DNA from: Terriglobia bacterium
GTDB lineage: Bacteria; Acidobacteriota; Terriglobia; Terriglobales; Acidobacteriaceae
Reading direction: 5' to 3'
Length of the DNA: 64,000 bases
Assembly: GCA_963732045.1 (NCBI GenBank)
Contig: CAVSYI010000008.1
Location: 63,317 to 127,316, forward strand
Part shown: positions 1-64,000 of the stretch, in pieces
Position numbering within the stretch: position 1 is the first letter of the stretch
Layout: each line of letters opens with the position of its first letter
Translations under genes and position numbers: made by a program
Notes under the pieces: model-generated
Databases searched by the model: none
What the model was told of the DNA's origin: nothing
What the model saw: only the letters and a program-made list of their open reading frames with translations

Positions 1-970
1 AAGGACGCTCCACTCCTGCGTCCCCTTGTGGAACATGTTCGGGCACAAAAATATTCGCGAAGAATGTGCTCGCGTTGCGGAGATCAAATGCCACATGAAA
101 GCGGCTGTAAACATTCAGCCCGACAAAATCGCAGCAGCCTTTGGCTTCATCGTCGCGATGGTTCAGCAGTCCAAAGGGAAAACCCAGCCGGCCGGTTTCG
201 ATCAAGTCGAAGAACGTATGATTGAAGAGTCTGTCCAGCAACTTTGCAACCCAACGGTTAGCCATACCCGGCACCGCCTCGAATACCACGTAATGCTGCG
301 CCCATCCCACCATCGCCCCGGGAATCATTTCGTGGATCGCACGGTAGGCCAGCACATGAGCTCGCGCCTGAATGCGATTGACCCGCAGAGCGTCGAGCAA
401 TCGCCCTTTGTGGCCCGGCGGAAACTCGCCGAGTACGTATCCACACGCGGCATAAACATTAGGTTCGTTGAAGGTCACCCAGAGGCGGCAAAGATCTCCA
501 ACCGCGCGCGCTACCTCGCGGGTGAAGCGCTCAAAAAGCCGGGGAGCATCCGCCCGGAGAAACGCGCCTCGCTGCTCAAACCATCTGGGATGGGTAAAGT
601 GATGCAGGCAAACAATCGGTTCAATGCCACGCTGATGCAGCGCCTCCAGCATTTGCCGGTAGCGATGCAGTGCCGCCGGATCAAAGCGGCCCTCTTCAGG
701 CTCGATACGGCTCCACTCCAGAGATAGCCGCAGAGCTTTGATCCCCAGGTCGCGCGCGATATCAAAATCGCGCTCAGCGTTTTCCCACCAGTCGCACGCT
801 TTGCCGCAACTGTCGCCGGACTTGATTCGTCCCGCCAGCTCCCAGTCAGACCATTGATTGGAATTGCCGCCCTCGACCTGATGCGCGGCTGTGGATACAC
901 CCCACAGAAAATCCTTGGGAAAGCGAAGATACAACTCAGGACTTTCACTGCGGAGGTGCAACTCGGTCAT
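1..970 (-). CDS. Glycoside hydrolase family 1 beta-glucosidase (N-terminal ~323 aa; C-terminus beyond window start)
   Basis: Own translation of minus strand from ATG (cat at 968-970): MTELHLRSESPELYLRFPKDFLWGVSTAAHQVEGG...LWVTFNEPNVY (GH1 N-terminal signature and TFNEP acid/base motif). Not in ORF track because it is open to the window edge. Listed ORF 26..727(+) is its antisense shadow. Confidence 0.85.
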   Translation of the reverse strand, partial: MTELHLRSESPELYLRFPKDFLWGVSTAAHQVEGGNSNQWSDWELAGRIKSGDSCGKACDWWENAERDFDIARDLGIKALRLSLEWSRIEPEEGRFDPAALHRYRQMLEALHQRGIEPIVCLHHFTHPRWFEQRGAFLRADAPRLFERFTREVARAVGDLCRLWVTFNEPNVYAACGYVLGEFPPGHKGRLLDALRVNRIQARAHVLAYRAIHEMIPGAMVGWAQHYVVFEAVPGMANRWVAKLLDRLFNHTFFDLIETGRLGFPFGLLNHRDDEAKGCCDFVGLNVYSRFHVAFDLRNASTFFANIFVPEHVPQGDAGVERP

Positions 971-991
971 GTCCTGCATTCTACGATACGG

Positions 992-1699
992 CTAGGCTTC
1001 GGCTTGTTCCGGCTGCGCAATCCTGCGGACCCGCTCCAAAAGTTGTCCCACACTCTCGCCAGGATCCTGTTTTTCGAAGTCCGCGTCCAGCACGATCAGC
1101 GATATTGTGGGATCGATTTCCTCAAACAGCTTCTTCGCCGGAGTACCGTGGACAGACTGCATATTCGCGCCAAGAATCACCAGCTTTGCCTTCGTGGCTT
1201 TCAACAGGATTTTGGCGTCAGGAACATTGGCCGCAGTCAGTGCGCTATAGCCGGCACTGCACAGCACCTCGCGCAGAAAGGTACGCACGTTCAGCGAATC
1301 GTAAACCGTGAGTACACGAAACTGCGCATTCACTTTTTCCTTGGAATACCGCGAGCCCAGATACGCCGCAATAATAGCTTCCGCTTCCGAGTCGTAGGTC
1401 TCGAACATGTTCAGCAGGCTGGTCATCTGCAACGTCTTCCGCAATTGCGGTTGCACTCCGCACAGCTTGATGTCTCCACCCTTCGAGCGTGCGGTTGAAA
1501 CCAGCCTTACCAGCGCCCCTAGTCCGCTGCTGTCAACGAATACAACGTTGTCCAGATGCAGGACCACGTCCGCATATTGAGGAAGGACGTCGGCAATGTG
1601 CGCCTGCAGGGTGAACACTTCCGAACCCGCCACAATGCGTCCACCGCATTGCACGATCATCACTTCGCCCACCGGGCGGCTATTCATGGTTAATGGCAT
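992..1699 (-). CDS. STAS-domain (anti-sigma antagonist-like) protein fused to a receiver-like domain lacking the phospho-acceptor Asp
   Basis: 235-aa ORF. N-terminal STAS signature (VVLHLDNVVFVDSSGLGALVRL...GGDIKLCGVQPQLRKTLQMTSL). C-terminal CheY-like pattern (RVLTVYDS...AKLVILGANM) with Gly where the acceptor Asp is expected. Confidence 0.7.
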   Translation of the reverse strand: MPLTMNSRPVGEVMIVQCGGRIVAGSEVFTLQAHIADVLPQYADVVLHLDNVVFVDSSGLGALVRLVSTARSKGGDIKLCGVQPQLRKTLQMTSLLNMFETYDSEAEAIIAAYLGSRYSKEKVNAQFRVLTVYDSLNVRTFLREVLCSAGYSALTAANVPDAKILLKATKAKLVILGANMQSVHGTPAKKLFEEIDPTISLIVLDADFEKQDPGESVGQLLERVRRIAQPEQAEA

Positions 1700-2119
1700 C
1701 TCTCCCCTTCACTTCTCCGTTGGCCCCACCGGTTCAGCCGCAACTCCCCAAAGACGCTCAAAAGTATCTCACACGACGTCAGGCACCCACTCCTGTCGCG
1801 AAACCAGCAAACTGGATTTCGTTATCGCAAAAAGAGGGACTCAAAGTCCCGTAATTTGGTCGGGCGCAAAACGCCATTAAGAGCCACCTCTGTCGTTCCT
1901 TATCCGGCGTCAGTGCAGTAATCGCTCGAGGTTACTTTCGTAACCTCTTCTACCGGAAAGAGATTCAAGTATGAAGTGCGGTTCATCGCCTGCGCAAGAT
2001 GTTGCACATACCGTGACTCCCGGCCACCAGAGCGGCTTTCGGCCCCTGATTCGATTCGACTTATTGCGGCGCCCCAGATGGCGGTTGGCGCTCGGTTTGC
2101 AGTTAACTCTGTGGGCATT

Positions 2120-4042
2120 ATGTCCTCCTCTGTCGATGGTCTGATTCTTCGTCATTTCGGACTGGTCGAAAACCCCTTCGGGGTTACGCCGGATCCGCGC
2201 TTCCTCTACATGAGCGGAACTCACCGCGAGGCCCTGGCATCGCTGGTCAACGGCATCGACTGTGGGTTCGGGTTCCAGGTACTGGTCGCGCAGCCCGGCA
2301 TGGGCAAGACCACGCTGCTTTTCGACTTTCTCGAACGATTCAGCAACTCCCGGACCGCCTTCCTGTTTCAGCAACAACAAGATCCCCGCGACTTCCTTCA
2401 ATCCCTGCTGATGGAATTGAAGAGCGACTCCACGGAAACCAGCCAGGCCAAGCTGTACGGCAAGTTGAATCAGGTGCTGTCGGAAGCAGCCCTTACCAGG
2501 AAACGCGTAATTGTGGTTGTCGATGAAGCGCAGAACCTCGACGACACCCTGCTGGAAACTCTGCGTCAACTGTCGAACTTCGAAACCGGACGCTCGAAAC
2601 TACTCCAGATTGTTCTCGCCGGACAGCCTCAACTCGCCAGGAAACTGGCGCGGCCCGAACAAGAGCAATTACGGCAACGCATATCGACGATCGCGCGCTT
2701 GAGCCCTCTCGGACTCGATGAGACGCGGACCTACCTCAATCATCGTCTCAATATCGCGGGATATCGAGGACCTCAGCTTTTCACAAAGACGGCACTCTAT
2801 CTGATCTGGTCGCGCAGTAATGGCATTCCGCGCAACATAAACACTCTTTGCTTCAATGCCATGCTGGTAACCTTCGCGCAGAAGTCGAAACAGGTGGATG
2901 AGCACGCTATCAAAGAAGCGTCTCAGGATCTGGATCTGGATTTCGTTCTCGCGGACATAGCCGGCGCACATCCGCCTGCAAATGGGACTGGGGATCGCGT
3001 CCTCACTTCCGAACTCGAACTGCCTGAGAAGAAGCCGAGTCGCAGCATTGAGCCGGCGATCGCCCAGACTTCCAGCAACGGCCGCAGGCTATCGCTCGCC
3101 GAGTCAGTTACGAAATCAACCGCAAAGCGGGAACCCGAGTTCGCTGGGGTTGTCGGCGGCGACCGCAGGAAACCCTCGGAGACAACTCAACTCGGCAACC
3201 AGCGCCAACCAGTCGCCCAGTTGTCAGGAAGCAACGGCCGCCGGCCTGCAATGGTCGAAACGGCGCCAACTTCAACTACTCTCGCTACGGCAAGCCCGGC
3301 AACCTTTTCGAACCAGCAGAAACCTGTCACTCCGGCACCAGTTGTCGCAGCCATGGCTGTGAACCCGCCATCTCGGACGCCTGTTGCCGTCGCAACTACA
3401 AGCTCTCATCGCAGCGTCGGAAGAAAAATTGTTGGCACATTGCTGGTGGCCGTCGCCGTCGGTGCTGGAGTCTTGTTCGGTCACGGACTGGGCACGCGAG
3501 CACAACGGCAACTCGAAGAAAGCTCGGAGCAGCCTTTGCACTCCCAGGCGACCCAGGATCCCCAACCTGTACGGGAAGCGCCACTGACCCAGCCTGCGAA
3601 GAAGAAAAATGCGGGATGGAGAGAGGAAGACGGTCCGGAAGTGGTTGTCCGCACCTTCCCGCCTTCCAGTGCCCTTTCAACCGATGGTTCCACCCAATCC
3701 GACGTCAAGGCCATCTTTTTCGAAGGAGACAGTTCAACTGTACCGAGCCAGTACGACATGGCTCTGCAGAGAATTGCCGAAACTCTGGCCGCCAATCCAC
3801 AATCGAATGCCATCCTCGAAGGACACACCGATAACTCCGGTGAAGAGCCCTACAACCTGGAACTCTCGATTCGCCGTGCTCGTGCCATAAAAGACGTGCT
3901 GGTCAACGACTATCAAATCGCTCCAGAACGTTTGAGTACCGTCGGAGTGGGTTCCTCAGGACCCATCGAGTCCAATTCCACCAGCAGCGGCCGCGCGTAC
4001 AACCGGAGAGTTGAAGTCCGGATCCATCAAGGCAACGAGTAA
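2120..4042 (+). CDS. ExeA/GspA-like AAA+ ATPase fused to C-terminal OmpA-like peptidoglycan-binding domain
   Basis: ORF 1976..4042. Preferred in-frame ATG at 2120 (MSSSVDGLILRHFGLVENPFGVTPDPRFLY, ExeA-type N-terminus). Walker A AQPGMGKTT. Long Pro/Ala/Thr-rich linker, one TM (IVGTLLVAVAVGAGVLFG). OmpA_C motif LEGHTDNSGEEPYNLELSIRRARAI...YNRRVEVRI. Confidence 0.8.
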   Translation: MSSSVDGLILRHFGLVENPFGVTPDPRFLYMSGTHREALASLVNGIDCGFGFQVLVAQPGMGKTTLLFDFLERFSNSRTAFLFQQQQDPRDFLQSLLMELKSDSTETSQAKLYGKLNQVLSEAALTRKRVIVVVDEAQNLDDTLLETLRQLSNFETGRSKLLQIVLAGQPQLARKLARPEQEQLRQRISTIARLSPLGLDETRTYLNHRLNIAGYRGPQLFTKTALYLIWSRSNGIPRNINTLCFNAMLVTFAQKSKQVDEHAIKEASQDLDLDFVLADIAGAHPPANGTGDRVLTSELELPEKKPSRSIEPAIAQTSSNGRRLSLAESVTKSTAKREPEFAGVVGGDRRKPSETTQLGNQRQPVAQLSGSNGRRPAMVETAPTSTTLATASPATFSNQQKPVTPAPVVAAMAVNPPSRTPVAVATTSSHRSVGRKIVGTLLVAVAVGAGVLFGHGLGTRAQRQLEESSEQPLHSQATQDPQPVREAPLTQPAKKKNAGWREEDGPEVVVRTFPPSSALSTDGSTQSDVKAIFFEGDSSTVPSQYDMALQRIAETLAANPQSNAILEGHTDNSGEEPYNLELSIRRARAIKDVLVNDYQIAPERLSTVGVGSSGPIESNSTSSGRAYNRRVEVRIHQGNE

Positions 4043-4153
4043 CCCTTTGTCATCCTGAGGAAGTGGAGTCCTTCGAAACCCGAAAGTCTGCTTGACCCGC
4101 GCGGTCGATCTCTCAGCCAGCCAACATCCTCCATACATTAAAATCAGAGCATT

Positions 4154-4807
4154 ATGGTTAAGCGTCTGTTTTTAGTTGGCTTTTTGCTTCTTCAGCTCGC
4201 AACCGCACGCTCCCAGGTTGCAGGTGTCCCAGAGACTGAAAATCGCAAGACCAGCACCCCGTACACTGGCGATCTTTCCATTTTTGATTCACCCGGCAGA
4301 GAGGAACGTCTCCAGATTGATCGCGTCATGAACATTCTGGGCATCGCTTCCGGCAAAACAGTTGCTGACATCGGGGCAGGATCAGGATGGTTCACTATCC
4401 AAGCGGCAAAGCGAGCCGGCGATAGCGGGGTGGTTTACGCGGTAGACATCAACCCCGATGCCATCCAGTACATCGCTTCCCGCGCGAAAAAAGAGAACTT
4501 GCACAACGTCAAACCGATTCTCGGGAAGCCCGACGATCCACTCTTACCGGCAAAGGTTGACGCCGTTCTGCTGCTGAAGACATATCACGAGGTTGCCCAG
4601 CCAATCACGTTGTTACGAAATCTGAGAGCTTCGCTGGCGCCTGGTGCCCGGGTCGGAGTCATCGACCGGAACGGGAATGGCGAGAACCATGGCGTGGCCA
4701 AGGATATCGTGATTCGGGAGGCGAACCAGGCCGGCTACCGCTTGCTGGAGCAATATGACTTCGTCAAAGACGGAATGGATTATTTTCTCGTCTTCGGAAC
4801 AAAGTAG
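4154..4807 (+). CDS. Class I SAM-dependent methyltransferase with N-terminal signal-like segment
   Basis: 217-aa ORF. Motif I VADIGAGSGWFT. Hydrophobic N-terminus MVKRLFLVGFLLLQLATA. Confidence 0.75.
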   Translation: MVKRLFLVGFLLLQLATARSQVAGVPETENRKTSTPYTGDLSIFDSPGREERLQIDRVMNILGIASGKTVADIGAGSGWFTIQAAKRAGDSGVVYAVDINPDAIQYIASRAKKENLHNVKPILGKPDDPLLPAKVDAVLLLKTYHEVAQPITLLRNLRASLAPGARVGVIDRNGNGENHGVAKDIVIREANQAGYRLLEQYDFVKDGMDYFLVFGTK

Positions 4808-4916
4808 TAGGCGATCTACTCGGGCCTGGCGGCGATGCATGCAGAAAATACAAGAGGACCCTCGCCGAGTGGCTTGGGCCCTCCAGTCTAGCTTACGAAC
4901 TTCCCCGTCTCTGACT

Positions 4917-6551
4917 TCAGAACGTATAGATCAGGTCAAATTGCATACGGTTCAGGCGTGCGTCTTCCTGTCCCGCGGCAACTCCCGCTGATTTCGTAGC
5001 GTTCTGCAGCGACGTATTGAGCGTGCGTCCGAACCAGTAGGTGTATGAGGCGGTAGTGTTGCTACGAACCCGCCACAGGCCGTAAATGCGGTTCTGGATC
5101 ACGTTGGTCTGGGTCCGCTGGTCGCTTTCGACAAACGGCGCGAGCACTGCGTCCTGAGCGATCCGGTTCCAGGCGTATCCCACCTGAATATCGTTCTTGT
5201 TCTTCTGCTGTCCCAGGCTGACGTCGACCATGTACGCCTTGTTCTGGCTGCCCAGATCGGTGCGGACTGCACCGTTCGAGCCCAGCGGATGCGCCTTGGC
5301 TTCGGGATTGACGATGAACTCACCCAACAGGTTGAGCGGCAACCGTGCCGACGGCGTCTTGAACTGGTTGTTCAGGATGAAATCGACATAGAGAAACTGC
5401 GAGTAAAAATGGTTCGCTCCCAGCGTTGTGACGGCATTGGTAAAGTTGTTCGGAGCGAAAACGCAGTTCGCGCCGCCCGTCGAAGTCGGAGTCGGAAAGC
5501 CCTGCACGCCGCCTTTGCAGCCCGGACCTTCTCCCGGAGACTGGCCCACCGCAAACGCACTGGCATTCAGGAGGGAGTCGATGTTGTTCCACTTCAAGGC
5601 GGTCAATGACGCCGTGGTGGACCAGAATTGGCCAAGTTGCAGTTTGGTCGAAGCCTGGCCGCCGATGGCATAGGAATCCGTGCCGCTGCTGGACTCGTTG
5701 AACAGAAGCTGCATTCCCATCAGGGTAAAGTTCTTGATCACCGGAGAGTGCAGGTCGAAGGAGAACTTCTCGCTGAATCCCTCAGGATTAAGATCGGAGT
5801 CGAAAGTCATCGGCGTCCGGTTCCAGGTGAAAGCAAATTTGCCGCCGGTCACCGAAACCCAGCGGTGTGCCACGGGATTGTAGGTGATGAATCCACGATC
5901 CAAAGCGATAGTCTTGCGATCAAAGAAATTCGTCATTGACTCGTTGGTCGAGGTGGGATCTCCAAGAGAGCCCGAGGCCAGAGAGAGGCCAGCAACGAAA
6001 TCCTCATTCAGCTTGCCATCAAAGCCGAAGCGAACCCGGATACGGCCGCGATTACGGTCAGCCACACCCTCCTGAAAGAAACTCTCACCACGGACCCGTA
6101 CATCGCCATTGAACCGGAACCGGCCCACCAAACCTTCCAGGGCAGACATTCGCTTCTGCTCTTCCTGGGTGCCGACCGCCGTGTTCGTCAAGGTGGTCTT
6201 CACGTCGGCCATGTCACTGTCCAGCTTGACCACCGTGTCTTTTTGACTATTGGCCACGGTTTCCGCCGAAATGGCTTTGCTCTGCGCGTCGCTGGCGGTG
6301 GTCTGGGCCTGTTGCAGCTGCTGTTGTGCCTGCTGCCAGGCCTGGTCTTTCTGTTGCACTTCCTGCTTCAGTTGCTCGATTTGCTGCTGCTGTGCTGCCA
6401 GCGCGTCTTTCAAAGATTGGATATCCTGCAGCGTTACAGCTGGCTGGGCAGGCTTGGCCGCTGCCTTCTTGGCCTTGGGTTTAGCCGGGGTTTGGGCGAC
6501 TAGTATTCCAGCCAACAGCGGAACCACGCACCACCTGAGAGCGGACTTCAT
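4917..6551 (-). CDS. Outer-membrane porin-like beta-barrel with N-terminal Gln-rich coiled coil
   Basis: ORF 4917..6662(-). Likely start MKSALRWCVVPLLAGILVAQ (signal peptide) at 6551. Coiled coil (QQQQIEQLKQEVQQKDQAWQQAQQQLQQ), then alternating beta-strand pattern ending ...MQFDLIYTF (aromatic C-terminus). Confidence 0.6.
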   Translation of the reverse strand: MKSALRWCVVPLLAGILVAQTPAKPKAKKAAAKPAQPAVTLQDIQSLKDALAAQQQQIEQLKQEVQQKDQAWQQAQQQLQQAQTTASDAQSKAISAETVANSQKDTVVKLDSDMADVKTTLTNTAVGTQEEQKRMSALEGLVGRFRFNGDVRVRGESFFQEGVADRNRGRIRVRFGFDGKLNEDFVAGLSLASGSLGDPTSTNESMTNFFDRKTIALDRGFITYNPVAHRWVSVTGGKFAFTWNRTPMTFDSDLNPEGFSEKFSFDLHSPVIKNFTLMGMQLLFNESSSGTDSYAIGGQASTKLQLGQFWSTTASLTALKWNNIDSLLNASAFAVGQSPGEGPGCKGGVQGFPTPTSTGGANCVFAPNNFTNAVTTLGANHFYSQFLYVDFILNNQFKTPSARLPLNLLGEFIVNPEAKAHPLGSNGAVRTDLGSQNKAYMVDVSLGQQKNKNDIQVGYAWNRIAQDAVLAPFVESDQRTQTNVIQNRIYGLWRVRSNTTASYTYWFGRTLNTSLQNATKSAGVAAGQEDARLNRMQFDLIYTF

Positions 6552-7038
6552 TAGTTCTCCTTTAGCCTCTACTTGGGCAGAGGCCCCACAGAATCGAGTT
6601 TGTACTGCGGATTTACCGGCGCCGGCAGCTACTTGATTTCGTTCCGCTGCTGAACACAACAAGGCTCGTTCCCAACGCTTAGCCTGTCGATCACCGCGTA
6701 ATTCTTGAGTACCGTCTCTTTTACGGCAGGAATGTTACGGAATCGTTACAAACCGGTGAAAATCCAGTGAATTAGGATTGGCTAAGCAACCGGCGGCATA
6801 GCGTGGAGGTATTCCTGCGAGGAACCTAAGGATGGATACGTTGCGAGCGTGGTGCCCATGAAGCTCGCTCGAGAAGTTGTTTACGCTGGGATACAAATCG
6901 AAGCCGGGCTATCTGGTGGAATAGCCAGCTGCACATGTTGAAACACACCAGCAGAAATTGGGGAACCTTCTGTCTTTCCCCAGTTCTTGCCCCGGCAATT
7001 CCCGCCCGAATCACTCATTCACACACTACGCGCAACGA

Positions 7039-7302
7039 CTACACGGCAAGGTCCACGATTATGTCAACCCACTCGCCATCCAAATATGCGCGTCCGTCGT
7101 TTGCAAGCACGAAGAGCAGCGCCTTTGGCTGTTCCGACAGTGTTGTCGCTTCAATCCAATCGGCAATGTAATAGTCCGCCTCCGGACCGATTCCTTCTTC
7201 CCGATTGGATAAAACCCGGGTTACGACGGCTTTCTGCCTAAAACCATTATCTGCATGTATCACGAACTCGAATTGTTGACCGATCTTGATCTCTGATTCC
7301 AT
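7039..7302 (-). CDS. Hypothetical small protein (87 aa)
   Basis: Isolated ORF with plausible composition, followed by hairpin ggggaa..ttcccc at about 6960-6983. No recognisable family. Confidence 0.4.
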   Translation of the reverse strand: MESEIKIGQQFEFVIHADNGFRQKAVVTRVLSNREEGIGPEADYYIADWIEATTLSEQPKALLFVLANDGRAYLDGEWVDIIVDLAV

Positions 7303-7568
7303 GCCTTCGTCCTTTCCGGCGCTTTGCCTCTCTCTCCAGGTGTTGTTGGATTCATTACGACCGCTATTCGCCGATACCGAGTCCCGGAAACGAGCATTTT
7401 ACCGCAGGGCTAAACCTCAAATGATGTAGTCAGGTTTACACCAACTACGATCCGGTTCTTATGCTTCGCAAGAATCTATGAGGCACAAACTCTGCAACCT
7501 GTATCCCTTGAAGCGGAACACAATGGACCACCTTTGATTCACAGAAGAATTGCAGGTGATTGAATCTT

Positions 7569-7644
<76 letters not shown>

Positions 7645-7804
7645 ACTCGACAGGAATACAACAGACATCGTGATTTTAACAGCGATTCTCGCGGAGACCA
7701 AGCCGCTGCTTCGAGGCTGATCATCGAAGAACATCACAAAATAATGGTTTACCTGCGCTGCACTTCAACGTCTAATACTAGAGAAGGCATTCGACGGCCA
7801 AACT

Positions 7805-8498
7805 ATGTTTGCTTCCGCTCAACCTCGCGCCCGCCAGCCCAGACTCGCGACCTACTGCTCGATCGCAGCGCATGGTCTGCTCTTGCTGTGGCTGGTGCAT
7901 CCCTCCACGCCGAAGCTGATCGCATCATCATTTGTGGTCAACGGCGATCACGGCAGCCAGATTGCCCATCTTTATTGGCTAGCCCCGCCGTCCCAGAACT
8001 CCGATGCCTCGGCAGGCACTTCGTCCACCGATTCGCGTCAGCAACTGAACACACGCCTGGCCTGGAAGCGCCGCCCTAAAACAGCCAAGGCCGTCCGCGC
8101 GAGACTTGCCCCTTCCCAAGGTCGGCGTGGATGACCAGACCAGCGCCCCTGGCGAAGCCGTTCAGGCACGCGCTGCGGGCTCGCCCCTGGGTACCGTGCT
8201 TGAAGGACCCATATCCGGAGAAGAAGTTCGTCCCGCGCTTCCCGTCGTCTCACCCGATCCGCGCGTCGCTGCCGACGAACTGGGCAGTCTTCAGGGAGAC
8301 GTGATCGTTGAAGTCACCATCGACGACAAGGGTAACATCGTCCAGAAAGTCGTCGTCCAGAGCCTGGCTCCTGCCATCGACAGCAAGGTTCTCGAGGCGT
8401 TGGAGAACTGGCGCTTCCGTCCCGCCACTCGTAACGGCGTCGCCATCGCCTCCAAACAGGACGTCTACTACCACTTCCCGCGCCTCGGCAAAGGATAA
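7805..8498 (+). CDS. TonB-family energy transducer (frame-split)
   Basis: ORF 7805..8134 has a TM anchor (YCSIAAHGLLLLWLV) and Pro/Ser-rich linker. Overlapping ORF 8106..8498 has the TonB C-terminal domain (GDVIVEVTIDDKGNIV...WRFRPATRNGVAIAS). Total 694 nt = 3n+1, one indel near 8100-8134. Confidence 0.6.
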
Positions 8499-8581
8499 GT
8501 AAATGTAGGCGCGAGCGCCCACGCTCGTGCGCCGCAGGCACGGACTGAACGGCCCGCACCCACCCCCGCTATAATGTTGAA

Positions 8582-9199
8582 GTGTCCCCCAATCAGGTTC
8601 GACAGGTAGCTTCAGCCGACTTCCCTACCCGCTGGGGCAAATTTCGCATTTACGGTTTTCGCGGGGCCTTTGGCACTCCCGGCTCACCGCGCGATGAAGA
8701 CGCCGTTGCCCTCGTCATGGGCGACATTCATTCGGCCCCCCCGCTGGTCCGCATCCATTCGCAATGCCTGACCGGAGACGTCTTCGGATCGCTGCGCTGC
8801 GACTGCCGCGCACAACTTGAGATGGCGCTCGCCATGATCGCCGAACAAGGCGCGGGCATTCTGATCTATGAACAGCAGGAAGGCCGCGGCATCGGCCTGA
8901 TGGCAAAGCTGCAGGCGTATGAATTACAAGATCAGGGACTGGATACAGTCGAGGCCAACGAACGCCTGGGCTTCAAGGCCGACCATCGCGAGTTCGCGCT
9001 CCCCGCCGAGATTCTGAAGGCTCTCGGAGTCTCAAGCGTCCGCCTGCTTTCAAATAATCCCGACAAGGTAGCCGCGTTGGAAAAGGGAGGAATCAAAGTA
9101 GCCGAACGCGTCCCCTGCGAAGTCGAACCCTCGACTCACTCCGAAGAATATTTGAAGACGAAAAAAGAAAAGCTGGGCCACCTGTTCACGTCGCGTTAG
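8582..9199 (+). CDS. ribA: GTP cyclohydrolase II
   Basis: 205 aa. RIHSQCLTGDVFGSLRCDCRAQL (Zn Cys triad), YEQQEGRGIGL, LLSNNPDKV. GTG start 6 nt after a TATAAT box (8570-8575). Confidence 0.85.
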   Translation: MSPNQVRQVASADFPTRWGKFRIYGFRGAFGTPGSPRDEDAVALVMGDIHSAPPLVRIHSQCLTGDVFGSLRCDCRAQLEMALAMIAEQGAGILIYEQQEGRGIGLMAKLQAYELQDQGLDTVEANERLGFKADHREFALPAEILKALGVSSVRLLSNNPDKVAALEKGGIKVAERVPCEVEPSTHSEEYLKTKKEKLGHLFTSR

Positions 9200-9203
9200 G
9201 GGC

Positions 9204-9300
9204 AGCTTTTAGCTTTTAGCTTTTAGCTCTTAGCTCTTCTAGCTTTTAGCCCATACCGCAGCGCTTTTGGATTTAAGCTAAAGGCTAAGAGCTAATAGCT
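9204..9300. terminator. Composite hairpin between convergent ribA and rhodanese genes (arms built of tagct/ttagc units)
   Basis: Left arm agcttttagcttttagcttttagctcttagctcttctagcttttagc (9204-9250). Right arm agctaaaggctaagagctaatagct (9276-9300) is its imperfect complement. Starts 5 nt after the ribA stop. Confidence 0.6.
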
Positions 9301-9303
9301 GGT

Positions 9304-9627
9304 TCAGTAAAGTGGCACCTTCGGATCCACAGTCCGCGCCCACCCATCAATTCCGCCCCGCATTGACTGCACATTTTCGAATCCCTGCTGCCGCAACCAG
9401 TTGGTGACGCTTAAAGAACGCACGCCGTGATGGCAGACCACGACAATATGCTCGTCCGGATCAAGCTCCTGATTCGCCCGCGCCGGAATATCTCCCATCG
9501 GAATATTCGTAGTGCCCTCAAGATGCGCCTTCTCCAACTCCCAAGGCTCGCGGACGTCAAGCAAAGTGAGTTTCTCGCCCTGCTTAAGCAGAGTTTTCAC
9601 TTGTCCAGCACTGATTTCGAAATCCAT
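9304..9627 (-). CDS. Single-domain rhodanese-like sulfurtransferase
   Basis: 107 aa. Active-site loop VVVCHHGVRS, C-terminal GGIDGW. Confidence 0.8.
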   Translation of the reverse strand: MDFEISAGQVKTLLKQGEKLTLLDVREPWELEKAHLEGTTNIPMGDIPARANQELDPDEHIVVVCHHGVRSLSVTNWLRQQGFENVQSMRGGIDGWARTVDPKVPLY

Positions 9628-9633
9628 AAAAAC

Positions 9634-9712
9634 GCTCCTGGCTGCTGGCTACTAGCTTGAACCATCGGCTCCAGGCAATTTGGCTAGAAGCCAGGAGCTA
9701 GAAGCTAGAAGC
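9634..9712. repeat. Composite hairpin (ctagaagc/gctcctgg units) just after CoA-transferase A stop
   Basis: gctcctggctgctggctactagc (9634-9656) versus gctagaagccaggagctagaagctagaagc (9683-9712), imperfect inverted repeat. Confidence 0.55.
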
Positions 9713-9718
9713 GTCTCT

Positions 9719-10676
9719 TCAATACCCAAACTCCGTCGGTGCCGCGTAAGCGTGATGCTTCACCGCCAATTCTTCTACCCGGCATGCGCCCAACTGGTTC
9801 ATGTATCCGGCGCGGTCGGCGACCGCATAGACCCAGCGTTGCAACCATGCGTCGCTGTCTCGCAGAGTCTTCGTATTCTCATGATATTGCCGAAAGAAAG
9901 CGTTGTCGCGGCTGTAGTATCCCTGCACCGGCGAAGGATGCGCTCCATACCTGCACTCAACCACCGCATGAACCATAAATCCCGGAATGACGGTGCGATT
10001 GGGATCGCTGGCAATCACTTCAGCATCAACGATTTCTTCGGCCACCACGATGACTCGTTTCGCGGCGCGAACGCCTTCGATCATCACCCCGAAATTGCCC
10101 CAGCAGTGAGCGTTGCCATCACGGTCGGCACGCTGCAAATGAACAATCGCCACGTCCGGCGCAAGCGCCCGAACCGCATGCAGCTTCTGTCCACGTGGGG
10201 CCGTCGCCCAGGCGGGTCGTAGACCCGCCAGATTCCGCATCAAACGGTGACTCAATCTCCGCAAAGAATTCATTCTCACGCGCGACATCACTCCCGAGCG
10301 CAGTTCGAGTCGGCAGAAACGGCACACCCATCGCGGCCGCCTGCAGCGCCAACGCCACCGCAAAGTTCGTCAGGTTGACGATCTTCAAGCTACCCTGCTC
10401 CACCCCACGACGGAAGTTGTAAGCCGACCCCATCATCACATTGCCCACCCAAGCGGCAATGACACGCTCAACGCACCCCGCGGCAATCATCTGATCGAAG
10501 AGAATGTCTGAGATCGGACCAATTAGCGTAAGCCCATGTTTCTTCTGGCGGATAATCTCATGCCCCGCTGCAAACGGAATCATCTGCTCCATCTGCAGAC
10601 CAAGCGCCACCGAGGAGCCATCCGGCACCAACTCGGCAACCGCTTCGCGCATGGTCATGAGTTTTCCGGGAGCCAT
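9719..10676 (-). CDS. CoA-transferase subunit A (GctA/3-oxoacid CoA-transferase A family), frame-split
   Basis: ORF 10119..10676 (MAPGKLMTMREAVAELVPDGSSVALG...) continues in ORF 9719..10363 (...ALAPDVAIVHLQRADRDGNAHCWG...). 958 nt = 3n+1, junction about 10200-10240. Confidence 0.75.
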
Positions 10677-10680
10677 ATTC

Positions 10681-11455
10681 CTACTTGGTCCAGAAGCCGT
10701 CTTTGTCGTACTCGCGAATCGCCTTAAGCTCTTCCGCTGTCGGTTCTGATGTCGTGGTCACTTCTCTCAGACACCCGCAGCGGCCAGCCAGTATTACGCA
10801 ACACATCTTCCATGCTCACGCCCGGATGCGTAGACGCCAGGTAAGCCTCTCCATCGTCGCCGAAGCGCAGCACGGCTTTGCTGGTAATCACCGCCGCCGG
10901 ACCACCGCGAGGCAAACCCACCCGCTGCCGCCAGCCGCCGCCGTCGCCGTTCCCCGGACTGGTGATGTACGAAACCCGCTCCGGCAATCGCTCCTTGCTA
11001 TGTTCCAGCAGAGCTACAAAACGCTGAGCCAGCGAAGCGATATCGCACGCGCCGCCCGACCCCGGTAGCCGCGTCATACCTTTCGCTCCGTGAACTTCTG
11101 TCGAGTTCAAATTGCCAAATCTATCGACCTCGGCAGCTCCGAGAAAACCCAGATGCACTCGACCCGATTGCAGCAGGCTCATCACTCCCAGCATGTCCAG
11201 ACATTGGGTCGCGTTCTTGATATTCGCCGGATCGGCCATGGTGTAGATCAGTTCCGGAGAAGGCGTACTCCTGATCACGCCATTTTCAAACAGTCCGATC
11301 GCATTCGGAGCGTGAGTTTTCTTGGCCACTACGAAAGCAATCAGCGGCAGCCGCATTCCAACGAAGACAATTTCCCGGTCGCGAATTTCACGCGCAGCGC
11401 TGACCACCATCAATTCGCCCGGCGTATAAGCTGTCTCTGAAATCGCAGTCGCCAT
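10681..11455 (-). CDS. CoA-transferase subunit B, frame-split near 3' end
   Basis: ORF 10724..11455 (TPGELMVVSAAREIRDREIVFVGMRLP...RLPGSGGACDIAS). My translation of the other frame gives the expected C-terminus LREVTTTSEPTAEELKAIREYDKDGFWTK*, stop at 10681-10683. 775 nt = 3n+1. Confidence 0.75.
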
Positions 11456-11540
11456 CGCGAGAGAAAACTGAGAACCGAGAACTGGGAACTTAGAACTGGG
11501 GTTTTAACCAACCAGGTTGTCACCGGAAATCATCGCCGAG

Positions 11541-12716
11541 CTAAAGATTAATCGCCGATTTCCGGACCTCACCAATCGAAGCCAGCGGATCCCGCGCACC
11601 TTCCTTGGGCGCAATCCACTTCTTCTCATTGCTGATGATGTCCAAAAGCACTTTCTTGTCTTCCGCCGACGGCAAATGATCTTTCAGATGTTCGGCATAG
11701 CCGGCATCATCCACCGCTTCGCCGGTCTCGGCATGAAATTTCTGCCCCGCGTAGCGTCCGATATTCCGATTGAACTTAATGTGTGGCGCGTACAGCTTGG
11801 GCTGTCCAGGTTTCAAATAGATGTTGAAGCGGCTAATCAGTCCCGCCACTTCGTCGTGATAAAGCCGCCGGTTGTAGTCATTCAAATCGTCGAGATCCGC
11901 AGCCTGCTCGTTCTTGGGCTCATCGTACCGTCCCTTGATGCCCCACACATAGGCCCAATGCGCGGACGAAGAATGATCGGTGCCAAACAGATCGTAGGAA
12001 CTCGAAATCCATTTGTTGAGATATTTCTGGATCAGCCATCCCGGAATCACGCCGGCTTCGACGATGCGGCGCAACCCGTCGTTGCCCGTCCCCATGTGAA
12101 ACGCTTCCTCACGCAACATGTAGGACATCGAGCGACCCAGCGGCGCGAAGGCCGAGTACTTGAACATCTGCAGTTGGAATTTTCCGTCGCGATCGACGAA
12201 GTCGGTGTAGGTGAAGAAGTCCATCCAGTTGTCGACATCGACGTTGAAGGCGCCCAGCAGACGTTTGTTGTCGAACGCTCGGCGCTCCAGCATCTTCTGC
12301 GCTTCGACTTTGCCGGAGTATCCGAAGTGGTCCACCAGCAGCGCGCACATCTGCCATCCGTGACGCATTTCTTCGATCATGACGCGGGTGATGGCGCGAC
12401 GGTCCCAGTCCGTAGGAGCACTTTCGAACAGGTAGCGTTGCTGCTCGACGCTGGCAAATTCCGTATCGCCCTGATAGACGATCATATTGATGAGAGCGTC
12501 GCGCATCTGCTGGGTCGGCACCTGTCGCAGGTTCTCCCACTTGCGACGGCCTTTGTAGGAACCGAACTCGATTTCTTCGGTATCGATCGCGCCGTACAGC
12601 GTGTCGAACTTGAAGCTGGCGATTTCGTCGTGGTTGACGCCAATCTCCTTGCGCCAATCGTCAAAGAGTCCCACCCAATCGCTGAAGGTCCCGATTTTTG
12701 CTACTTTGCCTGGCAT
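11541..12716 (-). CDS. BoxB-like diiron oxygenase (benzoyl-CoA/phenylacetyl-CoA epoxidase family)
   Basis: 391 aa. Resembles BoxB as I recall it: QGDTEFASVEQQR, MIEEMRHGWQM and MLREEAFHMGTG (two ExxH diiron motifs), FVDRDGKFQL. About 80 aa shorter than canonical BoxB. Confidence 0.65.
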   Translation of the reverse strand: MPGKVAKIGTFSDWVGLFDDWRKEIGVNHDEIASFKFDTLYGAIDTEEIEFGSYKGRRKWENLRQVPTQQMRDALINMIVYQGDTEFASVEQQRYLFESAPTDWDRRAITRVMIEEMRHGWQMCALLVDHFGYSGKVEAQKMLERRAFDNKRLLGAFNVDVDNWMDFFTYTDFVDRDGKFQLQMFKYSAFAPLGRSMSYMLREEAFHMGTGNDGLRRIVEAGVIPGWLIQKYLNKWISSSYDLFGTDHSSSAHWAYVWGIKGRYDEPKNEQAADLDDLNDYNRRLYHDEVAGLISRFNIYLKPGQPKLYAPHIKFNRNIGRYAGQKFHAETGEAVDDAGYAEHLKDHLPSAEDKKVLLDIISNEKKWIAPKEGARDPLASIGEVRKSAINL

Positions 12717-12732
12717 GAATATTTAACCCTTC

Positions 12733-12812
12733 AACCACTAAGGTCACAAAGCGATCACGAAGCGAATCGCATTGCGGAAATTCCTTCGTGATCCTCTGTG
12801 TCCTTCGTGGTT
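12733..12812. repeat. Composite hairpin of the cacgaagg family, between enoyl-CoA hydratase stop and boxB-like start
   Basis: aaccactaaggtcacaaagcgatcacgaagcgaa (12733-12766) versus ttccttcgtgatcctctgtgtccttcgtggtt (12781-12812). Same unit family as 59115-59210. Confidence 0.6.
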
Positions 12813-12837
12813 TACGCCTTAAGTCTGCAAATCTTCA

Positions 12838-13665
12838 CTATTTCGCCTTGAACACCGCAGGCCGCTTCTCCACGTAAGCCGCCAGCCCCTCTTTGGCGTC
12901 CTCGCTCTGGAAAAGCAATTGCTGATTCTCGCGTTCCACGGCCAGTGCCGATTCCATCGGAATCTCCCACCCAGTCTGCACCGCACGCTTGATCCGCCCC
13001 ACAGCTTTCGCAGCCTTATTCGGCGGACAGAACTGCCGCGCATATTCCATGATGTTCTCCATGAAATTATCGCGCTCGTAAATATCGTTGATGATCCCCA
13101 ACTCCTTCGCTTCCTCAAAAGAGAAGGTGTTGCCGGTCACCATCAGTTCGATCGCCTTGCTCTTGCCCACCATGCGCGACAACCGTTGCGTCCCGCCGGT
13201 GCCAGGCAGTACGCCAAGATTCACTTCCGGCAGCCCGATCTTGCCCGCATCCTGACGCGCGATGCGGATGTCAGCTGCCATGGCAATCTCCAGTCCGCCG
13301 CCAACGCAATGTCCGTTCAACGCGGCGATCACCAGCTTGGGCGTGTGCTCCAGCCGCAGCAGCGTTTCGTTGGCATGCAGGCAGAAGTAGTACTTGAACG
13401 TCGGATCGACGCTGACCAGCATCTTGATGTTCGCGCCCGCGGAAAAGAATTTGTCGCCCGCGCCGGTGAGCACGATCACGTAGACATCGTTATCCATGCG
13501 CGCTTTGAGGATGGCCTCATCGAGCTGCCGGTTCATCTCGTAGGTGTATGTATTCGCCGGCGGATCACTCAGCTCAATCACCGCCACACCTGCATCCACC
13601 CGGTAGTTGATGAGTTGCTTGGTCGATTCGCCGCTTGCCGGCTGCACTGTCGTCGCCATGGTCAT
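12838..13665 (-). CDS. Enoyl-CoA hydratase/isomerase (crotonase family)
   Basis: ORF 12838..13722. Start MTMATTVQ at 13665 preferred. VIVLTGAGDKFFSAGANI and GHCVGGGLEIAMAADIRIA motifs. Confidence 0.85.
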   Translation of the reverse strand: MTMATTVQPASGESTKQLINYRVDAGVAVIELSDPPANTYTYEMNRQLDEAILKARMDNDVYVIVLTGAGDKFFSAGANIKMLVSVDPTFKYYFCLHANETLLRLEHTPKLVIAALNGHCVGGGLEIAMAADIRIARQDAGKIGLPEVNLGVLPGTGGTQRLSRMVGKSKAIELMVTGNTFSFEEAKELGIINDIYERDNFMENIMEYARQFCPPNKAAKAVGRIKRAVQTGWEIPMESALAVERENQQLLFQSEDAKEGLAAYVEKRPAVFKAK

Positions 13666-13707
13666 ACTCCTTCTCGCAATCGTTAAGATGCCGTGATTAG
13701 CCCGATG

Positions 13708-13823
13708 GTGTGGGACGAACACTCTTGTCCGCCGCTTTGAAGTTGATTCTCGCTATCCCTGACACGCTCGGCAACAAACTTAAGTCACCTTCACAGGCGG
13801 CGGACAGGAGTGTCCGCCCCACA
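13708..13823. repeat. GC-rich inverted repeat (ggcggac...gtccgcc type) after DapA-family stop
   Basis: gtgtgggacgaacactcttgtccgccgc (13708-13735) versus gcggcggacaggagtgtccgccccaca (13797-13823). The right arm is itself a hairpin, ggcggaca-ggag-tgtccgcc. Confidence 0.55.
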
Positions 13824-13826
13824 AGT

Positions 13827-14893
13827 CTAGTTCCGCACGTCCGCCAGCAACCGCTCCACTTCAGCTTTGAGATCCGCCGTGAGCGGTAATAGAGGCAAGC
13901 GCCCCGAACCACCGTAGTAGCCGTTCAAATCCATTCCATACTTCAGGCCCGGAATGCCCAGTTCACCGCCAACCCGTTGCGCCGGACCTGCAATCCGTTC
14001 CTGCTTCAGACGAGCCAGTTCAGCGTCGCCTTCCTTCCACGCAGCGTAAATCTCGTAGCAGGCCGTGGGAGCCACGACTCCGAAACGCTAGCACTCCACC
14101 CACCGCGCCAGCCTGCAACGAAGGTTCCAGCTTCTGCGCCAGTCCGGCCACTATCTGGAAGCCGACTTCCTTCTGCCGCGTCTTCATCCCGCTCACCACG
14201 CTCACCGCAGCAGACGATGGCTTGGCTGCCGCCCAGTCCCGCAACCTGCACCAGTTCCCCGCCCTGTCCGTTGCTTCCGCTGGACGCCTTCAACATGCGC
14301 GGCGTGACCGCGTCGAACGTTTCGGTGACTGTCGCTGCGCGCTTCACATGCCGCGTCGCTTCCGCCATCCGGCGGATTTTCTCCACATCGCCGCCCGACT
14401 CCTTGATCCCGATGATGTTGGGATGTTCCGCCAACTCGATCACCACTTCCGCCGGCATGTCGTATCCCGTAAACGACGGAACGTTGTAGATCAGCACCGG
14501 CAGCGGCGAACGATCGGCAACCGTGCGGTAGAAGGCCAGCAGGTTCGCGGGCTGCATCATCTTCTTGTAGAAATGCGGAGTACGCACCAGCGCAGCATCG
14601 TAGCCCAGTTCCGCCGCATATTCGGTAAGCCGCAAAGTTTCGCTGGCCGACTCAATTCCGGTGCCGGCAATCAGGACTTTGTTCGGAGCCGCCGCTTCGC
14701 GCGCGACCTTCAAGACTTCGCGGCGCTCGTCGTCGGAGAGCATGATCGCCTCGCCAGTCGAGCCCAGAATGACCAGGCCGGCCACTGGAGTTCTCGAATA
14801 GCGCTCAACATTGTGCTCGAGCTTTTTGAAATAGACGTTGCCGTCAGGATAGAAAGGCGTCGTAAGTGGAGGAAAAATACCTTGAAGGAGCAT
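13827..14893 (-). CDS. Dihydrodipicolinate synthase/N-acetylneuraminate lyase family enzyme, frame-split twice
   Basis: ORF 14006..14893 (GIFPPLTTPF...GLVILGSTGEA...IIGIKESGG with Schiff-base Lys). Continues in ORF 14020..14244 (EVGFQIVAGLAQKLEPSLQAGAVGGVLAF), then ORF 13827..14075 (APTACYEIYAAWKEGDAELARLKQERI...). 1067 nt = 3n+2. Confidence 0.75.
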
Positions 14894-14942
14894 GGGATTC
14901 GCTGTCAGCAGATCAAGCTTATCAAATCCTCGAGCGACGATA

Positions 14943-15444
14943 TTATCCCGAGCGAAGTCGAGGGGACCCTATTGTGACGCTTATGCCTAATCCAGCTTCC
15001 GCCTTTTCGGCCGGCGCCACAAAATGCGCAGGGTTCACAGCGCCAATCTGCACCAGCAAACCCAACTGGTCCCAGTTGTCCCAACCCTCGACGATCTTTC
15101 CGTCAACCATTCGCTGAATTGAAGTGCCGGTGACGGTAACTTTTTTCCCAGTCGGAGCGAATCCCAGGAATTCCCCCTGGTGAGTCATGGTTGATGTCCA
15201 GCGGGCCACCACTTTGTCTCCCTGCTCAATCACCTGGTCGATGGTGACCTTCAAATCGGGAAAGCGCTGTGCGCAGATCTACGGCAAGTGTCCTGAATTC
15301 CTTGAGGCCGATGTCGGTGTCGTGTTGCGCCTGTCCATGACCGATCGCGTCGGGCGACGCCATCTCGTCAATCGCTTCCATCCGGCCTTTGTTCCAGACT
15401 TCTTCAAACCAGCGGCGAATCAGAGCGCTATTTTCTTGCGCCAT
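14943..15444 (-). CDS. SnoaL-like ester cyclase family protein, frame-split
   Basis: ORF 15226..15444 (MAQENSALIRRWFEEVWNKGRMEAIDEM...) plus ORF 14943..15254 (...DKVVARWTSTMTHQGEFLGFAPTGKKVTVTGTSIQRMVDGKIVEGWDNWD). 502 nt = 3n+1. Confidence 0.6.
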
Positions 15445-15464
15445 ACTGCACCTCCGAGGGAAAG

Positions 15465-18400
15465 CTACCCTCTTTGGCCCTTCACTGTACGCTCCGCATG
15501 CAAGTGCTGCAATGCCTGTACCCGCAGCTCTCCGCGCTGCAAAGCCGCGATGCCTTCAGCCGCGGCTCGCGCCGCCGACAAGCGTCGTAATCGTAGGAAT
15601 GCGCGCCTTCACCGCCGCGCGCCGGATCGCCTTCTCGTCGAACCAGGGATCGACCCCGTGCGGCGTATTGACGATCAGGTGAATGCGCTCGCCCTTGATG
15701 AGATCGACCACGTTGGGTCGTCCTTCTTTCACTTTGTAGACGCGCTCCACGGTCATGCCCGCGGATTCAATCACGTCAGCCGTTCCGGCCGTCGCCACCA
15801 GCTTGAAACCCATATCCACAAACTTGCGCGAAACTTCGGCCACGTCCGGCTTGTCATGATCGGTAACGCTGATGAAAACCATCCCCTGCGTGGGCAGCTT
15901 CTGTCCGGCCGCGGTCTGCGCCTTGGCAAAGGCTTCGCCGAAGTTGTCCGCCACGCCCATGACTTCGCCGGTAGACTTCATCTCCGGACCAAGCACGGTG
16001 TCGACTCCAGGAAACTTGTTCCAGGGAAATACTGGAGACTTCACGTAGTAGCAGTGCCCGGTATCGAGATCGGCCCGGCGCTCGATAAATTCCGGCAGAA
16101 ATTCACGCAGCTTGCGCCCGGTCATCAAGCCGCGCCGCAATCTTCGCCATCGGCACGCCCGTCGCCTTCGAAACATAAGGCACGGTCCGCGAAGCCCGCG
16201 GATTCACTTCCAGAACATAAACCTTGCTGCCATCGGACAGCAAGAGCCAGAAATCACACTGGCCCGCGGAATCGCAAACTGAATATTCATCAGCCCGACA
16301 ACTTTCAAAGCCCGAGCCAGCTTGAAGGTGTACTCCCGCATGCGCTGCAGAAGATGCTCCGGAATATCCACCGCCGGCAGCACACACGAAGAATCGCCGG
16401 AGTGAATGCCCGGCCTCCTCAATGTGCTGCATGATCCCGCCGATGACCACGTCTTCGCCATCCGAAAGCGCATCCACATCAACTTCGATCGCGTCTTCGA
16501 GGAAGTGATCGATCAGCACCGGACGGTCCTGCGAATACTCGACCGCTTCTTTCATGTAGCGGACGACCATCTCTTCGTCGTACGCAATCACCATGGCCCG
16601 CCCGCCAAGAACGTACGACGGCCGCACCAGCACTGGATATCCAACCCGGTTCGCACCTTCGATCGCTTCTTCGACCGAAGCCGCCATCGCGCCCGGAGCT
16701 TGCGGGATTTCGAGTTCATCGAGCAATTTGCCAAAGCGCTTGCGATCTTCCGCCAGATCAATCGACTCCGGCGACGTGCCGATAATATTCACGCCCGCAG
16801 CCTTCAGCGGCAACGCCAGATTCAAAGGCGTCTGTCCGCCAAACTGAACGATCACGCCGACCGGCGCGCCGCCAGAAGCCTCGTGCTCGCAGATGGCGAA
16901 CACATCTTCCAGAGTCAGCGGCTCGAAGTAGAGACGATCGCTGGTGTCGTAGTCGGTCGAGACCGTCTCAGGATTGCAATTGATCATGATGGTCTCGTAC
17001 CCATCATCGCGCAGCGCAAACGCCGCATGACAGCAGCAGTAATCGAACTCAATTCCCTGCCCGATACGATTCGGCCCGCTCCCCAGAATGATCACTTTCT
17101 TCTTCTCGGTCGGCGTAGCCTCGTCTTCCTCTTCGTAGGTCGAGTACAGATACGGCGTATAGCTCTCGAATTCCGCGGCGCAAGTGTCCACGCGCTTGTA
17201 GACCGGAGCAATCCCGTGCTTCTTGCGCAGGTGCCGAACTTTTTCCTGCGAGCCTTTTCCGTCCAGCCGCCAGACCTGCGCCAGCCGTCCGTCGGAGATC
17301 CCCATGCGCTTCGCCTCGCGCAGCACCTCCGTCGGAATCGATTCCATCGGATGCTTTTCCAATTCCAGCTGCATGTCGTTAATCTCTTTGAGCTGGTACA
17401 GGAACCACGGATCGATCGACGTCATCTTCGCCAACTGCTTGACGGTATGCCCCTGCCGCAACGCATAGCGAACGTACGAAAGCCGCTCCGGATGCGGCGT
17501 CACCAGCCGCTGCGTGAGGATCTTCGGCTCAATCTTCTCCGCCCCGGATTTCTTACCGGTATCGAGAGCCCGAACGCCCTTGAGCAGCGCCTCTTTGAAT
17601 GTGCGTCCAATGGCCATCACTTCGCCGACAGACTTCATCTGCGGCCCAAGACTCTCATCGGCACCAGGAAACTTTTCAAACTGCCACTTGGGAATCTTCA
17701 CGACCACGTAGTCGAGCGTCGGCTCAAAGCAGGCAGGCGTCTTGCGGGTAATGTCGTTAGGAATTTCATCCAGCGTGTAGCCCACAGCCAGCTTGGCGGC
17801 AATCTTCGCGATGGGAAATCCAGTCGCCTTCGAAGCCAGCGCCGACGACCGCGAAACCCGCGGGTTCATCTCAATGATGACCATCCGCCCCGTCGTCGGA
17901 TGCACTCCAAACTGAATATTCGATCCGCCCGTCTCAACCCCAATTTCGCGGATCACCGCAATCGCCGCGTCGCGCATCGACTGATACTCGCGATCGGTCA
18001 GCGTCTGCGCCGGGGCCACGGTGATGGAATCCCCGGTATGCACACCCATGGGATCGAAGTTCTCAATCGAACAGATGATGATGACGTTATCTTTCAGATC
18101 ACGCATCACCTCGAGCTCATATTCCTTCCACCCCAAAACCGATTCTTCGATCAGCGCTTCGTGGACCGGGAGAAAAATCAAGCCCGCGCGCCAGCACTTC
18201 CAGCATCTCTTCGCGGTTGTAAGCAATGCCGCCGCCGCTGCCGCCGAGCGTAAACGACGGACGCACGATCACCGGAAATCCAATCTTGCCGGCAAATTCC
18301 AGGCCATCTTTCAGGTTGTTCACCAGCGCCGACTTGGGAACATCGAGGCCAATCTTCTGCATCGCGTCTTTGAAGTAAAGACGGTCTTCAGCTTTCTTGA

Positions 18401-18785
18401 TCGCCGCCACATTCGCGCCGATAAGCTGCACGTTGTACTTATCGAGTATGCCGCTATCGGAAAGTTCGATGGCCAGATTGAGCGCGGTCTGTCCGCCCAC
18501 GGTAGGCAGGATGGCGAATCCCTGGCCGCCCGACAGTTCACGCTCGATGCGAATAATTTCTTCCAGATACTCGCGCGTGAGCGGCTCGATGTAAGTGCGG
18601 TCGGCGATCTCCGGATCGGTCATGATGGTGGCCGGATTGGAATTCGCCAGCACCACTTCAAATCCCTCAGCCTTCAGCGCCTTGCAAGCCTGCGTCCCGG
18701 AGTAATCAAACTCCGCCGACTGGCCAATGATGATAGGGCCAGAGCCGATGATCAGAATTTTCGAAATGTCAGTGCGTCGCGGCAT
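15465..18785 (-). CDS. carB: Carbamoyl-phosphate synthase large subunit, split over five frame changes
   Basis: ORFs 18117..18785, 16103..18226, 16204..16482 and 15556..16176 together read as a colinear CarB. Examples: [22 protein letters not shown]..., [12 protein letters not shown]..., [33 protein letters not shown]-like domain. My translation of a last frame gives [37 protein letters not shown], stop 15465-15467. Junctions near 18150-18200, 16410, 16260, 16130, 15580. Confidence 0.9.
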
Positions 18786-18888
18786 TAGTTTTACTTGTCA
18801 CTATGCAACTCTATGATCACAAGTGCTGTCAGGCCAAACTCCAGTCTGATCGATGTGCAATCAGGACTCGCAATCGGAGGGTCTGCTT

Positions 18889-19188
18889 TCAGGAGCGTAA
18901 CTTTGCACTTCGAATCTTGTATTTTCGCGCCAACAGCCATATTCGCCCGATGCCATCGACATATATTGCCCCCCGCGATTTCACCTTGGCAGGAGATCGA
19001 AGCGAAACAACAGGAATTATCCTACTGACTTGATGGTCGAGCACGACGCTTCTGATGTTCGAGAATCCGCCACAGGCTTGGTCGTCATCCCAATGAAGCA
19101 AGTCGCGACTTATGCCGATCTCCGAGAGGGCATTGTCTAGTGCCACCCAATCGAACGCAAGCCAAATCGTCTCACTGCGACTTGACAC
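18889..19188 (-). CDS. ORFan in the carB-carA spacer (99 aa, GTG start)
   Basis: Only sizeable ORF in the visibly lower-GC 500-bp spacer. SSRSETIWLAFDWVALDNALSEIGISRDLLHWDDDQACGG... A run of six G at 18969-18974 inside it could hide another indel. No family recognised. Confidence 0.3.
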   Translation of the reverse strand: MSSRSETIWLAFDWVALDNALSEIGISRDLLHWDDDQACGGFSNIRSVVLDHQVSRIIPVVSLRSPAKVKSRGAIYVDGIGRIWLLARKYKIRSAKLRS

Positions 19189-19286
19189 GGATCGCAGGCC
19201 TCATGCCGTTCCATAAGCTCAAGCAGCCGCACCAACACCGTGATCGCCGATCAACTGCGATCGGAGGGACCTGCTTACGCGCAGCC

Positions 19287-20419
19287 TCACCCCTTCCACT
19301 CCTCCATCATCTTCACAAAATCCTTGAACAGATAATGCGAATCATGCGGACCCGGCGAAGCCTCAGGATGATATTGCACACAGAACAGCGGCAGATTCCG
19401 GTGCCGCATCCCTTCCAGCGTGTTGTCGTTCAGATCGATGTGCGTGAGCTCGACTTCACTCTGCGGCAGCGAATCCGGATCGACCGCGAAATTATGATTG
19501 TGCGCCGTGATCTCGATCTTCCCCGAATTCAACTGCTTCACCGGATGGTTCCCGCCATGATGTCCAAACTTCAGCTTGAAAGTTTTTCCGCCCAAGAGCG
19601 ATTCCAGTGAGTTGATGCCCCAGGCAAATTCCGAAAATCGGCTGACGCCCCATCAGGCGGCGAATGTTGTCCACCGCGTACGTGCAAGGCTCAGGATCGC
19701 CCGGGCCCGTTCGACAAAAACACGCCATCCGGCTTCAGCGCGAGCACGTCTTCCGCCAAAGTCTGCGCCGGCACCACGGTGACTTTGCAGCCTTCGCCAC
19801 GCAGCTTGCGCAGAATGTTCTGCTTGATGCCGTAGTCGTAGGCCACAACATGAAAGCGCGCCGGCTCGTCTTTGACGCCGACGACTTCGTCCGGCAGATG
19901 CGATCGCTCGCCGGTTTCCCAGACGTACGTGCTCTTGGTGCTGACAACTTTCGCCAGATCGGTCCCGTCCATCTTGGGAATGGATCGCGCCTTGGCCACC
20001 AGTTTGTCGGCGTCGGTTTCCAGAGTAGAAACGACGCCGCGCATCACGCCGTGGTCGCGCAAGTGCCGCACCAGCGCCCGCGAGTCGATCTCCGCCAGCA
20101 CCGGAATCTTGAATTGTTCGAGATATTCTTCGGCGACCTGCTGCGAGCGCCAGTTTGAACTGGCACGAGAAAATTCGCGCACGATCAGTCCTTCTATATA
20201 CGGACGCGTGGCTTCGTTGTCTTCGGCGTTGGTGCCGTAGTTGCCGATTTCAGGATTGGTGAGAACTACAATCTGGCCGCAGTAGGAAGGATCGGTGAAA
20301 ATTTCCTGATAGCCAGTAATGGAAGTATTGAAAACGACTTCGCCGTAGCATTCGCCTTTGGCGCCGTATCCTTTGCCTCGGAAGACTCTGCCGTCTTCGA
20401 GCGCAAGCGTAGCTTGCAT
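19287..20419 (-). CDS. carA: Carbamoyl-phosphate synthase small (glutamine amidotransferase) subunit, frame-split twice
   Basis: ORF 19691..20419 ([20 protein letters not shown]...), ORF 19492..19728 ([33 protein letters not shown], catalytic Cys) and ORF 19287..19595 ([17 protein letters not shown]...[13 protein letters not shown]). 1133 nt = 3n+2. Both junctions look like one extra G/C in runs at 19700-19709 and 19588-19593. Confidence 0.9.
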
Positions 20420-20499
20420 TCATGCTCCAGGGAGTGGATTTTCAGAATTTTAGCAGGGATACGAATTTCGCGAAACAAATGATTTCGATGATTTGGATT

Positions 20500-20596
20500 T
20501 TCTTCGCGAACTTTGCGGATTTCCTTGGCGTCCTTCGCGGTAAAAAGCTCTTAACCGCAAAGATCGCGAAGAAAGGCCGCGAAGTTCGCGAAGGAA
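20500..20596. repeat. Composite hairpin (cttcgcg units) starting 5 nt after lepB stop
   Basis: ttcttcgcgaactttgcggatttccttggcgtccttcgcggt (20500-20541) versus aaccgcaaagatcgcgaagaaaggccgcgaagttcgcgaaggaa (20553-20596). Confidence 0.6.
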
Positions 20597-20600
20597 TTCC

Positions 20601-21198
20601 TTACCGCACTCTTCCCATTTTATCCACAGGCCAATACCCGAAAACCGCCTTGCCGTAGATAAATCCAACGTTGACCGGGCCAAAGTCGCGGCTGTCGTTC
20701 GACATGGTGCGATGATCGCCCAGCACGAAGTAGCTGTTAGGCGGTACCACGATCTCTCCATACGACCGCTGATCGGCGTAGGCTGCGGGTACGTAATCTT
20801 CTTCGAGAGCTTCACCGTTGACGAAGACTTCACCCGATTCAATGCGGATCCGGTCGCCCGCCAATGCAATCACCCGCTTGATAAAACTTTTTGAAGGATC
20901 GCGGGGATAGCGGAATACCACAACGTCTCCCCGTTGAATCGATTCCAACCGGTAGACGTATTTGTTGACGAAGATTCGTCTCCTGATCGTCGAGCGAAGG
21001 CATCATGCTAGTGCCTTCGACTTTCACTGGCTGGTAAAGAAAAACAATGATGAACGCGGAGATGGCCAGCGAAATCATCAAGTCGCGCAACCATACCGAA
21101 AGAACCGGCAAGGTGCGGGAGGGAGCAGGAGCGGCTATCTTGTTTGGGCGCGGACGCGATTCCGCGGGACGAGCTTGTTCCGGCATACTGGCTTTCAT
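20601..21198 (-). CDS. lepB: Signal peptidase I, frame-split
   Basis: ORF 20839..21198 (TM, then QPVKVEGTSMMPSL with catalytic Ser) plus ORF 20601..20948 (GDVVVFRYP...FIKRVIALAGD...VLGDHRTMSNDSRDFGPV). 598 nt = 3n+1, junction about 20950. Confidence 0.85.
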
Positions 21199-21244
21199 TA
21201 TAACGGTTTAACTTGCTGTGGTTGTAGATCGCCATCGGTCGTCA

Positions 21245-21610
21245 GTCTTTGGCGGTCGGACACCGTCCGTTAGGTGGTTCGACGGGTACCTGGTGTTGAA
21301 GGCGGGGAGGCAAACTCCGGCTTGGAACTGCATTCGTAACGGCCCCCCGCAGCGCCTGCACTTTGATGGGCTGGGACCGCGATCACAATCGCCGTCCGGT
21401 CGAGGTAGGCAGGGGTCCGGACCAGTGGATACTGCGTTTTCGCGAGTAACCTTATCTCTGGTTACTGTCACACTGACATTGCTCGAAGTAGCACAATCGG
21501 GCCATTCCCTCCATTTCCCAAAGACAGTAGTCTGTTTGTGAGCAGACTTCGGGGGAGGGCTGTTCGACGAGCGTCCCATGACTCTTTGAGTCTGGGACGT
21601 TTTCGTTTTT
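21245..21610 (+). ncRNA. Candidate structured non-coding RNA of unknown class (5' end not defined)
   Basis: 540-bp lepB/lolA divergent spacer with no protein-like ORF. Many nested helices, e.g. gcgggg(21302)..ccccgc(21345), cctgc..gcagg, agtaacc..ggttact, ccctcc..ggaggg. Ends in a canonical intrinsic terminator on the plus strand. Confidence 0.25.
21572..21610 (+). terminator. Rho-independent terminator (plus strand)
   Basis: cgtcccatgactctttgagtctgggacg (7-bp outer plus 4-bp inner stem) followed by ttttcgttttt. No plus-strand gene lies upstream of it. Confidence 0.7.
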
Positions 21611-21619
21611 GGGGAGAAA

Positions 21620-21697
21620 ATCACCACAGAGGACATGGAGGACACCGAGAAAAACTACCTTGTCACCTCTGTGTCCTCCGTTTCCTCTGTGGTTGAT
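21620..21697. repeat. Composite hairpin (ccacagagga/ggaggaca units) upstream of lolA-like gene
   Basis: atcaccacagaggacatggaggacaccgag (21620-21649) versus cacctctgtgtcctccgtttcctctgtggttgat (21664-21697). Confidence 0.55.
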
Positions 21698-21739
21698 TGC
21701 TTTGAACATTTGGGCTGTGATCTACGATAAAGTTAGCTA

Positions 21740-22405
21740 GTGAAAGTCGCGTTCATCATTGCGGTCTCGGTTCTGCTCACCCTAGCGCCAGGGATCGCTG
21801 CAAATCCAAGCCCCGACGTGCACGCCATCGCCCAGGCGGTGGATGACCGCTACAACCATCTGCGAACCTTGCAGGCCGAATTCGTCGAGACTTACGAGGG
21901 TGCCGGTATTGAACGCTCCGAGTCCGGCTCGCTGTGGCTGAAGAAGCCGGGAAAGATGCGTTGGGAGTACCGCACGCCGCGGGAGAAGCTCTTCCTTAGC
22001 GACGGCAAGGATGCCTGGTTTTACACCCCGGGAGATCGTCAGGTGCGGCGCACCTCGGTCAAGAAGCTGGACGATCTGCGCTCTCCTCTGGGATTCCTCC
22101 TGGGTAAGACCCGGCTGGAAAAGGAATTGGACGCCCTGGCCATGGCGCCTGATGTCGCTCCCCTGACCCCGGGCAATACCGTCCTGCGCGGGGTACCGAG
22201 GGCTATGGCGGATCGGATCAATCAAGTTATCCTCGAAATTACGCCCGACTTTCACATTGCACGCATCCAATTTGAAGAGGCGGATGAATCCGTAACCGAG
22301 TACCGCTTCACCGAACAGAAGGAAAATGGGGAAATCGCCGACCAGCGCTTCCGGTTCAACCCTCCGCCCGGAGCTGAGATTATTGATGGCAATTTTGGAC
22401 CATAA
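21740..22405 (+). CDS. LolA-like outer-membrane lipoprotein carrier protein
   Basis: 221 aa, signal peptide, LQAEFVETYEGAGIERSESGSLWLKKPGKMRWEYRTPREKLFLSDGKDAWFYTPGD (LolA family pattern). GTG start. Confidence 0.75.
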   Translation: MKVAFIIAVSVLLTLAPGIAANPSPDVHAIAQAVDDRYNHLRTLQAEFVETYEGAGIERSESGSLWLKKPGKMRWEYRTPREKLFLSDGKDAWFYTPGDRQVRRTSVKKLDDLRSPLGFLLGKTRLEKELDALAMAPDVAPLTPGNTVLRGVPRAMADRINQVILEITPDFHIARIQFEEADESVTEYRFTEQKENGEIADQRFRFNPPPGAEIIDGNFGP

Positions 22406-22572
22406 AAAATAAGTGCAGCATTTTCATATTCGTACGCGCGGTCTTGAAAGAAGCGGATTGGCTTTAGCATCCTTACCAACGGAACCCCGAAGACACACTC
22501 GAAAGGGCATATTAACGCCGGTTTAATGCTTCTGAATGCTAGACTTGGGGTTGTTGGCTGACAGGCTGGGGA

Positions 22573-23778
22573 ATGGCTCAATTTCTGGTAAAGGTCGCGG
22601 ACGATCGTGGTCACCTGGCCCAGCAGGTGGAACATGGTTACTCGGAAGCCGAAGTCCGCGAACGCTTCGTGCAGCAAGGTTACCTGGTTTACTGGGTGAA
22701 ACCCCGAGGCCTGTTTTCAGGCGGTAAGCTGCAATTGAGCGGACGGAAGGTAAAGCAGAGCCAGTTTGTCATCTTTAACCAGCAGTTCCTGACCCTGATC
22801 AAGGCTGGACTGCCGATACTGAATTCGCTGGACCTGCTGATCAAGCGGCAGAAAGACTCGAACTTGCAGTCCTTGCTGCAGAACGTTCGCGAGCGGGTGA
22901 AGAGCGGTGAACTGCTGTCGGATTCTTTCGCCGCCCAAGGAGTGTTTCCGCGAATTTACACCACCACGCTGATGGCGGGCGAAAAGAGCGGCAACATGGA
23001 GGAGGTGCTTGGCCGGTATATCGCGTTTCAGCGACTGGCCCTGACCTTCAAGAAGAAGCTGGCCGTGTCTCTGGTATACCCGGCGCTTCTGGTGACGATG
23101 GTGCTGGTCATGCTTGTGTTTCTGGTGACCTACGTAGTTCCCGAATTTGCGAAGCTCTTTGAAAATCTTAATGCGCAATTGCCTACCATCACGATCATTA
23201 TGCTGGCAGTGGGCACGCGGGCGCAGAAGTACGCTCCCATCATTGCGATCGCGATTGTGGTCATCGGCATTGCGTTCTGGCGCTGGAAGAGCACTGACAG
23301 CGGGGCCGAGCGCATTGACGCTTTTATCCTTAAAATGCCGGGGCTGGGCGACATCTGGCTGAAGTATCAGGTGGCAAATTTTTCCCGCATGCTTTCGACT
23401 TTGCTGGCGGGCGGACTGCCGCTGGTGCCGTCTCTCGAAACCGCAGGCGCTTCGATGAGCAGCCGGCGCATTCTGAACGGAATCTCGGAAGCTGCGGTCC
23501 GGGTGCGCGAGGGCCAGACGCTTTCCGGCAGCCTGGAGCAGCAGAAGATGTTTCCCGATCTCTCGGTGGAGATGATCGAAGTCGGAGAATCTACCGGAGC
23601 TTTGCCGGCCATGCTGAATTCCGTGGCTGAGTTTTATGAAGAGGACGTGCAGACCGCGCTGGGAGCGACCATGGCGCTGATCGAGCCAGTCATTCTCATC
23701 GTGATGGCGGTATTCGTGGGCGGAGTGTTGATTTCGCTTTACCTGCCGATCTTCTCTTTGGGCGCGAATATTCACTGA
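22573..23778 (+). CDS. gspF: Type II secretion / type IV pilus platform protein (GspF/PilC family)
   Basis: 401 aa, two T2SSF repeats (FNQQFLTLIKAGLPILNSL...; FSRMLSTLLAGGLPLVPSL...), three TM segments. Confidence 0.9.
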   Translation: MAQFLVKVADDRGHLAQQVEHGYSEAEVRERFVQQGYLVYWVKPRGLFSGGKLQLSGRKVKQSQFVIFNQQFLTLIKAGLPILNSLDLLIKRQKDSNLQSLLQNVRERVKSGELLSDSFAAQGVFPRIYTTTLMAGEKSGNMEEVLGRYIAFQRLALTFKKKLAVSLVYPALLVTMVLVMLVFLVTYVVPEFAKLFENLNAQLPTITIIMLAVGTRAQKYAPIIAIAIVVIGIAFWRWKSTDSGAERIDAFILKMPGLGDIWLKYQVANFSRMLSTLLAGGLPLVPSLETAGASMSSRRILNGISEAAVRVREGQTLSGSLEQQKMFPDLSVEMIEVGESTGALPAMLNSVAEFYEEDVQTALGATMALIEPVILIVMAVFVGGVLISLYLPIFSLGANIH

Positions 23779-23814
23779 TCGAACAAACATTTGTTCGCAG
23801 GAAGATTTTTAGAA

Positions 23815-25500
23815 ATGGCGAAAATAGCCGAAAGCAAACCGATTGTCGCACACGCAGGAAACGGCGGAGCCCGTGTCGCGCCCGCTCCTCACGTGGACGA
23901 CCTCGCCCGTGCCCAGGACATTGCCCGCCGTTATCGCTGCGAGTTCATCGACCTGCACAACTTCCAGCTTCATCACGATCTGTTCAAGAAGATCCCCGTC
24001 GACCTGATGTTCCGTTATAACTTCGTCCCACTGGAAGAGACCGAGGACGGGCGCCTGGCCATCGCGATCGCCGATCCCAGCCAGCTGATGATGATCGATG
24101 AGATCAGCCTGCTGCTGAGCAAGCGCATCCTTACCAAGGTTTCTACACTGGCGCAGATCACCGAGATTCTCAAGAAAACGGAACAGTCGAAGCGCGTTCT
24201 GGAGGAAGCCAGCGAAGGCTTCACACTGGCAGTGGTTTCTGATGAAGAGGCTGGCGGCGCCGAAGACAGCATCTCAATCGATCGTCTGACCGCTCAAGGC
24301 GACATCAGTCCGATCATTCGCCTGGTGGACACCACCATCTTCACCGCTCTGCAGCGCCGGGCCAGCGACATTCATATCGAGACTCGGGACGATTCGGTTT
24401 GCATCAAGTTCCGCATCGACGGCGTGCTCACGCAGGCCATGCCGCCCATCGGCAAGGAACACCACTCCACCATCATTTCGCGTATCAAGGTGATGAGCGA
24501 GCTCGACATTTCCGAGCGCCGCGTGCCGCAGGACGGCCGCTTCCGGGTGAAGTACGGTAATCCGGAACGCCCTATCGATTTCCGCGTTTCGATCATGCCG
24601 TCGATTCACGGCGAAGACGCTGTGCTCCGCGTCCTCGACAAAGAGTCGATGAGCGAGAAGTTTCACAAGCTGGTGCTCGACGTCGTCGGCTTCGATCCCG
24701 ATGACCTGAAAAAATTCCGGCGTTACATCGCCGAGCCTTACGGGATGGTGCTGGTAACGGGACCGACCGGAAGCGGCAAGACCACAACGCTATACGCTGC
24801 GGTCAGCGAGATCCGTACCGAAGAAGACAAGATCATCACCATTGAAGATCCGGTCGAATATCAGATTCGCGGCATTACGCAGATTCCGGTCAACGAGAAA
24901 AAGGGTCTGACATTTGCGCGTGGACTGCGTTCAATTCTCCGCCACGATCCCGACAAGATCATGGTCGGCGAAATCCGCGACACCGAGACGGCGCAGATCG
25001 CCATTCAGTCGGCGCTTACCGGGCATCTGGTGTTCACAACCGTCCACGCCAACAACGTTGTCGACGTCATCGGCCGCTTCCTGAATATGGGCGTCGAGCC
25101 TTACAACTTTGTTTCCGCACTGAATTGCATTCTGGCGCAGCGCCTCGTCCGGCTGATCTGTGAATCTTGCCGGACGGTTGTGCACTACCCTTCCGAAGTC
25201 CTGGAAGCCAGTGGACTCGATCCGGGACAGTGGTCGCAGGTCGCGTTTTACGAAGGCCAGGGCTGCATCGAGTGTGCTGGCACCGGGTTCAGGGGACGGA
25301 CGGCCATCCACGAACTGCTCGACCTCAGCGACCGCATCCGCGAGATGATTCTGGTGAAGAAGCCGACTTCTGAAATCCGGCGCGCCGCCCGCGAGGAGGG
25401 CATGCGCTTCCTGCGCGAGTCAGCCCTCGACAAGGTCAGGCTGGGCATGACCACGCTGAAGGAAATCAATAAAGTCACGTTCATCGAAAATATGCGGTGA
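23815..25500 (+). CDS. gspE: Type II secretion / type IV pilus assembly ATPase (GspE/PilB family)
   Basis: ORF 23791..25500 (TTG). ATG at 23815 (MAKIAESK) preferred. Walker A GPTGSGKTTT, RSILRHDPDKIMVGEIRD, TGHLVFTTVHAN, tetra-Cys CESC...CIEC. Confidence 0.9.
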   Translation: MAKIAESKPIVAHAGNGGARVAPAPHVDDLARAQDIARRYRCEFIDLHNFQLHHDLFKKIPVDLMFRYNFVPLEETEDGRLAIAIADPSQLMMIDEISLLLSKRILTKVSTLAQITEILKKTEQSKRVLEEASEGFTLAVVSDEEAGGAEDSISIDRLTAQGDISPIIRLVDTTIFTALQRRASDIHIETRDDSVCIKFRIDGVLTQAMPPIGKEHHSTIISRIKVMSELDISERRVPQDGRFRVKYGNPERPIDFRVSIMPSIHGEDAVLRVLDKESMSEKFHKLVLDVVGFDPDDLKKFRRYIAEPYGMVLVTGPTGSGKTTTLYAAVSEIRTEEDKIITIEDPVEYQIRGITQIPVNEKKGLTFARGLRSILRHDPDKIMVGEIRDTETAQIAIQSALTGHLVFTTVHANNVVDVIGRFLNMGVEPYNFVSALNCILAQRLVRLICESCRTVVHYPSEVLEASGLDPGQWSQVAFYEGQGCIECAGTGFRGRTAIHELLDLSDRIREMILVKKPTSEIRRAAREEGMRFLRESALDKVRLGMTTLKEINKVTFIENMR

Positions 25501-25502
25501 GG

Positions 25503-25594
25503 CAGTCGTCAGTCTTCGGTCGTCGGTCTTCAGCAAATCCCTGATAGACGGTTCCGTGGTTGGCTGACGACTGACGACCGAAGACTGACGACTG
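25503..25594. repeat. Composite hairpin (cgtcagt/cggtcgt units) starting 3 nt after gspE stop
   Basis: cagtcgtcagtcttcggtcgtcggtcttcagc (25503-25534) versus gctgacgactgacgaccgaagactgacgactg (25563-25594). The outermost 22 nt of each arm (5' end of the left, 3' end of the right) are perfectly complementary. Confidence 0.65.
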
Positions 25595-25669
25595 AACTGG
25601 TACAGTGCCCTTCCGGCTATTGCAATTCAAGGCTCAACCGCGTTTTACTTGTAGGATCACTTCATACCC

Positions 25670-26570
25670 ATGAGTCGTGTACCTAATTCCGGATCCAGGC
25701 CGAAGCTGGCCTGCGAAATCTCTGCCGACCGCGTATTAGTGGGCCGGGTTTCCGAAAATGGTGGACGTGTGCTGGAGGCGTGCGCGTCGAGCGATCTGGC
25801 CTCCGGCAGCGTCGTCCCTGACCTCATCGAAATGAATTTGCGACAACCGGAATTGGTCTATGAAGCGATTCGCGACACCCTGGGCAGTATCGGCGGACGT
25901 TCTCGTGATGTGATTGCAGTGCTGCCGGACGCTGCGGTGCGCGTAGTCCTGCTTGACTTCGAGACTCTGCCCTCCAAACGGGACGAGGTCGAGGGCGTAG
26001 TCCGCTTCCGGCTTGAAGAAGTCGTTACCGTTTGACGTGGACAAAGCCAAAGTCTCCTATCATGTGCAGCCCACCAGAACAGGTGTCCGGGTGATCGCGG
26101 CGGTGGCGCTGGCCAATGTGGTTGAGGATTATGAAGCTGTGTTCCGTCAGGCCGGTTACCAACCCGGAGTCGTAATGCCATCGATGTTAGCTGCCCTGGG
26201 CGCGGCGAATGCGCCGCAGCCTGCGCTGGTCATCAAGGTGGACGCACGCACCACCAGCATCGCAATCCTGGACGGCCAGCAGCTTTTGCTGTTTCGCACT
26301 CTGGAAAACACTCGTGGCGTGAACATCAGCGGAGAACAACTGGCGGAAGAGGTTTATCCGTCGGTAGTATTCTTTCAGGACACATATCAACTCAATATCG
26401 GCCAGATTTTTGTGGCCGGGCTGCCCGAATCTGGCGGCGCTTTCCCTGCTCTGCGCGCTCAGACTGGCGCTGAAGTCAGGGACCTGGTATCGCCGTCACA
26501 ACTGGGTGGCAGCGTAGGTTCGATTCCCCAGTGGAGAATGGCCGGAGTCGTAGGAGCATTGCTTTCCTGA
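25670..26570 (+). CDS. pilM: PilM/GspL-like actin-fold assembly protein, frame-split
   Basis: ORF 25670..26035 (...AVLPDAAVRVVLLDFETLPSKRDEVEGVVRFRL) plus ORF 26013..26570 (KKSLPFDVDKAKVSY...ALVIKVDARTTSIAILDGQQLLLFRTL). 901 nt = 3n+1, junction about 26015. Confidence 0.75.
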
Positions 26571-26571
26571 A

Positions 26572-27168
26572 ATGCGCATTGACATCAATCTCGCCAGCCA
26601 TCCTTACGAAGACGCAGGCCCGTTGTGGCTGCGTTGGGGCGGAGCCTTGGCTGCGGTTGCTGTTCTGACGTTGATCCTGCTGTACAGTGCGCTCTCGGGA
26701 TGGGCTTCCGCGCGTAGCGATCGCAATCTGATTGAGCAGCGGGAACAACAGATTGCCGCACGCGACCAGCAGAAAGTTAAAGCCGAAGAGACCCTTAACC
26801 TGCCGGCCAATCGCGGTACCCGCGACCGCGCCCAGTTTCTGAACGATCTGTTCCTGCGCAAAGCGTTTTCCTGGACGAAGCTGTTCGAAGACATGGAGCG
26901 GGTCATGCCTCCCCGGCTGCACGTGGTTTCGATTCGTCCCGAAAGAACTTTGGACAACCAGTTGGAAATCAAGATCGTGGTCGCTGGGGAATCGCGCGAC
27001 CGCGCCATCGAGTTAGTGAAAAAGATGGAAAGCTCACAACGGTTTCAGCAGACCCAGATCGAGCAGGAATCGAGCGGCACTGGCCAGACACCCGGCGACA
27101 ATGTGCAATTTGACATCAGCACCATGTACGTGCCGGACATCGACACCGAAAAGCGGGGTGCTCAATGA
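26572..27168 (+). CDS. pilN: PilN-like fimbrial assembly protein
   Basis: 198 aa. MRIDINLASHPYED, single TM, coiled coil, position after pilM. Confidence 0.7.
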   Translation: MRIDINLASHPYEDAGPLWLRWGGALAAVAVLTLILLYSALSGWASARSDRNLIEQREQQIAARDQQKVKAEETLNLPANRGTRDRAQFLNDLFLRKAFSWTKLFEDMERVMPPRLHVVSIRPERTLDNQLEIKIVVAGESRDRAIELVKKMESSQRFQQTQIEQESSGTGQTPGDNVQFDISTMYVPDIDTEKRGAQ

Positions 27169-27707
27169 TGCCCGACGCTCTGGCGATGCGGAACAAGATA
27201 AAGATTGCCATTGCAGCGTTGCTGGTGGTGGATATCATCGCCGTGGTTCTCCTGTTTTCCCCGCTGGTTGGGTCCGAGCGGTCGCGTCGCGAGCAACTGG
27301 ACCTGTTATGGCAGGAGTTGCAGCGCAAGACCCACGAGGCTGAGCCACTCAAGAACGTAGACAAGAAAATCGCGGTCGCGAGCCAGCAGGTTGACGAATT
27401 TTATAAAAACCGCCTGCCAACACAAGACTCCGCAATTTACGATGAACTGGGCAAGGTGGCGAAGCAGAGTGGAGTAAAGATCGGACAGATCCGCTCTAAA
27501 GGAAAAGACTCGGACGCGGTCGGTCTCCGCCCGGTGGAGATTCAGGCGGATTTTTCCGGCGATTATCTGCAACTGGTCCGCTTCATCAACTCGCTGGAGC
27601 GCGATCCTCTTTTCTTTATTATTGACAGTGTGGAACTGGGTGGCGAGCAGGGCGGCGTGGTCAAGCTGCAATTGAAACTGGAAACGTATCAGAAGGCGAG
27701 CATCTGA
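27165..27707 (+). CDS. pilO: PilO-like pilus assembly protein
   Basis: 180 aa. N-terminal TM, coiled coil, C-terminal ferredoxin-like pattern (VEIQADFSGDYLQLVRFINSLERDPLFFIIDSVEL). ATGA overlap with pilN. Confidence 0.65.
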   Translation: MMPDALAMRNKIKIAIAALLVVDIIAVVLLFSPLVGSERSRREQLDLLWQELQRKTHEAEPLKNVDKKIAVASQQVDEFYKNRLPTQDSAIYDELGKVAKQSGVKIGQIRSKGKDSDAVGLRPVEIQADFSGDYLQLVRFINSLERDPLFFIIDSVELGGEQGGVVKLQLKLETYQKASI

Positions 27708-28306
27708 TGCAGTTGGGAACGGAAGACCGGAAGAAAACGATTGCAGCCGTCGCACTGGCCGTATTGGCCCTGGTGCTGGTAGTGATGCGTTTTATTCCCG
27801 GTTCGCCCGCATCCGCCAAAGCCCCGACTCCGGCCGTGGTGCCCGAGGTGGCATCCCGCCCGGTACGCTCCGCACGGACCACGGGCACCAGAACCGGAGC
27901 AAAGAAAAAAGCTCTCAGCACCGCACCCCGCTCACTCGATCCGACGCTTCGCTATGACTGGCTTAAGGCCAGCGAGGACACCAAGTACTCAGGCACGGGA
28001 CGAAACATCTTCCGCGCGGAAGTCGAGATTCCGAAACCGATCGTGTCGGTCATGAAAAAGCCGGTGGTTCAGGTGCCGCAGGGACCGCCTCCGCCCCCAC
28101 CCATCAATCTCAAGTTTTTCGGCTTTGCCAACAAACCCGGAGAAGCCAAAAAGATCTTCCTGTCGCAGGGAGAGGACGTGTTCATCGCCGGAGAAGGCGA
28201 CATCATCGATCGCCGTTACAGGATTCTCCACATCACGCCGGTCTCGGTGGAAGTGGAAGATGTGCTGAACAATAACCGGCAGAGTATTCCGTTGACGCCG
28301 GGCTAA
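27707..28306 (+). CDS. PilP/GspC-like periplasmic component (Pro-rich linker plus small beta domain)
   Basis: 199 aa. TM, PPPPPP tract, C-terminal KFFGFANKPGEAKKIFLSQGEDVFIAGEGDIIDRRYRILHITPVSVEVEDV. Start overlaps pilO stop. Confidence 0.4.
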   Translation: MQLGTEDRKKTIAAVALAVLALVLVVMRFIPGSPASAKAPTPAVVPEVASRPVRSARTTGTRTGAKKKALSTAPRSLDPTLRYDWLKASEDTKYSGTGRNIFRAEVEIPKPIVSVMKKPVVQVPQGPPPPPPINLKFFGFANKPGEAKKIFLSQGEDVFIAGEGDIIDRRYRILHITPVSVEVEDVLNNNRQSIPLTPG

Positions 28307-28309
28307 ACT

Positions 28310-28397
28310 CGTCGTTGGTCCTTGGTCGTTGGCCTTTGGCCGTTCGGCTTTGGCTTTTCGTCTTTGGCCAACGACCAAAGGCCAAGGACCAACGACG
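28310..28397. repeat. Composite hairpin (ttggtcc/ttggcc units) starting 4 nt after stop at 28306
   Basis: cgtcgttggtccttggtcgttggcctttggcc (from 28310) versus ggccaacgaccaaaggccaaggaccaacgacg (to 28397). The 7-nt units are permuted between arms. Confidence 0.6.
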
Positions 28398-28410
28398 CTT
28401 TTGAACTCTT

Positions 28411-29334
28411 ATGTCCTTGCGCATCCCAGGATTCCCGTTTCCGCCGCCGTTCCGAACAAGGTTACATCCTGCTCATGCTGATGCTGTTCGTGACCCTGCT
28501 GGCGATCGCCGCCGGCGCGGTCGCTCCCACCATTGCCTTTCGGGTGAAGCGCGATCGCGAAGAGGAGATGATCCATCGCGGGAACGCAGTATTCGCGGGC
28601 GATTCGCGCTACGTGAAGAAAACCGGCCGTTACCCCACCCGCCTCGAAGACCTGGAAAATACCAACAACATTCGCTTCCTGCGGAAGCGCTACAAAGATC
28701 CCGTCACCGGCAAGGATTTCAAATTGCTGCACGTCGGAGAAGTGCAGACTGACGAGCACGCCGGGAATAGCCGGAGCGCAGCCGGTCGGGGCGCCAACGG
28801 CGGCGCCAGGCTGGTGGAGCGGCCTTCTGGGAGCGGCAGGCACCATGCTGGCACGGCCGCCGACGCAGTCCGGGATGGGTGCGACCTGGCTCCGACGCTT
28901 CTGAATCCGGACGCGTCAGCCGACTCGGGCGCGGACGCAACCTCCGATAAGCCGGATTCGCCGGATGCCTCCAAGTCCGACTCGGCATCCCGGCGGGCGG
29001 GATTGGCAGCGCTCAGTTCTCCAGCGCGGTTTTTGGCGGCGGCCCTATCGTCGGCGTGGCCAGCATCAGCAAGGCAACGACGATTCGCGAGTTCAATCAC
29101 AAGAACCACTACAACCAGTGGCAGTTCATCTACGACCCAACCATGGACCGCGGCGGCCTGATCACGACGCCAGCGCAGCCTGCCGTTGCAAACGGCAGCT
29201 CCGCTGCAGCAGCAGAATTCGTCCAGTCCCAATTCACCCGGAACGCAGAGCTCGTTTGGCGGGATGCAGAGTACGCCGCCGGCGCAACTCCACACAGCAG
29301 CCACAGTAAGAACCAGGGGAGTCGATCGGGATAG
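28411..29334 (+). CDS. Pseudopilin-like (GspG-type) protein with atypical N-terminus; several frame changes, 3' end uncertain
   Basis: ATG 28411 (MSLRIP...), then the frame of ORF 28322..29161 (RRRSEQGYILLMLMLFVTLLAIAAGAV...KKTGRYPTRLEDLENTNNIRFLRKRYKDPVTGKDFKLLHVGEVQ), then ORF 29056..29334 (GGPIVGVASISKATTIREFNHKNHYNQWQFIYDP). Confidence 0.5.
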
Positions 29335-29339
29335 ATTTG

Positions 29340-30977
29340 ACGGGCGAGGACGCCCAGTCCTCCATCAGCCGATTCGTCTATTTCTTCGCGTCGACTGATC
29401 CGTTCCAGTTCAATCACAGCAATCCATTGCCGGTTGCGGGTCTCGTTGTACACCACGTTTCCGCCCAGGATCTGAGCGGCCGCCGTGGGCGGCACGATCG
29501 TGGTGGTAGTCGAAGAACCGTTGCTTCCATTCCTGCCACAAGCTGCCAATGCTCGCAGCAAAGGATGTGCAGGCTCGTACTTGGTGGAGAACACGAGCGC
29601 GACTTCGAAAGTCGGAGCGCAGATCATTCGAACGGGCATCGGCCGCTGACATCAGTTGCTCCAGCGCGAAGTGTTCAATGCGCACCACGCGCATCGGCCG
29701 GGTGACATAGCCCAGGTACGGACGCGTCAGTTCGTCGCTGGCCGGCCAGGCGGTAAGCACCCGCGCCATGGGATAGCGCGCTTCCAGGAATTCTTCGGCC
29801 CGCTGGTGCAACGGATGTAGTCCGCGTAGGCCAGATTGTCTTCCGGAGCGAAACCGTAGGGCGGGTTGGTAAACCATCCCAGCCACGAACATCAGGGCGA
29901 TGATTGCGACCACGCCGCGCCACAGACGCACTCTGCGCCAGAGCGTGGACACGCAGACCAGAATTACCAGCGGCACCACCGGCAACATGTAGCGCGCCAG
30001 TTCCGCGCCGCCCACCATCGCCATGGCGAGCACGTACGCCACCATCACCGCGAGCATGGCGAACTGCGCGTCCAGGGCAATGCGCGGACGTTCACCATTC
30101 TGGTCGCGCAGCGGAGGCAGCCACATGGCGAACAACGCCGCCAGCGTCAGCATCAGAAGATGAAAATAGCCGCAGGGTCTGCCACAGACGAACCAGCAAG
30201 GCGAGCAGGATTCGAAGAGGCTGGATGCGTGGCCTGCGACGTTGTAGCGAAAAAACTCCGGATTGCCGAAAACAAATCCGGTCTTCCAGTAGTGGAAAAC
30301 GTACCAGGCGGTCAGCGGAATAAGTGGAACCAGAAGGAAGTCCGGTTGCGGGAATCTTCGCTCCGGCAGAGTCTTTCCTCCCAGCGACGCGCCAGCGCCG
30401 CGGCATGAAGATCCCAGGCGAACAAAGCCAGCGGCGCCAGGATCGCAGTCTCTTTGGTCAAGCTGGCGAGCGAGAACCAGAGCGCGGCGTCCCATCCTCT
30501 GCCCTTCATGTAGGCGTTCAGTCCCCAGAAGGTAAGTCCGGCAGCCGCCAGGTCGAGGTGGACGAGAGAGCTTTGCGCGAAGAACACAGGATAGAGCGCG
30601 GTCAGGACCGTGGTCGCGACCGCGACTTCGACGTTGGCCAACGTTTCCGCCAGCCGGAATAAGCCGAGCAGAGCAAACGATGATGCCAGCAGAAGCATCG
30701 CGGTTCGGGTCACGATGGGCGCGAAACCGGCCAGCTTCCACCACAGCGCCAGATAGGCCATCAGCAGCGGCGGGTGCGCGTTGGAAACGGTGGAGTGCGG
30801 AATCGGGCTGCCGGTCAGCAGCAGATCGCGCGCGGCCGGCACGTAGTAGCCGGCTTCGTCCCAGAAATACGGGCAGGCGCAGCAAGCGGCGCATGCAGGG
30901 CCATGAGCGCCACAAAGGCGATAGCAAAGACGAGTCCCGGGATGAACGCCTCGCGAAGGGTGGTCAAGGGTTGTCAA
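29340..30977 (-). CDS. ArnT/PMT-like (GT39/GT83-type) membrane glycosyltransferase, multiple frame changes; 3' end approximate
   Basis: ORF 30312..30977 (FWDEAGYYVPAARDLL...HPPLLMAYLALWWKLAG...), ORF 29410..30927 and ORF 29130..29639 read as one polytopic membrane protein. Confidence 0.5.
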
Positions 30978-31005
30978 TACAGTGGATGGATGCTGTGTCT
31001 GCCGG

Positions 31006-31302
31006 CTAGTGCACCGGGCCGGGAGCCATCATACGCGGATCCAGTTTGATCTCACCAAACGTGCTTTCGTACCCGGCTACATTCTGCTGCAGGATGGCCG
31101 ACAGCGCTTTGGCCTGCTGCGGACTCAGATAAATCCCCTGAAAATTATTGACTTCGACCTGGGACTCACTCTGCTGCTGAAGGGTCCCGAATACCAGAAA
31201 GAAATCCCAGACGTTCACCCGCACCTGCACGCTGTTGGCATAAGTCTCGCGATAGTCGGGAGTGTTGGTCAGTTTGATATTGGGCTGAATTGGGTTCGAC
31301 AT
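31006..31302 (-). CDS. DUF3467 domain protein
   Basis: Start MSNPIQPNIK (cat at 31300-31302) within ORF 31006..31563. YANSVQVRVNVWDFFLVFG...IYLSPQQAKALSAILQQNVAGYESTFGEI matches my recollection of DUF3467. Confidence 0.7.
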   Translation of the reverse strand: MSNPIQPNIKLTNTPDYRETYANSVQVRVNVWDFFLVFGTLQQQSESQVEVNNFQGIYLSPQQAKALSAILQQNVAGYESTFGEIKLDPRMMAPGPVH

Positions 31303-31673
31303 AGGAAAGTGCAAGTGTAGCGGGATTGGGCCCGGGAAACAACGCAACAAGTCGAATGGCAAGAGCACAGTGTCATCCTGAGCGGAGCTGAACGTTTCGC
31401 TTGCGAAACGCTCAGCGGAGTCGAAGGACCCACCCTCTCCGCATTGCCATCGCCAGGAATGTTCGTCTGTGGCTCGAGTGCCACTGCGATGTTTGGTCAA
31501 CCGGCTTCGCTGCCGAGCGACGACCGCCCTGATTCCGGCCAAACAAGATCGAATGCGCAGCATCCTTGCGGGAATGATACGTTATACGAATCCAGAAGCC
31601 CTCGGTTGCCAGGAACGAACGGGTCACTCTTGGGGTATGAACTGATGGCACCGCGGCAAGGAACAAACAGAAG

Positions 31674-33267
31674 ATGACAATCAGCAGACGCGAGTTCATC
31701 GCCAGAATCGCGCGGTCTGGCGGCTATCGGCGCCGCCTTCATGACCATGCACTCGCTGGGGCTTCTGGGCATGGTCGAGACCGAGCAGCGGAAGGACTTC
31801 CCCCTGCCGCCCTCGACCGGTCGCGGAACGAAAGTGATTATTCTCGGCGCCGGAATTGCCGGGCTGGTCTCCGCCTACGAGATGCGGCGGGCCGGATTCG
31901 ACTGCACCGTGCTGGAAGCGCGCGAGCGTCCCGGCGGGCGCAACTGGACTCTGCGTGCCGGATCGAAGCTGGCTCTTCAACGATGGGACATCGCAGGCTT
32001 GTACGTTCGACGAGGGAAATTACTTCAACGCGGCCCGGCGCGTCTGCCCTCCATACACAAGACCATGCTGGGTTACTGCAACGAACTGGGAGTGGAACTT
32101 GAGGTCGAGGTAAATAGCTCGCGCAGCACGCTGCTGCAGAGTGACGACGTGTTTGACGGCAAACCCATTCGCCAGGCGCAGGCCATCAACGATACTCGCG
32201 GCCATGTCGCCGAATTGCTGGCCAAATGCGTGCAACAGGGCGCGCTCGATCAGGCCTTCACTCAGGACGACCACGCCGCGGTCATGGAATTTCTCAAGAC
32301 CTATGGCGCCCTGGGAAAGAACTATCAGTACACCGGCTCATCGCGCTCCGGCGACCAGCAATTGCCCGGCGCGGGCGACCAGATTGAAATCCCCCGCGCA
32401 CCTCTCTCTTTCTCGGACCTGCTCAAGTCGAAGTTCTGCCAGCCCATGCTTTTTGAAGAACTGCTCGACATGCAGGCCACCATGTTCCAACCGGTTGGCG
32501 GCATGGACCGGATTCCTTACGCCTTCGCGCGTTCTCTCGGCGATGTCGTCCGCTATAACTCGCCGGTCACCGAAATCAGAAAAACAACCGACGGCGTCAG
32601 GGTGTTGTACCGCAAAGGAGAATCCGGCCCGGTTGAGTCGGTCGAGGCGGCCTATTGCATTTGCGCGATGCCGCTGACCATTCTCAAGACCATACCCAAC
32701 GACTTCGCTCCGCGCGTGAAATCGGCGATCGAGCAGGTCGTCTATGACTCTGCCTACAAAATTGCGTGGGAATCGCGACGCTTCTGGGAGCAGGACGGCG
32801 ACGAGATTTACGGCGGCATCTCGTTTCTTACGACCGGCCCGATCAGTCTGGTCTGGTATCCCAGCGCGAAGCTGATGTCGAAACGCGGCGTACTCATCTC
32901 CGGCTACGCCGTGGAGAACTGGACTGAGTTCGGCAAGCTGCCGAGCCATGAGGCGAAGATTGCTGCTTCCAGAGCCGCGGTGGAAAAACTGCATCCCGGC
33001 AAGAGCAAGGAACTGGAGAAGCCGATTTATATGTCCTGGGGCAAGGTACCTTATAGCCTGGGATCCTGGGTCAGTCGCGGACCTGACTATCCTGCTTCGG
33101 CCGACGACCCTTACTTTCAGGGGCGCCTACAGAGAATTCATCGTTCCCGATGATCGGATCTATTTTGCCGGAGACCACTGCAGTCATATCATCGGCTGGC
33201 AGGAAGGCGCAGCCCTGGCAGCCCAGAGGGCGATCGCGATGATTGTCAGACCGGGTCAACAGCGTAG
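31674..33267 (+). CDS. TAT-exported flavin amine oxidase family protein, several frame changes
   Basis: MTISRREFIARIARSG (twin-Arg) in ORF 31674..32102. VIILGAGIAGLVSAYEMRRAGFDCTVLEARERPGGR in ORF 31741..33153. Short detour through ORF 31856..32113 (FNDGTSQACTFDEGNYFNA). C-terminus YREFIVPDDRIYFAGDHCSHIIGWQEGAALAAQRAI in ORF 32948... Stop placed at TAG 33265-33267, tentative. Confidence 0.75.
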
Positions 33268-33289
33268 GGGCGGACGCTCTCGTCCGCCC
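33268..33289. terminator. GC hairpin between convergent amine-oxidase and OMP genes
   Basis: gggcggacg-ctct-cgtccgccc, 9-bp perfect stem. Same ggcggac/gtccgcc motif as at 13797-13820. Confidence 0.5.
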
Positions 33290-33380
33290 TGGCGGAGCGA
33301 AGCTCCGCTAGCTTCCAGGCGAGCTGCGCCGCCCGCGACGCGAAGGGGCGTCCGGTCTACGCGATTGTTGCTGCTGCATT

Positions 33381-34751
33381 TCAGTGCGCCCGCAGGCGCA
33401 GGAACAAAATCGCACCGACCGGGTGCCCACCGTAGATCGGTTTCAGCGACATCCGGCACGCCGTACCAGGTAAATTGTCCACCCAGCCCAGTCGGACAGA
33501 TGCGGAATGTGGCCGACTTCCCTTTCATAGCCCGCTGTGTAAGCCTGCACTCGGGTGAAATATCGTTCGCTGAATCCGGGCGGTTCGGGATTGCCGCCGA
33601 GCAGAAGCTCATTGGTACGGTCCACATTTTCGATGCGAGTCCAGGCATAGTTGCGCTCGAGAAATCGCACCGTCGATTCCAGCAGATAGCTGTTGCCGAC
33701 GTTGCCTCCGGCAACATCCTGATTTCTGCCCCAGAGCAGCAACGACGCCCAGTTCCCTTTCGGCAAAGGACGGTTGTACTGCACCGACGCGGTCATGCGC
33801 CTGACGTCTTCAGCGGGCGCAAGCTACTCCGGGCTGTGCATCTGCGCAATGGAATATTGCAGACTCCAGTTCTGTCCGGGATTGGCGCGTGACCCGCGCC
33901 GACCACGAGTCTATCTTCCCGGAATTGATGTTCCAGCGGAACTCATCGGGCTCGCGTCCGTGAAATCCCGAGGCTTCCACGCGACGTTACGATGGGTGAT
34001 GCCCAGGGTGACGACATCGGCCGCAATGTGCGTGGAGTCCTGAAGATGATGTCCCAGCGGCGCGATGGGATCTTCCGACGCCGACGCCCGATGCGGATAC
34101 GCCGGCGGCCCCATCGCCGGATCTCCCATGGGCGCGGCGTATACCGACAACAACGTATGCTCCGCCAGACTTGTAGTCGTACAAAGCGGCGAGTTCCATG
34201 AAGAAATCATGAGGATGCTGGCCATCGACGATCGGACGTCCGAATGCCGTTTCTCCCTGCTGGAACAGCTCGGGATAGAACCGCTTCGAAACCGTGGCAG
34301 GTTCAAAGCTGAGCATGGTGCGAAGTGTCAGCGTACCCTTGCCAAATTTTCGTTGCGCCATCGGCATCCACCAGTTGGTGGAAAACAGCTTGTCGTAGCC
34401 GCGCGGACCACTCTGCTGCGTCTCGATTAGAAAACCTTCGCCGTGAAACATGAGCGTCCAACTACCCTTGGTGGTCATGAGCATTTCGGTGGGAGTGGAA
34501 TTGGGCTCTGCGTCAGTGCCTGACGTTGCGTGCTGCAACCTAGACTCAATGAGTGACTTCGGTTGCATGTTCATCTTTTCGGTTGAGGTGTTGTGGGTAT
34601 CCATACCAGGCATGCCGGGCATTTCTTGCGCAGAATGCGACGGTCCCGAAATGTCCATGGGTTCGTCGGAAGTCTGGCCCACAGCCCGAAAAACCGGCAG
34701 TATGAGACACAACAAGATTACGAGAGCAACAAGAAATAGTTTCCGCACCAA
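33381..34751 (-). CDS. Conserved-looking secreted/outer-membrane protein of unknown function with Met/His-rich N-terminal tract; at least 4 frame changes
   Basis: ORFs 33987..34751 (signal peptide, QEMPGMPGMDTHN, WTLMFHGEGFLIETQQSGPRGYDKLFSTNWWMPMAQ), 33911..34306 and 33443..33796. My translation of the last frames gives ...GGQFTWYGVPD / SLKPIYGGHPVGAILFLRLRAH*, stop 33381-33383. Confidence 0.45.
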
Positions 34752-34820
34752 TATCCCCTTGGCGTTAAAAACGAAATGCCGTTCAGGCCTTCCGGCCCGC
34801 AGGATGGAAATTGGTCAGGT

Positions 34821-35171
34821 TTAGACGCGGAGAGGAATCGTACGAGGGGGATCAGGCGACGAGACTGTTGCACTACCAGAATCGTTACGCGTAGAGATCA
34901 GCAACGCAGCTGGTTGACGTTGAACCGCGACCCCGACAACCAGAGGCGGTCGCGGAGTTGCAGCAATTTGTAGCAGAGCAGAATTATGCCCAACCTGGCA
35001 GCAGCGATAGGATGGCGTCGGCGCAGGAGACGTCGCACCCTGCTGGTGGCAACCGCCAGCAGGAACGGTCCCGGCGTGCATGGTCCCGGTTTCTTGCCAG
35101 GGCAACAAAACCGTCGCCAATCCCAGCACCAGAAGCACCGCGAGCACCCTGGAAGCGCGTTTCTCCATCAC
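34821..35171 (-). CDS. Small secreted Cys/His-containing protein (116 aa), unknown function
   Basis: Signal peptide MMEKRASRVLAVLLVLGLATVLL. GGCHQQG...YRCCQVGHNSALL. Immediately upstream (same strand) of the Met/His-rich OMP. Confidence 0.4.
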   Translation of the reverse strand: MMEKRASRVLAVLLVLGLATVLLPWQETGTMHAGTVPAGGCHQQGATSPAPTPSYRCCQVGHNSALLQIAATPRPPLVVGVAVQRQPAALLISTRNDSGSATVSSPDPPRTIPLRV

Positions 35172-35239
35172 TGCTCATTATATGCGCGAGCCATCACAGA
35201 CTTAAAAAGGAATGAATGGATCAGTTAAAATAAACGCAA

Positions 35240-35278
35240 GCCGGGATGGCGGAATTGGCAGACGCGTTGGACTTAGGA
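35240..35278 (+). repeat. Direct repeat / attL: copy of tRNA-Leu(UAG) nt 1-39 (acceptor 5' strand, D-arm, anticodon 5' stem and loop)
   Basis: gccgggatggcggaattggcagacgcgttggacttagga. Nt 1-25 are identical to 38520-38544 and nt 26-39 to 43618-43631. It diverges after the anticodon loop, with no pairing 3' stem. Confidence 0.85.
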
Positions 35279-35828
35279 ACCTCAAACAGAATTGCGAGGA
35301 ATTGCACGAAGTTGCAAGGGCTTCTGTTTATGCGGGTTTTAGCGATTCAGGCTGGCAACGGCTTGCACGGAATAGCACCAAATTACAAACCAAACTGACA
35401 CCAAAACTGAAACCAAAGTTCCACTTCTTGAACGGCATAATCTAAAAACGTAGCCACAGCGCTTCCTCCACTCTTTCAAGCTTGTTCCCTTTGACTAGAC
35501 CGGCGCGCCAACTCTCAAAGTATTCGCAGAGTGTCGTCATGTGGGAATCCTGAGAGCGAAACGATGTCTTGCAATAGCATTGCCTTCCCAGGCATCATCA
35601 CGGACAAAACTTTTTCGGATTGCTTGTCCACCACTTTCGCTCCAGGTGTTCGATTTTGACATTGCAGACCCGCGGTGACTACCACGTAACGACTTCGTGC
35701 AGGAAGTTGGTACGGAACGAACGGGAGGACAATCGCAAAGGCGATAGGAAAACAGCTTAGCTGGAGGAGGAAATGGTGAGAGCGACACGCACAAGAATGT
35801 ACATCCGATGAGGTATGCCCTCCGTTGA

Positions 35829-37097
35829 CTACCCGGTAGCACGCATAGAATTGCTTCCCGAGCCGAGAGGCACACGAGCGTGGATCGTGGTGCCACGCTT
35901 GGGTTGCGATTCGATTGAAAACGTTCCGTTCACCAATTTTAGCCGCTCCTCCATGCTGATCAGGCCCAAGCCTCGGCTCTCCCTTGCAACTTGGCTAACA
36001 AAGCCCGAGCCGGAGTCGCTAACCGTGAGATGAATCTCCTCCGAAGTTTCCCACAGTTGCGCTTGGAAGTGCCGTACCCCGCTGTGTTTTGCCGCATTGT
36101 GGAGGGCTTCTTGCAAAACTCGGAAGAGGCAAAGATCAACGTCCGGTGACAAAGGGCTAGGCAAATCGTGGGTTTGGAGGTCAATCTCCACTTTCTGCTT
36201 CTCGCCGAATTCTCGGCAGAAGCTTCTCATGGCTCCTGCAATACCCAGATATTCCAGTTTCGCCGAATGCAACTCGTGCGACAAGAATTGAATATCGGCC
36301 GCTATCTCGGAGGTCTGTTTTCGCAGTTCACCGATGCGGCTTGGGACTTCAGACAAATTGGGAGGGCTTTGTTGGAGTTGATCTAACTCGATGGTCAACA
36401 TTGCAAGACGTTGACCGATGTCGTCGTGGAGTTCTCTGGCAATCCGGGAACGTTCCTGCTCTTGTGCCTCCATCATCCTGCGGCTTACGTCTGCAAGGGC
36501 AGCTTCAGCCAGTTTACGCTCGGTGATGTCAACACTAATCCCGATGTAACCCTCAAACGAACGGTCCTGAGTAAACCTCGGTACTCCAATGCCTAGCATC
36601 CACCGATACTCTCCGTCGTGCCGCCGTAGCCGATACTCAATTGTGAATTTCTCTTGCCGATTAAAGGATTGCGAGTAGGTTTCGAGACTCCGCTGCAAAT
36701 CCTCCGGGTGGACACCTTCTGTCCAGCCTTTTCCAAGCTCCGCATCAAGTGATCGTCCGGTAAAATCCAGCCAAGTCTTGTTGAAGTAGGTGCGGAGTTT
36801 GTCCGTGCGCGCCATCCAGATCAACGCCGGAGCAGCGTTGGCGACCAATCGGAAGCGTTCTTCGCTCTCGCGCAGTTTATCTGTGGCTTGCTGCCGCCAA
36901 CGCTCGTAAAGGAGAACCACAAATCCGACACAAATGGCAGCTATAACGTCGTCCAAGAGCGCTAAGAAACCATGAACATTATGAACGTTCAGCCAGACTG
37001 TTAGCCCGCTCCCAAGAAGAAAGACGCAAACACTCGCGCCGATGCTCTTGAATGCTCCACTCCAGCCGTGACTCCACTTGCTGGACTCTTTTGTCAT
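35829..37097 (-). CDS. PAS-domain sensor histidine kinase (HisKA_3/NarX-DesK type), no cognate regulator adjacent
   Basis: 422 aa. Two N-terminal TMs, PAS (FRLVANAAPALIWMARTD...), H-box ARELHDDIGQRL, HATPase (HNAAKHSG...DSGSGF...GLGLISMEERL). Confidence 0.85.
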   Translation of the reverse strand: MTKESSKWSHGWSGAFKSIGASVCVFLLGSGLTVWLNVHNVHGFLALLDDVIAAICVGFVVLLYERWRQQATDKLRESEERFRLVANAAPALIWMARTDKLRTYFNKTWLDFTGRSLDAELGKGWTEGVHPEDLQRSLETYSQSFNRQEKFTIEYRLRRHDGEYRWMLGIGVPRFTQDRSFEGYIGISVDITERKLAEAALADVSRRMMEAQEQERSRIARELHDDIGQRLAMLTIELDQLQQSPPNLSEVPSRIGELRKQTSEIAADIQFLSHELHSAKLEYLGIAGAMRSFCREFGEKQKVEIDLQTHDLPSPLSPDVDLCLFRVLQEALHNAAKHSGVRHFQAQLWETSEEIHLTVSDSGSGFVSQVARESRGLGLISMEERLKLVNGTFSIESQPKRGTTIHARVPLGSGSNSMRATG

Positions 37098-37540
37098 ATA
37101 CAGCTCAAACTAGCTTTATCGCAATCGGGAGGAGCGCATCGGGCATCCTGAGGCAGTTGTCCCTCATGTCTGATTCACTCCTGCGCAATGAGTGAATCGC
37201 CCATGTACAGTTTACACCTCAAGCTGGTGGATGGCTTTAAGCTCGGCTCTTAAACTGGCAATTATTTCCTCTTTTTATTCTTCCTCGGTCAATAATCGAT
37301 GGCGACCTAGCAAAAGTGCTAGCTGACTAGGCACATGAGAGCAGGTATTCTGGGCCAGTTCAGAATCGCAACGCGGTCATGGGCAAGTGTTCGGGAAACC
37401 GACGTTCGGACCCTCACGACTGCATTGCCTTCATTCATGTATCGCTTAAAGCCGGACCATGCAGGTTCGGCTTTTTTGCTCTTAAGGAATTTCTCCAACC
37501 CCAATCAGGCGTCGCCCGGAATATAGCTTCGCCACCAGAA

Positions 37541-37995
37541 TCAGCGACCAAAATGTGCGCGTGAGCGACGCGAGTTTTTCAAAGGCTCCAGCCGGGCCAC
37601 CAATATGATTAGCAACCCGAAGGCTGTCAGAAACGCCATCATCAGTAATGTGGTGAGAATCGAATAAGCCGTCCATCGTTTCCATCGGCTATCGCCCGAA
37701 AATCGCCAGGCGAACAAGAGCAGGACCAGCAGCGAAGAATTGAAGGCGATCAAATTGCAAACCAAATGCAGCGGCTCGTGAATGAAGATCGCATCACCAG
37801 CCACACCGACCCCAGACAGAAATTGAAAGGTTGGAATCAGGACTGCGCCCCGCCCTGCGCCCAGCTCTCTGCCCAGCGCTAAGGCAAATGTCATCAACAT
37901 CAGCCCAAAGACAAGAAAAATTAATCCGTTGTGCCACCCTAAAGCAGTGAATTCAAGGGCGCTGATCGTCCCCCGCAGTGTGTCGTAGTTTGCAG
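37541..37995 (-). pseudogene. DUF998-like membrane protein, 5'-truncated
   Basis: Protein-like part of ORF 37541..38254 begins about ...YDTLRGTISALEFTALGWHNGLIFLVFGLMLMTFALAL, followed by 4 more TMs. The first roughly 40 aa expected for the family are replaced by integrase antisense sequence. Confidence 0.5.
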
Positions 37996-38463
37996 CCCTG
38001 GCCCCCAGATAGACCTTACGATTTGCCTTGATCCTGGCGATACCAAAAATGACGAAGGTCGCACGATCAAGATGACAACTGAAGTCTATGATCTTCTGAA
38101 GCAGTGCGTGGCTGGAAAAGCTGGAAGTGATTATGTGTTTACCAGAGACGGCAGGCCTATCTTGGATTTCCGTGGGGCATGGTGGGCGCTCTGCGTAAAG
38201 GCTGGCGTGGGGAAATTCGGAGCCAAAGACAAGCGCGGTAAACGTCCCTATCAAGGGCTCTCTTTCACGACCTCAGGCGTTCTGCTGTTCGCAATATGGT
38301 GGCGGCTGGAATTCCCGAAGTAGTTTGCATGAAGATCAGTGGCCACAAGAGCAGATCGGTATTTGATCGCTATAATGTCGTATCGACTTCTGACGTGGCA
38401 GAAGCAACGCAGAAGCTCGAAAATCGGAAATTGCAGGCTAAAATGGAACTGACACAAAACTAG
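37970..38463 (+). pseudogene. int: Tyrosine recombinase/integrase, C-terminal catalytic fragment only (plus one frame change)
   Basis: Own translation: ...PQIDLTICLDPGDTKNDEGRTIKMTTEVYDLLKQCVAGKAGSDYVFTRDGRPILDFRGAWWALCVKAG... Then in another frame [45 protein letters not shown]...*, with HxxR, GH and the catalytic Tyr. The N-terminal SAM-like domain and box I Arg are missing. Confidence 0.8.
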
Positions 38464-38519
38464 CACCAGCACTTCAGAGACAACATGGAAAGTCGCTGAA
38501 GACCGCATAAACACTACGT

Positions 38520-38544
38520 GCCGGGATGGCGGAATTGGCAGACG
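38520..38544 (+). tRNA. tRNA-Leu(UAG) nt 1-25 (5' piece of interrupted gene)
   Basis: gccgggatggcggaattggcagacg, identical to 35240-35264. Ends inside the 3' strand of the D-stem. Abuts 43618 to give a complete tRNA. Confidence 0.85.
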
Positions 38545-38833
38545 TACATCGGCCGGCGCGTCCGCCTCAAGTTCATCGATGACATCAGGAAGGCGAATGC
38601 CCAGAAGAGGAAGCGGCCGTCGACCGTCTCCTACAGCGATGCCATTCTCCTCCCGCCGGCTCCGACGGTGTCTATCGGACGCCTAACCATCACTGCCATG
38701 TATGCCAGGACGTTTTACGCGAAGAGGAAGGATGCAAAGCACTGTAGCGAACGGTGTCAAAAAAGAGCCGAACGGGTGATTGTCGGAGATAAGTTACGAA
38801 TAGGTTTGACGAAGAGGGAAAAAGGGCAAAGCC

Positions 38834-39407
38834 ATGAAGAAGCAAATCGAGCAATTGAAGAAACAGATCGCGGACCTGCAGGCGTTCTGCGCGGTCCTGA
38901 CGCCGGTCTTTGAGAAAGAGTATCGGCGCAGGAAGAAGGCGAAGGCTCTGTGACACCCGAAAGAGAAAAGAGCTCCAAGAGATTGTTGCGGAGCAGGTCG
39001 CCGAGAGATGGCCGCCGAGGCCGCCGTCGACAAGATCGCGGCCATGAAGCCCAGATCTTCGAAGCCGGAGGGGTGGGACTTCGAGGAGGAGCGCGCAGAG
39101 CACGCTCTTCAGCAGAGGCAGAGGGCTCGGGTGGCGAAGCGGCCGGTGCGCAGGAAGCCGGCGCCGGAGTGTCCTCCGAGGCTATTTCCCATGGGAAAGC
39201 CAGGGTACTTCGTCAACGATGAATTTGAAATCGTCGGTCCCCGCGGCCGCAGGCTCAGCACAGACGCTTCACCCCTACACCGGCCGGCCACGGGTCCAGG
39301 TTTATGTTGAGACAAATATGGAGGGTAAGCGGTTGAGGGCGTGGCTGGATCCGGAAGAGGAGTACAAGAAAGCCTATTTGCTGAAGTACGGTGTAGATCC
39401 TGCATGA
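38834..39407 (+). CDS. Hypothetical coiled-coil protein (frame changes likely)
   Basis: MKKQIEQLKKQIADLQAFCAVLTPVFEKEYRRRKKAKAL, then KELQEIVAEQVAER / AAEAAVDKIAAMKPRSSKPEGWDFEEER... / ...VQVYVETNMEGKRLRAWLDPEEEYKKAYLLKYGVDPA in shifting frames. Confidence 0.3.
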
Positions 39408-39655
39408 CGGTGTAGTTTTTGGCATGGCACTGTTTTTAGAATCGCGCAGTAGAATTAGAAATCAATTCTCTCTACTCCGGCTCAGAAAAATGCTACACCG
39501 GTGTAGAAGTTGCGAGTGGCCGACAGTGAAAACGCAGTTGCGACCGCAGCTGTAAAGTGTTGATTCTATTACTGCGGTTTTACTGCGGTTTTGACCTCAG
39601 CTGCGGACAGTTGGCCGATCAGTTGGCAGCCGCCAGCTCAGAAATCCCTTCCCGA

Positions 39656-39949
39656 ATGACCCCACGTAAGAAAACCCGCACCTACTATGGCAAGCCATGC
39701 GACCGCCACGGCGACGTTCTCCGGTACAGGAGTAGCCGCGGATGTGTCGAGTGCGCTTATGAAGCCAGCCAGCGGTATGCTGCCGACAACCCCGTCAAGA
39801 AGCGTCAGCAAGACCGGCGATGGAAGCGCATCAATAGAGAGCTGATCTCCAAGCGCCGGACGACTCCAGAGTATCGCGCGCAAGTCCGAGCCTATTACGC
39901 CCGCCGTGGTAATCGTTGCACCCCATCGACCACGCTCAAAGCCGCATAA
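39656..39949 (+). CDS. Small Zn-ribbon-like basic protein (phage-type)
   Basis: ATG 39656 within ORF 39557..39949: MTPRKKTRTYYGKPCDRHGDVLRYRSSRGCVECAYEASQRYAADNP... Confidence 0.4.
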   Translation: MTPRKKTRTYYGKPCDRHGDVLRYRSSRGCVECAYEASQRYAADNPVKKRQQDRRWKRINRELISKRRTTPEYRAQVRAYYARRGNRCTPSTTLKAA

Positions 39950-40179
39950 ATAAAGGGTCGCGCAGCCCGACGCCCGCACACAAAGTTCGGCCGCTCAGCC
40001 TAGGGAGCCTTGATTTCTTTCCAGAACGAAAGCCGGCCGGAGAGCCCCCTGCGCGGCGCCTACATGTAGTGGCGCGACCGCAGAACTACATTTTTGCCAG
40101 TTGAAATATTTATTCAAAGAAATCAAAGAAATCAAAAAGTCCTGCGTTTCCAAGGACTTCCGAAGGGAAATAATCAAAC

Positions 40180-40878
40180 ATGAAATCAAAGAAATCAAAG
40201 CGCGGCGGAGCCCGTTTGGGAGCCGGCCGGCCACCAAAACCCCAGGCTGGCGCGCCAGAACAAGTCCTATCCGCTCCGATTTCCATCCTCGATCGTGACG
40301 TAGCCACCCTCACCGACGACGAGCGCCGAGAGTATGACGCCGCGGCGATTGCCGAAGGCTGGCGCCCTTCGACGGCCGTCCTCCTAGCCTGCTTCCAGCA
40401 TGACCACTCAAAAAACGAACGGCTGACCTGGGAGGAATGGCGCTCCAACCTCCGGAACCCCTCCGTGGTGCCGACGGTTCAGCCAGAACCCCTCCGATGG
40501 AGTGTCCAAAGCCAGTGCTACGAGCCGATTTCAGCCCCTTCAATTTCCGACGTAGTCCAGCCTACCCCTTTCGTAGAATCGCCTCCTACAGAAATAGCCT
40601 CCTGCAAGTCCTTTCCCTGCAACACCGAAAAACAAGAAAATGACGACTTTTCGACGCAGCCATCACCGCAGCCGGTCCCATCCCCTTCACCTTCGCGCCT
40701 TGACCGCGCAATCGCAATCGAAGCCAGCCGGCCCCGCCCAAGCGCAGTCGAGCAGGCCATCTTCCAGGCCGACCAGCCCTCCACTCGCAGCCGCTCCTAC
40801 ACCTACTCCGAAGTCGAAGGCATGCGACCGACGTCCGGCAATCGATCGCACGATACCTACGAGCCGGCAACGGACTAA
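40180..40878 (+). CDS. Hypothetical protein with N-terminal GAGRPPK-type basic motif and Pro/Ser-rich C-terminal half
   Basis: 232 aa. MKSKKSKRGGARLGAGRPPKPQAG. This motif is common at N-termini of phage DNA-binding/small-terminase-like proteins, from recollection only. Confidence 0.45.
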   Translation: MKSKKSKRGGARLGAGRPPKPQAGAPEQVLSAPISILDRDVATLTDDERREYDAAAIAEGWRPSTAVLLACFQHDHSKNERLTWEEWRSNLRNPSVVPTVQPEPLRWSVQSQCYEPISAPSISDVVQPTPFVESPPTEIASCKSFPCNTEKQENDDFSTQPSPQPVPSPSPSRLDRAIAIEASRPRPSAVEQAIFQADQPSTRSRSYTYSEVEGMRPTSGNRSHDTYEPATD

Positions 40879-40881
40879 CCC

Positions 40882-41425
40882 ATGATCAGAAGAAGACGCC
40901 ACCTCCTCCCACCGCCTCCTCCCCCTCCCAAGCTCAAGATCCCCGAACCCTCGCCGGTCGTAATGATTCGCTTCGAAGATCAATGGCGAGTTGAACTCCC
41001 CAAGATCACACCAACGGCTGGCACGTCAGATTTTCCAGGCGCCGACCGTCGATGAACTCGTGAAAAAGCTTTGCCGAGCATTGCATCACGCTCAAGCAAC
41101 AATCGCGATTCTGTCCCAGCAGTTCCAGAGAACAAGAAAGGTAGATCATGTCCGACGCAACACAGCAGCATCATCTCGAAGTTTCACGCTGCACCCATGC
41201 GCAGGTGGAGACCATCGCCAACCAAGGGCACGCGGATTCGTAAACGCCGTCCTCCAGCTCTCCGAGAACGCCGGCAAGCAAGCCGGCGCCATCTGCGAGA
41301 ACAGCTCACTGTTGTCTCGAGCTGATCGAAGTCGACCGCACGCTAACCGCCTCGCTGAAGAAGCAAACCGTCTCGAGCCGGTCACTCTTCAAACGCATCT
41401 TCGGCAAACTCTAAACCCCTCGGAC
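40882..41425 (+). CDS. Hypothetical protein(s), frame changes
   Basis: MIRRRRHLLPPPPPPPKLKIPEPSPVVMIRFEDQWRVELPKI..., continuing in ORF 40991..41476 and ending ...SLFKRIFGKL* (taa 41423-41425). Confidence 0.25.
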
Positions 41426-41436
41426 TTCGAGCCGAA

Positions 41437-42142
41437 TTGCCTGGAGAGAAAAGAGCCACCTTGTTTTTCTTCTTAGAACACTCCAACATCCACCGTGCCC
41501 TCCAAGGCGATCGTCCAGCCGTCCTAAAAGCCAAGGACGTGGAATCATGGGAAAGCCTCGCTCAGGAGTACGGCATCACCATCGTGTCAGACTCAGCAGC
41601 CGGGAATCGTGAGAGCCGAACATCCTCCAATCAACCCCCGAAAAGCTGATGCGTTATCTCCAAGAGGCCGGCATTCAAGCCATTTCATCGAGATCGAAGA
41701 CGTTTTCTGCTTCTCCCCCAAGACCATTGAGGCCGGCGCCCTTGACGGTATGTTTCGCAGCACGCCGCGCAACGTCAAAGAAGCCCAGGCAAGAGACGCT
41801 CTGACCCAATCACTTCAGGGCATCGCGACAGATCGAATCATGGGACGAGATGAAGAATCTCTTGTGGTCGGTCATCCCCGCTGAAGGCCTCACCATCGGT
41901 GGCCCTGGAGCCGACATGTCCGACGAGACGTTGAGAAGACTGTCGTCGAGCAAATGCGAAAGGCCGGCATCAAGCTTCCAGACGATCCAGGCGACGGCTG
42001 GCGTACTCAAGGCACGGGACAGAATCTCGACGGCTGGCACGGTCTGACGCCGGAGCAAGAATACGAACAGTTCCACAAAGAGACACCCAAGGACCGCAGC
42101 AGCGCCGTCCCCGCTGGCTTCGGTGACGAAGATTACAGATGA
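41437..42142 (+). CDS. Hypothetical protein(s), frame changes
   Basis: ORFs 41437..41649, 41609..41884, 41850..42047 and 41954..42142 overlap head-to-tail in different frames, consistent with one or two genes broken by indels. Confidence 0.25.
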
Positions 42143-42316
42143 TCACCCGCCCTATCTCTGATCGACGCTTTGAACTGTCGGAGGCCGACATCCGCTCTCT
42201 CTCCCGCGGACTCCTCACGACCTCCGGCAAAACTTCAACCCCGCAGAAGTGAAACAGATCCTCCATGAATCACTCCGGCTCGCTGTCACCACAAATCCCA
42301 ACGAAGGAAGAATCCG

Positions 42317-42574
42317 ATGAACACTCTCCGCACCTACCTCCGCTCCTACCTCGGCATCGTTGATCCTTTGCCGGCAACCGAACCTGTCACCATCGCGCCT
42401 TGTGGCTGCAAAGAACAACTCACAGAAATTAAGAAGCACTTGGCAGCTCTCACCGGCGAATGCGTGCTACGTGTCCCAGGCTTTCTCGCGTTGACCGAAC
42501 ACCAGCGCGGCATTGCAATCGAAGCTCTGGCAAAAGCCCGTGGAGTTGAAATCCCCGCCGGCACCGTCCAGTAA
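42317..42574 (+). CDS. Hypothetical protein (85 aa)
   Basis: Intact ORF MNTLRTYLRSYLGIVDPLPATEPVTIAPCGCKEQLTEIKKHLAALTGE... Confidence 0.35.
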   Translation: MNTLRTYLRSYLGIVDPLPATEPVTIAPCGCKEQLTEIKKHLAALTGECVLRVPGFLALTEHQRGIAIEALAKARGVEIPAGTVQ

Positions 42575-42626
42575 CCTCCACCTCTTAACCCTCCGGTGCG
42601 CACCGGAAGAAGAATCTCCCTCCCAA

Positions 42627-43617
42627 ATGTTCAACGTAATTGAGAATCCCTCCCCTGATTCCGCCGACGACGTAGAGCCCCAAGCTCCGGCGCCGGCAAT
42701 TCCCACCTCCCCGATGTGATCAACTCCGTCGCCCAGGCTCCTGTCGCCCAGGCAACGCAAGCTCCTGTTCCAATGTGGAAGGGCATCCTGGCCGGCGCTC
42801 TCGCCGGTCTCGCTGGTGCCGCCGGCAGCAAGTCTTTCGGCGCCGGTCTCGCTGGTGGTGCTGGTGGTGAGCTTCGGCAACAACAGCAGAACATCGAAAA
42901 CGATCAAGCCGGCGAAGGCGCAGGCTTCCGCATCAAGTTTCAGGACGCGCAGTCTGCAAACCTCGTGGCCGAAGCGCACATCAAGGATATGCAGCTTCAT
43001 TCATTGCCACAGGAACTGCAAGATCAGGCGAACGAGCAGCATCAACCTCGACAAGCAGCTTCAGGATCTCGGCCTTCAGTCCCGTTATCGTCGCACCCAA
43101 CACCAGCGACGGAGCCGAGACGGCAATGAAGCAGTTGACTGACACTCATGGTGGAGTGCCGCAGTTGTTCGTTCACAACACCGGTGGTCAGTTGATCGGA
43201 TACGACCTGGGTCAGCTCTCCCAGTCGCCACAGATCGTCAACAAAGTGAATCAGTATCGTGTGATGACTGGGCAGGATCCTATCGACGCCCAGACTTTCC
43301 GCCAGATACCACCGCAGAACAAGAAGGACCTGATTTCCCAGGCTCTCAGCTTCGGCACCGAAGTCCCCACAAAAGCGAATGCGGTAGAGCTGGCGCAGAA
43401 GTACCAGAACTACGCGGACGCTTACCGGAAGAACCAGGATGCGATCTCACGGTTCAGGCGAAGCTCGACGACACCGCGAAGCATTACGCAGATATGTCAG
43501 CCGGCCTCGACAGACACGAAGTTAAACAGGCTGGAGCGGTTCAGGCTGCGAAAACGCAGGCTGAGGTGGCGAACAAGCCGAGCCGTGGTGATTCGGATCC
43601 TGTGGTTGCTGCGACTC
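42627..43617 (+). CDS. Hypothetical Gly-rich membrane/structural-like protein(s) running into the tRNA junction (frame changes; 3'-open at insert end)
   Basis: MFNVIENPSPDSADDVEP..., WKGILAGALAGLAGAAGSKSFGAGLAGGAGG, MKQLTDTHGGVPQLFVHNTGGQLIGYDLGQ..., ...AKTQAEVANKPSRGDSDPVVAAT. The reading frame is still open at 43617. Confidence 0.3.
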
Positions 43618-43678
43618 CGTTGGACTTAGGATCCAATGCCCAAAAGGCGTGCAGGTTCAAGTCCTGTTCCCGGCACCA
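43618..43678 (+). tRNA. tRNA-Leu(UAG) nt 26-86 (3' piece of interrupted gene)
   Basis: cgttggacttaggatccaatgcccaaaaggcgtgcaggttcaagtcctgttcccggcacca. Anticodon stem TTGGA/TCCAA, loop CTTAGGA, long variable arm, T-loop TTCAAGT, acceptor TCCCGGC pairing with GCCGGGA of 38520, discriminator A, CCA encoded. Confidence 0.85.
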
Positions 43679-43945
43679 CTTCATACGCTCTTCGGCCTCA
43701 CCGATCTGAGTTCCGCGGACCCTGACTCGCACCTTCGCAAGAATTCTCCCATAAGCGACTGAGCGCCGGTCAGAGCCCGCGATAGCCGACGCCCTCGGTA
43801 ACTTTTATAGATTGCTAACGCTCATTGGCAGTGGAATCTTCTTATGAAGCGCAGAAATCCTGAAGAGGTCAAATATCCACGAGGTTGTTCGATGTCCAGC
43901 GCCGCTAGCAAAAACTACCTTGTGTCTGATTCAGTTGATATTTCT

Positions 43946-44561
43946 TTAGGAGCTCTGCACCTTTTCGCACCTTCTGCCGCTCCACAACCCGCCAAAGCCG
44001 GAGGCTAATGCGTCACGCATCTGAAGACGGGCTCGTGAGAGTCTGGTCTTCACATTCGCTTCGGACAGCTTAAGGATCTGCGCGGTTTCCGTGATACTGA
44101 GGTGGTTTACATCGCGCAGTATCAATATCTCGCGGTATTTCTCGGGGAGAGACACCAGGGCCTTGGTCAGCGCATCACGAAGTTCGCGGCGCTCCAGAGC
44201 CTGCGAAGGGATTTCGCGCCAGTCCGCGAAATCCTTTGGGATGTAATCGCCGTCGTCGCTTTGCTGTCCCTGTTCGATCGATTCGTACAAGTAGCGACTG
44301 TCCTTGCGTAGCCGCATTTTCGCTTCGTTGATCGCGATTTGGATCAGCCACGTGCTGAACTTTGCCTCCTGACGAAAGCGTGCCAGAGCTTTGAAGGCTT
44401 TCAGGATGGCCTCTTGTGCCACCTCTTCAGCGTCCGCATCGTTTTTCACGATCGCCACGGCCGCAAGAAACACGGCACGCTCGTACGGCCGGACCAGTTG
44501 GTAGAAAGCTTCGGCATCAGCTTCGCCGACAAGCCATCAAACCTCCAATCTCTCTGGCCAT
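43946..44561 (-). CDS. ECF-type sigma-70 family RNA polymerase sigma factor, frame-split near 5' end
   Basis: ORF 43946..44473 (region 2: FLAAVAIVKNDADAEEVAQEAILKAF...FSTWLIQIAINEAK; region 4: ILRDVNHLSITETAQILKLSEANVKTRLSRAR). The upstream frame gives MAREIGGLMA from cat at 44559-44561. 616 nt = 3n+1. Confidence 0.8.
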
Positions 44562-44660
44562 CAGATTCAGAGATTTAAAAAAGGTTACTCACGGCGCGGT
44601 TTGGACCACTCTGTATACTGGCGGCGAATTGCCTCCATCTTCTTGATTTAGAATTGATAC

Positions 44661-45830
44661 TTGTCTGGTTTCATGAGGCTCGATTTGATAGCAATAGCCC
44701 GCCGCCCCCCAGTCATTATTGTTTTTTTGCTGATCGTAGCTGTGCTGGCATTCGCCGGCGTCGGCCGTCTGGTGAATCGGTTTCACGCACAGGAAGAGGC
44801 GTTGGCGCGTCATCTGTATCAACGCGGCGTTAAAGCACAGAGTGAGAATCACCCGGAGGAGGCGCTCGGCGCTTTTCGCGCCGCGCTCAGCTACAGTCGC
44901 GACAACTTTCAGTACCAACTCAGCCTGGCGCGTGCCCTCCGTGACACCGGACGGACCGCCGAGTCTGAAACCTATCTCATCAGGTTATGGGAGCGCACTC
45001 CGCAGGAAGGCGCGGTGAATCTGGCGTTGGGGCGCCTGTTCGTGCGTCAGCGCGTCTTCGATAAAGCCATCCAGTATTATCACTATGCCATTTACGGTGT
45101 CTGGCCCAGCGATGCGGAAAGCAAGCGGCGCGATGCGCAATTCGAATTGATCGAGTTTCTGCTACAGCAGAACGCCTATCCTCAGGCGCAAGCTGAGCTG
45201 ATTACCATGGCTTCGGCTTTGCCAACCGATCCCAGCGTACACCTGCGGGTAGCCGATCTTTTCATGCTGGCCAAGGATTATGATCGTGCGCTCGCGCAAT
45301 ACCAGCAGACCCTGTTGACCGATGCTCATAACCAGGGGGCATTGTTGGGCGCCGGACAGGCATCATTCCAGTTAGGACGTTTTCGCACCGCTCGAACGCT
45401 ATCTGCAGGCCGCGGTTCGTGCCGATCCTCAGAATACGTCTGCGCAGCGTCTGCTGGAAACTGCCGGAGAGGTATTGGAGTCGGACCCTTCTGCGCCGCG
45501 CATCTCCGAGGCCGAGCGGAATCGCCGCTTAGGTGCGGCATTACCCTGGCAGGCGGCCGTCTTGACGATTGCGCGCAGAGCCGCGGAATCGATCTGGCTG
45601 GACAATCTTCCTCCAATGACTTGCCTCATCTGAAAGCCATGTGGCTGGAGATGAAACCCAAAGTAACAAAATTATCCGGACCGCACTCTGTATCGCGGAT
45701 CCGCAATTGCCGGACGAACTCATGAACCTGGTTTACAGCATCGAACAGCAAACCGAGTCGGTGTGCGGGTCAGCCGAGGGGCCTGGACAGAGCTCTGCTG
45801 CTGCTTGCGCAAGATCATGCCGGGGTTGAG
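44661..45830 (+). CDS. TPR-repeat membrane-anchored protein, frame changes in 3' third
   Basis: ORF 44661..45725. N-terminal TM (VIIVFLLIVAVLAFAGV), TPR-like repeats (ALGAFRAALSYSRDNFQYQLSLARAL..., KAIQYYHYAIYG..., YDRALAQYQQTLL). Continuation ERYLQAAVRADPQNTSAQRLLETAGEVLESDP lies in another frame. Confidence 0.6.
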
Positions 45831-45832
45831 CA

Positions 45833-47617
45833 ATGAGCGACACAGTCGATTCCGCTGCCCAAAGTCACTCTCGAGTCGCCAGGAAGGCGACGACGCACCC
45901 AATCCCAGGATCACAAGTCGATATTGGTTCACTCTCAGCACCACCCGGGAAGAGCGATTCTTTCTGGTGCTGGCTGTATTCATCGGCGTATTCTCAGCGC
46001 TGGCGGTCGTGTGCTTTCGCCTGGCCATCGACTGGAGCAAAATCTGGTTGCTCGGCCCAGTGCCTGAGCCACATAACTGGCGCCTGATTGCCGTCCCTGC
46101 GCTCACCGAGTCTGGTGGTGGCTTTTCTGGTGATTCATGTTTTTCCGTTGGCTCGCGGTAGCGGCGTCAACCAAACCAAAGCTGCTCTCTATATCTATAA
46201 CGGATACATTCCATTTCGAACCGCGGTGGGGAAATTCATTACTGCTGCCCTGGCGATCGGTTCCGGGCAGTCGCTGGGACCGGAGGATCCCTCACTGCAA
46301 ATCGGCGCCAGCCTGGCCTCGGCACTGGGACGACGTCTCGATCTTTCGCGCGAGCGCCTGCGTCTTCTGGCGCCGGTGGGCGCTGCTGCTGGACTGGCCG
46401 CCGCCTTTAATGCACCGATCTCGGCCGTTCTGTTCGTTATCGAAGAAGTAATCGGTCGCTGGAGTGCGGGCATACTAGGTTCGGTTGTCCTCTCGGCGAT
46501 TTCAAGCGTAGTAGTAGTGCGCTGGTTTCTGGGCGCTGAACCTCTTTTCCGCATTCCCGCCGTTGGTTTGGTGCAGCCTGCCGAGTTGCTGGCCTACGCG
46601 ACGCTTGGGCATCGTCGGCGCATTCGCCGCGGTATTCTTTGCCAGGGCCATCGCATATTTGCGGCCACGCCTGCGCGCCTGGCCCCGTTGGACACAATAT
46701 TTCCAGCCGATGATGGCCGCTGTGGTGATTGGCCTGATCGGTTTTCTGGGCGCTCCCCAGGTGATGGGAGCGGGCTACGAATATATAGACCAGGCCATGC
46801 ACGACCAGTTCACCTGGAAGATGCTGGCCATTCTGGCTCTGCTGAAAATTATCGCCACCACTTTGTCATTCGTCACCGGCACGCCAGGCGGAATGTTCGC
46901 TCCCACACTTTTTGTCGGGGCCATGCTGGGAGGCGCAATCGGAGGTTTGGAACGTCACTTCTATCCGGCGTTCACCGGATCCACCGGCACTTACGCTTTG
47001 GTCGGCATGGGAGTACTGTTCGCGGGATTTCTCCGCGCGCCGATGACCTCGGTTTTCATGGTGCTTGAAGTCAGTGGCAACTACTCCATTATCGTGCCCG
47101 TGATCGTTGCCAATACGTTGGCGTATGTTATTTCCCGGGCTTTGCAGCCTACACCGATTTTCGACCTTCTCACTCGCCAGGACGGCCTCGACTTGCCATC
47201 GCTCGAAGAACAACGGGAACAGACAGTGCTACGCGTCGAAGATGCGATGAGGCCGCACCTACTCCGGTATTGAACGGCGGAGATTCCGTGGACCAGGCGT
47301 TACAACGCGTACAAGATTTGTCCGGAGATTTTTTAGTGCGATTGCATCCCAGTGGTTGGAGAAGCGTGACTGCCGACACTCTGAAACGTCTCGCGGGCGA
47401 GGGCAAAGGAGAGATGACCTTGGGCTCGGCGCTGGTTACCCCGGCTCTGCCCTACCTCCATCCCGATCACACACTCGAGACTGCTCTCCGCTACGTCTAT
47501 CAGGTCCCATTTGTTCCGGTTGTGCATCGCGCCGATTTCGGCCACCTCGAAGGGGTAATCTCGCGCGATGAAGTGCTGGAGAAATACAGGATGGCGCAGC
47601 GCGATGAAACTGACTAA
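45833..47617 (+). CDS. ClC-family chloride channel/antiporter with C-terminal CBS pair, at least 4 frame changes
   Basis: ORFs 45833..46087, 45763..46161, 46088..47068, 46563..47273 and 47270..47617 read colinearly. GSGVNQTKAA, IGSGQSLGPEDPSLQIG, GTPGGMFAPTLFVGA, then CBS-like LPYLHPDHTLETALRYVYQVPFVPVVHRADFGHLEGVISRDEV. Confidence 0.8.
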
Positions 47618-47774
47618 ACGCTTCGCCTCGGTATTTCGCCGGCCTGGCGGAAGCAAGGGGTTCACGAGATCGCGTAAACAATTCACCTGGGAATTAGAAG
47701 GTTTGCATCGCGGACAATCGAACATTGGCGCCAGGCAATAAATAAAACGATACCCGCTCCGGAGTTGACTCCAT

Positions 47775-49463
47775 ATGCGCAAAATCATTTCGATATCATC
47801 CATTTTCCTCCTCTTACTCGCGCCTCTCGCTTGGCCCCAAGCCACGAAAATGCCGGTCAGCCGGCGAGGACCGAGTGTCGCCACCGGCAGCCAGGGCGTC
47901 GTTGTCTCCGGTAGGCCTGTCGCCACCGCAGCTGGCATCAAGATTCTGAAACAGGGCGGCAACGCTGCTGACGCAGGCGCCGCTACTCTGCTCGCACTCT
48001 CCGTGACCTATGTAGGCGCGTTCTGCGTGGGAGGAGAGATCCCCATTCTGGTTTACAACGCCGACGGGAAAAGCGTGAAGCTGCTGGAGGGACAAGGCGA
48101 AGCTCCACGCGATCCCAAAGCGATCGCCTGGTACATGAAACACGGAATCCCGGACGGGGACGTCAAGGCAGCTGCCGTGCCCGGCACGATCGATGCAATC
48201 GTCACCCTGCTGAAACTTTACGGGACCAAGAGTCTCGATGAGGTCGTGCAGCCGACGCTGGCCATTCTGGACGCTGGCGGCCCTACTTGGTATATCGACA
48301 CCGGCAGCGACAAGAAGATCGAAACCGGCGTGCACTGGCAGGCGGATATGGCAGTGACCTTTCGCAAACTGGTGGATTCTGAAAAAGCAGCGAAAGGTAC
48401 GCGGGAGCAGAAACTGCAGGCTGTCTCAGACCGTTTCTATCGCGGCGACATCGCCGATGCCCTCGAAGCCTGGTATACGGAAAAGGGAGGTTTTCTTCGC
48501 AAGGCGGATCTGGCCGCGCACAAAACTCCAGTGGTCGATCCGCTCCAAACCACCTACCGAAGCTACACGATTTATAAAGCGGGTCCTTTGACGCAGGGTC
48601 CTTATCTCGCACAGACGCTGCGCCTTTTGGAAGGCTTCGACCTGAAGAAGATGGGGTTCAATTCGGCGGACTACATCCACACGGTAATTGAAGCGGAGAA
48701 ACTGGCGCTGGCAGATCGCGACGAGTATTACGGCGATCCGAACTTTGTGAAGGTGCCGATGCAGCAGTTGCTTTCCGATCAGTACACCGAAATGCGGCGC
48801 CATCTGATCGATCCAAAAAAGGCGTCTCTCGAGCTCCGTCCAGGCGATCCCTACAACATGAAAGCCACCAAGCCGCCCACCATTACCGGCCCGTGGCATG
48901 GCGGAACCACCGTCATGTGTGTGACGGATAAGTGGGGGAACGTCATCGCGGCCACTCCCAGCGGCCTGTCAAGCACAGCGGGCGTAGCAGGACGTACGGG
49001 AATTATTCACGGCAGCCGACTCAGCAGCCTGAACACATTTGCGGGAACTCCGAACGTGATCGAGCCGGGCAAACGGCCGCGAATCACACTGAGCCCCACG
49101 CTGCTTTTCCATGACGATCAACCCGTGATGGCGATCTCGGTAGCGGGAGGCGACCAACAGGACCAGGCAGCCATCCAGGTCATCCTTAATTACGTCGAAT
49201 TCGGCATGAATCCCGAGGAAGCGTTCAAGGCGCCGCGTTTCTCCACGACGCATTTCATCAGCTCCTTCGGTCAGGACCGTGCCACCCTGGGCAGCCTCTC
49301 TGTGCCCAACAACTTACCCGAAGCAGTTCAGGACGAATTGAGATCTCGCGGCCACTTGGTAACTGTGATCCATGAGGGAGTGGGCGGAGTGGCGCTGATC
49401 GGCATTGACCCCAAGACCAGGCAGGCTACTGCGGTCGGTCCGGCCGCTGGAAAAATGGAATAG
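47775..49463 (+). CDS. ggt: Gamma-glutamyltransferase family protein
   Basis: 562 aa, signal peptide, autoprocessing/nucleophile region PWHGGTTVMCVTDKWGN, ISVAGGDQQDQ. Confidence 0.85.
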   Translation: MRKIISISSIFLLLLAPLAWPQATKMPVSRRGPSVATGSQGVVVSGRPVATAAGIKILKQGGNAADAGAATLLALSVTYVGAFCVGGEIPILVYNADGKSVKLLEGQGEAPRDPKAIAWYMKHGIPDGDVKAAAVPGTIDAIVTLLKLYGTKSLDEVVQPTLAILDAGGPTWYIDTGSDKKIETGVHWQADMAVTFRKLVDSEKAAKGTREQKLQAVSDRFYRGDIADALEAWYTEKGGFLRKADLAAHKTPVVDPLQTTYRSYTIYKAGPLTQGPYLAQTLRLLEGFDLKKMGFNSADYIHTVIEAEKLALADRDEYYGDPNFVKVPMQQLLSDQYTEMRRHLIDPKKASLELRPGDPYNMKATKPPTITGPWHGGTTVMCVTDKWGNVIAATPSGLSSTAGVAGRTGIIHGSRLSSLNTFAGTPNVIEPGKRPRITLSPTLLFHDDQPVMAISVAGGDQQDQAAIQVILNYVEFGMNPEEAFKAPRFSTTHFISSFGQDRATLGSLSVPNNLPEAVQDELRSRGHLVTVIHEGVGGVALIGIDPKTRQATAVGPAAGKME

Positions 49464-49658
49464 ACCCCAGGCGCCACGAGCGGATTGCTGCCTAGCAGCC
49501 TATCCTCTGCGCGAAATTCTGAGCGACGATACCGCGAAGGATGCCTTGAAAAGAATCTTCTTTTGGAACGCGTTAAATTATGCGGCAACATCGGGAGAAG
49601 CAATTGCCAGTGTCCGCACAAGGCACTTCGCGGTCAACACTAAAGGAAAGAGACGCCG

Positions 49659-50819
49659 ATGACACTCATGAAAGCGAGCTTGAAGACTGCCCTGCTTTTT
49701 TGTTTCTTAGCAACGCCGTCGAGTTCAGTCTACGCGCAGTCACCCAGTGACGACGTTCTTTCTCAACGAGCAGACGAAGCCATCAAAGCGCTAAGGAACC
49801 AAATGAAAATTCCCGGCACCAGCGTGGCTGTGGTGCGTGATGGAAGGATCATCAAGGCGACAGGGTACGGCCTCGCCAACGTAGAGCTGAACGTTCCGGT
49901 GACGCCAGCGACAATCTTTCAGGCGGGCTCAACCGGCAAACAATTCCTGGCGACGGCGATCCTCTTGCTGGCCGAAGAAGGCAAGCTCTCACTCGAGGAC
50001 AGCATCACGAAATATTTTCCCGAAGCGCCGGAGTGGTGGAAGCCGATCACCATTCGCCACTTGCTGACCCACACTTCAGGCCTGCCGGACATTTGGGGAG
50101 AGTCCGACAGCAGAGGAATGTTCGCGAATGCACTCGTCGACATGCGCCACGACTATACAGAAGATGAACTGCTCCGCACATTCATCAAGATGCGGCCCAG
50201 CTTTAAACCAGGAGAGAAATGGGAGTATTGCAACACTGGCTACCAGATTCTTGGCTTTTTGATTCGACGCCTGACCGGCAAGTCTCACAGCGATTTCATG
50301 CGCGAACGTGTCTTCCGGCCGCTCGCCATGGATACTGCAAGAGTCATCAGCGAATCCGACATCGTCCCCAACCGCAGCAGCGGCTACGTGATCGTCAACG
50401 GGCAACTAAAAAATCAAGAATGGATCGCGCCGTCGTTGAACACTACAGCGGACGGACCGTATTACATGACGGTCCTCGACCTTGCTAAGTGGGACGCCTC
50501 ACTCTACACGGAAACAATCCTGAAACGAACCAGCCTTGAGCAGATGTGGACCGCACAGGCAAAGTTAAACTCGGGAGAAACATACCCCTACGGTCTGGGG
50601 TGGTTTCTCGCCGACGTGAACGGCCATCGCTTGATGTACCACACCGGGGGAAATCAGGGCTTCTTCGTGAACATCTCTCGCTACGCAGACGATCGTTTAA
50701 CTATCATCGTGATGAACAATCTGGATGAGGACCACTGCGACACCCTGACAATTTCCGGAGCTATTGCTTCAATCTACATCCCGGCAACAAAAGGAAAAAA
50801 TCCGATTAAGGACTGGTAA
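49659..50819 (+). CDS. Serine hydrolase, class C beta-lactamase/PBP-like family
   Basis: 386 aa, signal peptide, SxxK motif FQAGSTGKQF, YxN-like YCNTGY. Confidence 0.8.
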   Translation: MTLMKASLKTALLFCFLATPSSSVYAQSPSDDVLSQRADEAIKALRNQMKIPGTSVAVVRDGRIIKATGYGLANVELNVPVTPATIFQAGSTGKQFLATAILLLAEEGKLSLEDSITKYFPEAPEWWKPITIRHLLTHTSGLPDIWGESDSRGMFANALVDMRHDYTEDELLRTFIKMRPSFKPGEKWEYCNTGYQILGFLIRRLTGKSHSDFMRERVFRPLAMDTARVISESDIVPNRSSGYVIVNGQLKNQEWIAPSLNTTADGPYYMTVLDLAKWDASLYTETILKRTSLEQMWTAQAKLNSGETYPYGLGWFLADVNGHRLMYHTGGNQGFFVNISRYADDRLTIIVMNNLDEDHCDTLTISGAIASIYIPATKGKNPIKDW

Positions 50820-51192
50820 CTTAGCAACCTAAGTGTCGGCGAAACATTGCGATCACACTCACCGCCAGACCGAGCGTAGTTGGTGAGAACGCCGGTTAAC
50901 GCCAGTTGATCTGTCGTAATATCTCCGTGAAGAGTGAAACCATGAACCGCCGCGGATCCTGCGCGTAGGGCATATGGCTCGACGAGTGGTCCACTCAACG
51001 CGGTTTTCGTTGTTTGAGATGTGGAGTTGCTTCCGATCTAACGAGATCAAGATGAGTCATGCAAATCCCCACGCAAGCCAACACCGGGCTTGCGTGGGCC
51101 ACCGTCCCGTCCCTTAACACTCACAAACTTGGGCAACATGGTGGCGGGAATATGGTTCGTGCAATCGCCTGTTTACAACTGTTGAGCATTCG

Positions 51193-51843
51193 CTAAACGT
51201 CGGGCTTGGCGCCGGGAAGCCTCTTTTTCAGCAGATCAATCTGTCCAGCGTGGTGAGATTCGTGCTCGCAAACATGAAACCACTTGCAGTAGTTGTTTGT
51301 AGGGCCCCAAGGCCAAGTCTGATCGACTGCCATGAGCCAGGTGTCGTCATGCTTACGAAACTCCGCCAGTGATTTCTCGCGAGTTTCTCGCAGGGCATCT
51401 AAATAGTAGGCCAGGTCATTGCCCTTAATGGTTTTGCGACCGGCGTCCCCAAGGTTCATTGCAGGATCCCATTTCTGCTTTACGGTGTCCGGCCAGTTGT
51501 CCCACTTTATCCCTTGGAATGTATTCATTTGATAGTACGTTTCCGTGGCCGCCAGATGCAGCAGTAGGGCACCAATACTGTTCGCGTTGGCGTCAAACAA
51601 GTAGTCAAGGTCCTGCTTCGTCATTCCCGCCACAGGCCTCACCACCGCGTCCTGCATCCACGTCAGCATCGAAACCATCGTGCCAACTTGCGGAGAATAC
51701 CCCGGCTTCGGACCAAGAATGTTCACACTTGTGTCAGGCGTATCAGCGGCGAACCCCGGAATTATTCCAAAACTGGCGAGCCCAGCGGTCAGTGCTGCGG
51801 TTTGTCTAATAAAACCCCTGCGTCCTGCATGCTTCATGCCCAT
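51193..51843 (-). CDS. DinB-family protein with twin-arginine signal
   Basis: 216 aa. RRGFIRQTAALTAGLASFG. His triad context LLHLAATETYY ... CEHESHHAGQIDLL. Confidence 0.75.
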   Translation of the reverse strand: MGMKHAGRRGFIRQTAALTAGLASFGIIPGFAADTPDTSVNILGPKPGYSPQVGTMVSMLTWMQDAVVRPVAGMTKQDLDYLFDANANSIGALLLHLAATETYYQMNTFQGIKWDNWPDTVKQKWDPAMNLGDAGRKTIKGNDLAYYLDALRETREKSLAEFRKHDDTWLMAVDQTWPWGPTNNYCKWFHVCEHESHHAGQIDLLKKRLPGAKPDV

Positions 51844-52144
51844 AGATCACTCCTTAATTGAAGTTGTTGCTGCGTCTGCACGCAGATCAAGGCTGACGGC
51901 AGCTTTTACCACATCATGAGCATTCCCTACAATCGTGAAGATCAGGGTGTTTCTCAGTTTCAAGGGAGGCATAACGGCGACAGCCATTGAAAAGTCTCGA
52001 GAGGAAAATCGCTACGGACAATTACCCGGCGCCTGGATTGGCAAGCAGTCTGACTCGACTCTATGATTGCAGCCGCGACATCACTGTTACACTCACGACT
52101 CCTCTACAAAGTGCCAAGACTGTCGAACGTTTCGATCACCTCAG

Positions 52145-52981
52145 CTATTTTTTCTTGTTTAGTCCCTTCCCAACGGATTCGGTTACGGCTTCGCGTACAG
52201 CCTGGATTACCGATGTCGGAGCGTCGTTCTGAATGTAGTGCCGTGAATTTGGCACGAGGATGTGTTGCGCGCCAGGAGTGTTGGCTGCCAACGTGTTATG
52301 AAGTTCCAGTTTCAGATCCTGTTCGAGCGGATTGCCAGGGAACTCTGGATTCTTCTTCGTGCCGGTCAGCAAGACGACTGGCACCAGGGGAAGAGCGGAT
52401 GCCCGGGCGACCTCGTCCCCACTATCATTAGCGGCCCCGAGTTCAGCTCGCACTATTGGAGGAATGTTCGGCATGGCTTCATCCAGCGCCCTCTGCCGGG
52501 CCGTCCACTCTGCGGCAGTCATCCGCGAATGTAAAAGTTGAATAAGGCGTCCATCCTCAGGATCAACAAGGACCAGTCCTGCAACCTCGTCTGGGTAACG
52601 ATGGGCAAAGACCTGGACGATGGCTCCGCCGAGCGAGTGCCCCACGAGCACATAGGGGGGCGCGATCTTTGCCGCTACCAGAACGGATTGAAGATCAACA
52701 GCCATTTGCACAACGGTGCGTGGCAGCGACGTCGGCTCTGATTGGCCAAGTCCGGGACGATCGTACACGACGGTATGCGCAAATTCCGCAATTGCAGGAC
52801 GCACGTCGTTCCACGTGCTGGCATCCTCTCCCATGCCCGATTCGAACACCACGGTTGGACCCGTACCAGACTCCGAGATGTGTATACGAACGGTCCCGAC
52901 CTGCACGCTACGATCGGCAGCTCGAGCGAACAAGCCGCAGATGACAAGCAAAACGATTGTTGAGACTGTCTTGTTGAGCAC
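52145..52981 (-). CDS. Alpha/beta hydrolase
   Basis: ORF 52145..53155. GTG at 52981 gives signal peptide VLNKTVSTIVLLVICGLFARAA. Nucleophile elbow VGHSLGG. The upstream extension would overlap the divergent MBL gene. Confidence 0.7.
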   Translation of the reverse strand: MLNKTVSTIVLLVICGLFARAADRSVQVGTVRIHISESGTGPTVVFESGMGEDASTWNDVRPAIAEFAHTVVYDRPGLGQSEPTSLPRTVVQMAVDLQSVLVAAKIAPPYVLVGHSLGGAIVQVFAHRYPDEVAGLVLVDPEDGRLIQLLHSRMTAAEWTARQRALDEAMPNIPPIVRAELGAANDSGDEVARASALPLVPVVLLTGTKKNPEFPGNPLEQDLKLELHNTLAANTPGAQHILVPNSRHYIQNDAPTSVIQAVREAVTESVGKGLNKKK

Positions 52982-53090
52982 GTTTGAAAACCCCCACAGC
53001 GATATACGTCTTAGGGGGCCGAATGTTCCACCGAAAACCTTTTCGCTGGCGACAGCTGCACGAAATGAAGCGCTGCCGTACACTTCTGCC

Positions 53091-53969
53091 ATGAGAGACG
53101 TATGTTTCAGAATTGTCCTGCTGCTCATCTGTGCAACCGCAGGAGCGCAAGCCACCCAACCAGCCCAGACGCCGGGAACGGATTACCTCGTGCCGTTTCC
53201 GGCTCATCATGTGATCGGAAATGTCTACTTCGTCGGTAGCAAGGGATTGGGTATCTATCTTCTAACGACTCCGCACGGGCACATCCTGATCAACGCCGGA
53301 CTAGACGAATCGGTTCCCATGATTCAGCAGAGCGTCGAGAAACTCGGGTTCCGATTCAGCGACATTAAAATTCTGCTGATCAGCCATGCGCATTTCGATC
53401 ACGATGCGGGTGCGGCGCGCATCAAGAAATTGACTGGCTCCAAATATATGGTCATGGACTCCGATGTGCCGGTTGTCGAGTCTGGCGGCGGGAAAGATTT
53501 CGCCTATGCCCACACTCCCGGGATGCTTTATCCGGCCGCGAAAGTGGATCGCGTCCTGCACGACGGCGATACCGTGACCCTCGGCAACACCGTGCTGACG
53601 GCGCACCTGACTCCGGGACATACGAAAGGCTGCACCACCTGGACAATGAAGGTGAACGAAGGTGGCAAAAGTTACGACGTGGTGATTGTCGGCAGCCCCA
53701 ATGTCAACCCGGGATACAAATTTGTGAACAATGCCGAGTATCCGCAGATCGCTAGCGATTATGAAAAGACGTTCCGTGTGCTGCGGTCGCTGCACTGCGA
53801 CGTGTTTCTCGGCGCGCACGGGAACTACTACGACATGGAATCGAAATATGCGCGCATGACGGCAAGCGCGAACCCGTTTGTTGATCCGCAGGGCTATCAA
53901 AAATATATCGATGAACGCGAACAAGTCTTTCGAGCGGAACTGGCCCGGCAGCAGGCGCCAGCACGGTAA
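53091..53969 (+). CDS. Subclass B3-type metallo-beta-lactamase fold hydrolase
   Basis: ATG 53091 (MRDVCFRIVLLLICATAGAQA, signal) within ORF 52716..53969. ISHAHFDHDAG (HxHxDH), LTPGHTKGCTTW, FLGAHGNYY. Confidence 0.8.
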   Translation: MRDVCFRIVLLLICATAGAQATQPAQTPGTDYLVPFPAHHVIGNVYFVGSKGLGIYLLTTPHGHILINAGLDESVPMIQQSVEKLGFRFSDIKILLISHAHFDHDAGAARIKKLTGSKYMVMDSDVPVVESGGGKDFAYAHTPGMLYPAAKVDRVLHDGDTVTLGNTVLTAHLTPGHTKGCTTWTMKVNEGGKSYDVVIVGSPNVNPGYKFVNNAEYPQIASDYEKTFRVLRSLHCDVFLGAHGNYYDMESKYARMTASANPFVDPQGYQKYIDEREQVFRAELARQQAPAR

Positions 53970-54102
53970 GCCTGTATCCTGGACAACTGCTGCAAATCCC
54001 CGGTGACTCATTGGCCGGGACCCCAGTAAACAATTCTCAATTGGTGCCGTCGCTTGGTATCAACCATTGAGCTGGAGATGAGGAGATCCGCGGCAAAGGA
54101 AA

Positions 54103-54954
54103 TCACTGCAGACGGAAAGTCACTTCTACGTTAATCAACACTGCCACGGGCTCGCCGCCCTTCATAGCAGGCTTGAAAGTCCAACCAGCTACTGCCGTCA
54201 GGGCCATCAGGTCCAAGCCTTCACCAAGCCCTTTCGTTATCTCCAAGACTTCGGGAAAGCCTTTTTCATCCACGACCACGAGCATAATCGTCTTGCCTTC
54301 CAGTCGTTGTCGCCGCGCAGTTTCCGTGTACTCTGGATCTGGCATGTGGATAGGTTTTGGCGGATCGATTTTCCCAGGACTGACCAGATACACAGGCCGA
54401 TTCCCTTCTAATTCGGCCACAACCGGACTTGGCGTACGATCGCGAAGAACTTTCATCTGATCTGCCGCGTCGGGTCCGCCTACGTCAAATTTCGGTTTCC
54501 AATACTTACCCACCCTCTCCAGCAGTCCAACCCCTTCGAATACTCTCGATAGAATCTTGTTCACCTGAGCAATGTCCAACGGCGAGTCGGGCAAGACGAC
54601 CCTGACTTGTATCCCGCGGTCTGTCGCCAGCGGAATGACTTTTGCGTCTGTGTTGCCCGAGCGTAGGGCAAGAATCACTCGCTTACCGCGGATTTCCAGA
54701 TACCGTTGGGCCAAGACAACCTTCTCAACTTGCAGCATCCCACAAATTGACCACGGACACGCGGCCGCCGAACCGGCTAGCGTGCCTCGCTCATCGAACT
54801 GCAACTTGTTTGCTGCATACGGAGACCTAAGCGAAAGTAGATTGTGCTCATAGATTTTCCTCAGATCGTCCTCAAGGTTCTTGCGAGTGTCAGCGCTAAC
54901 GGCAGTGGAGGAAATCAAAATGCAACAAAGGATGCTAGAGATGAGATATTTCAT
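54103..54954 (-). CDS. Secreted protein with TonB C-terminal-like domain
   Basis: ORF 54103..54993. Start MKYLISSILCCILISSTAVSA at 54954. C-terminus PEYTETARRQRLEGKTIMLVVVDEKGFPEVLEITKGLGEGLDLMALTAVAGWTFKPAMKGGEPVAV. Confidence 0.6.
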   Translation of the reverse strand: MKYLISSILCCILISSTAVSADTRKNLEDDLRKIYEHNLLSLRSPYAANKLQFDERGTLAGSAAACPWSICGMLQVEKVVLAQRYLEIRGKRVILALRSGNTDAKVIPLATDRGIQVRVVLPDSPLDIAQVNKILSRVFEGVGLLERVGKYWKPKFDVGGPDAADQMKVLRDRTPSPVVAELEGNRPVYLVSPGKIDPPKPIHMPDPEYTETARRQRLEGKTIMLVVVDEKGFPEVLEITKGLGEGLDLMALTAVAGWTFKPAMKGGEPVAVLINVEVTFRLQ

Positions 54955-55356
54955 CCTACTCGAAATCCTTTTTGACACCTGACACATGGGCATACAATTC
55001 TGAGGCTCGACTCGCTCACGCTATTATGCCTGACAGGTCTGCGTTGGCTTGGGATCTGGCGGACGGCCTGTTCGTAATCAGCAGCACACAGGCGCATCGG
55101 GTTTCCCTAAGCGCTAGTAAGCGATATCCCATTTCGGCGGGTCTGACCTTTGACGCTTTCTCGTTCCCGATAGATCATCGAACCTGTTCTTTCTTTGCTG
55201 TTGCGTAATGCACCCAGTTAGCGTTTGCGCGTTTTGCGCGACCGCATCACTGGCATGGTGGGCTCCGATAACCTGTCCCATTCGCGACCTTACTGTGTAC
55301 AATCTCGCGACGGCGATCTCAGTCCCCTCGAAGCGTTTCCGGAAAGGCAGGTTCTG

Positions 55357-55707
55357 ATGTCCGAACTCGCATCTTCAAATGTCCTGACTCTTACAGTTTG
55401 CCGTAGCGGCGATGACTCCGAGGTGCGCTGCGTCGGACGGTTGGTGGCGGGAGTGAACGATCGTCTTCAGTTCGAAGTCAGCCGGTTGATTCCAAGCTCG
55501 AAACGAATCTTGCTCGACTTCACGGATTTGACCCATATGGACAGCACCGGGCTGGGCACGCTGGTTCGGTTGTACGTCTCTGCGAAATCAGCAGGCTGTC
55601 CTTTGCAACTCTATAACGTGGGGAAACCAATTCGGCAGCTGCTGGGAATTACGCATCTCATATCGGTCTTCGAGGTGATCGGGAACAACAACATCCGGTG
55701 CGGATGA
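55357..55707 (+). CDS. STAS-domain anti-sigma factor antagonist
   Basis: ATG 55357 within ORF 55225..55707. ILLDFTDLTHMDSTGLGTLVRLYVSAKSAGCPLQLYNVGKPIRQLLGITHL. Confidence 0.75.
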   Translation: MSELASSNVLTLTVCRSGDDSEVRCVGRLVAGVNDRLQFEVSRLIPSSKRILLDFTDLTHMDSTGLGTLVRLYVSAKSAGCPLQLYNVGKPIRQLLGITHLISVFEVIGNNNIRCG

Positions 55708-55721
55708 TCAAAAGTTGCAGC

Positions 55722-56597
55722 CTACTTGACTGCCACGTGACTCAACGCCGCTTTAATTCCTCCAGCCACGGAATCGGAAGTACCCACTCCCCAGAAGTGC
55801 ATGAAAAACAGACGCGGTTGCTCGGTCAGCATGTGACTGTGAAGTGCTGTGACCTGGATCGAATGCTCTTCCAGCGCGGAAATCACAGGATTCACTTCGT
55901 CCGCGGTAAGCACAAAGTCACCTGTTGTCGCGATGTTTCCTGAGCCGGCATCCTGGAAGTTGATCGATTCGGCGACGCCTTGTGCTCCGGTAAGCGTCAT
56001 TCCATGGTCGGTGACGGCCTGCGAGCGCGGAATGCCGAAAGACAACACACCGCCCCCAAAGCGTCCTTTTGTACCCAGCGTATCTTCGACCGTCTTGACG
56101 AATGCGGGTGGTTCGCCCGCCTGGGCCGGAGGCGCCGGTTTGTCGAGTGGCGTTTTCGATTCTGCCAATCCTGCTCGCAGGGACTTGGCGAGATCGACCG
56201 CCTTGCCATGTCCTGAGTAATGCATGTAGAGAACTTGTGGTGTCTCTTTCATCAGGTGGTTGTGCACGGCTGTAACTTCGAATCCGGCAGCGCGCAATGC
56301 CTTCATGACGGGATTCAATTCGTCTTCGAGAAGAACGAGGTCGCCCATTACAGAGGCATCGCTGTCAGTTCCCGCGAACGCTGCCCAGGAACCCAGCGCG
56401 AATCCCGGCTTAATCTCGATGCCGCCGACCGAAACGTGGAGATCCGTGCGGGGAAATCCTACCCGGTAAACGTCACCGGACTTTTGACCGGAACGGCCTA
56501 ACGCTTCGTCGATTTTTGTCGTATCTAAGACTTGGGCGGACGTGAGGACGGACCAAGCCAAAAGTACCGATGCGATGATGAAAGTTCTTGCCTTCAC
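55722..56597 (-). CDS. DUF1259 (LpqO-like) secreted protein, two repeats
   Basis: 291 aa, signal peptide. Duplicated pattern VYRVGFPRTDLHV...GDLVLLEDELNPVMKALRAAGFEVTAVHNHL and GDFVLTADEVNPVISALEEHSIQVTALHSHM. Confidence 0.7.
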   Translation of the reverse strand: MKARTFIIASVLLAWSVLTSAQVLDTTKIDEALGRSGQKSGDVYRVGFPRTDLHVSVGGIEIKPGFALGSWAAFAGTDSDASVMGDLVLLEDELNPVMKALRAAGFEVTAVHNHLMKETPQVLYMHYSGHGKAVDLAKSLRAGLAESKTPLDKPAPPAQAGEPPAFVKTVEDTLGTKGRFGGGVLSFGIPRSQAVTDHGMTLTGAQGVAESINFQDAGSGNIATTGDFVLTADEVNPVISALEEHSIQVTALHSHMLTEQPRLFFMHFWGVGTSDSVAGGIKAALSHVAVK

Positions 56598-56854
56598 AGT
56601 TTGTCCTCTTCGCCAGGGGAATTTGCGGAAAACGATTCTATCCGATTGAACGCTTTTCGGATCTTGGCGCTTCCCGAATGGTCCATGAGTGGATCAGGAG
56701 GTTTTCACAAAAAACATCGCCACCACCCTCAGTCGAGTGACGCAGAGCGACGTCACATCTGGCGTGGTGTGGACTAAACAGCCGACCGCAGCGGCTAAAG
56801 CCTGATTACCCTCGGCCACCGGCGGCACGACTGAAGTCATGCCCTTCCCAGAAT

Positions 56855-57133
56855 TCAGGGCTGGACCGAGTTCAATCCCAGGTACACTGCCCAGCCGGCG
56901 ATGACCAGAATCATGACGCCCGAAGTTGCTCCCAGCATTTTCACCACAGGCGTGATTTTGTTGACCTTGGCCATGAGTTCCTGCTGGTCCTTTGCCATGG
57001 CGGAAGCAGAATCATCCAGGAAAAGTTGGTCGTCTTCCTGCATGGTCAGAGTACTGCGGTAGATTAAGAGGATAATCAGAACGACGGTGAGCGCGCCCCA
57101 CACGATCAGCAGCCATAGCAATCCCGGAGTCAT
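56855..57133 (-). CDS. Small two-TM membrane protein (92 aa)
   Basis: MTPGLLWLLIVWGALTVVLIILLIY ... GVMILVIAGWAVYLGL. No family recognised. Confidence 0.4.
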   Translation of the reverse strand: MTPGLLWLLIVWGALTVVLIILLIYRSTLTMQEDDQLFLDDSASAMAKDQQELMAKVNKITPVVKMLGATSGVMILVIAGWAVYLGLNSVQP

Positions 57134-57434
57134 AGACCACCTCGAAACTAATGTCGAGCCGGTTCCCGAAGGCTGTTACAGATAGATTGTTTGGTTGTGG
57201 CCCCCACAACCCAGCTTTCGGACAAGGGCCCCAACCGGGGATTATAGACCTGTTGGCAAGGCCCGGTGGGTGTTTTTAGGCCTGCACCGTGGGGGTCGGC
57301 AGGGTCATCTAATACCTAAGAAACGACGGGGGTTGACTGGAACGACCCCGGCTACTCGCTGGTAACGACTTTTACAGGTTGCGTTCCGGCGGGCTTTGTT
57401 ATAATGGTAATCGAGTCGTTTCAAGGAGATACCT

Positions 57435-57809
57435 ATGGCCACCACAACAGTCCCTGAAGTTAAGCCTGCTGAGACAAAAAAAGCTCCTATCAGCCTGACA
57501 GCAAACGCTATTGCAAAGGTCAAAGAGACCATGGCGCAACAGAATCCTGTCCCGGCTGGACTGCGCGTTGGCGTGGTTGGCGGCGGATGCTCGGGTTTCT
57601 CCTACTCGATGCAGTTCGAGAATGGCGCCGGCATGATGGACAAAGTTTTCGACATGGACGGTCTGAAAGTGTACGTGGACGCGACATCGGTCATGTACCT
57701 GAACGGCTGCATCGTGGACTACGTCGAGACCCTCGAAGGCGCCGGCTTCAAGTTCGAGAATCCGAACGTGAAGAGCACCTGCGGCTGCGGATCATCGTTC
57801 AGCGTGTAA
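57435..57809 (+). CDS. erpA: Iron-sulfur cluster insertion protein (HesB/IscA/ErpA family)
   Basis: 124 aa. GGGCSGFSY and C-terminal CGCGSSF motifs. Confidence 0.85.
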   Translation: MATTTVPEVKPAETKKAPISLTANAIAKVKETMAQQNPVPAGLRVGVVGGGCSGFSYSMQFENGAGMMDKVFDMDGLKVYVDATSVMYLNGCIVDYVETLEGAGFKFENPNVKSTCGCGSSFSV

Positions 57810-57826
57810 GGGTTTTGGATTGTGGG

Positions 57827-57858
57827 AAGCCTCGCCTAGCGGCGAGGCTTTTGCTTTT
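57827..57858 (+). terminator. Rho-independent terminator of erpA
   Basis: aagcctcgcc-tagc-ggcgaggctt followed by ttgctttt. Confidence 0.7.
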
Positions 57859-57970
57859 GTAGCGCCGGCGTCCCGCCGGCCCGATAGGCGGGCGAAGCCC
57901 GCCAGAGTTTGGAAACTGCAAAGCGGAGCGCGGGACGCCCTCCGGACAGCCGGCGGGACGCCGGCGCTAC
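57859..57970. repeat. GC-rich inverted repeat gtagcgccggcgtcccgccggc / gccggcgggacgccggcgctac with internal hairpins
   Basis: 22-nt arms at 57859-57880 and 57949-57970 are perfect complements. Internal ggcggg-cgaa-gcccgcc hairpin. The right arm overlaps the modC stop codon (57967). Confidence 0.6.
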
Positions 57971-59094
57971 GAAATACCCATCAAATGGCAGGAGTGGGTT
58001 TTTACCACCAGCCATACTTCCCGTCCCGGCTGCAGTTGGAGAGAGTCTCGAGCGGCCAGCGTGAGATGGACTTCCATTTCGACCCCGCAATTTACTTTCG
58101 CCACGACGATCACATCGCGCTGCGCCAGTGACGCGATCCGACCCGGAATAATGTTGCGCGCGCTCAATCCTACGGGCGCGAGCGATGCGAGGAGAATGTC
58201 TCCTGCGCGAATTCCGACTCGCAACGTCGTTCCAACTTCCGCTTTCACCAACGGCGTTTCAATCTCCACTTTGCTTCCGGCCAACTGGCACACCATGGTG
58301 CCTCGATCTTCGTGAACTGCATTCACGATCGCGTCGAAGATATTCTCGAAACCGGCCAGTTGCGCCACCGTCTCCTGGTGCGGTGCGCTCATGACCTGGT
58401 GCGGGGTTCCTTGAGCAATGGATCTGCCGTTTTCCAACACGATCACCTGGTCGCCCAGTGCGAAAACTTCGTCCCGGCTATGCGTCACATACAAGATCGG
58501 AATGCGATGCTCATGGTTCCATGCCCGCAGGTCCTCGACAATCTTCGACTTGGTGATGGCATCGAGTGCGGCCAGCGGTTCGTCGAGCAAAAGAATGGAT
58601 GGATCGATTACCAGGGCGCGGGCTAACGCACATCGCTGGCGCTCTCCGCCAGATATTTCGGTCGGCTTTCGGGAACTTAGATGGGCGATGCGAAACAACT
58701 CCAGAATAGCGGCGCTGCGCTGCGCTCGTTGCGCGGGACCTAGATGGAACAGACCATACTCGACGTTGTTCAGCACGGTCAGGTGGGGAAATAATGCCAG
58801 GTCCTGAAAAACGTATCCAACTCTTCGGAGTTGTGGAGGAATATCAATTCGCCGTTCACTGTCGAAAAGAATTTTTTCCTGAGTTGCGATTCGACCCTGA
58901 TCGGGATGAACCAAACCGGCGACGCAATTCAACAGAGTCGTCTTCCCAGCTCCAGAAGGGCCAAACAGGATCGTGATGCCCGGAGGCAACGCGAGGGAGA
59001 GGTCGAGTTCGAAATCTTTTCCCAGGCGTTTGCGAATTTGTACGAAGGTTTCAGCAGGTTGTGTGGGGCCGGTATTCGCGAATGTTGAATTCAT
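57967..59094 (-). CDS. modC: Molybdate ABC transporter ATP-binding protein with C-terminal TOBE/Mop domain
   Basis: 375 aa. Walker A GPSGAGKTTLLN, signature ISGGERQRCALARAL, Walker B ILLLDEP, C-terminal TOBE-like repeats. Confidence 0.85.
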   Translation of the reverse strand: MNSTFANTGPTQPAETFVQIRKRLGKDFELDLSLALPPGITILFGPSGAGKTTLLNCVAGLVHPDQGRIATQEKILFDSERRIDIPPQLRRVGYVFQDLALFPHLTVLNNVEYGLFHLGPAQRAQRSAAILELFRIAHLSSRKPTEISGGERQRCALARALVIDPSILLLDEPLAALDAITKSKIVEDLRAWNHEHRIPILYVTHSRDEVFALGDQVIVLENGRSIAQGTPHQVMSAPHQETVAQLAGFENIFDAIVNAVHEDRGTMVCQLAGSKVEIETPLVKAEVGTTLRVGIRAGDILLASLAPVGLSARNIIPGRIASLAQRDVIVVAKVNCGVEMEVHLTLAARDSLQLQPGREVWLVVKTHSCHLMGIS

Positions 59095-59114
59095 GAACGG
59101 TGTTTGCTAAGACC

Positions 59115-59210
59115 AATAACCACGAAGGACACTAAGGTACACGAAGGAAATCCAAGAGTTCACGGGGACGGGGCATTCCTTCGTGTTCCTTAGTGTCCTT
59201 CGTGGTTATT
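59115..59210. repeat. Composite hairpin of the cacgaagg family between modB and modC (intra-operon)
   Basis: aataaccacgaaggacactaaggtacacgaaggaa (59115-59149) versus ttccttcgtgttccttagtgtccttcgtggttatt (59176-59210), 34/35 complementary. The right arm overlaps the modB stop (59206-59208). Confidence 0.7.
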
Positions 59211-59881
59211 GCACTCCTTTCCAGATCCACACCCGCCGGTTCAACCCGTAGACAATCGCAAGCGTAACGAACGAGATCGCCAGTAATACAAGAGCAGTCG
59301 CATTCGCGCCGGAGTAGTTGACCGCTTGCACCTTGTCGTAGATATCAATCGAAACCGTTCGCGTCACTCCGGGGATGTTCCCTCCCACCATCAACACGAC
59401 CCCAAACTCGCCCATAGTGTGGGCAAAGCTGAGAGCGACCCCGGTCACGAGTCCGGAGAGCGACAGAGGCAAAATGATCCGGAAGAATGTCCTGATCCGG
59501 GAAGCGCCCAGCGTCTGCGACGCCGCCACCAGCCTCGGGTCCACAGCCGAAAACGAAGCGGCGAAGGGCTGCACCGCGAACGGAAAACTGTACAGAATCG
59601 AACCGATCACCAGGCCTTCGAAGGTGAACGCCAGGGTGTGTCCGGTAAGTAGCCTGCCAGCCCCGTCCCAGCGGACTGTGTGGTCCAAGCGCAACCAGCA
59701 CGTAGAAACCCAGCACCGTGGGAGGCAGAACAATGGGCAGGGCAAAGACTGCTTCGACGAGGAATTTCCAGCGCCAGCGCGAGTAGGTGATCCAGAACGC
59801 CACCGGAAGCCCCAGCACGACCAGAATGGCAGCAACCAGTGCGGATAACCGGATCGTGAGCCAGAATGCCTGCCAGTCCAT
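59206..59881 (-). CDS. modB: Molybdate ABC transporter permease, frame-split
   Basis: ORF 59345..59881 (MDWQAFWLTIRLSALVAAILVVLGLPVAFWI...LPPTVLGFYVLVALG) plus ORF 59206..59835 (...SQTLGASRIRTFFRIILPLSLSGLVTGVALSFAHTMGEFGVVLMVGGNIPG, EAA-loop region). 676 nt = 3n+1. Confidence 0.8.
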
Positions 59882-60135
59882 CAGTGCCTTCCTGCTAATT
59901 CGTTTATTCCCGTTCCCAAATTCATCTTAGTAAACTTTTGTAAATGTTTCCCACTTTCCCGTAACTCTCACGCAAGATGTACCATCGAAGATTGGGGCCT
60001 GCGATCCTTGATACAAAGCTAGAGATTCTATCCGTTATCTAAGCTCTTCTTTGGGTTTTTTGACTCCGTCCTACGACATCGTGGAGATAATGCGAGCACG
60101 AACACTTCGGAAGCTAAAAAAGTGAGGACTTCGTT

Positions 60136-61566
60136 TTGAACATACTGAAGCGCTATGGGCTGCTCGTCGGCCTGGTCGTTGTAGCGATAGCCGTCTACGC
60201 CGCTTTTCAGTTCAGAAGTAACGAGCAGCCGAAGTATTTCACGACTAAGGTAGACCGCGGTGAAATTCGCCAGGTGGTGGAAGCCACCGGCACGATAAAT
60301 GCCGTCACCACGGTCCAGGTGGGCTCCCAGGTTTCAGGGACAATTTCTCGTCTCAATGCCGACTTCAACTCGCGGGTAAAAAAAGGACAGGTGGTGGCGC
60401 AGATCGATCCTTCTCTATTTCAAGGATCGCTGCTGCAAGCCAAAGCAGACCTGGCCAATGCGAAAGCCAATGTGGTTGCGTCCCAGGCCAACTACGAAAA
60501 GGCGCAAGCTACCGCGTTGCAGACCCGGACCGACTATGAGCGGACTTCCGGCCTCACCAAAGAAGGCGTGATGAGCCAGCAGCAGTTGGATCTGGCCAAA
60601 GCGAATGCCGATACCGCTGATGCGGCAGTGGCAGCGGCCAAGGCAACCATCACGCAGGCCGTGGCGCAAGTGCAACAGAAGCAGGCGGCCGTCACCGTAG
60701 CCCAGACTAATCTGGACTACACCACGATTCACGCACCCATTGACGGCACGGTGATCGCCCGCAGCGTGGATGTGGGTCAGACTGTCGCAGCTTCGTTGCA
60801 GGCGCCGACGCTGTTCACCATCGCGCAGGACCTCACGAAAATGCAGGTGTATGCCAACACAGACGAGTCGGATGTCGGCATGATCCATACCGGGCAGGTC
60901 GTCACCTTCAAAGTTGACGCATTCCCCAAGGATTCGTTTACCGGCCGGGTCTCTCAGGTGCGATTGAACGCAACCACGGTGCAGAACGTGGTTACCTACA
61001 ACACCATCATCGACTTCGACAATCCAGACCTGAAACTTTTTCCTGGGATGACGGCTTACATCACTCTTCCTGTAGCAGACGCTCCCAACGCGTTGCGCGT
61101 GCCCAATGGAGCGCTACGCTACAAGCCTGACATGCCCGCAGACCAACTGCGTGCCCTATATGCCAAATATGGGTTGAGCTCTGGGCAACGAAATGGATCG
61201 CAGGGGGCAGGCGCGCAAGGGGCGGGATCTCAAGGGTCAAGCACGGCAGGGTCGGGAGACACCGGAGCCGCCGCCAAACAACGGCGCTCGCAAACCGATG
61301 GCGGCCCCGGCGCCGGTGCAGGAGCAGGAGCCGGACAACAGCGAACTCCGCGGGTGGATGTAGCGGTGGTCTGGAAACTCCTTCCAGACAAGACTCTCGA
61401 GCCGGTCAGAATTCGCACCGGCATTACCGACCATACTCTGACCGAAGTCGCGCAGGTGCTAAACGGTCAACTCAGCGAAGGCGACGAATTGATTACTGGA
61501 AGCATCGCAACCCCGGGTTCCGCGCGGGCGCCGGGCATGGGCGGCGCTCAGCAGCGGCCCCGGTAA
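60136..61566 (+). CDS. macA: Efflux transporter periplasmic adaptor (MacA/HlyD family) with Gly/Ala/Gln-rich insertion near C-terminus
   Basis: 476 aa. TM anchor, lipoyl/hairpin pattern (VGSQVSGTISRL...GQVVAQIDPS...coiled coil...YTTIHAPIDGTVIARSVDVGQTV), beta-barrel domain. TTG start. Confidence 0.8.
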   Translation: MNILKRYGLLVGLVVVAIAVYAAFQFRSNEQPKYFTTKVDRGEIRQVVEATGTINAVTTVQVGSQVSGTISRLNADFNSRVKKGQVVAQIDPSLFQGSLLQAKADLANAKANVVASQANYEKAQATALQTRTDYERTSGLTKEGVMSQQQLDLAKANADTADAAVAAAKATITQAVAQVQQKQAAVTVAQTNLDYTTIHAPIDGTVIARSVDVGQTVAASLQAPTLFTIAQDLTKMQVYANTDESDVGMIHTGQVVTFKVDAFPKDSFTGRVSQVRLNATTVQNVVTYNTIIDFDNPDLKLFPGMTAYITLPVADAPNALRVPNGALRYKPDMPADQLRALYAKYGLSSGQRNGSQGAGAQGAGSQGSSTAGSGDTGAAAKQRRSQTDGGPGAGAGAGAGQQRTPRVDVAVVWKLLPDKTLEPVRIRTGITDHTLTEVAQVLNGQLSEGDELITGSIATPGSARAPGMGGAQQRPR

Positions 61567-61571
61567 TACAC

Positions 61572-62357
61572 ATGGCTACGATTCCTAAATCCGCCGTGAA
61601 TCCACCCGTCGACAGCGGCGGGCGAGGGCTGATCCAGATCGAGGATGTACACAAGTACTACGACCTGGGCGAAACCAAGGTGCACGCGCTGCGCGGCGTC
61701 AACGTTCGTATCGAGCGCGGTGAGTTCGTGGCCATCATGGGCGCCAGCGGCAGCGGCAAGTCGACGTTCATGAACATTCTGGGCTGCCTGGACAAACCGA
61801 CCACCGGCCGTTATCTGCTCGAAAATATCGCGGTCTCTGAACTCAGCAAGAAGGAACTGGCAACCATTCGCAATCGCAAAATCGGTTTCGTCTTCCAGGG
61901 ATTCAATCTGCTCTCCCGCACCACGGCCCTTGAAAATGTCGAGCTACCCACGCTGTATGCGCAGATCAGCAAAGAAGAAGGACGCAAGCGTGCCCGCGAG
62001 GCGCTCGAACTGGTTGGACTCGGAGATCGCATGGAGCACTTCCCTTCCCAGCTATCCGGCGGACAGCAGCAGCGGGTTGCGATCGCGCGCGGGCTGGTCA
62101 ATCATCCGTCAATTCTGCTGGCGGACGAACCGACCGGCAATCTCGACAGCCGGACGTCCGTGGAGATTTTGGAAGTTTTTCAGAAACTGAATGATGACGG
62201 ACTGACCATCGTGATGGTGACCCACGAGCCGGACATCGCGGAATTCGCCAAGCGCGGCATACACTTTCGAGATGGGACGATTCGCCGTGACGAGCTGGTA
62301 CAGAACCGGCCCATCGCAGCCGAGGCTCTGAAAAACATGCCCGAGCTTGAGGATTGA
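61572..62357 (+). CDS. macB: ABC transporter ATP-binding protein (MacB/LolD type)
   Basis: 261 aa. Walker A GASGSGKST, LSGGQQQRVAIARGL, ILLADEPTGNLD. Confidence 0.85.
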   Translation: MATIPKSAVNPPVDSGGRGLIQIEDVHKYYDLGETKVHALRGVNVRIERGEFVAIMGASGSGKSTFMNILGCLDKPTTGRYLLENIAVSELSKKELATIRNRKIGFVFQGFNLLSRTTALENVELPTLYAQISKEEGRKRAREALELVGLGDRMEHFPSQLSGGQQQRVAIARGLVNHPSILLADEPTGNLDSRTSVEILEVFQKLNDDGLTIVMVTHEPDIAEFAKRGIHFRDGTIRRDELVQNRPIAAEALKNMPELED

Positions 62358-62373
62358 ACTGAGGATGTGACGT

Positions 62374-63594
62374 ATGGATTTACTGGCCATTATTCGTATC
62401 GCCATGCGGGCGCTGGCTCGCAATAAGCTGCGTTCGATTCTCACCATGCTGGGCATCATCATCGGAGTCGGCGCGGTCATCGCCATGGTCAGCGTGGGCC
62501 AGGGAGCGCAGTTGCAGGCCCAGCAACAGATCGCTGCCATGGGTTCCAACATGTTGTTTGTCCAGTCCGGCACGGTAAACCGGGGCGGAATGCGCATGGG
62601 CTGGGGCGCCACCAAGACACTGGTCTACGACGATATGCTGGCCATCATGCGCGAGTGCCCGTCGGTCGTGGCCGCAGCGCCCGGTAGTCAGGCGTCGGCG
62701 CAGGTCGTCTTTGGAAATGACAATTGGGCCACCAGCATTAACGGAACCGAGCCGCAATATTTCGATATCCGCAGCTGGCCTTTTGCCGAAGGCAGTTCGT
62801 TCACGCAGGACGACGTCAGCACGGCCGCCAACGTGGCCGTCATCGGCGAGACCGTACGCAAGAATCTGTTTGGCGCGACCGATCCGATCGGTCAGACGGT
62901 TCGCATCAATAACTTGTCGTTCAAAATCGTAGGCCTGCTGAATCCAAAAGGGACCTCGGCCGCCATGGGCCAGGACCAGGACGACATCATCATCGTTCCC
63001 ATCACCACGTTGCAAAAGAAAATCACCGGACAAGACTGGCTGCGCTGGATCATGGTCTCCGCTGCCTCGAAGGACGCCAGTTACACCGCGCAGCAACAGA
63101 TTACGGCTTTGCTGCGCGACCGCCATCGCATTCGCACCGCACAGGACGACGACTTCTTCGTCCGCAACCTGGCCGACATGGCTGACCTTGCCGATCAGAA
63201 CGCGCGCCTGTTCACCATTCTGCTGGCGTCGATTGCCAGCATTTCGCTGCTGGTCGGCGGCATCGGCATCATGAACATCATGCTGGTCTCGGTCACCGAG
63301 CGCACGCGCGAGATCGGAATCCGCATGGCGATCGGCGCGACTGAAGGCGACGTGCAGCAACAGTTTCTGATCGAAGCCGTCGTGCTCAGCGTGGTCGGCG
63401 GCGCCATTGGAATTCTGTCGGGCATGGGCGCGTCTTATCTGATTACCCAAACATTGGGATGGCCCGTGCTGGTTTCTCCCACGGCAATTTTGGCCGCGGT
63501 CATATTCTCCATGGCCGTCGGAATTTTCTTCGGCTTCTATCCCGCGAGGAAAGCGGCGCGGCTCGATCCGATTGACGCGCTGAGATACGAGTAG
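62374..63594 (+). CDS. ABC transporter permease (MacB_PCD plus FtsX domains)
   Basis: 406 aa. N-terminal TM, large periplasmic domain, C-terminal FtsX 3-TM bundle (GGIGIMNIMLVSVTERTREIGIRMAIGA...ARKAARLDPIDALRYE). Confidence 0.85.
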   Translation: MDLLAIIRIAMRALARNKLRSILTMLGIIIGVGAVIAMVSVGQGAQLQAQQQIAAMGSNMLFVQSGTVNRGGMRMGWGATKTLVYDDMLAIMRECPSVVAAAPGSQASAQVVFGNDNWATSINGTEPQYFDIRSWPFAEGSSFTQDDVSTAANVAVIGETVRKNLFGATDPIGQTVRINNLSFKIVGLLNPKGTSAAMGQDQDDIIIVPITTLQKKITGQDWLRWIMVSAASKDASYTAQQQITALLRDRHRIRTAQDDDFFVRNLADMADLADQNARLFTILLASIASISLLVGGIGIMNIMLVSVTERTREIGIRMAIGATEGDVQQQFLIEAVVLSVVGGAIGILSGMGASYLITQTLGWPVLVSPTAILAAVIFSMAVGIFFGFYPARKAARLDPIDALRYE

Positions 63595-63595
63595 C

Positions 63596-63837
63596 GGACT
63601 TCGGGCGTCGACTCGGACGTCAGACCTCGGGCGTCGGACCTCGGACTTCAGGACCTTGGAACTCGACTCGGCATCTGCGGATAGCTCCGGAACCGCTGCG
63701 ATCGGCATTAACGCAGGTTGAAAGCGTATGACCAGACCTAGCGGCATTTTTGTGGCTGAGAAGTACTGCCCTTCCTCAAGATGACAGCGCTGTGAAGGAT
63801 CGATCCCGAGGTCCAAGGTCCGACGTCCCAGTCCGCC
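63596..63837. repeat. Composite inverted repeat (cggac/ctcgg units) starting 2 nt after permease stop
   Basis: ggacttcgggcgtcgactcggacgtcagacctcgggcgtcggacctcggacttcaggaccttgg (from 63596) versus cccgaggtccaaggtccgacgtcccagtccgcc (63805-63837). About 140-nt spacer. Confidence 0.45.
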
Positions 63838-64000
63838 TTCGTCAAGTCAACTTTCGTATAGTGCACGACACACCACCTCCGCGTCCCCATTTAGAACTCA
63901 CTGCAGAAAGAAAAGGGGATTCGCTACTGTCCGTCACTGAATGCTGTTGGCCGCGCATGGTAGTCGTGTGTGGGTATGAACTTTTACGTTCGCCTGCACC

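Follow-up and report, generated by a model that had tools for sequence, protein, structure and literature searches.

In the passage of PMC8371274 that cites Williams 2002, integration into tRNA genes is described as usually replacing the 3′ part of the gene, which retains its own promoter. The same source calls it rare for integration in bacteria to replace the 5′ half together with the promoter (PMC8371274). The pTN3-like integrases of Thermococcales use the 5′ half of a tRNA gene as attB, and in bacteria such integrases are “seldomly encountered” (PMC8371274); in their layout, integrase and tRNA share a strand, with the integrase upstream, and transcription of the element or of the integrase gene can thus also yield the tRNA. 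Islander explicitly admits a configuration with the 5′ fragment upstream (PMC4383910). The locus described here represents a known type of event, in an arrangement seldom seen, to which a one-off disruption was later added.

The analysed stretch (the window) comprised 64,000 nt of a soil Terriglobia (Acidobacteriota) MAG and was scanned for tRNAs with ARAGORN and Rfam. One tRNA-Leu(UAG) gene was present as three pieces on the forward strand, and the coordinates given for them in the first-pass annotation matched the sequence exactly: piece 1 (35240–35278, GCCGGGATGGCGGAATTGGCAGACGCGTTGGACTTAGGA) is nt 1–39, piece 2 (38520–38544) is nt 1–25 of a second copy, and piece 3 (43618–43678, CGTTGG...CACCA) is nt 26–86, including the encoded CCA. 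Pieces 2 and 3, said to abut exactly and to rebuild one tRNA-Leu, indeed gave 86 nt when joined, called by ARAGORN as tRNA-Leu(tag) with one cloverleaf. Piece 1 followed by nt 40–86 gave an identical 86-nt sequence. The identity between pieces 1 and 2 ended at exactly 25 nt, and that between pieces 1 and 3 comprised exactly 14 nt with no leftward extension. This 14-bp direct repeat (CGTTGGACTTAGGA; left copy 35265–35278, right copy 43618–43631 at the start of piece 3, both on the forward strand) covers the anticodon stem and loop, the presumed crossover region. The 25-mer (up to three mismatches) and the 14-mer were each found twice in the window, where 100 shuffles gave an expectation of 0.00, in agreement with the earlier statement that these identities are not due to chance. 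Neither ARAGORN nor Rfam found an intact tRNA-Leu in the window, as had been claimed, and the sole tRNA was a tRNA-Ala(CGC) at 7569–7644. The window contains no functional tRNA-Leu(UAG), and the gene is inactive here.

The left insertion, E1 (35279–38519, 3,241 bp), is a decayed integrative island bounded by pieces 1 and 2, piece 1 being its attL. The adjoining P′ arm (35279–35420, forward strand) carries the conserved motifs TGTTTATGCGGG, TAGCACCA, and AACTGACAC and was 73% identical to the P′ arm of L015; motifs are common to the P and P′ arms. The cargo includes a PAS/HisKA_3/HATPase_c histidine kinase gene (35829–37097, reverse strand), a homologue of which is found in the L002 island. A tyrosine-integrase remnant (38000–38463, forward strand) reads toward the tRNA and corresponds to residues 171–313 of the L009 integrase (PF00589, 1.3e-16); the remnant has one frameshift and has lost its N-terminal half, and the R..HxxR and GH..Y motifs are visible. 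It is followed by the P arm (38464–38519, forward strand), which is conserved in L010 and L001, upstream of their intact tRNAs, and also in the L016 and L017 junctions. The integrase gene thus adjoins the att site. At the two ends stand, in direct orientation, the tRNA fragment that was displaced and the gene that was regenerated, the latter split here by the right insertion, E2, and the identity block is the 5′ part of the tRNA, with the integrase upstream on the same strand. E1 belongs to the rare integrase elements by which the tRNA 5′ half is replaced. Piece 1 had been read as a duplicate of nt 1–39 that then diverges; the identity holds, but tRNA likeness continues imperfectly to 35281 (nt 40 T>A, nt 41–42 CC), and because E1 replaces the 5′ half, piece 1 is more than a duplicate, namely the native 5′ end in a displaced position. 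Strand exchange would have occurred in the anticodon loop, as suggested by the identity block, which stops at the loop's 3′ end. Comparison of E1 with plasmid records at the DNA level gave nothing useful.

E1 relatives were found in L002, L010, L001, L009, and L015–L017. L009 has an intact PF00589 integrase gene ending 39 nt before the tRNA on the same strand. In L002, nt 1–39 and AACC are followed by a 5-kb island (PAS/HisKA_3 kinase, integrase remnant) and then by an intact tRNA without E2. The E1 islands of the window and L002 share little beyond the ends, the kinase, and the integrase remnant, and may reflect either common descent or independent integration. L016 and L017 show the order integrase C-terminus, P arm, nt 1–39, AACC, and other element DNA, the distal DNA of L017 matching L010 865–1051; judged by their sequence, these junctions are attP-like, representing either the attP of a free element or a tandem junction. 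Viral-contig scans with the L009 integrase, tRNA nt 1–39, and tRNA nt 37–83 gave no match. The first-pass annotation had suggested alignment to related genomes, by which empty sites were found in L004, L005, L006, L011, and L012: there, the orthologous upstream flank (window 33380–35190) and the native promoter lead directly into an intact tRNA, and the island is absent. In related genomes, the intact tRNA lies immediately between the same conserved flanks. In L001, the conserved downstream flank begins 48 nt past the tRNA. Classical integrases were also observed 3′ of the same tRNA in L010, L011, and L012, and the tRNA 3′ fragment in L012 starts at nt 37.

E2 (38545–43617, forward strand) is a 5,073-bp phage-derived insertion situated between nt 25 and 26 of the regenerated tRNA, at the centre of the palindrome ACG|CGT, with a 0-bp duplication and no tRNA nucleotide deleted. 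Its last gene (42716–43617, forward strand) is a truncated phage gene, which after three frame corrections aligned to residues ~40–325 of P0002 and P0003, proteins of 511–532 aa (E 5e-51 for P0002). The homology runs to 19 nt from the right junction, and ~185–230 C-terminal residues are absent. P0002 is encoded on an IMG/VR prophage contig that also has an SU10-type adaptor, as well as an integrase adjacent to tRNA-Leu(CAG). Another ORF (39557–39949, forward strand) had weak matches to phage zinc-finger families (phrog_15231, 1.8e-6; endonuclease VII family, 4e-4), and the leftmost ORF had no homologue among 5.8 billion proteins, the left end of E2 being uninformative. ORF-level calls inside E2 are unreliable because the assembly is indel-rich. 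A frameshift rate similar to that of E2 was seen in conserved chromosomal genes of the window, for which reason the frameshift density of E2 was rejected as a sign of old decay.

When the translations of E2 (X-masked) were searched against Pfam, no domain, including recombinase, transposase, and reverse-transcriptase domains, was found in any of the six frames. No Rfam family reached the gathering threshold in the window, E2 included, and no terminal inverted or direct repeats of E2 were found. E2 is accordingly set apart from insertion sequences and transposons (no transposase, no terminal repeats, zero-bp duplication), from group I and II introns (no Rfam intron family at the gathering threshold, no reverse-transcriptase domain), and from integrase-borne prophages and islands, with which it shares phage homology alone (no integrase of its own, no flanking att repeats). 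DNA comparison of E2 with phage records gave nothing useful, a viral-contig scan with an E2 protein found nothing, and a profile scan re-found the P0002 contig only. A 2-bp serine-recombinase core and a CG target duplication were both rejected for E2, the junction sequences being incompatible with them, and a blunt CG^CG restriction cut that would have both opened the target and released the fragment was rejected because E2 begins with TA and ends with TC.

Among the 12 related Terriglobia MAGs used for comparison (long-read, soil), tRNA-Leu(UAG) was intact and uninterrupted in all 12 and appeared to be single-copy in each. CUA codons are in use (3.8 per 1000 codons). Since the gene appears single-copy in relatives and CUA is used, disruption of a sole tRNA-Leu(UAG) is hard to square with viability, unless a copy exists outside the window; if the gene is truly single-copy in this genome, its interruption is a viability puzzle. 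A native promoter-like site (TTAAAA-18-TAAAAT, 35202–35231, forward strand) lies upstream of piece 1, and the same TAAAAT context precedes the intact tRNAs in L003, L004, L005, L011, and L012. The native gene, behind its native promoter, would be rebuilt only by deletion between the two copies of the 14-bp repeat.

We consider it probable that two successive events shaped the locus: a 5′-replacing E1 integration, and then the insertion of E2 into the regenerated tRNA copy. The first-pass annotation had proposed nested insertions at a tRNA hot spot, of which successive insertions are retained, but E2 is not nested in E1, interrupts the copy that E1 regenerated, and bears no sign of self-mobility. 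In the first event, the E1 tyrosine integrase would have recombined with the tRNA-Leu(UAG) gene in the anticodon loop. The E1 attP would have borne nt 1–39 directly downstream of the integrase gene, so that the native promoter and the native nt 1–39 (piece 1) would have been moved to the far end, and a full gene would have been regenerated from the element-borne nt 1–39 and the chromosomal nt 40–86, driven from element sequence. E1 would have decayed afterwards, losing the N-terminal half of its integrase. In the second event, the 5,073 bp of phage-derived DNA would have entered the regenerated copy between its nt 25 and 26, with nothing duplicated or deleted. Because E2 carries neither a recombinase or transposase nor terminal repeats, and because its right edge cuts through a phage gene, we infer either an illegitimate, end-joining-type insertion or a since-eroded element, and favour this reading of its entry. 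In the former case, a DNA fragment could have been captured by end joining at a double-strand break; in the latter, E2 may be what is left of a once complete element, the interior of which was deleted later, up to ~19 nt from the right end, leaving a genuine, very short right terminus.

Other readings of E2 were weighed against this one. It is unlikely that E2 is a past or present mobile element of an unrecognised kind, site-specific without duplication, and either mobilised in trans or deprived of its recombinase by an internal deletion that left a short right terminus. The exactness of the insertion to the nucleotide, the site in the middle of a 6-bp palindrome, 2 nt short of the anticodon stem, the at most 19 nt at the right end outside the gene homology as a possible terminus, and the use of tRNA-Leu genes by relatives of the donor phage all agree with such an element, but the six frames yielded no recombinase, transposase, or reverse-transcriptase domain, terminal repeats were not found, and no second example was seen (the 27-mer of the left E2 junction was absent from JGI metagenomes, and the tRNA was uninterrupted in 12/12 relatives). 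It is distinctly unlikely that E2 misrepresents a living genome, being either misassembled in this indel-rich long-read MAG or carried by a minority or dead-end variant of the sampled population. Frequent frameshifts in conserved chromosomal genes point to low consensus quality, the relatives are also long-read soil MAGs, and disruption of a tRNA gene that appears single-copy in relatives and whose CUA codons are used should be deleterious; against this, chimeras give one arbitrary junction or fall in repeats, whereas the two E2 junctions abut to the nucleotide with no shared sequence. The right junction also stands in the public record: P0001 (NCBI/ENA, 132,402-bp contig) is the window ORF 43126–43629 and reads across 43617/43618, and this junction is therefore present in the deposited assembly.

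That E2 is what remains of a site-specifically integrated prophage (classical 3′-replacing or E1-type 5′-replacing), after one or two later deletions that ended at nt 25/26, is improbable. The donor-type phage integrates next to a tRNA-Leu gene, L010, L011, and L012 have the classical integrases mentioned above, and prophage decay by deletion is common. Recombination in the anticodon loop would, however, have left duplicated tRNA sequence at the junctions, the L012 3′ fragment begins at nt 37 and not at nt 26, and the deletion end-points would have to coincide exactly, with nothing lost or doubled. There is even less probability in a new mode of DNA insertion into tRNA genes (exact and duplication-free, at the junction of D-stem and anticodon stem), or in a sole CUA-decoding tRNA gene being interrupted in a living bacterium; the latter, if true, would call for RNA-level repair, heterozygous chromosome copies, or an unknown decoder. 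A functional split tRNA gene of the kind known from some archaea, whose separately transcribed pieces would be joined or assembled as RNA, is scarcely credible. In its favour are the exact abutment of pieces 2 and 3 and a promoter-like site upstream of piece 2, but the duplex between the sequences after piece 2 and before piece 3 (−32.7 kcal/mol) was no better than shuffles (mean −35.9; 381/500 equal or better), no intron or ribozyme family matched in Rfam, the intervening DNA is phage coding sequence, and the gene is continuous in 12/12 relatives. The archaeal type was rejected on the lack of complementary leader/trailer pairing beyond shuffles.

Downstream of piece 3, positions 43679–56854 are lineage-variable, since the conserved downstream flank of relatives starts at 56855 in the window. 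This DNA encodes an ECF sigma factor, a TPR protein, a CLC channel, GGT, beta-lactamases, and others. The tRNA hot spot of the first-pass annotation stands, but its size had been set too small, as this DNA is variable too. No integrase was found in 43679–56854 and no tRNA 3′ fragment at its right edge, the sole match being 12 nt at 49810–49821 (E 0.24), probably due to chance.

Within Terriglobia, the locus and its relatives form a small bacterial family in which an intact integrase, attL, attR, attP-like junctions, and empty sites are all represented, and in several species an E1-type remnant is now the permanent upstream region of the tRNA. Together, these provide a usable test set for island-finding tools and for the transcription of such tRNAs. 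The second insertion is a caution for annotation: the MAG would seem to lack tRNA-Leu(UAG) because ARAGORN and Rfam report nothing at the locus.

As in the skin/sigK, nifD element, and comK prophage systems, several kilobases of mobile DNA interrupt a gene that removal would restore. E2 differs from these in having no recombinase and no flanking repeats; the only repeats through which the gene could be restored are the 14-bp E1 cores, with loss of E1 as well as E2, and no regulated excision is indicated. Like the split and tri-split tRNA genes of Nanoarchaeum and Caldivirga, the tRNA pieces are encoded far apart, and one split position in archaea is 25/26, that of the E2 site. Unlike them, the pieces have no complementary leaders, the gene is bacterial with an encoded CCA, and the interruption is absent in all relatives. 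The closest likeness of E1 is to the tRNA-gene islands and prophages of tyrosine integrases (Williams 2002 scheme; Islander), with which it shares an att-adjacent integrase, ends formed by a displaced tRNA fragment and a regenerated gene, an identity block that stops at the anticodon loop, arm motifs flanking the core, and empty sites in relatives. Unlike the usual tRNA-gene islands, E1 replaces the 5′ part and the promoter. From the pTN3-like elements, E1 differs in being bacterial (Terriglobia) and, in the window, a 3.2-kb remnant with a truncated integrase; it resembles them in configuration alone, the element supplying the 5′ half and the integrase lying upstream of the regenerated tRNA on the same strand.

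The tRNA-Leu(UAG) gene is divided among three pieces in the window: nt 1–39 at 35240–35278 (piece 1), nt 1–25 at 38520–38544 (piece 2), and nt 26–86 at 43618–43678 (piece 3). These positions, reported in the first-pass annotation, were exact when the sequence was re-read, and the proposed joining of pieces 2 and 3 was borne out by ARAGORN, which folded them into an 86-nt class-II tRNA-Leu with the anticodon UAG and an encoded CCA. Piece 1 followed by nt 40–86 gives the identical 86-nt sequence. The shared 25-mer and 14-mer occur twice each in the window and shuffled sequences are expected to contain none, in agreement with the claim that the identities did not arise by chance. All 64 kb were searched with ARAGORN and Rfam, and an intact tRNA-Leu was absent, as had been stated. 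The sole intact tRNA gene of the window is tRNA-Ala(CGC) (7569–7644, minus strand). At 49810–49821, within a beta-lactamase-family ORF, 12 nt match the 3′ end of the tRNA exactly (TTCCCGGCACCA; E ~0.24), probably by chance.

Species-representative genomes were scanned for exact matches to tRNA nt 26–83, which yielded 12 loci, all in Terriglobia (Acidobacteriota) MAGs and one per assembly. In the alignment to relatives that the first-pass annotation had proposed, the identical tRNA was uninterrupted in all 12. Window positions 33380–35190 were orthologous (75–83% identity) to the DNA upstream of the tRNA in loci L001, L002, L004, L005, L006, L011, and L012, and the TAAAAT promoter context before piece 1 is native. 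The downstream flank conserved in relatives corresponds to 56855–59036 and begins 48 nt past the tRNA in L001. The conservation of both flanks indicates that the promoter and tRNA of the ancestral locus stood directly between them; 21.6 kb now separate these flanks in the window. The 3′ side of this tRNA hot spot is occupied by 13 kb of lineage-variable accessory DNA (43679–56854), and the conserved flank resumes only at 56855. The genes there are ordinary accessory ones (ECF sigma factor, TPR protein, CLC, GGT, beta-lactamase-fold genes, TonB_C, STAS, and DUF1259), and neither an integrase nor a tRNA 3′ fragment was found in this region. Upstream, the amine-oxidase segment at 31345–33385 is missing between matching blocks in L001, L004, L005, and L011 and partial in L002 and L006, and is a further variable insert.

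The island between pieces 1 and 2 (E1, 35279–38519) carries, shortly ahead of piece 2 and in the same orientation, a tyrosine-integrase fragment comprising the C-terminal half, with the motifs FHDLRRSAVRNM and GHKSRSVFDRYN readable. The fragment aligns with residues 171–313 of an intact 333-codon ORF (PF00589) in L009, the stop of which lies 39 nt upstream of the L009 tRNA. The same architecture, lacking the insertion between pieces 2 and 3 (E2, 38545–43617), was found in L002: native flank, nt 1–39 followed by AACC, a 5-kb island carrying a PAS/HisKA_3 kinase and an integrase remnant, and the intact tRNA. The E1-type P arm, the stretch just upstream of piece 2 (38464–38519), directly precedes the intact tRNA in L010 and L001. 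In L001 (oriented 6505–7540), ~130 nt of this arm abut the tRNA with no displaced 5′ fragment, and here leftover element DNA seems to have been permanently adopted as the sequence upstream of the tRNA.

Metagenomes were scanned with nt 1–39 plus ACC, and three short soil contigs with E1-family junctions were retrieved: L015, L016 (228–269), and L017 (677–718 and 2303–2501). The order in L016 and L017 is integrase C-terminus, P arm, nt 1–39, AACC, and other element DNA, which in L017 matches distal L010 sequence. These junctions look like the attP or tandem junction expected of an element carrying the 5′ part of the tRNA, which suggests that active E1-family members exist. The core is flanked by conserved motifs on both arms. 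Taken together, the integrase remnant, the L002, L010, and L001 loci, the L016 and L017 junctions, and the arm motifs show that E1 belongs, in decayed form, to an element family that targets the anticodon loop, where we infer strand exchange, with replacement of the gene's 5′ half. Integrase genes or fragments also lie just 3′ of the tRNA on the opposite strand in L010 (7275–7736, minus strand), L012 (oriented 6289–6657), and L011 (oriented 5967–6149), and L012 has a 50-nt tRNA 3′ fragment (nt 37–86; oriented 7837–7886) 1.7 kb downstream of the tRNA. Classical 3′-replacing elements thus use the same tRNA, and both sides of the gene are targeted in this clade.

The continuity of P arm, nt 1–25, and nt 26–86 seen in L002, L010, L016, and L017 is interrupted in the window by the 5,073 bp of E2. 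The insertion separates nt 25 from nt 26 in the middle of ACG|CGT, with zero bases duplicated or lost. No terminal repeats, inverted or direct, were found in E2, nor Pfam domains in six X-masked reading frames, matches to Rfam, or DNA matches to phage records. Its ORFs are mainly on the plus strand, and two weakly match phage zinc-finger proteins (PHROG). The last gene, rebuilt over three frame changes, matches proteins of 532 and 511 aa (E 5e-51 and 8e-32) from target residues ~40 to 281 and 325, and stops ≤19 nt from the junction with piece 3; the C-terminal 185–230 codons are therefore missing. The closer of these two homologues is encoded on a 39-kb IMG/VR viral contig (L013, the same as L018), a prophage with an SU10-type adaptor gene and an integrase that adjoins tRNA-Leu(CAG) (18552–19974). 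Given the phage homology and the cut last gene, E2 is phage-derived DNA, and its right edge is no natural gene boundary.

On the simplest reading, a phage DNA fragment would have been inserted at a break by an illegitimate, end-joining-type event. A duplicated core would be expected from an anticodon-loop recombinase and 2 bp from a serine recombinase, and a transposase usually leaves a duplication; the junction sequences fit none of these. E2 may once have been a complete element that later lost its interior, leaving a terminus of ≤19 nt. It may also be a normally integrated prophage reduced by two deletions, but the end-points of these would have to coincide. The insertion is unlikely to be an assembly artefact, as both joins are exact to the nucleotide and share no sequence, even though the assembly is clearly indel-rich. 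Frameshifts relative to orthologues of related MAGs occur at ~29000, ~30350, 33116, several points within 33390–34814, and ~46560–46600, and affect conserved chromosomal genes (a 534–559-aa membrane protein, the amine oxidase, the ~490-aa tRNA-flanking gene, and the CLC channel). Pseudogene calls in the window are consequently unsafe, and neither the E2 frameshifts nor the single frameshift of the integrase remnant was taken as evidence of decay. The ORF at 43126–43629 reads across the junction between E2 and piece 3 and is identical to a database protein (P0001; NCBI/ENA, 132,402-bp contig), so the junction exists in the deposited assembly. The split locus is real, and its interpretation in the first-pass annotation was essentially right.

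The tRNA copy regenerated as pieces 2 and 3 is inactivated by E2. Piece 1 remains downstream of the native promoter. An archaeal-type split tRNA was rejected: no supporting complementarity exists between the sequence after piece 2 and that before piece 3. If the 14-bp repeats at 35265–35278 and 43618–43631 recombined, or if slippage occurred between them, E1 and E2 would be deleted together and the native gene recreated. One tRNA-Leu(UAG) copy was shown in each of the 12 relatives and CUA is in use (3.8 per 1000 codons in the window genes). Either a further copy would have to lie beyond the window, or the population would have to carry other alleles beside the interrupted one.

E1 adds a new bacterial case to a mode of integration that is known but rare, and E2 is phage DNA that disrupted the gene in a one-off event. 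In the usual mode, the recombinant tRNA retains its own promoter (PMC8371274). Replacement of the tRNA 5′ half has been reported for archaeal pTN3-like integrases and is seldom encountered in bacteria (review, PMC8371274), and islands with an upstream 5′ fragment are admitted by the Islander pipeline (PMC4383910). The archaeal pTN3-like integrases and the bacterial E1 both replace the tRNA 5′ half, and the likeness between them is one of configuration.

Follow-up and report, generated by a model that had tools for sequence, protein, structure and literature searches.

A decayed integrative element, probably inserted through the 5′ half of a tRNA-Leu(UAG) gene, in a Terriglobia bacterium

A 3,241-bp island (island I, positions 35279-38519) was located upstream, on the 5′ side, of a tRNA-Leu(UAG) gene in the 64-kb stretch of Terriglobia DNA analysed here (the window). 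Island I is very probably the decayed remnant of an integrative element whose own tyrosine integrase directed it to this tRNA gene, using the anticodon stem-loop as core in an orientation opposite to the textbook one. The usual tRNA-targeting integrase recombines with the 3′ half of the gene and the island comes to lie downstream. At this site we found a direct repeat of the tRNA 5′ part, the mirror geometry, arm-type repeats and decay, and the same architecture recurred in many relatives. An odd tRNA fragment and an integrase stub would thereby be explained as an ordinary fossil of site-specific integration. The features are listed in Table 1.

Table 1. Features of island I, its ends and the interrupted tRNA gene, in window coordinates.
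Feature	Position	Strand	Basis
Promoter-like site of the native tRNA gene, TTAAAA-18-TAAAAT, left at attL	35202..35231	+	Consensus scan; function presumed
Core of attL: host copy of tRNA-Leu(UAG) nt 1-39, displaced and without 3′ half	35240..35278	+	Exact match to reconstructed tRNA
Island-side arm of attL	35279..35420	+	Read from sequence
Cargo: PAS / HisKA_3 / HATPase_c sensor histidine kinase	35829..37097	-	Pfam
Unannotated ORF, 237 aa as listed, overlapping the point at which the integrase has lost its N-terminus	37541..38254	-	ORF list
Tyrosine integrase pseudogene	38006..38510	+	tblastn with P0001, P0008 and P0128; Pfam; frames; alignment with full-length relatives
attR arm-type repeat pair AACTGACAC[C] a AACTAGCACC, inside the integrase 3′ end	38447..38467	+	Sequence
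attR: tRNA-Leu(UAG) nt 1-25 of the reconstituted gene, probably element-supplied	38520..38544	+	25-mer repeat, ARAGORN join
5,073-bp orphan insert that separates tRNA nt 25 from nt 26 within the D-stem	38545..43617	+	Exact junctions
tRNA-Leu(UAG) nt 26-86, probably host-derived from about nt 40 onward	43618..43678	+	Junction, ARAGORN join, synteny

The 25-mer GCCGGGATGGCGGAATTGGCAGACG occurred exactly twice in the window, at 35240 and 38520, with 0 occurrences expected in shuffles. The first copy (copy A) extends past this 25-mer with CGTTGGACTTAGGA up to 35278, and the same 14-mer was found again at 43618-43631. When 38520-38544 and 43618-43678 were joined, ARAGORN predicted an 86-nt tRNA-Leu(tag), and copy A matched nt 1-39 of it; the repeat is therefore exactly tRNA nt 1-39. 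The 3.2-kb island on the tRNA 5′ side and its 39-nt repeat, as described in a first-pass annotation of this DNA, were thus confirmed. Copy A by itself gave no tRNA call by ARAGORN. In the unedited window, tRNA-Ala at 7569-7644 was the only tRNA found by ARAGORN and Rfam, and neither located a tRNA gene within island I or the 5-kb insert. The 5′ fragment is co-oriented with the rebuilt gene and sits upstream of it on the same strand, 3,241 bp away. Beyond the repeat, nt 40 is mismatched and nt 41-42 are matched. Because the anticodon is nt 35-37 in the ARAGORN fold, the 7-nt loop was read as nt 33-39, and on that reading identity stops at the final base of the anticodon loop, the 3′ edge at which the repeat limit had been placed before. 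No tRNA 3′ fragment was found in the 64-kb window, and the displaced 3′ part expected downstream of the gene for a classical 3′-side island was not among the features of the window island. A second, 3′-side island carrying such a fragment was rejected, as the sole candidate, a 12-nt match at 49810, falls in the coding region of a beta-lactamase ORF; inspection of the 56.8-kb boundary for the end of a second island revealed nothing.

The remnant of the integrase gene adjoins the tRNA 5′ end, as the first-pass annotation had also recognised. It was placed by tblastn at 38006-38507, in three frames, and matched positions 61-169 of the 172 positions of Pfam PF00589. Of roughly 390 codons, about 170 at the 3′ end are retained, with frameshifts near 38263 and 38455. 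FHDLRRS (H, R) and a second motif carrying H and Y are kept; Arg I, the arm- and core-binding domains and everything N-terminal are missing, and no similarity to the integrase N-terminus was detected elsewhere within the searched stretch 34001-44000. The gene probably once encoded a tyrosine recombinase and is now a pseudogene. Island I is immobile today because its integrase has lost the N-terminal ~220 codons and gained two frameshifts. The ancestral frame stops at TAA (38508-38510), 9 nt before tRNA +1, the same as in L002. A spacing of 56 nt between integrase and tRNA had been reported earlier; this figure is a frameshift artefact, since a 1-nt deletion (GACACC to GACAC) shifts the frame onto the TAG at 38461-38463, from which the literal 56-nt gap is counted.

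Tandem arm-motif pairs were present at only two places in the 64-kb window, 38447-38467 in the integrase 3′ end and 35393-35414 in the attL arm, where the pair reads AACTGACACC aa AACTGAAACC. The attL arm also holds three tandem 10-mers, GAATTGCGAG / GAATTGCACG / AAGTTGCAAG, at 35289-35318. As to the cargo, relatives of the sensor histidine kinase were seen among the fetched loci only in L039 and L040, both in unrelated contexts. The ORF at 37541..38254 had no match in Pfam or PHROGs, and island I yielded no excisionase gene.

Synteny with two relatives, L011 and L075, identifies 35240-35278 as the ancestral position of the tRNA. The TAAAAT hexamer and its surrounding bases are conserved upstream of the attL fragment of L011 and of the intact tRNA that L075 carries at the syntenic position. 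Both attL and L075 thus preserve the native upstream region, to which the DNA preceding attR shows no relationship. As had been proposed, the element had to supply the tRNA 5′ half, and with it the upstream DNA of the working copy. The first-pass annotation had counted an ancestral tRNA at 35240 with a normal 3′ half as an argument against 5′ integration. That argument was ill-posed: an intact tRNA at the copy A position, as in L075, is what the 5′-integration model itself predicts for the ancestor. ATAAAC boxes had been pointed out upstream of both copies and do lie at 35230-35235 and 38507-38512. They do not form a shared promoter element, as the first forms the end of the native -10-like TAAAAT, conserved in syntenic relatives, and the second overlaps the integrase stop codon. 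Across the relatives, -10-like boxes (at least 5/6) within 40 nt were counted in 35% of 5′-type loci; the figures were 31% for native upstream regions and 4% for controls. Clear TGnTATAAT boxes were seen in L003, L004, L022 and L024; the subclade of the window island had no convincing sigma-70-type promoter at a distance of up to 40 nt from the tRNA.

We propose the following history for island I. The attP of the element would have lain at the 3′ end of the integrase gene, beginning with two arm-type repeats in the last integrase codons and continuing with the stop codon, a 9-nt spacer, tRNA nt 1-39 and a degenerate 3′ stem (ACCTC); another pair of these arm-type repeats would have followed about 110 nt further. 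Strand exchange would have occurred within the 7-nt anticodon loop, where we infer the exact crossover position. The host promoter and host nt 1-39 would then stay at the left end (attL, 35202-35278), and at the right end (attR) element nt 1-39 would be joined to host nt 40-86. Transcription of the rebuilt tRNA would then depend on element DNA: presumably either a promoter in or near the integrase 3′ end was used, or read-through transcripts were trimmed by RNase P. In the presumed order of decay, the integrase would afterwards have lost its N-terminal ~220 codons and gained two frameshifts and, later still, 5 kb of orphan DNA would have entered the D-stem of the rebuilt tRNA.

The first-pass annotation had suggested that homologues of the integrase be compared for the side of the tRNA on which they lie and the segment repeated, and the predicted answer was obtained many times. 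All of the first five homologue contigs (5/5) had an integrase gene leading to a co-directional tRNA-Leu(tag) across a gap of 9-38 nt; L001 and L002 carried truncated integrases (73-92% identical) and L003-L005 full-length ones (~60% identical). Of 80 loci in the scan of genome contigs, 37 were co-directional and 26 convergent; the metagenome scan gave 38 co-directional and 8 convergent loci. Both collections together yielded 75 loci of the 5′ layout and 34 of the classical convergent one, frequencies that apply to a set fetched with queries drawn from this integrase clade. The co-directional loci span different genomes and tRNA species, and 3′-type members of the same integrase family exist as well (L026, L062, L081). 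Identity blocks end at nt 39-42 in the 5′-type cases and mostly begin at nt 30-33 in the 3′-type relatives (two outliers, nt 23 and 37), so that the limits of the two types mirror each other about loop nt 33-39. Truncated integrases made up about 7/37 of the 5′-type and 2/26 of the 3′-type loci, numbers too small to support the idea of a 'promoter hostage'.

The mirror geometry, as these loci present it, is a property of the integrase family and not a local rearrangement. It could be argued that a classical 3′-side island was rearranged here by inversion, deletion or another event, the locus being prone to rearrangement: relatives lack a 13-kb block (43679 to about 56800), and in L004 the PMT_2/DUF3467 block is found on the opposite side of the tRNA. 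Such an origin is highly improbable, however, given the same integrase-to-tRNA layout in 75 loci of various genomes and tRNA species, the same direct arm-type repeats on both arms, and the complete 5′-type arrangement that L011 shows in one piece at the syntenic site.

The tRNAs used in the proposed clade are Leu (UAG, UAA, CAA), Asn, Met, Arg-UCU, His, Gln, Asp and Sec. One proposed flip of orientation lies between 64%-identical integrases that are both on tRNA-Arg(UCU) and have homologous integrase-proximal arms.

Arm-type repeats were also widespread in the family. L011 has an identical 23-mer on both arms. Tandem 9-mers with 11-12-nt spacing occurred 50-130 nt before the tRNA in 29 of 40 5′-type and 24 of 26 3′-type loci, and the same search was positive in 10 of 198 control windows. 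In full-length relatives, an N-terminal extension is followed by SAM-like and catalytic domains, and R207, H313, R316, H339 and Y348 of the catalytic domain are invariant across their alignment. A 'family of short integrases' was considered and rejected: the first list held only proteins of up to 252 aa, probably reflecting a length limit tied to the 144-aa query, and a longer query returned integrases of about 390 aa. Lambda-type heterobivalent integrases likewise have tandem short repeats on both arms, 50-135 nt from the core, and an N-terminal extension before the SAM-like and catalytic domains. The arm-type repeats would presumably be bound by the N-terminal domain of the integrase.

Several relatives retain both ends or an informative junction. 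In L011, an 8.2-kb island is bounded by a repeat of nt 1-40 at 100% identity, in the order left flank, [1-40], island, tRNA, right flank; both flanks are syntenic with those of the window, so the same chromosomal site holds a different island. L024 has a repeat of tRNA-His nt 1-42, an open integrase ORF and an HTH_36 protein, L129 has a 39-nt repeat, and L141/143/145/149 carry a decayed fragment at the same locus. Junctions in which integrase and tRNA nt 1-39/41 are followed by unrelated DNA were seen in L092, L117/L119, L124, L134, L147, L150 and L153. Within one metagenome population of 94-99% identity, the tRNA is intact in L086, L088 and L132, and L124, L153 and L134 break at nt 39-41 into three different sequences. 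This polymorphic occupancy hints that members of the family may integrate and excise. The junctions of integrase, nt 1-39 and other DNA could be internal junctions of tandem arrays; contigs holding them showed no terminal overlap that would indicate a circular or free attP. For most full-length relatives, attL was not seen within the 10 kb fetched.

These junctions bear on a further explanation, in which the element carried a complete tRNA-Leu beside the integrase gene, both ends were at first full genes, and the left 3′ half was deleted later; the geometry would then not be truly 5′-specific. Islands carrying tRNA genes exist, and the identity block does take in the whole 5′ part from +1. Against this, more than a dozen independent junctions end at nt 39-42 (the window, L011, L024, L129, L092, L117, L124, L134, L147, L150, L153 and the L143 group), an endpoint that independent deletions would not share, and the sequence after nt 39 reads ACCT and not TCCA in two of the polymorphic population's three junction sequences (L124 and L153) and in the attL of the window. 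We regard this explanation as very unlikely and retain integration through the tRNA 5′ half.

The 5,073-bp insert is separate from island I and inactivates the tRNA copy; that it came into the second tRNA copy later than the island, as had been thought, was upheld. Both junctions are exact, without target duplication or loss. Neither terminal inverted nor direct repeats were found in the insert, and tblastn detected no integrase in it. The ORFs tested had no Pfam match and only weak PHROGs matches, to small zinc-ribbon-like proteins, and no relatives of the insert were found in viral contigs. A 232-aa ORF had two distant relatives among 1.84 billion representatives, and the right-end ORF had no homologue but itself among 5.8 billion proteins. 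The insert matches no Rfam family and is therefore no group II intron. A resemblance of its last 25 nt to tRNA nt 1-25, judged by eye, was dismissed as weak. The insert is unique to the contig of the window, which might suggest that a metagenome-derived contig was misassembled. For the locus this is scarcely credible, as the architecture of island I recurs in independent assemblies and the junctions contain no repeat that could mislead an assembler, save the 25-39-nt tRNA fragment itself.

The first-pass annotation implied that integration through the 5′ half was novel. The geometry is not new, and the island in the window is a new, decayed case of a known rare layout. In the literature, 5′-distal recombination with tRNA genes is documented as rare, with Zhao & Williams 2002 and four archaeal studies cited (PMC6563490), and pTN3-like integrases are described as using the tRNA 5′ half, a habit 'seldomly encountered in bacteria' (PMC8371274). 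As cited in these papers, the element of Zhao & Williams 2002 resembles island I in being bacterial and in using the tRNA 5′-distal part, and its 5′-distal recombination would therefore leave the rebuilt gene cut off from its own promoter. In comparison with that element, the 5′ layout here is no single oddity and outnumbers the other layout among the loci that clade queries retrieved.

pTN3 and TKV4 ('suicidal' SSV-family elements of Thermococcales) resemble island I in using the 5′ half of tRNA-Leu, with an identity block of 41 bp, and expression of the tRNA is attributed to the integrase promoter (PMC8371274). Their attP lies inside the integrase ORF, which is consequently split on integration, whereas the ORF of island I ends 9 nt before the tRNA segment. 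Island I further differs in being bacterial, in having arm-type sites and in lacking an N-terminal integrase piece at the other end. An SSV-type split integrase was rejected for the window, as the frame stops at 38508-38510, before the tRNA, and the full-length relatives are unsplit beside the tRNA. Classical anticodon-loop islands (Williams 2002 sublocation classes; PMC8371274) share with island I a tyrosine integrase, an anticodon stem-loop core and a 7-nt overlap. In both, element DNA restores the gene and the integrase gene adjoins the att site. The element of island I differs in carrying the tRNA 5′ part, with the island upstream and the native promoter displaced. In the tRNA-dependent lysogeny of mycobacteriophages, the phage reportedly leaves the host tRNA unrebuilt and brings a substitute tRNA. 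Island I, in contrast, rebuilt its tRNA, and the later 5-kb insert destroys the tRNA but carries none; a tRNA left unrebuilt together with an element-borne tRNA of the same isotype was not found. Those phages, too, integrate at a tRNA gene and affect the tRNA in an unusual way (PMC10865867).

Where 3′ fragments are expected downstream of tRNAs, island finders and annotators could miss such islands or set their bounds wrongly, and among the Acidobacteriota loci fetched with clade queries the 5′ layout was at least as frequent as the 3′ layout. Tentatively, and at slightly less than even confidence, we suggest that island I belongs to a large, apparently uncharacterised integrase clade centred on Terriglobia (Acidobacteriota), in which integration through the 5′ half is the norm, the orientation of the tRNA core relative to integrase and arm sites has flipped several times, and tRNA dependence makes the integrase 3′ end hard to lose. 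If this is true, the integrase 3′ end would be hard to lose because the host tRNA depends on element DNA for its transcription, and this dependence could explain the many N-terminally truncated integrases parked before these tRNAs. The size of the clade and its repeated flips of orientation would then be of more interest than the case in the window. Natural pairs of close integrase relatives with the same tRNA target and opposite orientations would help to study what decides direction when an att core rests on a nearly symmetric stem-loop, and the family would also allow the expression of a tRNA gene severed from its own promoter to be tested.

The 25-mer GCCGGGATGGCGGAATTGGCAGACG was found in exactly two copies in the window, where none would be expected by chance. 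The first copy extends as CGTTGGACTTAGGA to the end of the displaced fragment (copy A), and this 14-mer recurs at 43618. When the second copy was joined to the segment beginning there, ARAGORN called a tRNA-Leu(tag) of 86 nt in which the CCA end is encoded; copy A alone was not called as a tRNA, so the direct repeat is tRNA nt 1-39. ARAGORN and Rfam called only a tRNA-Ala in the unedited window. Since the anticodon of the rebuilt gene lies at nt 35-37, we take the 7-nt anticodon loop to be nt 33-39, so that the repeat ends on its last base. The joined gene confirmed the repeat described in the first-pass annotation and, on this reading of the loop, its limit at the 3' edge.

The second copy was split with no bases lost or duplicated. 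The layout is nt 1-39, island I (the decayed integrative element), nt 1-25, insert and nt 26-86; the reverse order of events would give nt 1-25, insert, nt 26-39, island and nt 1-86. Island I must therefore have been in place before the insert entered the rebuilt gene. No integrase, tRNA, terminal repeats or target duplication was found in the insert, which had almost no homologues anywhere searched; it carries iteron-like repeats, and its reading frames are open through both junctions. The junctions offer nothing that could confuse an assembler, so a real insertion seems likelier than a misassembly. The insert inactivates the only tRNA-Leu(UAG) copy of the window.

Coordinates of features at and around island I (window positions)
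Feature	Position	Detail
tRNA-Ala	7569-7644	
PMT_2/DUF3467 block	29675-31287	
ATAAAC, native copy	35230-35235	
Copy A (attL)	35240-35278	tRNA nt 1-39
Tandem 10-mers	35289-35318	GAATTGCGAG, GAATTGCACG, AAGTTGCAAG; begin 11 nt inside island left end
Arm-type pair, left arm	35393-35414	AACTGACACC-aa-AACTGAAACC
Integrase remnant	38006-38507	three frames; shifts near 38263 and 38455
10-mer-like motif, right arm	near 38429	AAATTGCAGG
Arm-type pair, right arm	38447-38467	AACTGACAC(C)-a-AACTAGCACC
ATAAAC, rebuilt copy	38507-38512	
Ancestral integrase stop	38508-38510	...KSLKTA-TAA
Rebuilt tRNA (attR), nt 1-25	38520-38544	
Orphan insert	38545-43617	5,073 bp; D-stem, exactly between nt 25 and 26
Iteron-like repeats	40104-40200	AAATCAAAG
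Rebuilt tRNA (attR), nt 26-86	43618-43678	
13-kb block	43679 to ~56800	

The integrase remnant, traced by tblastn with homologues, covers positions 61-169 of the 172-position Phage_integrase Pfam model. Measured against full-length relatives of about 390 residues, it has lost about 220 N-terminal codons, that of catalytic Arg I among them. The gene had been read as ending 56 nt before the tRNA, but this apparent stop is the product of a 1-nt deletion. The ancestral frame ended 9 nt ahead of tRNA +1, as does that of the 92%-identical homologue P0001 on contig L002.

In all of the first five homologue contigs (L001-L005) a co-directional tRNA-Leu(tag) lies 9-38 nt beyond the integrase gene. A genome scan (one genome per species; query, an alignment of the first-fetched proteins) returned 80 loci, nearly all from MAGs of Acidobacteriota/Terriglobia. 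With proportions biased by queries taken from 5'-type members, the tRNA was directly downstream and co-directional (5'-type) at 37 of these loci and convergent in the classical layout (3'-type) at 26, the other 17 having no nearby tRNA (16) or a tRNA upstream of the integrase (1), and metagenomes scanned with P0001 yielded 38 co-directional versus 8 convergent loci. Targets included tRNA-Leu (UAG, UAA, CAA), Asn, Met, Arg-UCU, His, Gln, Asp and Sec. The co-directional layout is systematic and a property of the integrase; the 37 and 38 loci of the two scans uphold the 5'-side geometry first proposed from the window alone.

Some tRNA genes are used from both sides. The tRNA genes next to these integrases also host classical 3'-side islands or their 3' fragments, as in L002 (1016-2454), L003 (1482-1535), L038, L079 and L084. 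A second integrase, with an HTH_17 excisionase, is convergent with the same tRNA in L002, and nt 32-85 of the tRNA are repeated 88 nt downstream in L003.

In L075 the left flank of the window leads into an intact tRNA-Leu(tag) where copy A would lie, with a classical convergent integrase beyond it. Such a tRNA had been counted in advance against the 5'-side reading, yet 5' integration predicts it as the pre-integration state. In L011, tRNA nt 1-40 (100% identity) lie 8.2 kb upstream of a full tRNA-Leu(tag). Its flanks match the window at 32423-34574 (left, 84%) and from 56855 onward (right), so L011 comes from a related genome and represents the identical site of the chromosome. The L011 island (OpgC, an IS and a frameshifted integrase) differs from island I, which implies an independent integration. 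Other islands with both ends were found at tRNA-His in L024 (nt 1-42, 100%, 7.7 kb upstream, with an open integrase ORF and an HTH_36 protein), at the same locus in L141/143/145/149 (a decayed fragment with three mismatches, a 3.6-kb island, then the tRNA) and in L129 (a 39-nt fragment 1.65 kb upstream of its tRNA).

Synteny of the right flank with relatives resumes only at about 56.8 kb, so the 13 kb after the tRNA is extra in the window genome. This block begins right at the tRNA 3' end, is missing in the syntenic L011, L025 and L001, and has ordinary-looking genes, for an ECF sigma factor, TPR protein, CLC channel, GGT, beta-lactamase, DinB, hydrolases, TonB, STAS and DUF1529. It was found to hold neither an integrase nor, even at its far end, a tRNA fragment. 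The PMT_2/DUF3467 block is upstream of the tRNA in the window and in L001 (180-2100), and downstream and inverted in L004 (16012-17899), which suggests an inversion around the tRNA locus in some lineage.

On seven distinct contigs (L092, L117/L119, which share one sequence and were counted once, L124, L134, L147, L150 and L153) the integrase is followed by tRNA nt 1-39/41 and then unrelated DNA. Each such junction is either an attP site or a boundary within a tandem array; no circular contig was found. Within a population of 94-99% identity, L086, L088 and L132 have an integrase remnant and then an intact tRNA, and in L124, L153 and L134 that remnant is followed by nt 1-39/41 and a different sequence in each. 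Occupancy is thus polymorphic, with the break at the anticodon-loop edge. Downstream of the common remnant, the tRNAs of L086, L088 and L132 are identical to about nt 46, their differences falling in the variable arm and the T-arm, which fits element-supplied 5' halves and host-specific 3' halves.

No tandem pairs of the arm motif beyond the two in the island arms were found in the 64 kb. L011 has an identical 23-mer, CAAGTGCCACCACAACTGCCACC, on both arms. Tandem 9-mers with 11-12 nt spacing were found 50-130 nt before the tRNA boundary at 29 of 40 5'-type and 24 of 26 3'-type loci, compared with 10 among 198 control windows; integrase subclades differ in the sequence of these 9-mers. Together with the N-terminal extension of full-length proteins, these repeats match the pattern of heterobivalent integrases with arm-type sites, where binding is predicted from sequence. 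Identity blocks end at nt 39-42 in the 5'-type loci and mostly begin at nt 30-33 in the 3'-type relatives (outliers 23 and 37); either limit agrees with an overlap region that equals the anticodon loop. The window and the L086 group agree at 91% over the final 140 nt ahead of the tRNA and at 78% over the whole integrase remnant, which fits constraint on the att arm. The left-end 10-mers and the similar right-arm motif may be accessory-factor sites. Just upstream of a truncated integrase, L001 carries a tRNA-3'-end-like stretch with CCA (~9783-9830, minus strand; …CGTTCGACTCCCACTCGCTTCCGCCA, reverse strand), which ARAGORN did not call as a tRNA.

Several 3'-type integrases have their closest relatives among the 5'-type rather than the other 3'-type ones; on a neighbor-joining tree without support values, orientation flips can be counted only roughly, as "several". 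L012 (3'-type) shares 61% identity with L009 across 356 residues, compared with 47% for its nearest 3'-type neighbor. L058 and L061 (3'-type) are 64% identical to L083 (5'-type), all at tRNA-Arg-UCU, and both groups have TTNGGGCA-type arm repeats and the CCTAACTA motif. GTGAATGGGTTGGG, extending as far as the tRNA boundary, is common to L066 (3'-type, tRNA-Leu-UAA) and the 5'-type group. The integrases of L022/L051/L083 versus L058/L061 (and L066), 64% identical and with homologous integrase-proximal arms, use tRNA-Arg(UCU) in opposite orientations, which makes them a natural pair for asking what sets att directionality. The integrases of L024 (tRNA-His) and L022 (tRNA-Arg(UCU)) are 89% identical with near-identical arms, and the 5' halves of the two tRNAs share TAGAGCATCGGA, which hints at a core recognition element.

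An 'ataaac box' had been proposed as common to both tRNA copies, but the two hexamers are unrelated. The one before the rebuilt tRNA overlaps the stop codon of the ancestral integrase frame; the other is the tail of a -10-like TAAAAT within a TTAAAA-18-TAAAAT site, and that site is conserved ahead of both the displaced L011 fragment and the intact L075 tRNA. Upstream of attR the DNA shows no relation to the native region, so the element would supply whatever drives the rebuilt tRNA. Hexamers resembling -10 (at least 5/6) within 40 nt of the tRNA were found at 35% of 5'-type loci, 31% of 3'-type native upstream regions and 4% of integrase-internal controls. Clear TGnTATAAT or TATAAT boxes end 10-19 nt before +1 in L003, L004, L022 and L024; no convincing box was found upstream of the tRNA in the window's own integrase subclade. 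Read-through from the integrase gene with RNase P processing would be as good a guess as a local promoter.

Integration into the 5' half is already known, and rare, so the geometry itself is not new. A passage of PMC6563490 on 5'-distal tRNA recombination refers to Zhao & Williams 2002 along with four studies of archaea. Rebuilt bacterial tRNA genes keep the original promoter 'with very few exceptions', and the use of the tRNA 5' half by pTN3-like integrases is 'seldomly encountered in bacteria' (PMC8371274); pTN3 itself uses 41 bp of tRNA-Leu (PMC5495485). No description of this Acidobacteriota integrase clade was found in the literature searched, an absence that is weak evidence. From the first-pass annotation, the observation and the 5'-side geometry stand, and the integrase spacing, the 'box' and the implied novelty do not. 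Island I is a decayed further case of this known, rare 5'-side integration, and it points to a large integrase family in which the rare kind is common.

Follow-up and report, generated by a model that had tools for sequence, protein, structure and literature searches.

The 64,000-nucleotide stretch of DNA analysed here (the window) comes from a Terriglobales acidobacterium from soil. It contains a tRNA-Leu(UAG) gene that is interrupted between nt 25 and 26, with 5,073 bp of other DNA inserted exactly there. The inserted DNA is termed block B, and a second set of features on the 5' side of the tRNA is termed island A. In order of position, the locus consists of the following.

35240-35281, plus strand: 5' fragment of tRNA-Leu(UAG), with nt 1-39 exact, nt 40 mismatched and nt 41-42 matching; attL of island A
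35829-37097, minus strand: PAS / HisKA_3 / HATPase_c sensor kinase, cargo of island A
37541-37960, minus strand: putative membrane-protein ORF, in island A
38005-38509, plus strand: tyrosine-integrase remnant (PF00589 match, 34.9 bits)
38520-38544, plus strand: tRNA-Leu(UAG) nt 1-25 (25 nt, GCCGGGATGGCGGAATTGGCAGACG)
38545-43617, plus strand: block B, 5,073 bp, of foreign composition, with no target duplication, terminal inverted repeats or recombinase
38545-38790, plus strand: 5'-truncated ORF at the left end of B, in phase with base 1, with a zinc-ribbon-like tail (...HCSERCQKRAER)
39557-39949, plus strand: zinc-ribbon ORF with weak PHROG matches (phrog_15231 and endonuclease VII phrog_1035)
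40180-40878, plus strand: longest intact ORF of B, 232 aa, with an N-terminal RGGARLGAGRPPKP motif
42713-43617, plus strand: 3'-truncated gene assigned by profile and tblastn to an uncharacterised phage virion-module family (~550 aa), cut by the junction
43618-43678, plus strand: tRNA-Leu(UAG) nt 26-86 (61 nt, CGTTGGACTTAGGATCC...CCCGGCACCA)

The two tRNA pieces are complementary parts of one gene. The first comprises the acceptor 5' strand, the D-stem and D-loop, and part of the D-stem 3' strand. The second provides the anticodon arm (TAG), the long variable arm, the T-arm, the acceptor 3' strand and CCA. Positions are given in linear tRNA numbering, so that the break falls inside the D-stem 3' strand and precedes the anticodon loop by 7 nt. 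The tRNA contains only two 6-bp palindromes, and the break divides one of them, ACG|CGT, exactly in the middle. For both pieces, the chance expectation of the match was 0 in 100 shuffles. Once joined, the halves are 100% identical (86/86 nt) to the ARAGORN-called tRNA-Leu(tag) of a related contig, L081, and the clean 5,073-bp insert described in a first-pass annotation is thereby borne out. ARAGORN and Rfam do not call the gene in the window because it is split. The junctions read GCAGACG|TACATC on the left and GCGACTC|CGTTGG on the right. Neither a target duplication nor a shared core, including a 2-bp dinucleotide, was found at them, and a search of the 5,073-bp block for terminal inverted repeats found none. 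The flanks (nt 1-25 and nt 26-86) do not overlap, and the block has no flanking tRNA duplication.

The uninterrupted state of this site is preserved in relatives. In four related Terriglobales contigs (L081-L084), an integrase homologue 68-90% identical to the remnant here runs directly into an intact tRNA-Leu(tag) without an insert; the empty site is thus documented. Window positions 38544 and 43618 correspond to neighbouring bases in L083 and L084, so no base was duplicated or lost at the target; the absence of a duplication had been read from the junctions in the first-pass annotation. In one relative, the same tRNA is followed on its 3' side by a second full integrase and by an HTH_17 gene resembling an excisionase. 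The locus is an integration hot spot.

The insert inactivates the tRNA-Leu(UAG) gene. Host genes use the CTA codon (3 per 1000 codons), and loss of this tRNA should therefore be costly; a second copy would have to exist elsewhere in the genome. Group I introns interrupt bacterial tRNA-Leu genes in the anticodon loop, and archaea have both tRNA introns and split tRNAs. Here too a tRNA-Leu gene is broken by non-tRNA sequence, but the position is the D-stem and the intervening sequence is 5 kb of protein-coding phage DNA. Bacteria are not known to have machinery that rejoins such tRNA halves. Rfam searches of 35000-44000, at gathering and E<=1 thresholds, returned a weak tRNA match alone and no intron RNA family, and a group I or group II intron was rejected on this basis.

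The 5' side of the tRNA is occupied by a separate integration. The fragment at 35240-35281 lies 3.28 kb upstream of the split tRNA on the same strand, and is preceded by a promoter-like TTAAAA...TAAAAT. Its identity with the tRNA ends at nt 39, the 3' edge of the anticodon loop. The integrase remnant is without its 5' part, matching residues 57-209 of the 90%-identical protein P0001, and has frameshifts near 38262 and 38450. Its stop codon lies ~10 nt before the tRNA 5' piece. The membrane-protein ORF, to which no family is assigned, was listed as extending up to 38254; the upstream stretch of that listing runs antisense to the integrase remnant. Island A (35282-38519) is a small, decayed tRNA-gene island made up of the kinase, the membrane ORF and the integrase remnant. 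It is defunct because the integrase is truncated and frameshifted. The first-pass annotation had reported neither repeats nor a recombinase, capsid or terminase gene. Both statements apply to the block, the second by Pfam search; as to repeats and recombinase they do not extend to the locus, where the integrase remnant abuts the tRNA 5' piece and 35240-35281 repeats tRNA nt 1-39 plus 41-42. The direct repeat and the integrase remnant mark island A, which is separate from block B.

Tested over 35240-38544, island A shows the characters of the 5'-fragment island type: an integrase, the orientation and side of the fragment, and identity ending at the anticodon loop. In the Islander database, 159 of 3919 islands have a 5' tRNA-gene fragment and an anticodon-centred att site (PMC4383910). 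Island A resembles these in its tyrosine-integrase gene reading into the tRNA and in the upstream repetition of tRNA nt 1-39 in the correct orientation, whereas block B is without integrase and without tRNA duplication. The D-stem break of block B also falls outside the known tRNA crossover sublocations: the anticodon loop, the T-loop and the T/acceptor junction (PMC4383910). Block B was rejected as a tyrosine-integrase tRNA island in its own right, having no integrase within 38545-43617, no displaced tRNA repeat and a break in the D-stem.

The crossover of island A, placed in the anticodon loop by the end of identity at nt 39, lies to the right of B. For this reason B falls formally within the island boundaries, from integrase remnant to att core. 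Block B might accordingly have entered the island's own tRNA 5' copy before the island integrated, and would then be island cargo, its insertion still homology-free, with the tRNA disrupted when the island integrated. This order of events is rather unlikely: the integrase-tRNA modules of relatives, at 77-90% identity, are without the insert; the integrase of the window has lost its 5' part and is inactive; and selection would act against an island that destroyed the target tRNA as it entered. It is in any case a variant in timing, not a different mechanism.

The coding signal of block B lies mostly on the plus strand. Its 4-mer distance, 0.197, exceeds that of all 47 equal-size host windows (maximum 0.189). 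A Pfam search of the block found no recombinase (including PF00589), resolvase, capsid or terminase, and no HUH, DEDD, serine or tyrosine transposase was found with Pfam and PHROGs in its plus-strand ORFs, the calls of which are possibly degraded by indels. For the 232-aa ORF at 40180-40878 no relative was found but itself. The source sequence resembles an unpolished long-read metagenome assembly with indel errors, and long-read MAG projects are the source of the relatives. In the same window the essential gene carB is broken up into three ORFs and the gene of a CLC channel into two; since carB is also split, the broken ORFs of the locus are largely put down to assembly indels. The same character of the assembly raises the question of whether a chimeric or strain-mixed long-read contig set phage sequence inside the tRNA. 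Such an artefact is very unlikely. It needs two independent false joins with no misleading repeat, and the tRNA sequence continues without skipping or repeating a base. Furthermore, ORFs of B are 100% identical to the public proteins P0121 and P0176, the latter listed on a 132-kb contig.

Only the last gene of block B has detectable phage relatives. This single phage-related gene is a point against reading the block as a phage fragment. The family profile (548 positions) aligns to window 42713-43443 at positions 43-146 and 160-279 only, and hmmsearch of the family against two frames of B gave E = 1.6e-52 and 1.6e-37. With phmmer, a 110-aa query from 43126-43455 matched 54 proteins (~330-700 aa) at their residues ~200-300, with E down to 1e-19. 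Two frameshifts interrupt the gene, near 43040-43078 and near 43440. Family members sit in phage structural modules together with a capsid gene, an SU10-type adaptor and Endonuclease_7 genes, and occur also on 37-39-kb IMG/VR contigs; the phages are uncultured. The family has no Pfam or PHROG match, and Foldseek returned weak matches to uncharacterised phage proteins. On the strength of these profile matches the last gene is assigned to the virion-module family, and the phage-like nature that the first-pass annotation had ascribed to the block is upheld.

Both ends of B cut genes, and the block carries no insertion machinery. On the right, the tblastn alignment of the virion-module family stops at the junction, at ~residue 374 of 574; ~40% of the protein is removed, with the C-terminal ~210 positions missing. 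On the left, the frame is coding from base 1 (GC3 36/41, p = 2.8e-5), with no start codon in the first 41 codons. The block is thus an arbitrary segment from inside a larger genome, not a discrete element. The earlier calculation that joining the right end to the left would close the last ORF 12 codons later is arithmetically correct. The circular or permuted donor drawn from it is not supported, because the last gene is truncated at the junction and the left end starts inside a coding frame: homologues continue for ~200 residues, and this part is absent from the left end of B and from the rest of the window.

These ends also bear on whether the block is what deletions left, at 5 kb, of a whole prophage or of a second island that had entered the tRNA by integrase-mediated, site-specific integration. 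Cryptic prophage remnants usually retain one att junction or more, or else adjoin an intact tRNA. Block B shares with them phage-derived genes, foreign composition and a tRNA hot spot, but both of its junctions cut genes and split the tRNA without overlap. The hot spot, with an integrase remnant on its 5' side, and the second integrase and HTH_17 gene 3' of the same tRNA in a relative would suit a prophage origin, as would a phage with the same virion-protein family whose integrase adjoins tRNA-Leu(CAG). The right junction at nt 26 also lies near the usual start of anticodon-type att identity blocks (Islander class A, PMC4383910). A true att junction, in turn, would not cut a structural gene at ~60% of its length, and in the prophage of L091 the virion-module gene lies ~8 kb from the integrase-proximal (tRNA) end. 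Two deletions would be needed, each ending exactly at nt 25|26 with neither overlap nor gap, and B is without a flanking tRNA duplication. We consider this history unlikely.

Several mobile elements insert without target duplication or inverted repeats, among them IS200/IS605, IS91/ISCR, IS110/IS1111, IS607 and Tn554. Block B is similar in lacking both and in having a defined short target sequence. It differs in size (5 kb versus 1-2 kb), in being single-copy and without a transposase, and in having ends that cut coding sequence. IS200/IS605, IS91, IS110/IS1111, IS607 and Tn554 were rejected, as no family transposase and no defined ends are present. Large-serine-recombinase prophages have a 2-bp crossover dinucleotide common to both junctions. 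A prophage of this type was likewise rejected: there is no common dinucleotide and no serine recombinase, and the target is contiguous in relatives. A new non-autonomous element or helper-dependent satellite, inserted at ACG|CGT of the tRNA D-arm by a recombinase or nuclease acting in trans, has a very slight chance of being correct. Clean insertion precisely midway through a 6-bp palindrome, with no target duplication or inverted repeats, would fit such an element, and most ORFs of B are without relatives. A conserved phage gene is nevertheless cut by the right end and a coding frame by the left, and circular closure leaves the truncated gene unrestored. Nor does the block recur: no second copy was found in the window or in 99 fetched loci, and no comparable insertion turned up when metagenomes were scanned for this D-arm with a base other than C after it. 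In these data the search for the block elsewhere or at like D-arm sites, suggested earlier, came back empty. If the satellite reading were true, both the tRNA sublocation and the insertion chemistry (no duplication, no shared core) would be new for integrative elements. Block B reveals no new mobile-element mechanism.

The explanation we favour, giving it about an even chance, is that the block is an internal tailed-phage fragment captured at a break in the tRNA by homology-free end joining. Among the origins listed in the first-pass annotation, this retains the phage fragment and illegitimate recombination, and drops a discrete satellite, whose ends would not cut genes; misassembly is judged unlikely. 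The sequence of events may have been as follows. (i) Island A would first have integrated on the 5' side of tRNA-Leu(UAG), with its att site in the anticodon loop. (ii) Later, and independently of the island A integrase, a double-strand break would have arisen in the regenerated tRNA at ACG|CGT. (iii) A 5,073-bp linear piece from the interior of a tailed-phage genome would then have been ligated into the break without homology. (iv) The joining would have proceeded by Ku/LigD-type non-homologous end joining (NHEJ) or another illegitimate pathway. The insertion is probably recent, since neither tRNA half has diverged from the functional tRNA of a relative (86/86 identical).

In Sinorhizobium meliloti, experiments have shown that chromosomal double-strand breaks can take up heterologous DNA through NHEJ (Dupuy et al., NAR 2019, PMC6379672). 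Block B is comparable: a linear foreign fragment, an arbitrary piece of a larger molecule without specific ends, joined with no junction homology, target duplication or element-encoded machinery. The host phylum is also a suitable one: Acidobacteria, Terriglobus and Granulicella among them, are reported to be enriched in conventional NHEJ (Ku/LigD) (PMC7719229). The 64-kb window itself shows neither a Ku nor a LigD gene. Block B differs from the S. meliloti case (PMC6379672) in being a natural event inferred from sequence alone, and in its perfectly clean target junctions. A target with no base lost or gained is cleaner than many NHEJ events, which counts against end joining. For a purely random event, it is suspicious that the insertion lies inside an att region, beside an integrase remnant and at a palindrome centre. 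The cost of losing tRNA-Leu(UAG) is a further point against the favoured explanation. All in all, the insertion of block B has the look of a single repair accident, independent of homology, at a hot spot of integration; it does not look like a mobile element of a new type.

If the junctions hold in reads, the locus is a base-pair-resolved natural case of homology-free uptake of phage DNA by a soil bacterium. This route of transfer has been demonstrated in the laboratory and is seldom caught in genomes, because such insertions are usually without a landmark; here the split tRNA provides one. Two practical points follow for annotation. In long-read MAGs rich in frameshifts, ordinary phage genes can come to resemble ORFans, and tRNA-island finders based on fragment pairs would mis-bound this locus.

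The window carries a tRNA-Leu(UAG) gene that is divided between nucleotides 25 and 26 by an insert, referred to here as block B.

38520-38544, 5' piece of tRNA-Leu(UAG), 25 nt
38545-43617, block B, exactly 5,073 bp
43618-43678, 3' piece of tRNA-Leu(UAG), 61 nt

ARAGORN and Rfam both miss the tRNA at this site because the gene is in two pieces. When joined, the two halves are identical (86/86) to the tRNA-Leu(tag) called by ARAGORN on a related contig. A search of the ends of B revealed neither terminal inverted repeats nor bases common to the two junctions, so that the first-pass annotation described the block accurately in its tRNA halves, length and bare termini. The uninterrupted form of the locus was located through homologues of a neighbouring integrase remnant rather than through synteny of the gamma-glutamyltranspeptidase (GGT) gene to the right. 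This remnant has more than 1,000 homologues. Four contexts were read: L081 (443-kb contig), L082 (172-kb contig), and L083 and L084 (both short JGI contigs). In 4/4 an intact tRNA-Leu(tag) follows the end of the integrase gene by 9-40 nt. The nucleotide alignments of L083 and L084 with the window begin at 38005/38011, break off after 38544 and pick up again at 43618. The homologues of these two positions are adjacent bases, which demonstrates the empty site directly. Block B is thus an insertion into a formerly continuous tRNA gene, and the target neither gained nor lost a base. Metagenomes scanned for any interruption after nucleotide 25 of this D-arm contained nothing comparable, consistent with a one-off event.

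The origin of B is indicated by its coding content. The best-coding ORF (43126-43455, a 110-aa query) has 54 relatives in an exhaustive HMMER search, mostly of 480-630 aa, and aligns to their residues about 200-300. A profile built from 25 of the 54 (548 positions) matches B in two frames: 42713-43039 corresponds to positions 43-146, and 43078-43443 to positions 160-279. With tblastn the match continues in a third frame up to the junction, which corresponds to about residue 374 of 574. The copy in B lacks roughly 200 C-terminal residues, which were sought at the left end of B and across the window and are absent from both. Members of the family are located in phage structural modules.

24.6-kb JGI contig, family member with Phage_capsid_4, Endonuclease_7 and an SU10-type adaptor, then a 1,485-aa protein
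Three IMG/VR contigs of 37-39 kb, family members
403-kb contig, family member within a prophage

A gene is cut at the left end of B as well. A frame in phase with the first base runs for 41 codons without a start codon, has G or C at the third position in 36/41 (p = 2.8e-5), and has a codon-usage score comparable to that of host genes. The tetranucleotide composition of B is farther from the host average than that of all 47 equal-length host windows. Block B very probably derives from a phage and entered, as a fragment, a tRNA gene that had been intact. With no recombinase, repeats or duplication, and with genes cut at both ends, it is an arbitrary internal piece of a phage genome, without defined termini. 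The earlier suggestion of a cryptic satellite using an unrecognized insertion mechanism accordingly finds no support. A circular or permuted donor had also been proposed; joining the ends does close the last frame after 12 codons, as computed, but the homologues make that stop meaningless and the donor is unsupported.

Other searches with the content of B were largely negative. Its ORFs matched nothing in Pfam and PHROGs apart from weak hits of a zinc-ribbon ORF, and its DNA matched neither GenBank phages nor PLSDB plasmids. A concatenated query of all B ORFs (1,368 aa) returned nothing from a word-indexed protein database, probably owing to saturation of its list of candidates (about 8,000), as the relatives later recovered for one gene suggest; a second, cleaner concatenation returned only the window's own ORF. 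IMG/VR yielded no matches to three single B proteins or to the integrase remnant. Compared by tblastx and tblastn with five phage and prophage loci carrying the family gene, B has that gene alone in common, and its zinc-ribbon ORF shows only a marginal 18-residue match to their Endonuclease_7 genes. The family itself matches nothing in Pfam or PHROG, and the protein of one member, P0128, has no match among GenBank phages. An AlphaFold model has a pLDDT of 66, with a core above 90, and Foldseek returns weak matches only, to uncharacterized proteins of uncultured tailed phages. Proteins of this family, about 550 aa in length, are a conserved part of the virion modules of uncultured phages that encode an SU10-type adaptor, as seen in L090, L091-L093 and L094, phage and prophage loci with this module. 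Their N-terminal segment is rich in Gly, their core (residues about 130-330) is modelled with confidence, and their tail is long and helical.

The split tRNA adjoins a separate element, island A. The first 25 nt of the tRNA recur upstream at 35240-35264. The full upstream copy (35240-35281) comprises nucleotides 1-39, including the whole anticodon loop, followed by one mismatch and two more matches before divergence. The tRNA copy at 38520 is directly preceded on the left by the remnant of a tyrosine-integrase gene (PF00589, 34.9 bits), of which the 3' part is present and reads toward the tRNA. Two frameshifts interrupt this remnant, and the true stop falls about 10 nt before tRNA nucleotide 1. 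A metagenomic homologue, 90% identical, matches only from residue 57, beginning at 38005.

Between the upstream tRNA fragment and the integrase remnant, minus strand, a PAS/HisKA_3 kinase gene and a putative membrane ORF

Without B, positions 35240-38544 form a small genomic island that is now defunct. The 5' part of the tRNA is directly repeated at its two ends, and the identity between the copies stops where the anticodon loop ends on its 3' side. In the Islander survey, islands with a 5' tRNA-gene fragment form a minority class (159/3,919), and anticodon-centred attP sites are common (PMC4383910). Island A matches this minority class (PMC4383910), and the locus hosting B is an ordinary, though minority-type, tRNA-gene island locus. 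In the closest relative, L083, a full 377-aa integrase and an HTH_17 (excisionase-like) gene lie downstream of the same tRNA (923-2454), with the integrase remnant upstream, which marks this tRNA gene as a hot spot in the clade. Integrases of different types thus target the gene in L083, one type from each side. The homologues that adjoin the tRNA from the upstream side are as follows.

L081, 10001-10759
L082, 9622-10762
L083, 230-913
L084, 2503-3018

All are short (171-253 aa) and begin within or after the core-binding domain; either they are conserved relics or their start codons were lost through frameshifts. With only 9-40 nt between the integrase stops and the tRNA, integrase coding sequence must also contain the tRNA promoter.

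How B entered this locus can be considered against several mechanisms. Integrase action is unlikely. The break lies 7 nt outside the anticodon-loop overlap of the island A integrase family, it matches none of the known tRNA-gene crossover sublocations (PMC4383910), and both ends of B cut genes. Integration of a whole prophage followed by deletions would require an att junction inside a structural gene, and two deletions would have to end at the same inter-nucleotide position. In a related prophage (L091) about 8 kb separate the family gene from the tRNA end, which is the one proximal to the integrase; a single tRNA copy was found when the second att end of this prophage was sought. In one family-carrying phage, a 394-aa integrase adjoins tRNA-Leu(CAG). 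The simplest account is end-joining capture: (i) the chromosome would have suffered a double-strand break at the tRNA, and (ii) a linear fragment of phage DNA would have filled the break by homology-free end joining. Illegitimate recombination, one of the alternatives in the first-pass annotation, thus becomes the best explanation, given the cut genes and the lack of recombinase, repeats and duplication; end joining as the mechanism is held with middling confidence. Events of this kind are known, and the insertion adds a further example. Homology-free capture of linear DNA at breaks has been demonstrated experimentally in bacteria (PMC6379672), and an enrichment of conventional NHEJ has been reported for Acidobacteria (PMC7719229).

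B was inserted at the centre of a palindrome, ACG/CGT (38543-38546 / 43616-43619; slash within the motif at the centre), a position that hints at blunt cleavage by a nuclease acting as a dimer. Restriction cut-and-paste by one and the same enzyme finds no support: the host does not avoid CGCG or ACGCGT (observed/expected 0.94 and 1.0), and the ends of B are not CG...CG. The att identity of the island ends at a second palindrome, GGA/TCC (35276-35281). The 86-nt tRNA contains no third 6-bp palindrome centre; the insertion of B and the att end fall on the two that exist. The perfectly conserved tRNA halves and the foreign composition of B suggest a recent event. Host genes use CTA at 3 per 1000 codons, so the genome probably has another tRNA-Leu(UAG) gene elsewhere.

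Misassembly, another earlier suggestion for the source of B, is unlikely, as the tRNA resumes base-perfect beyond it. Smaller errors are evident in two host genes.

15556-18785, minus strand, carB, split into three overlapping ORFs (CPSase D1/D2; D2-D3-D1-D2; MGS)
46088-47273, plus strand, CLC chloride-channel gene, split in two (profile positions 3-170 and 162-346)

Frameshifts in the essential carB point to uncorrected assembly indels, at roughly one per 1-2 kb in these two genes. Sequencing errors probably account for most of the breaks in the ORFs of B, the two frameshifts of the phage gene included, and the breaks so have little bearing on decay. The 'ORFan' look of B is in part due to the same indel errors.

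The GGT gene (47775-49463), 4 kb right of the split tRNA, occurs in 80 Terriglobales MAG loci (L001-L080), 80-94% identical as protein and 76-90% as DNA. By these GGT matches the host is judged to belong to Terriglobales (Acidobacteriota). Flanks shared with the window, or the tRNA itself, were found in 0/80; GGT is an unusually conserved gene amid unconserved surroundings. In L087 (minus strand) and L088 (11337-11515), a tRNA-Leu(UAA) gene has, ahead of it, its own promoter and first 25 nt copied in tandem and joined through 11 nt to the acceptor 3' strand. This copy looks like a mini tRNA-like deletion derivative, and it surfaced only because the search pattern demanded a non-C base after nucleotide 25. 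Long imperfect inverted repeats also occur between genes.

12781-12812, intergenic inverted repeat
20495-20600, intergenic inverted repeat
21623-21693, intergenic inverted repeat
25503-25594, intergenic inverted repeat
28305-28402, intergenic inverted repeat
59114-59211, intergenic inverted repeat

They are built of short periodic motifs, for example GGTCGTTGG/CCAACGACC and CCTTCGTGG/CCACGAAGG, and look like a REP-like repeat family, with related copies 46 kb apart.
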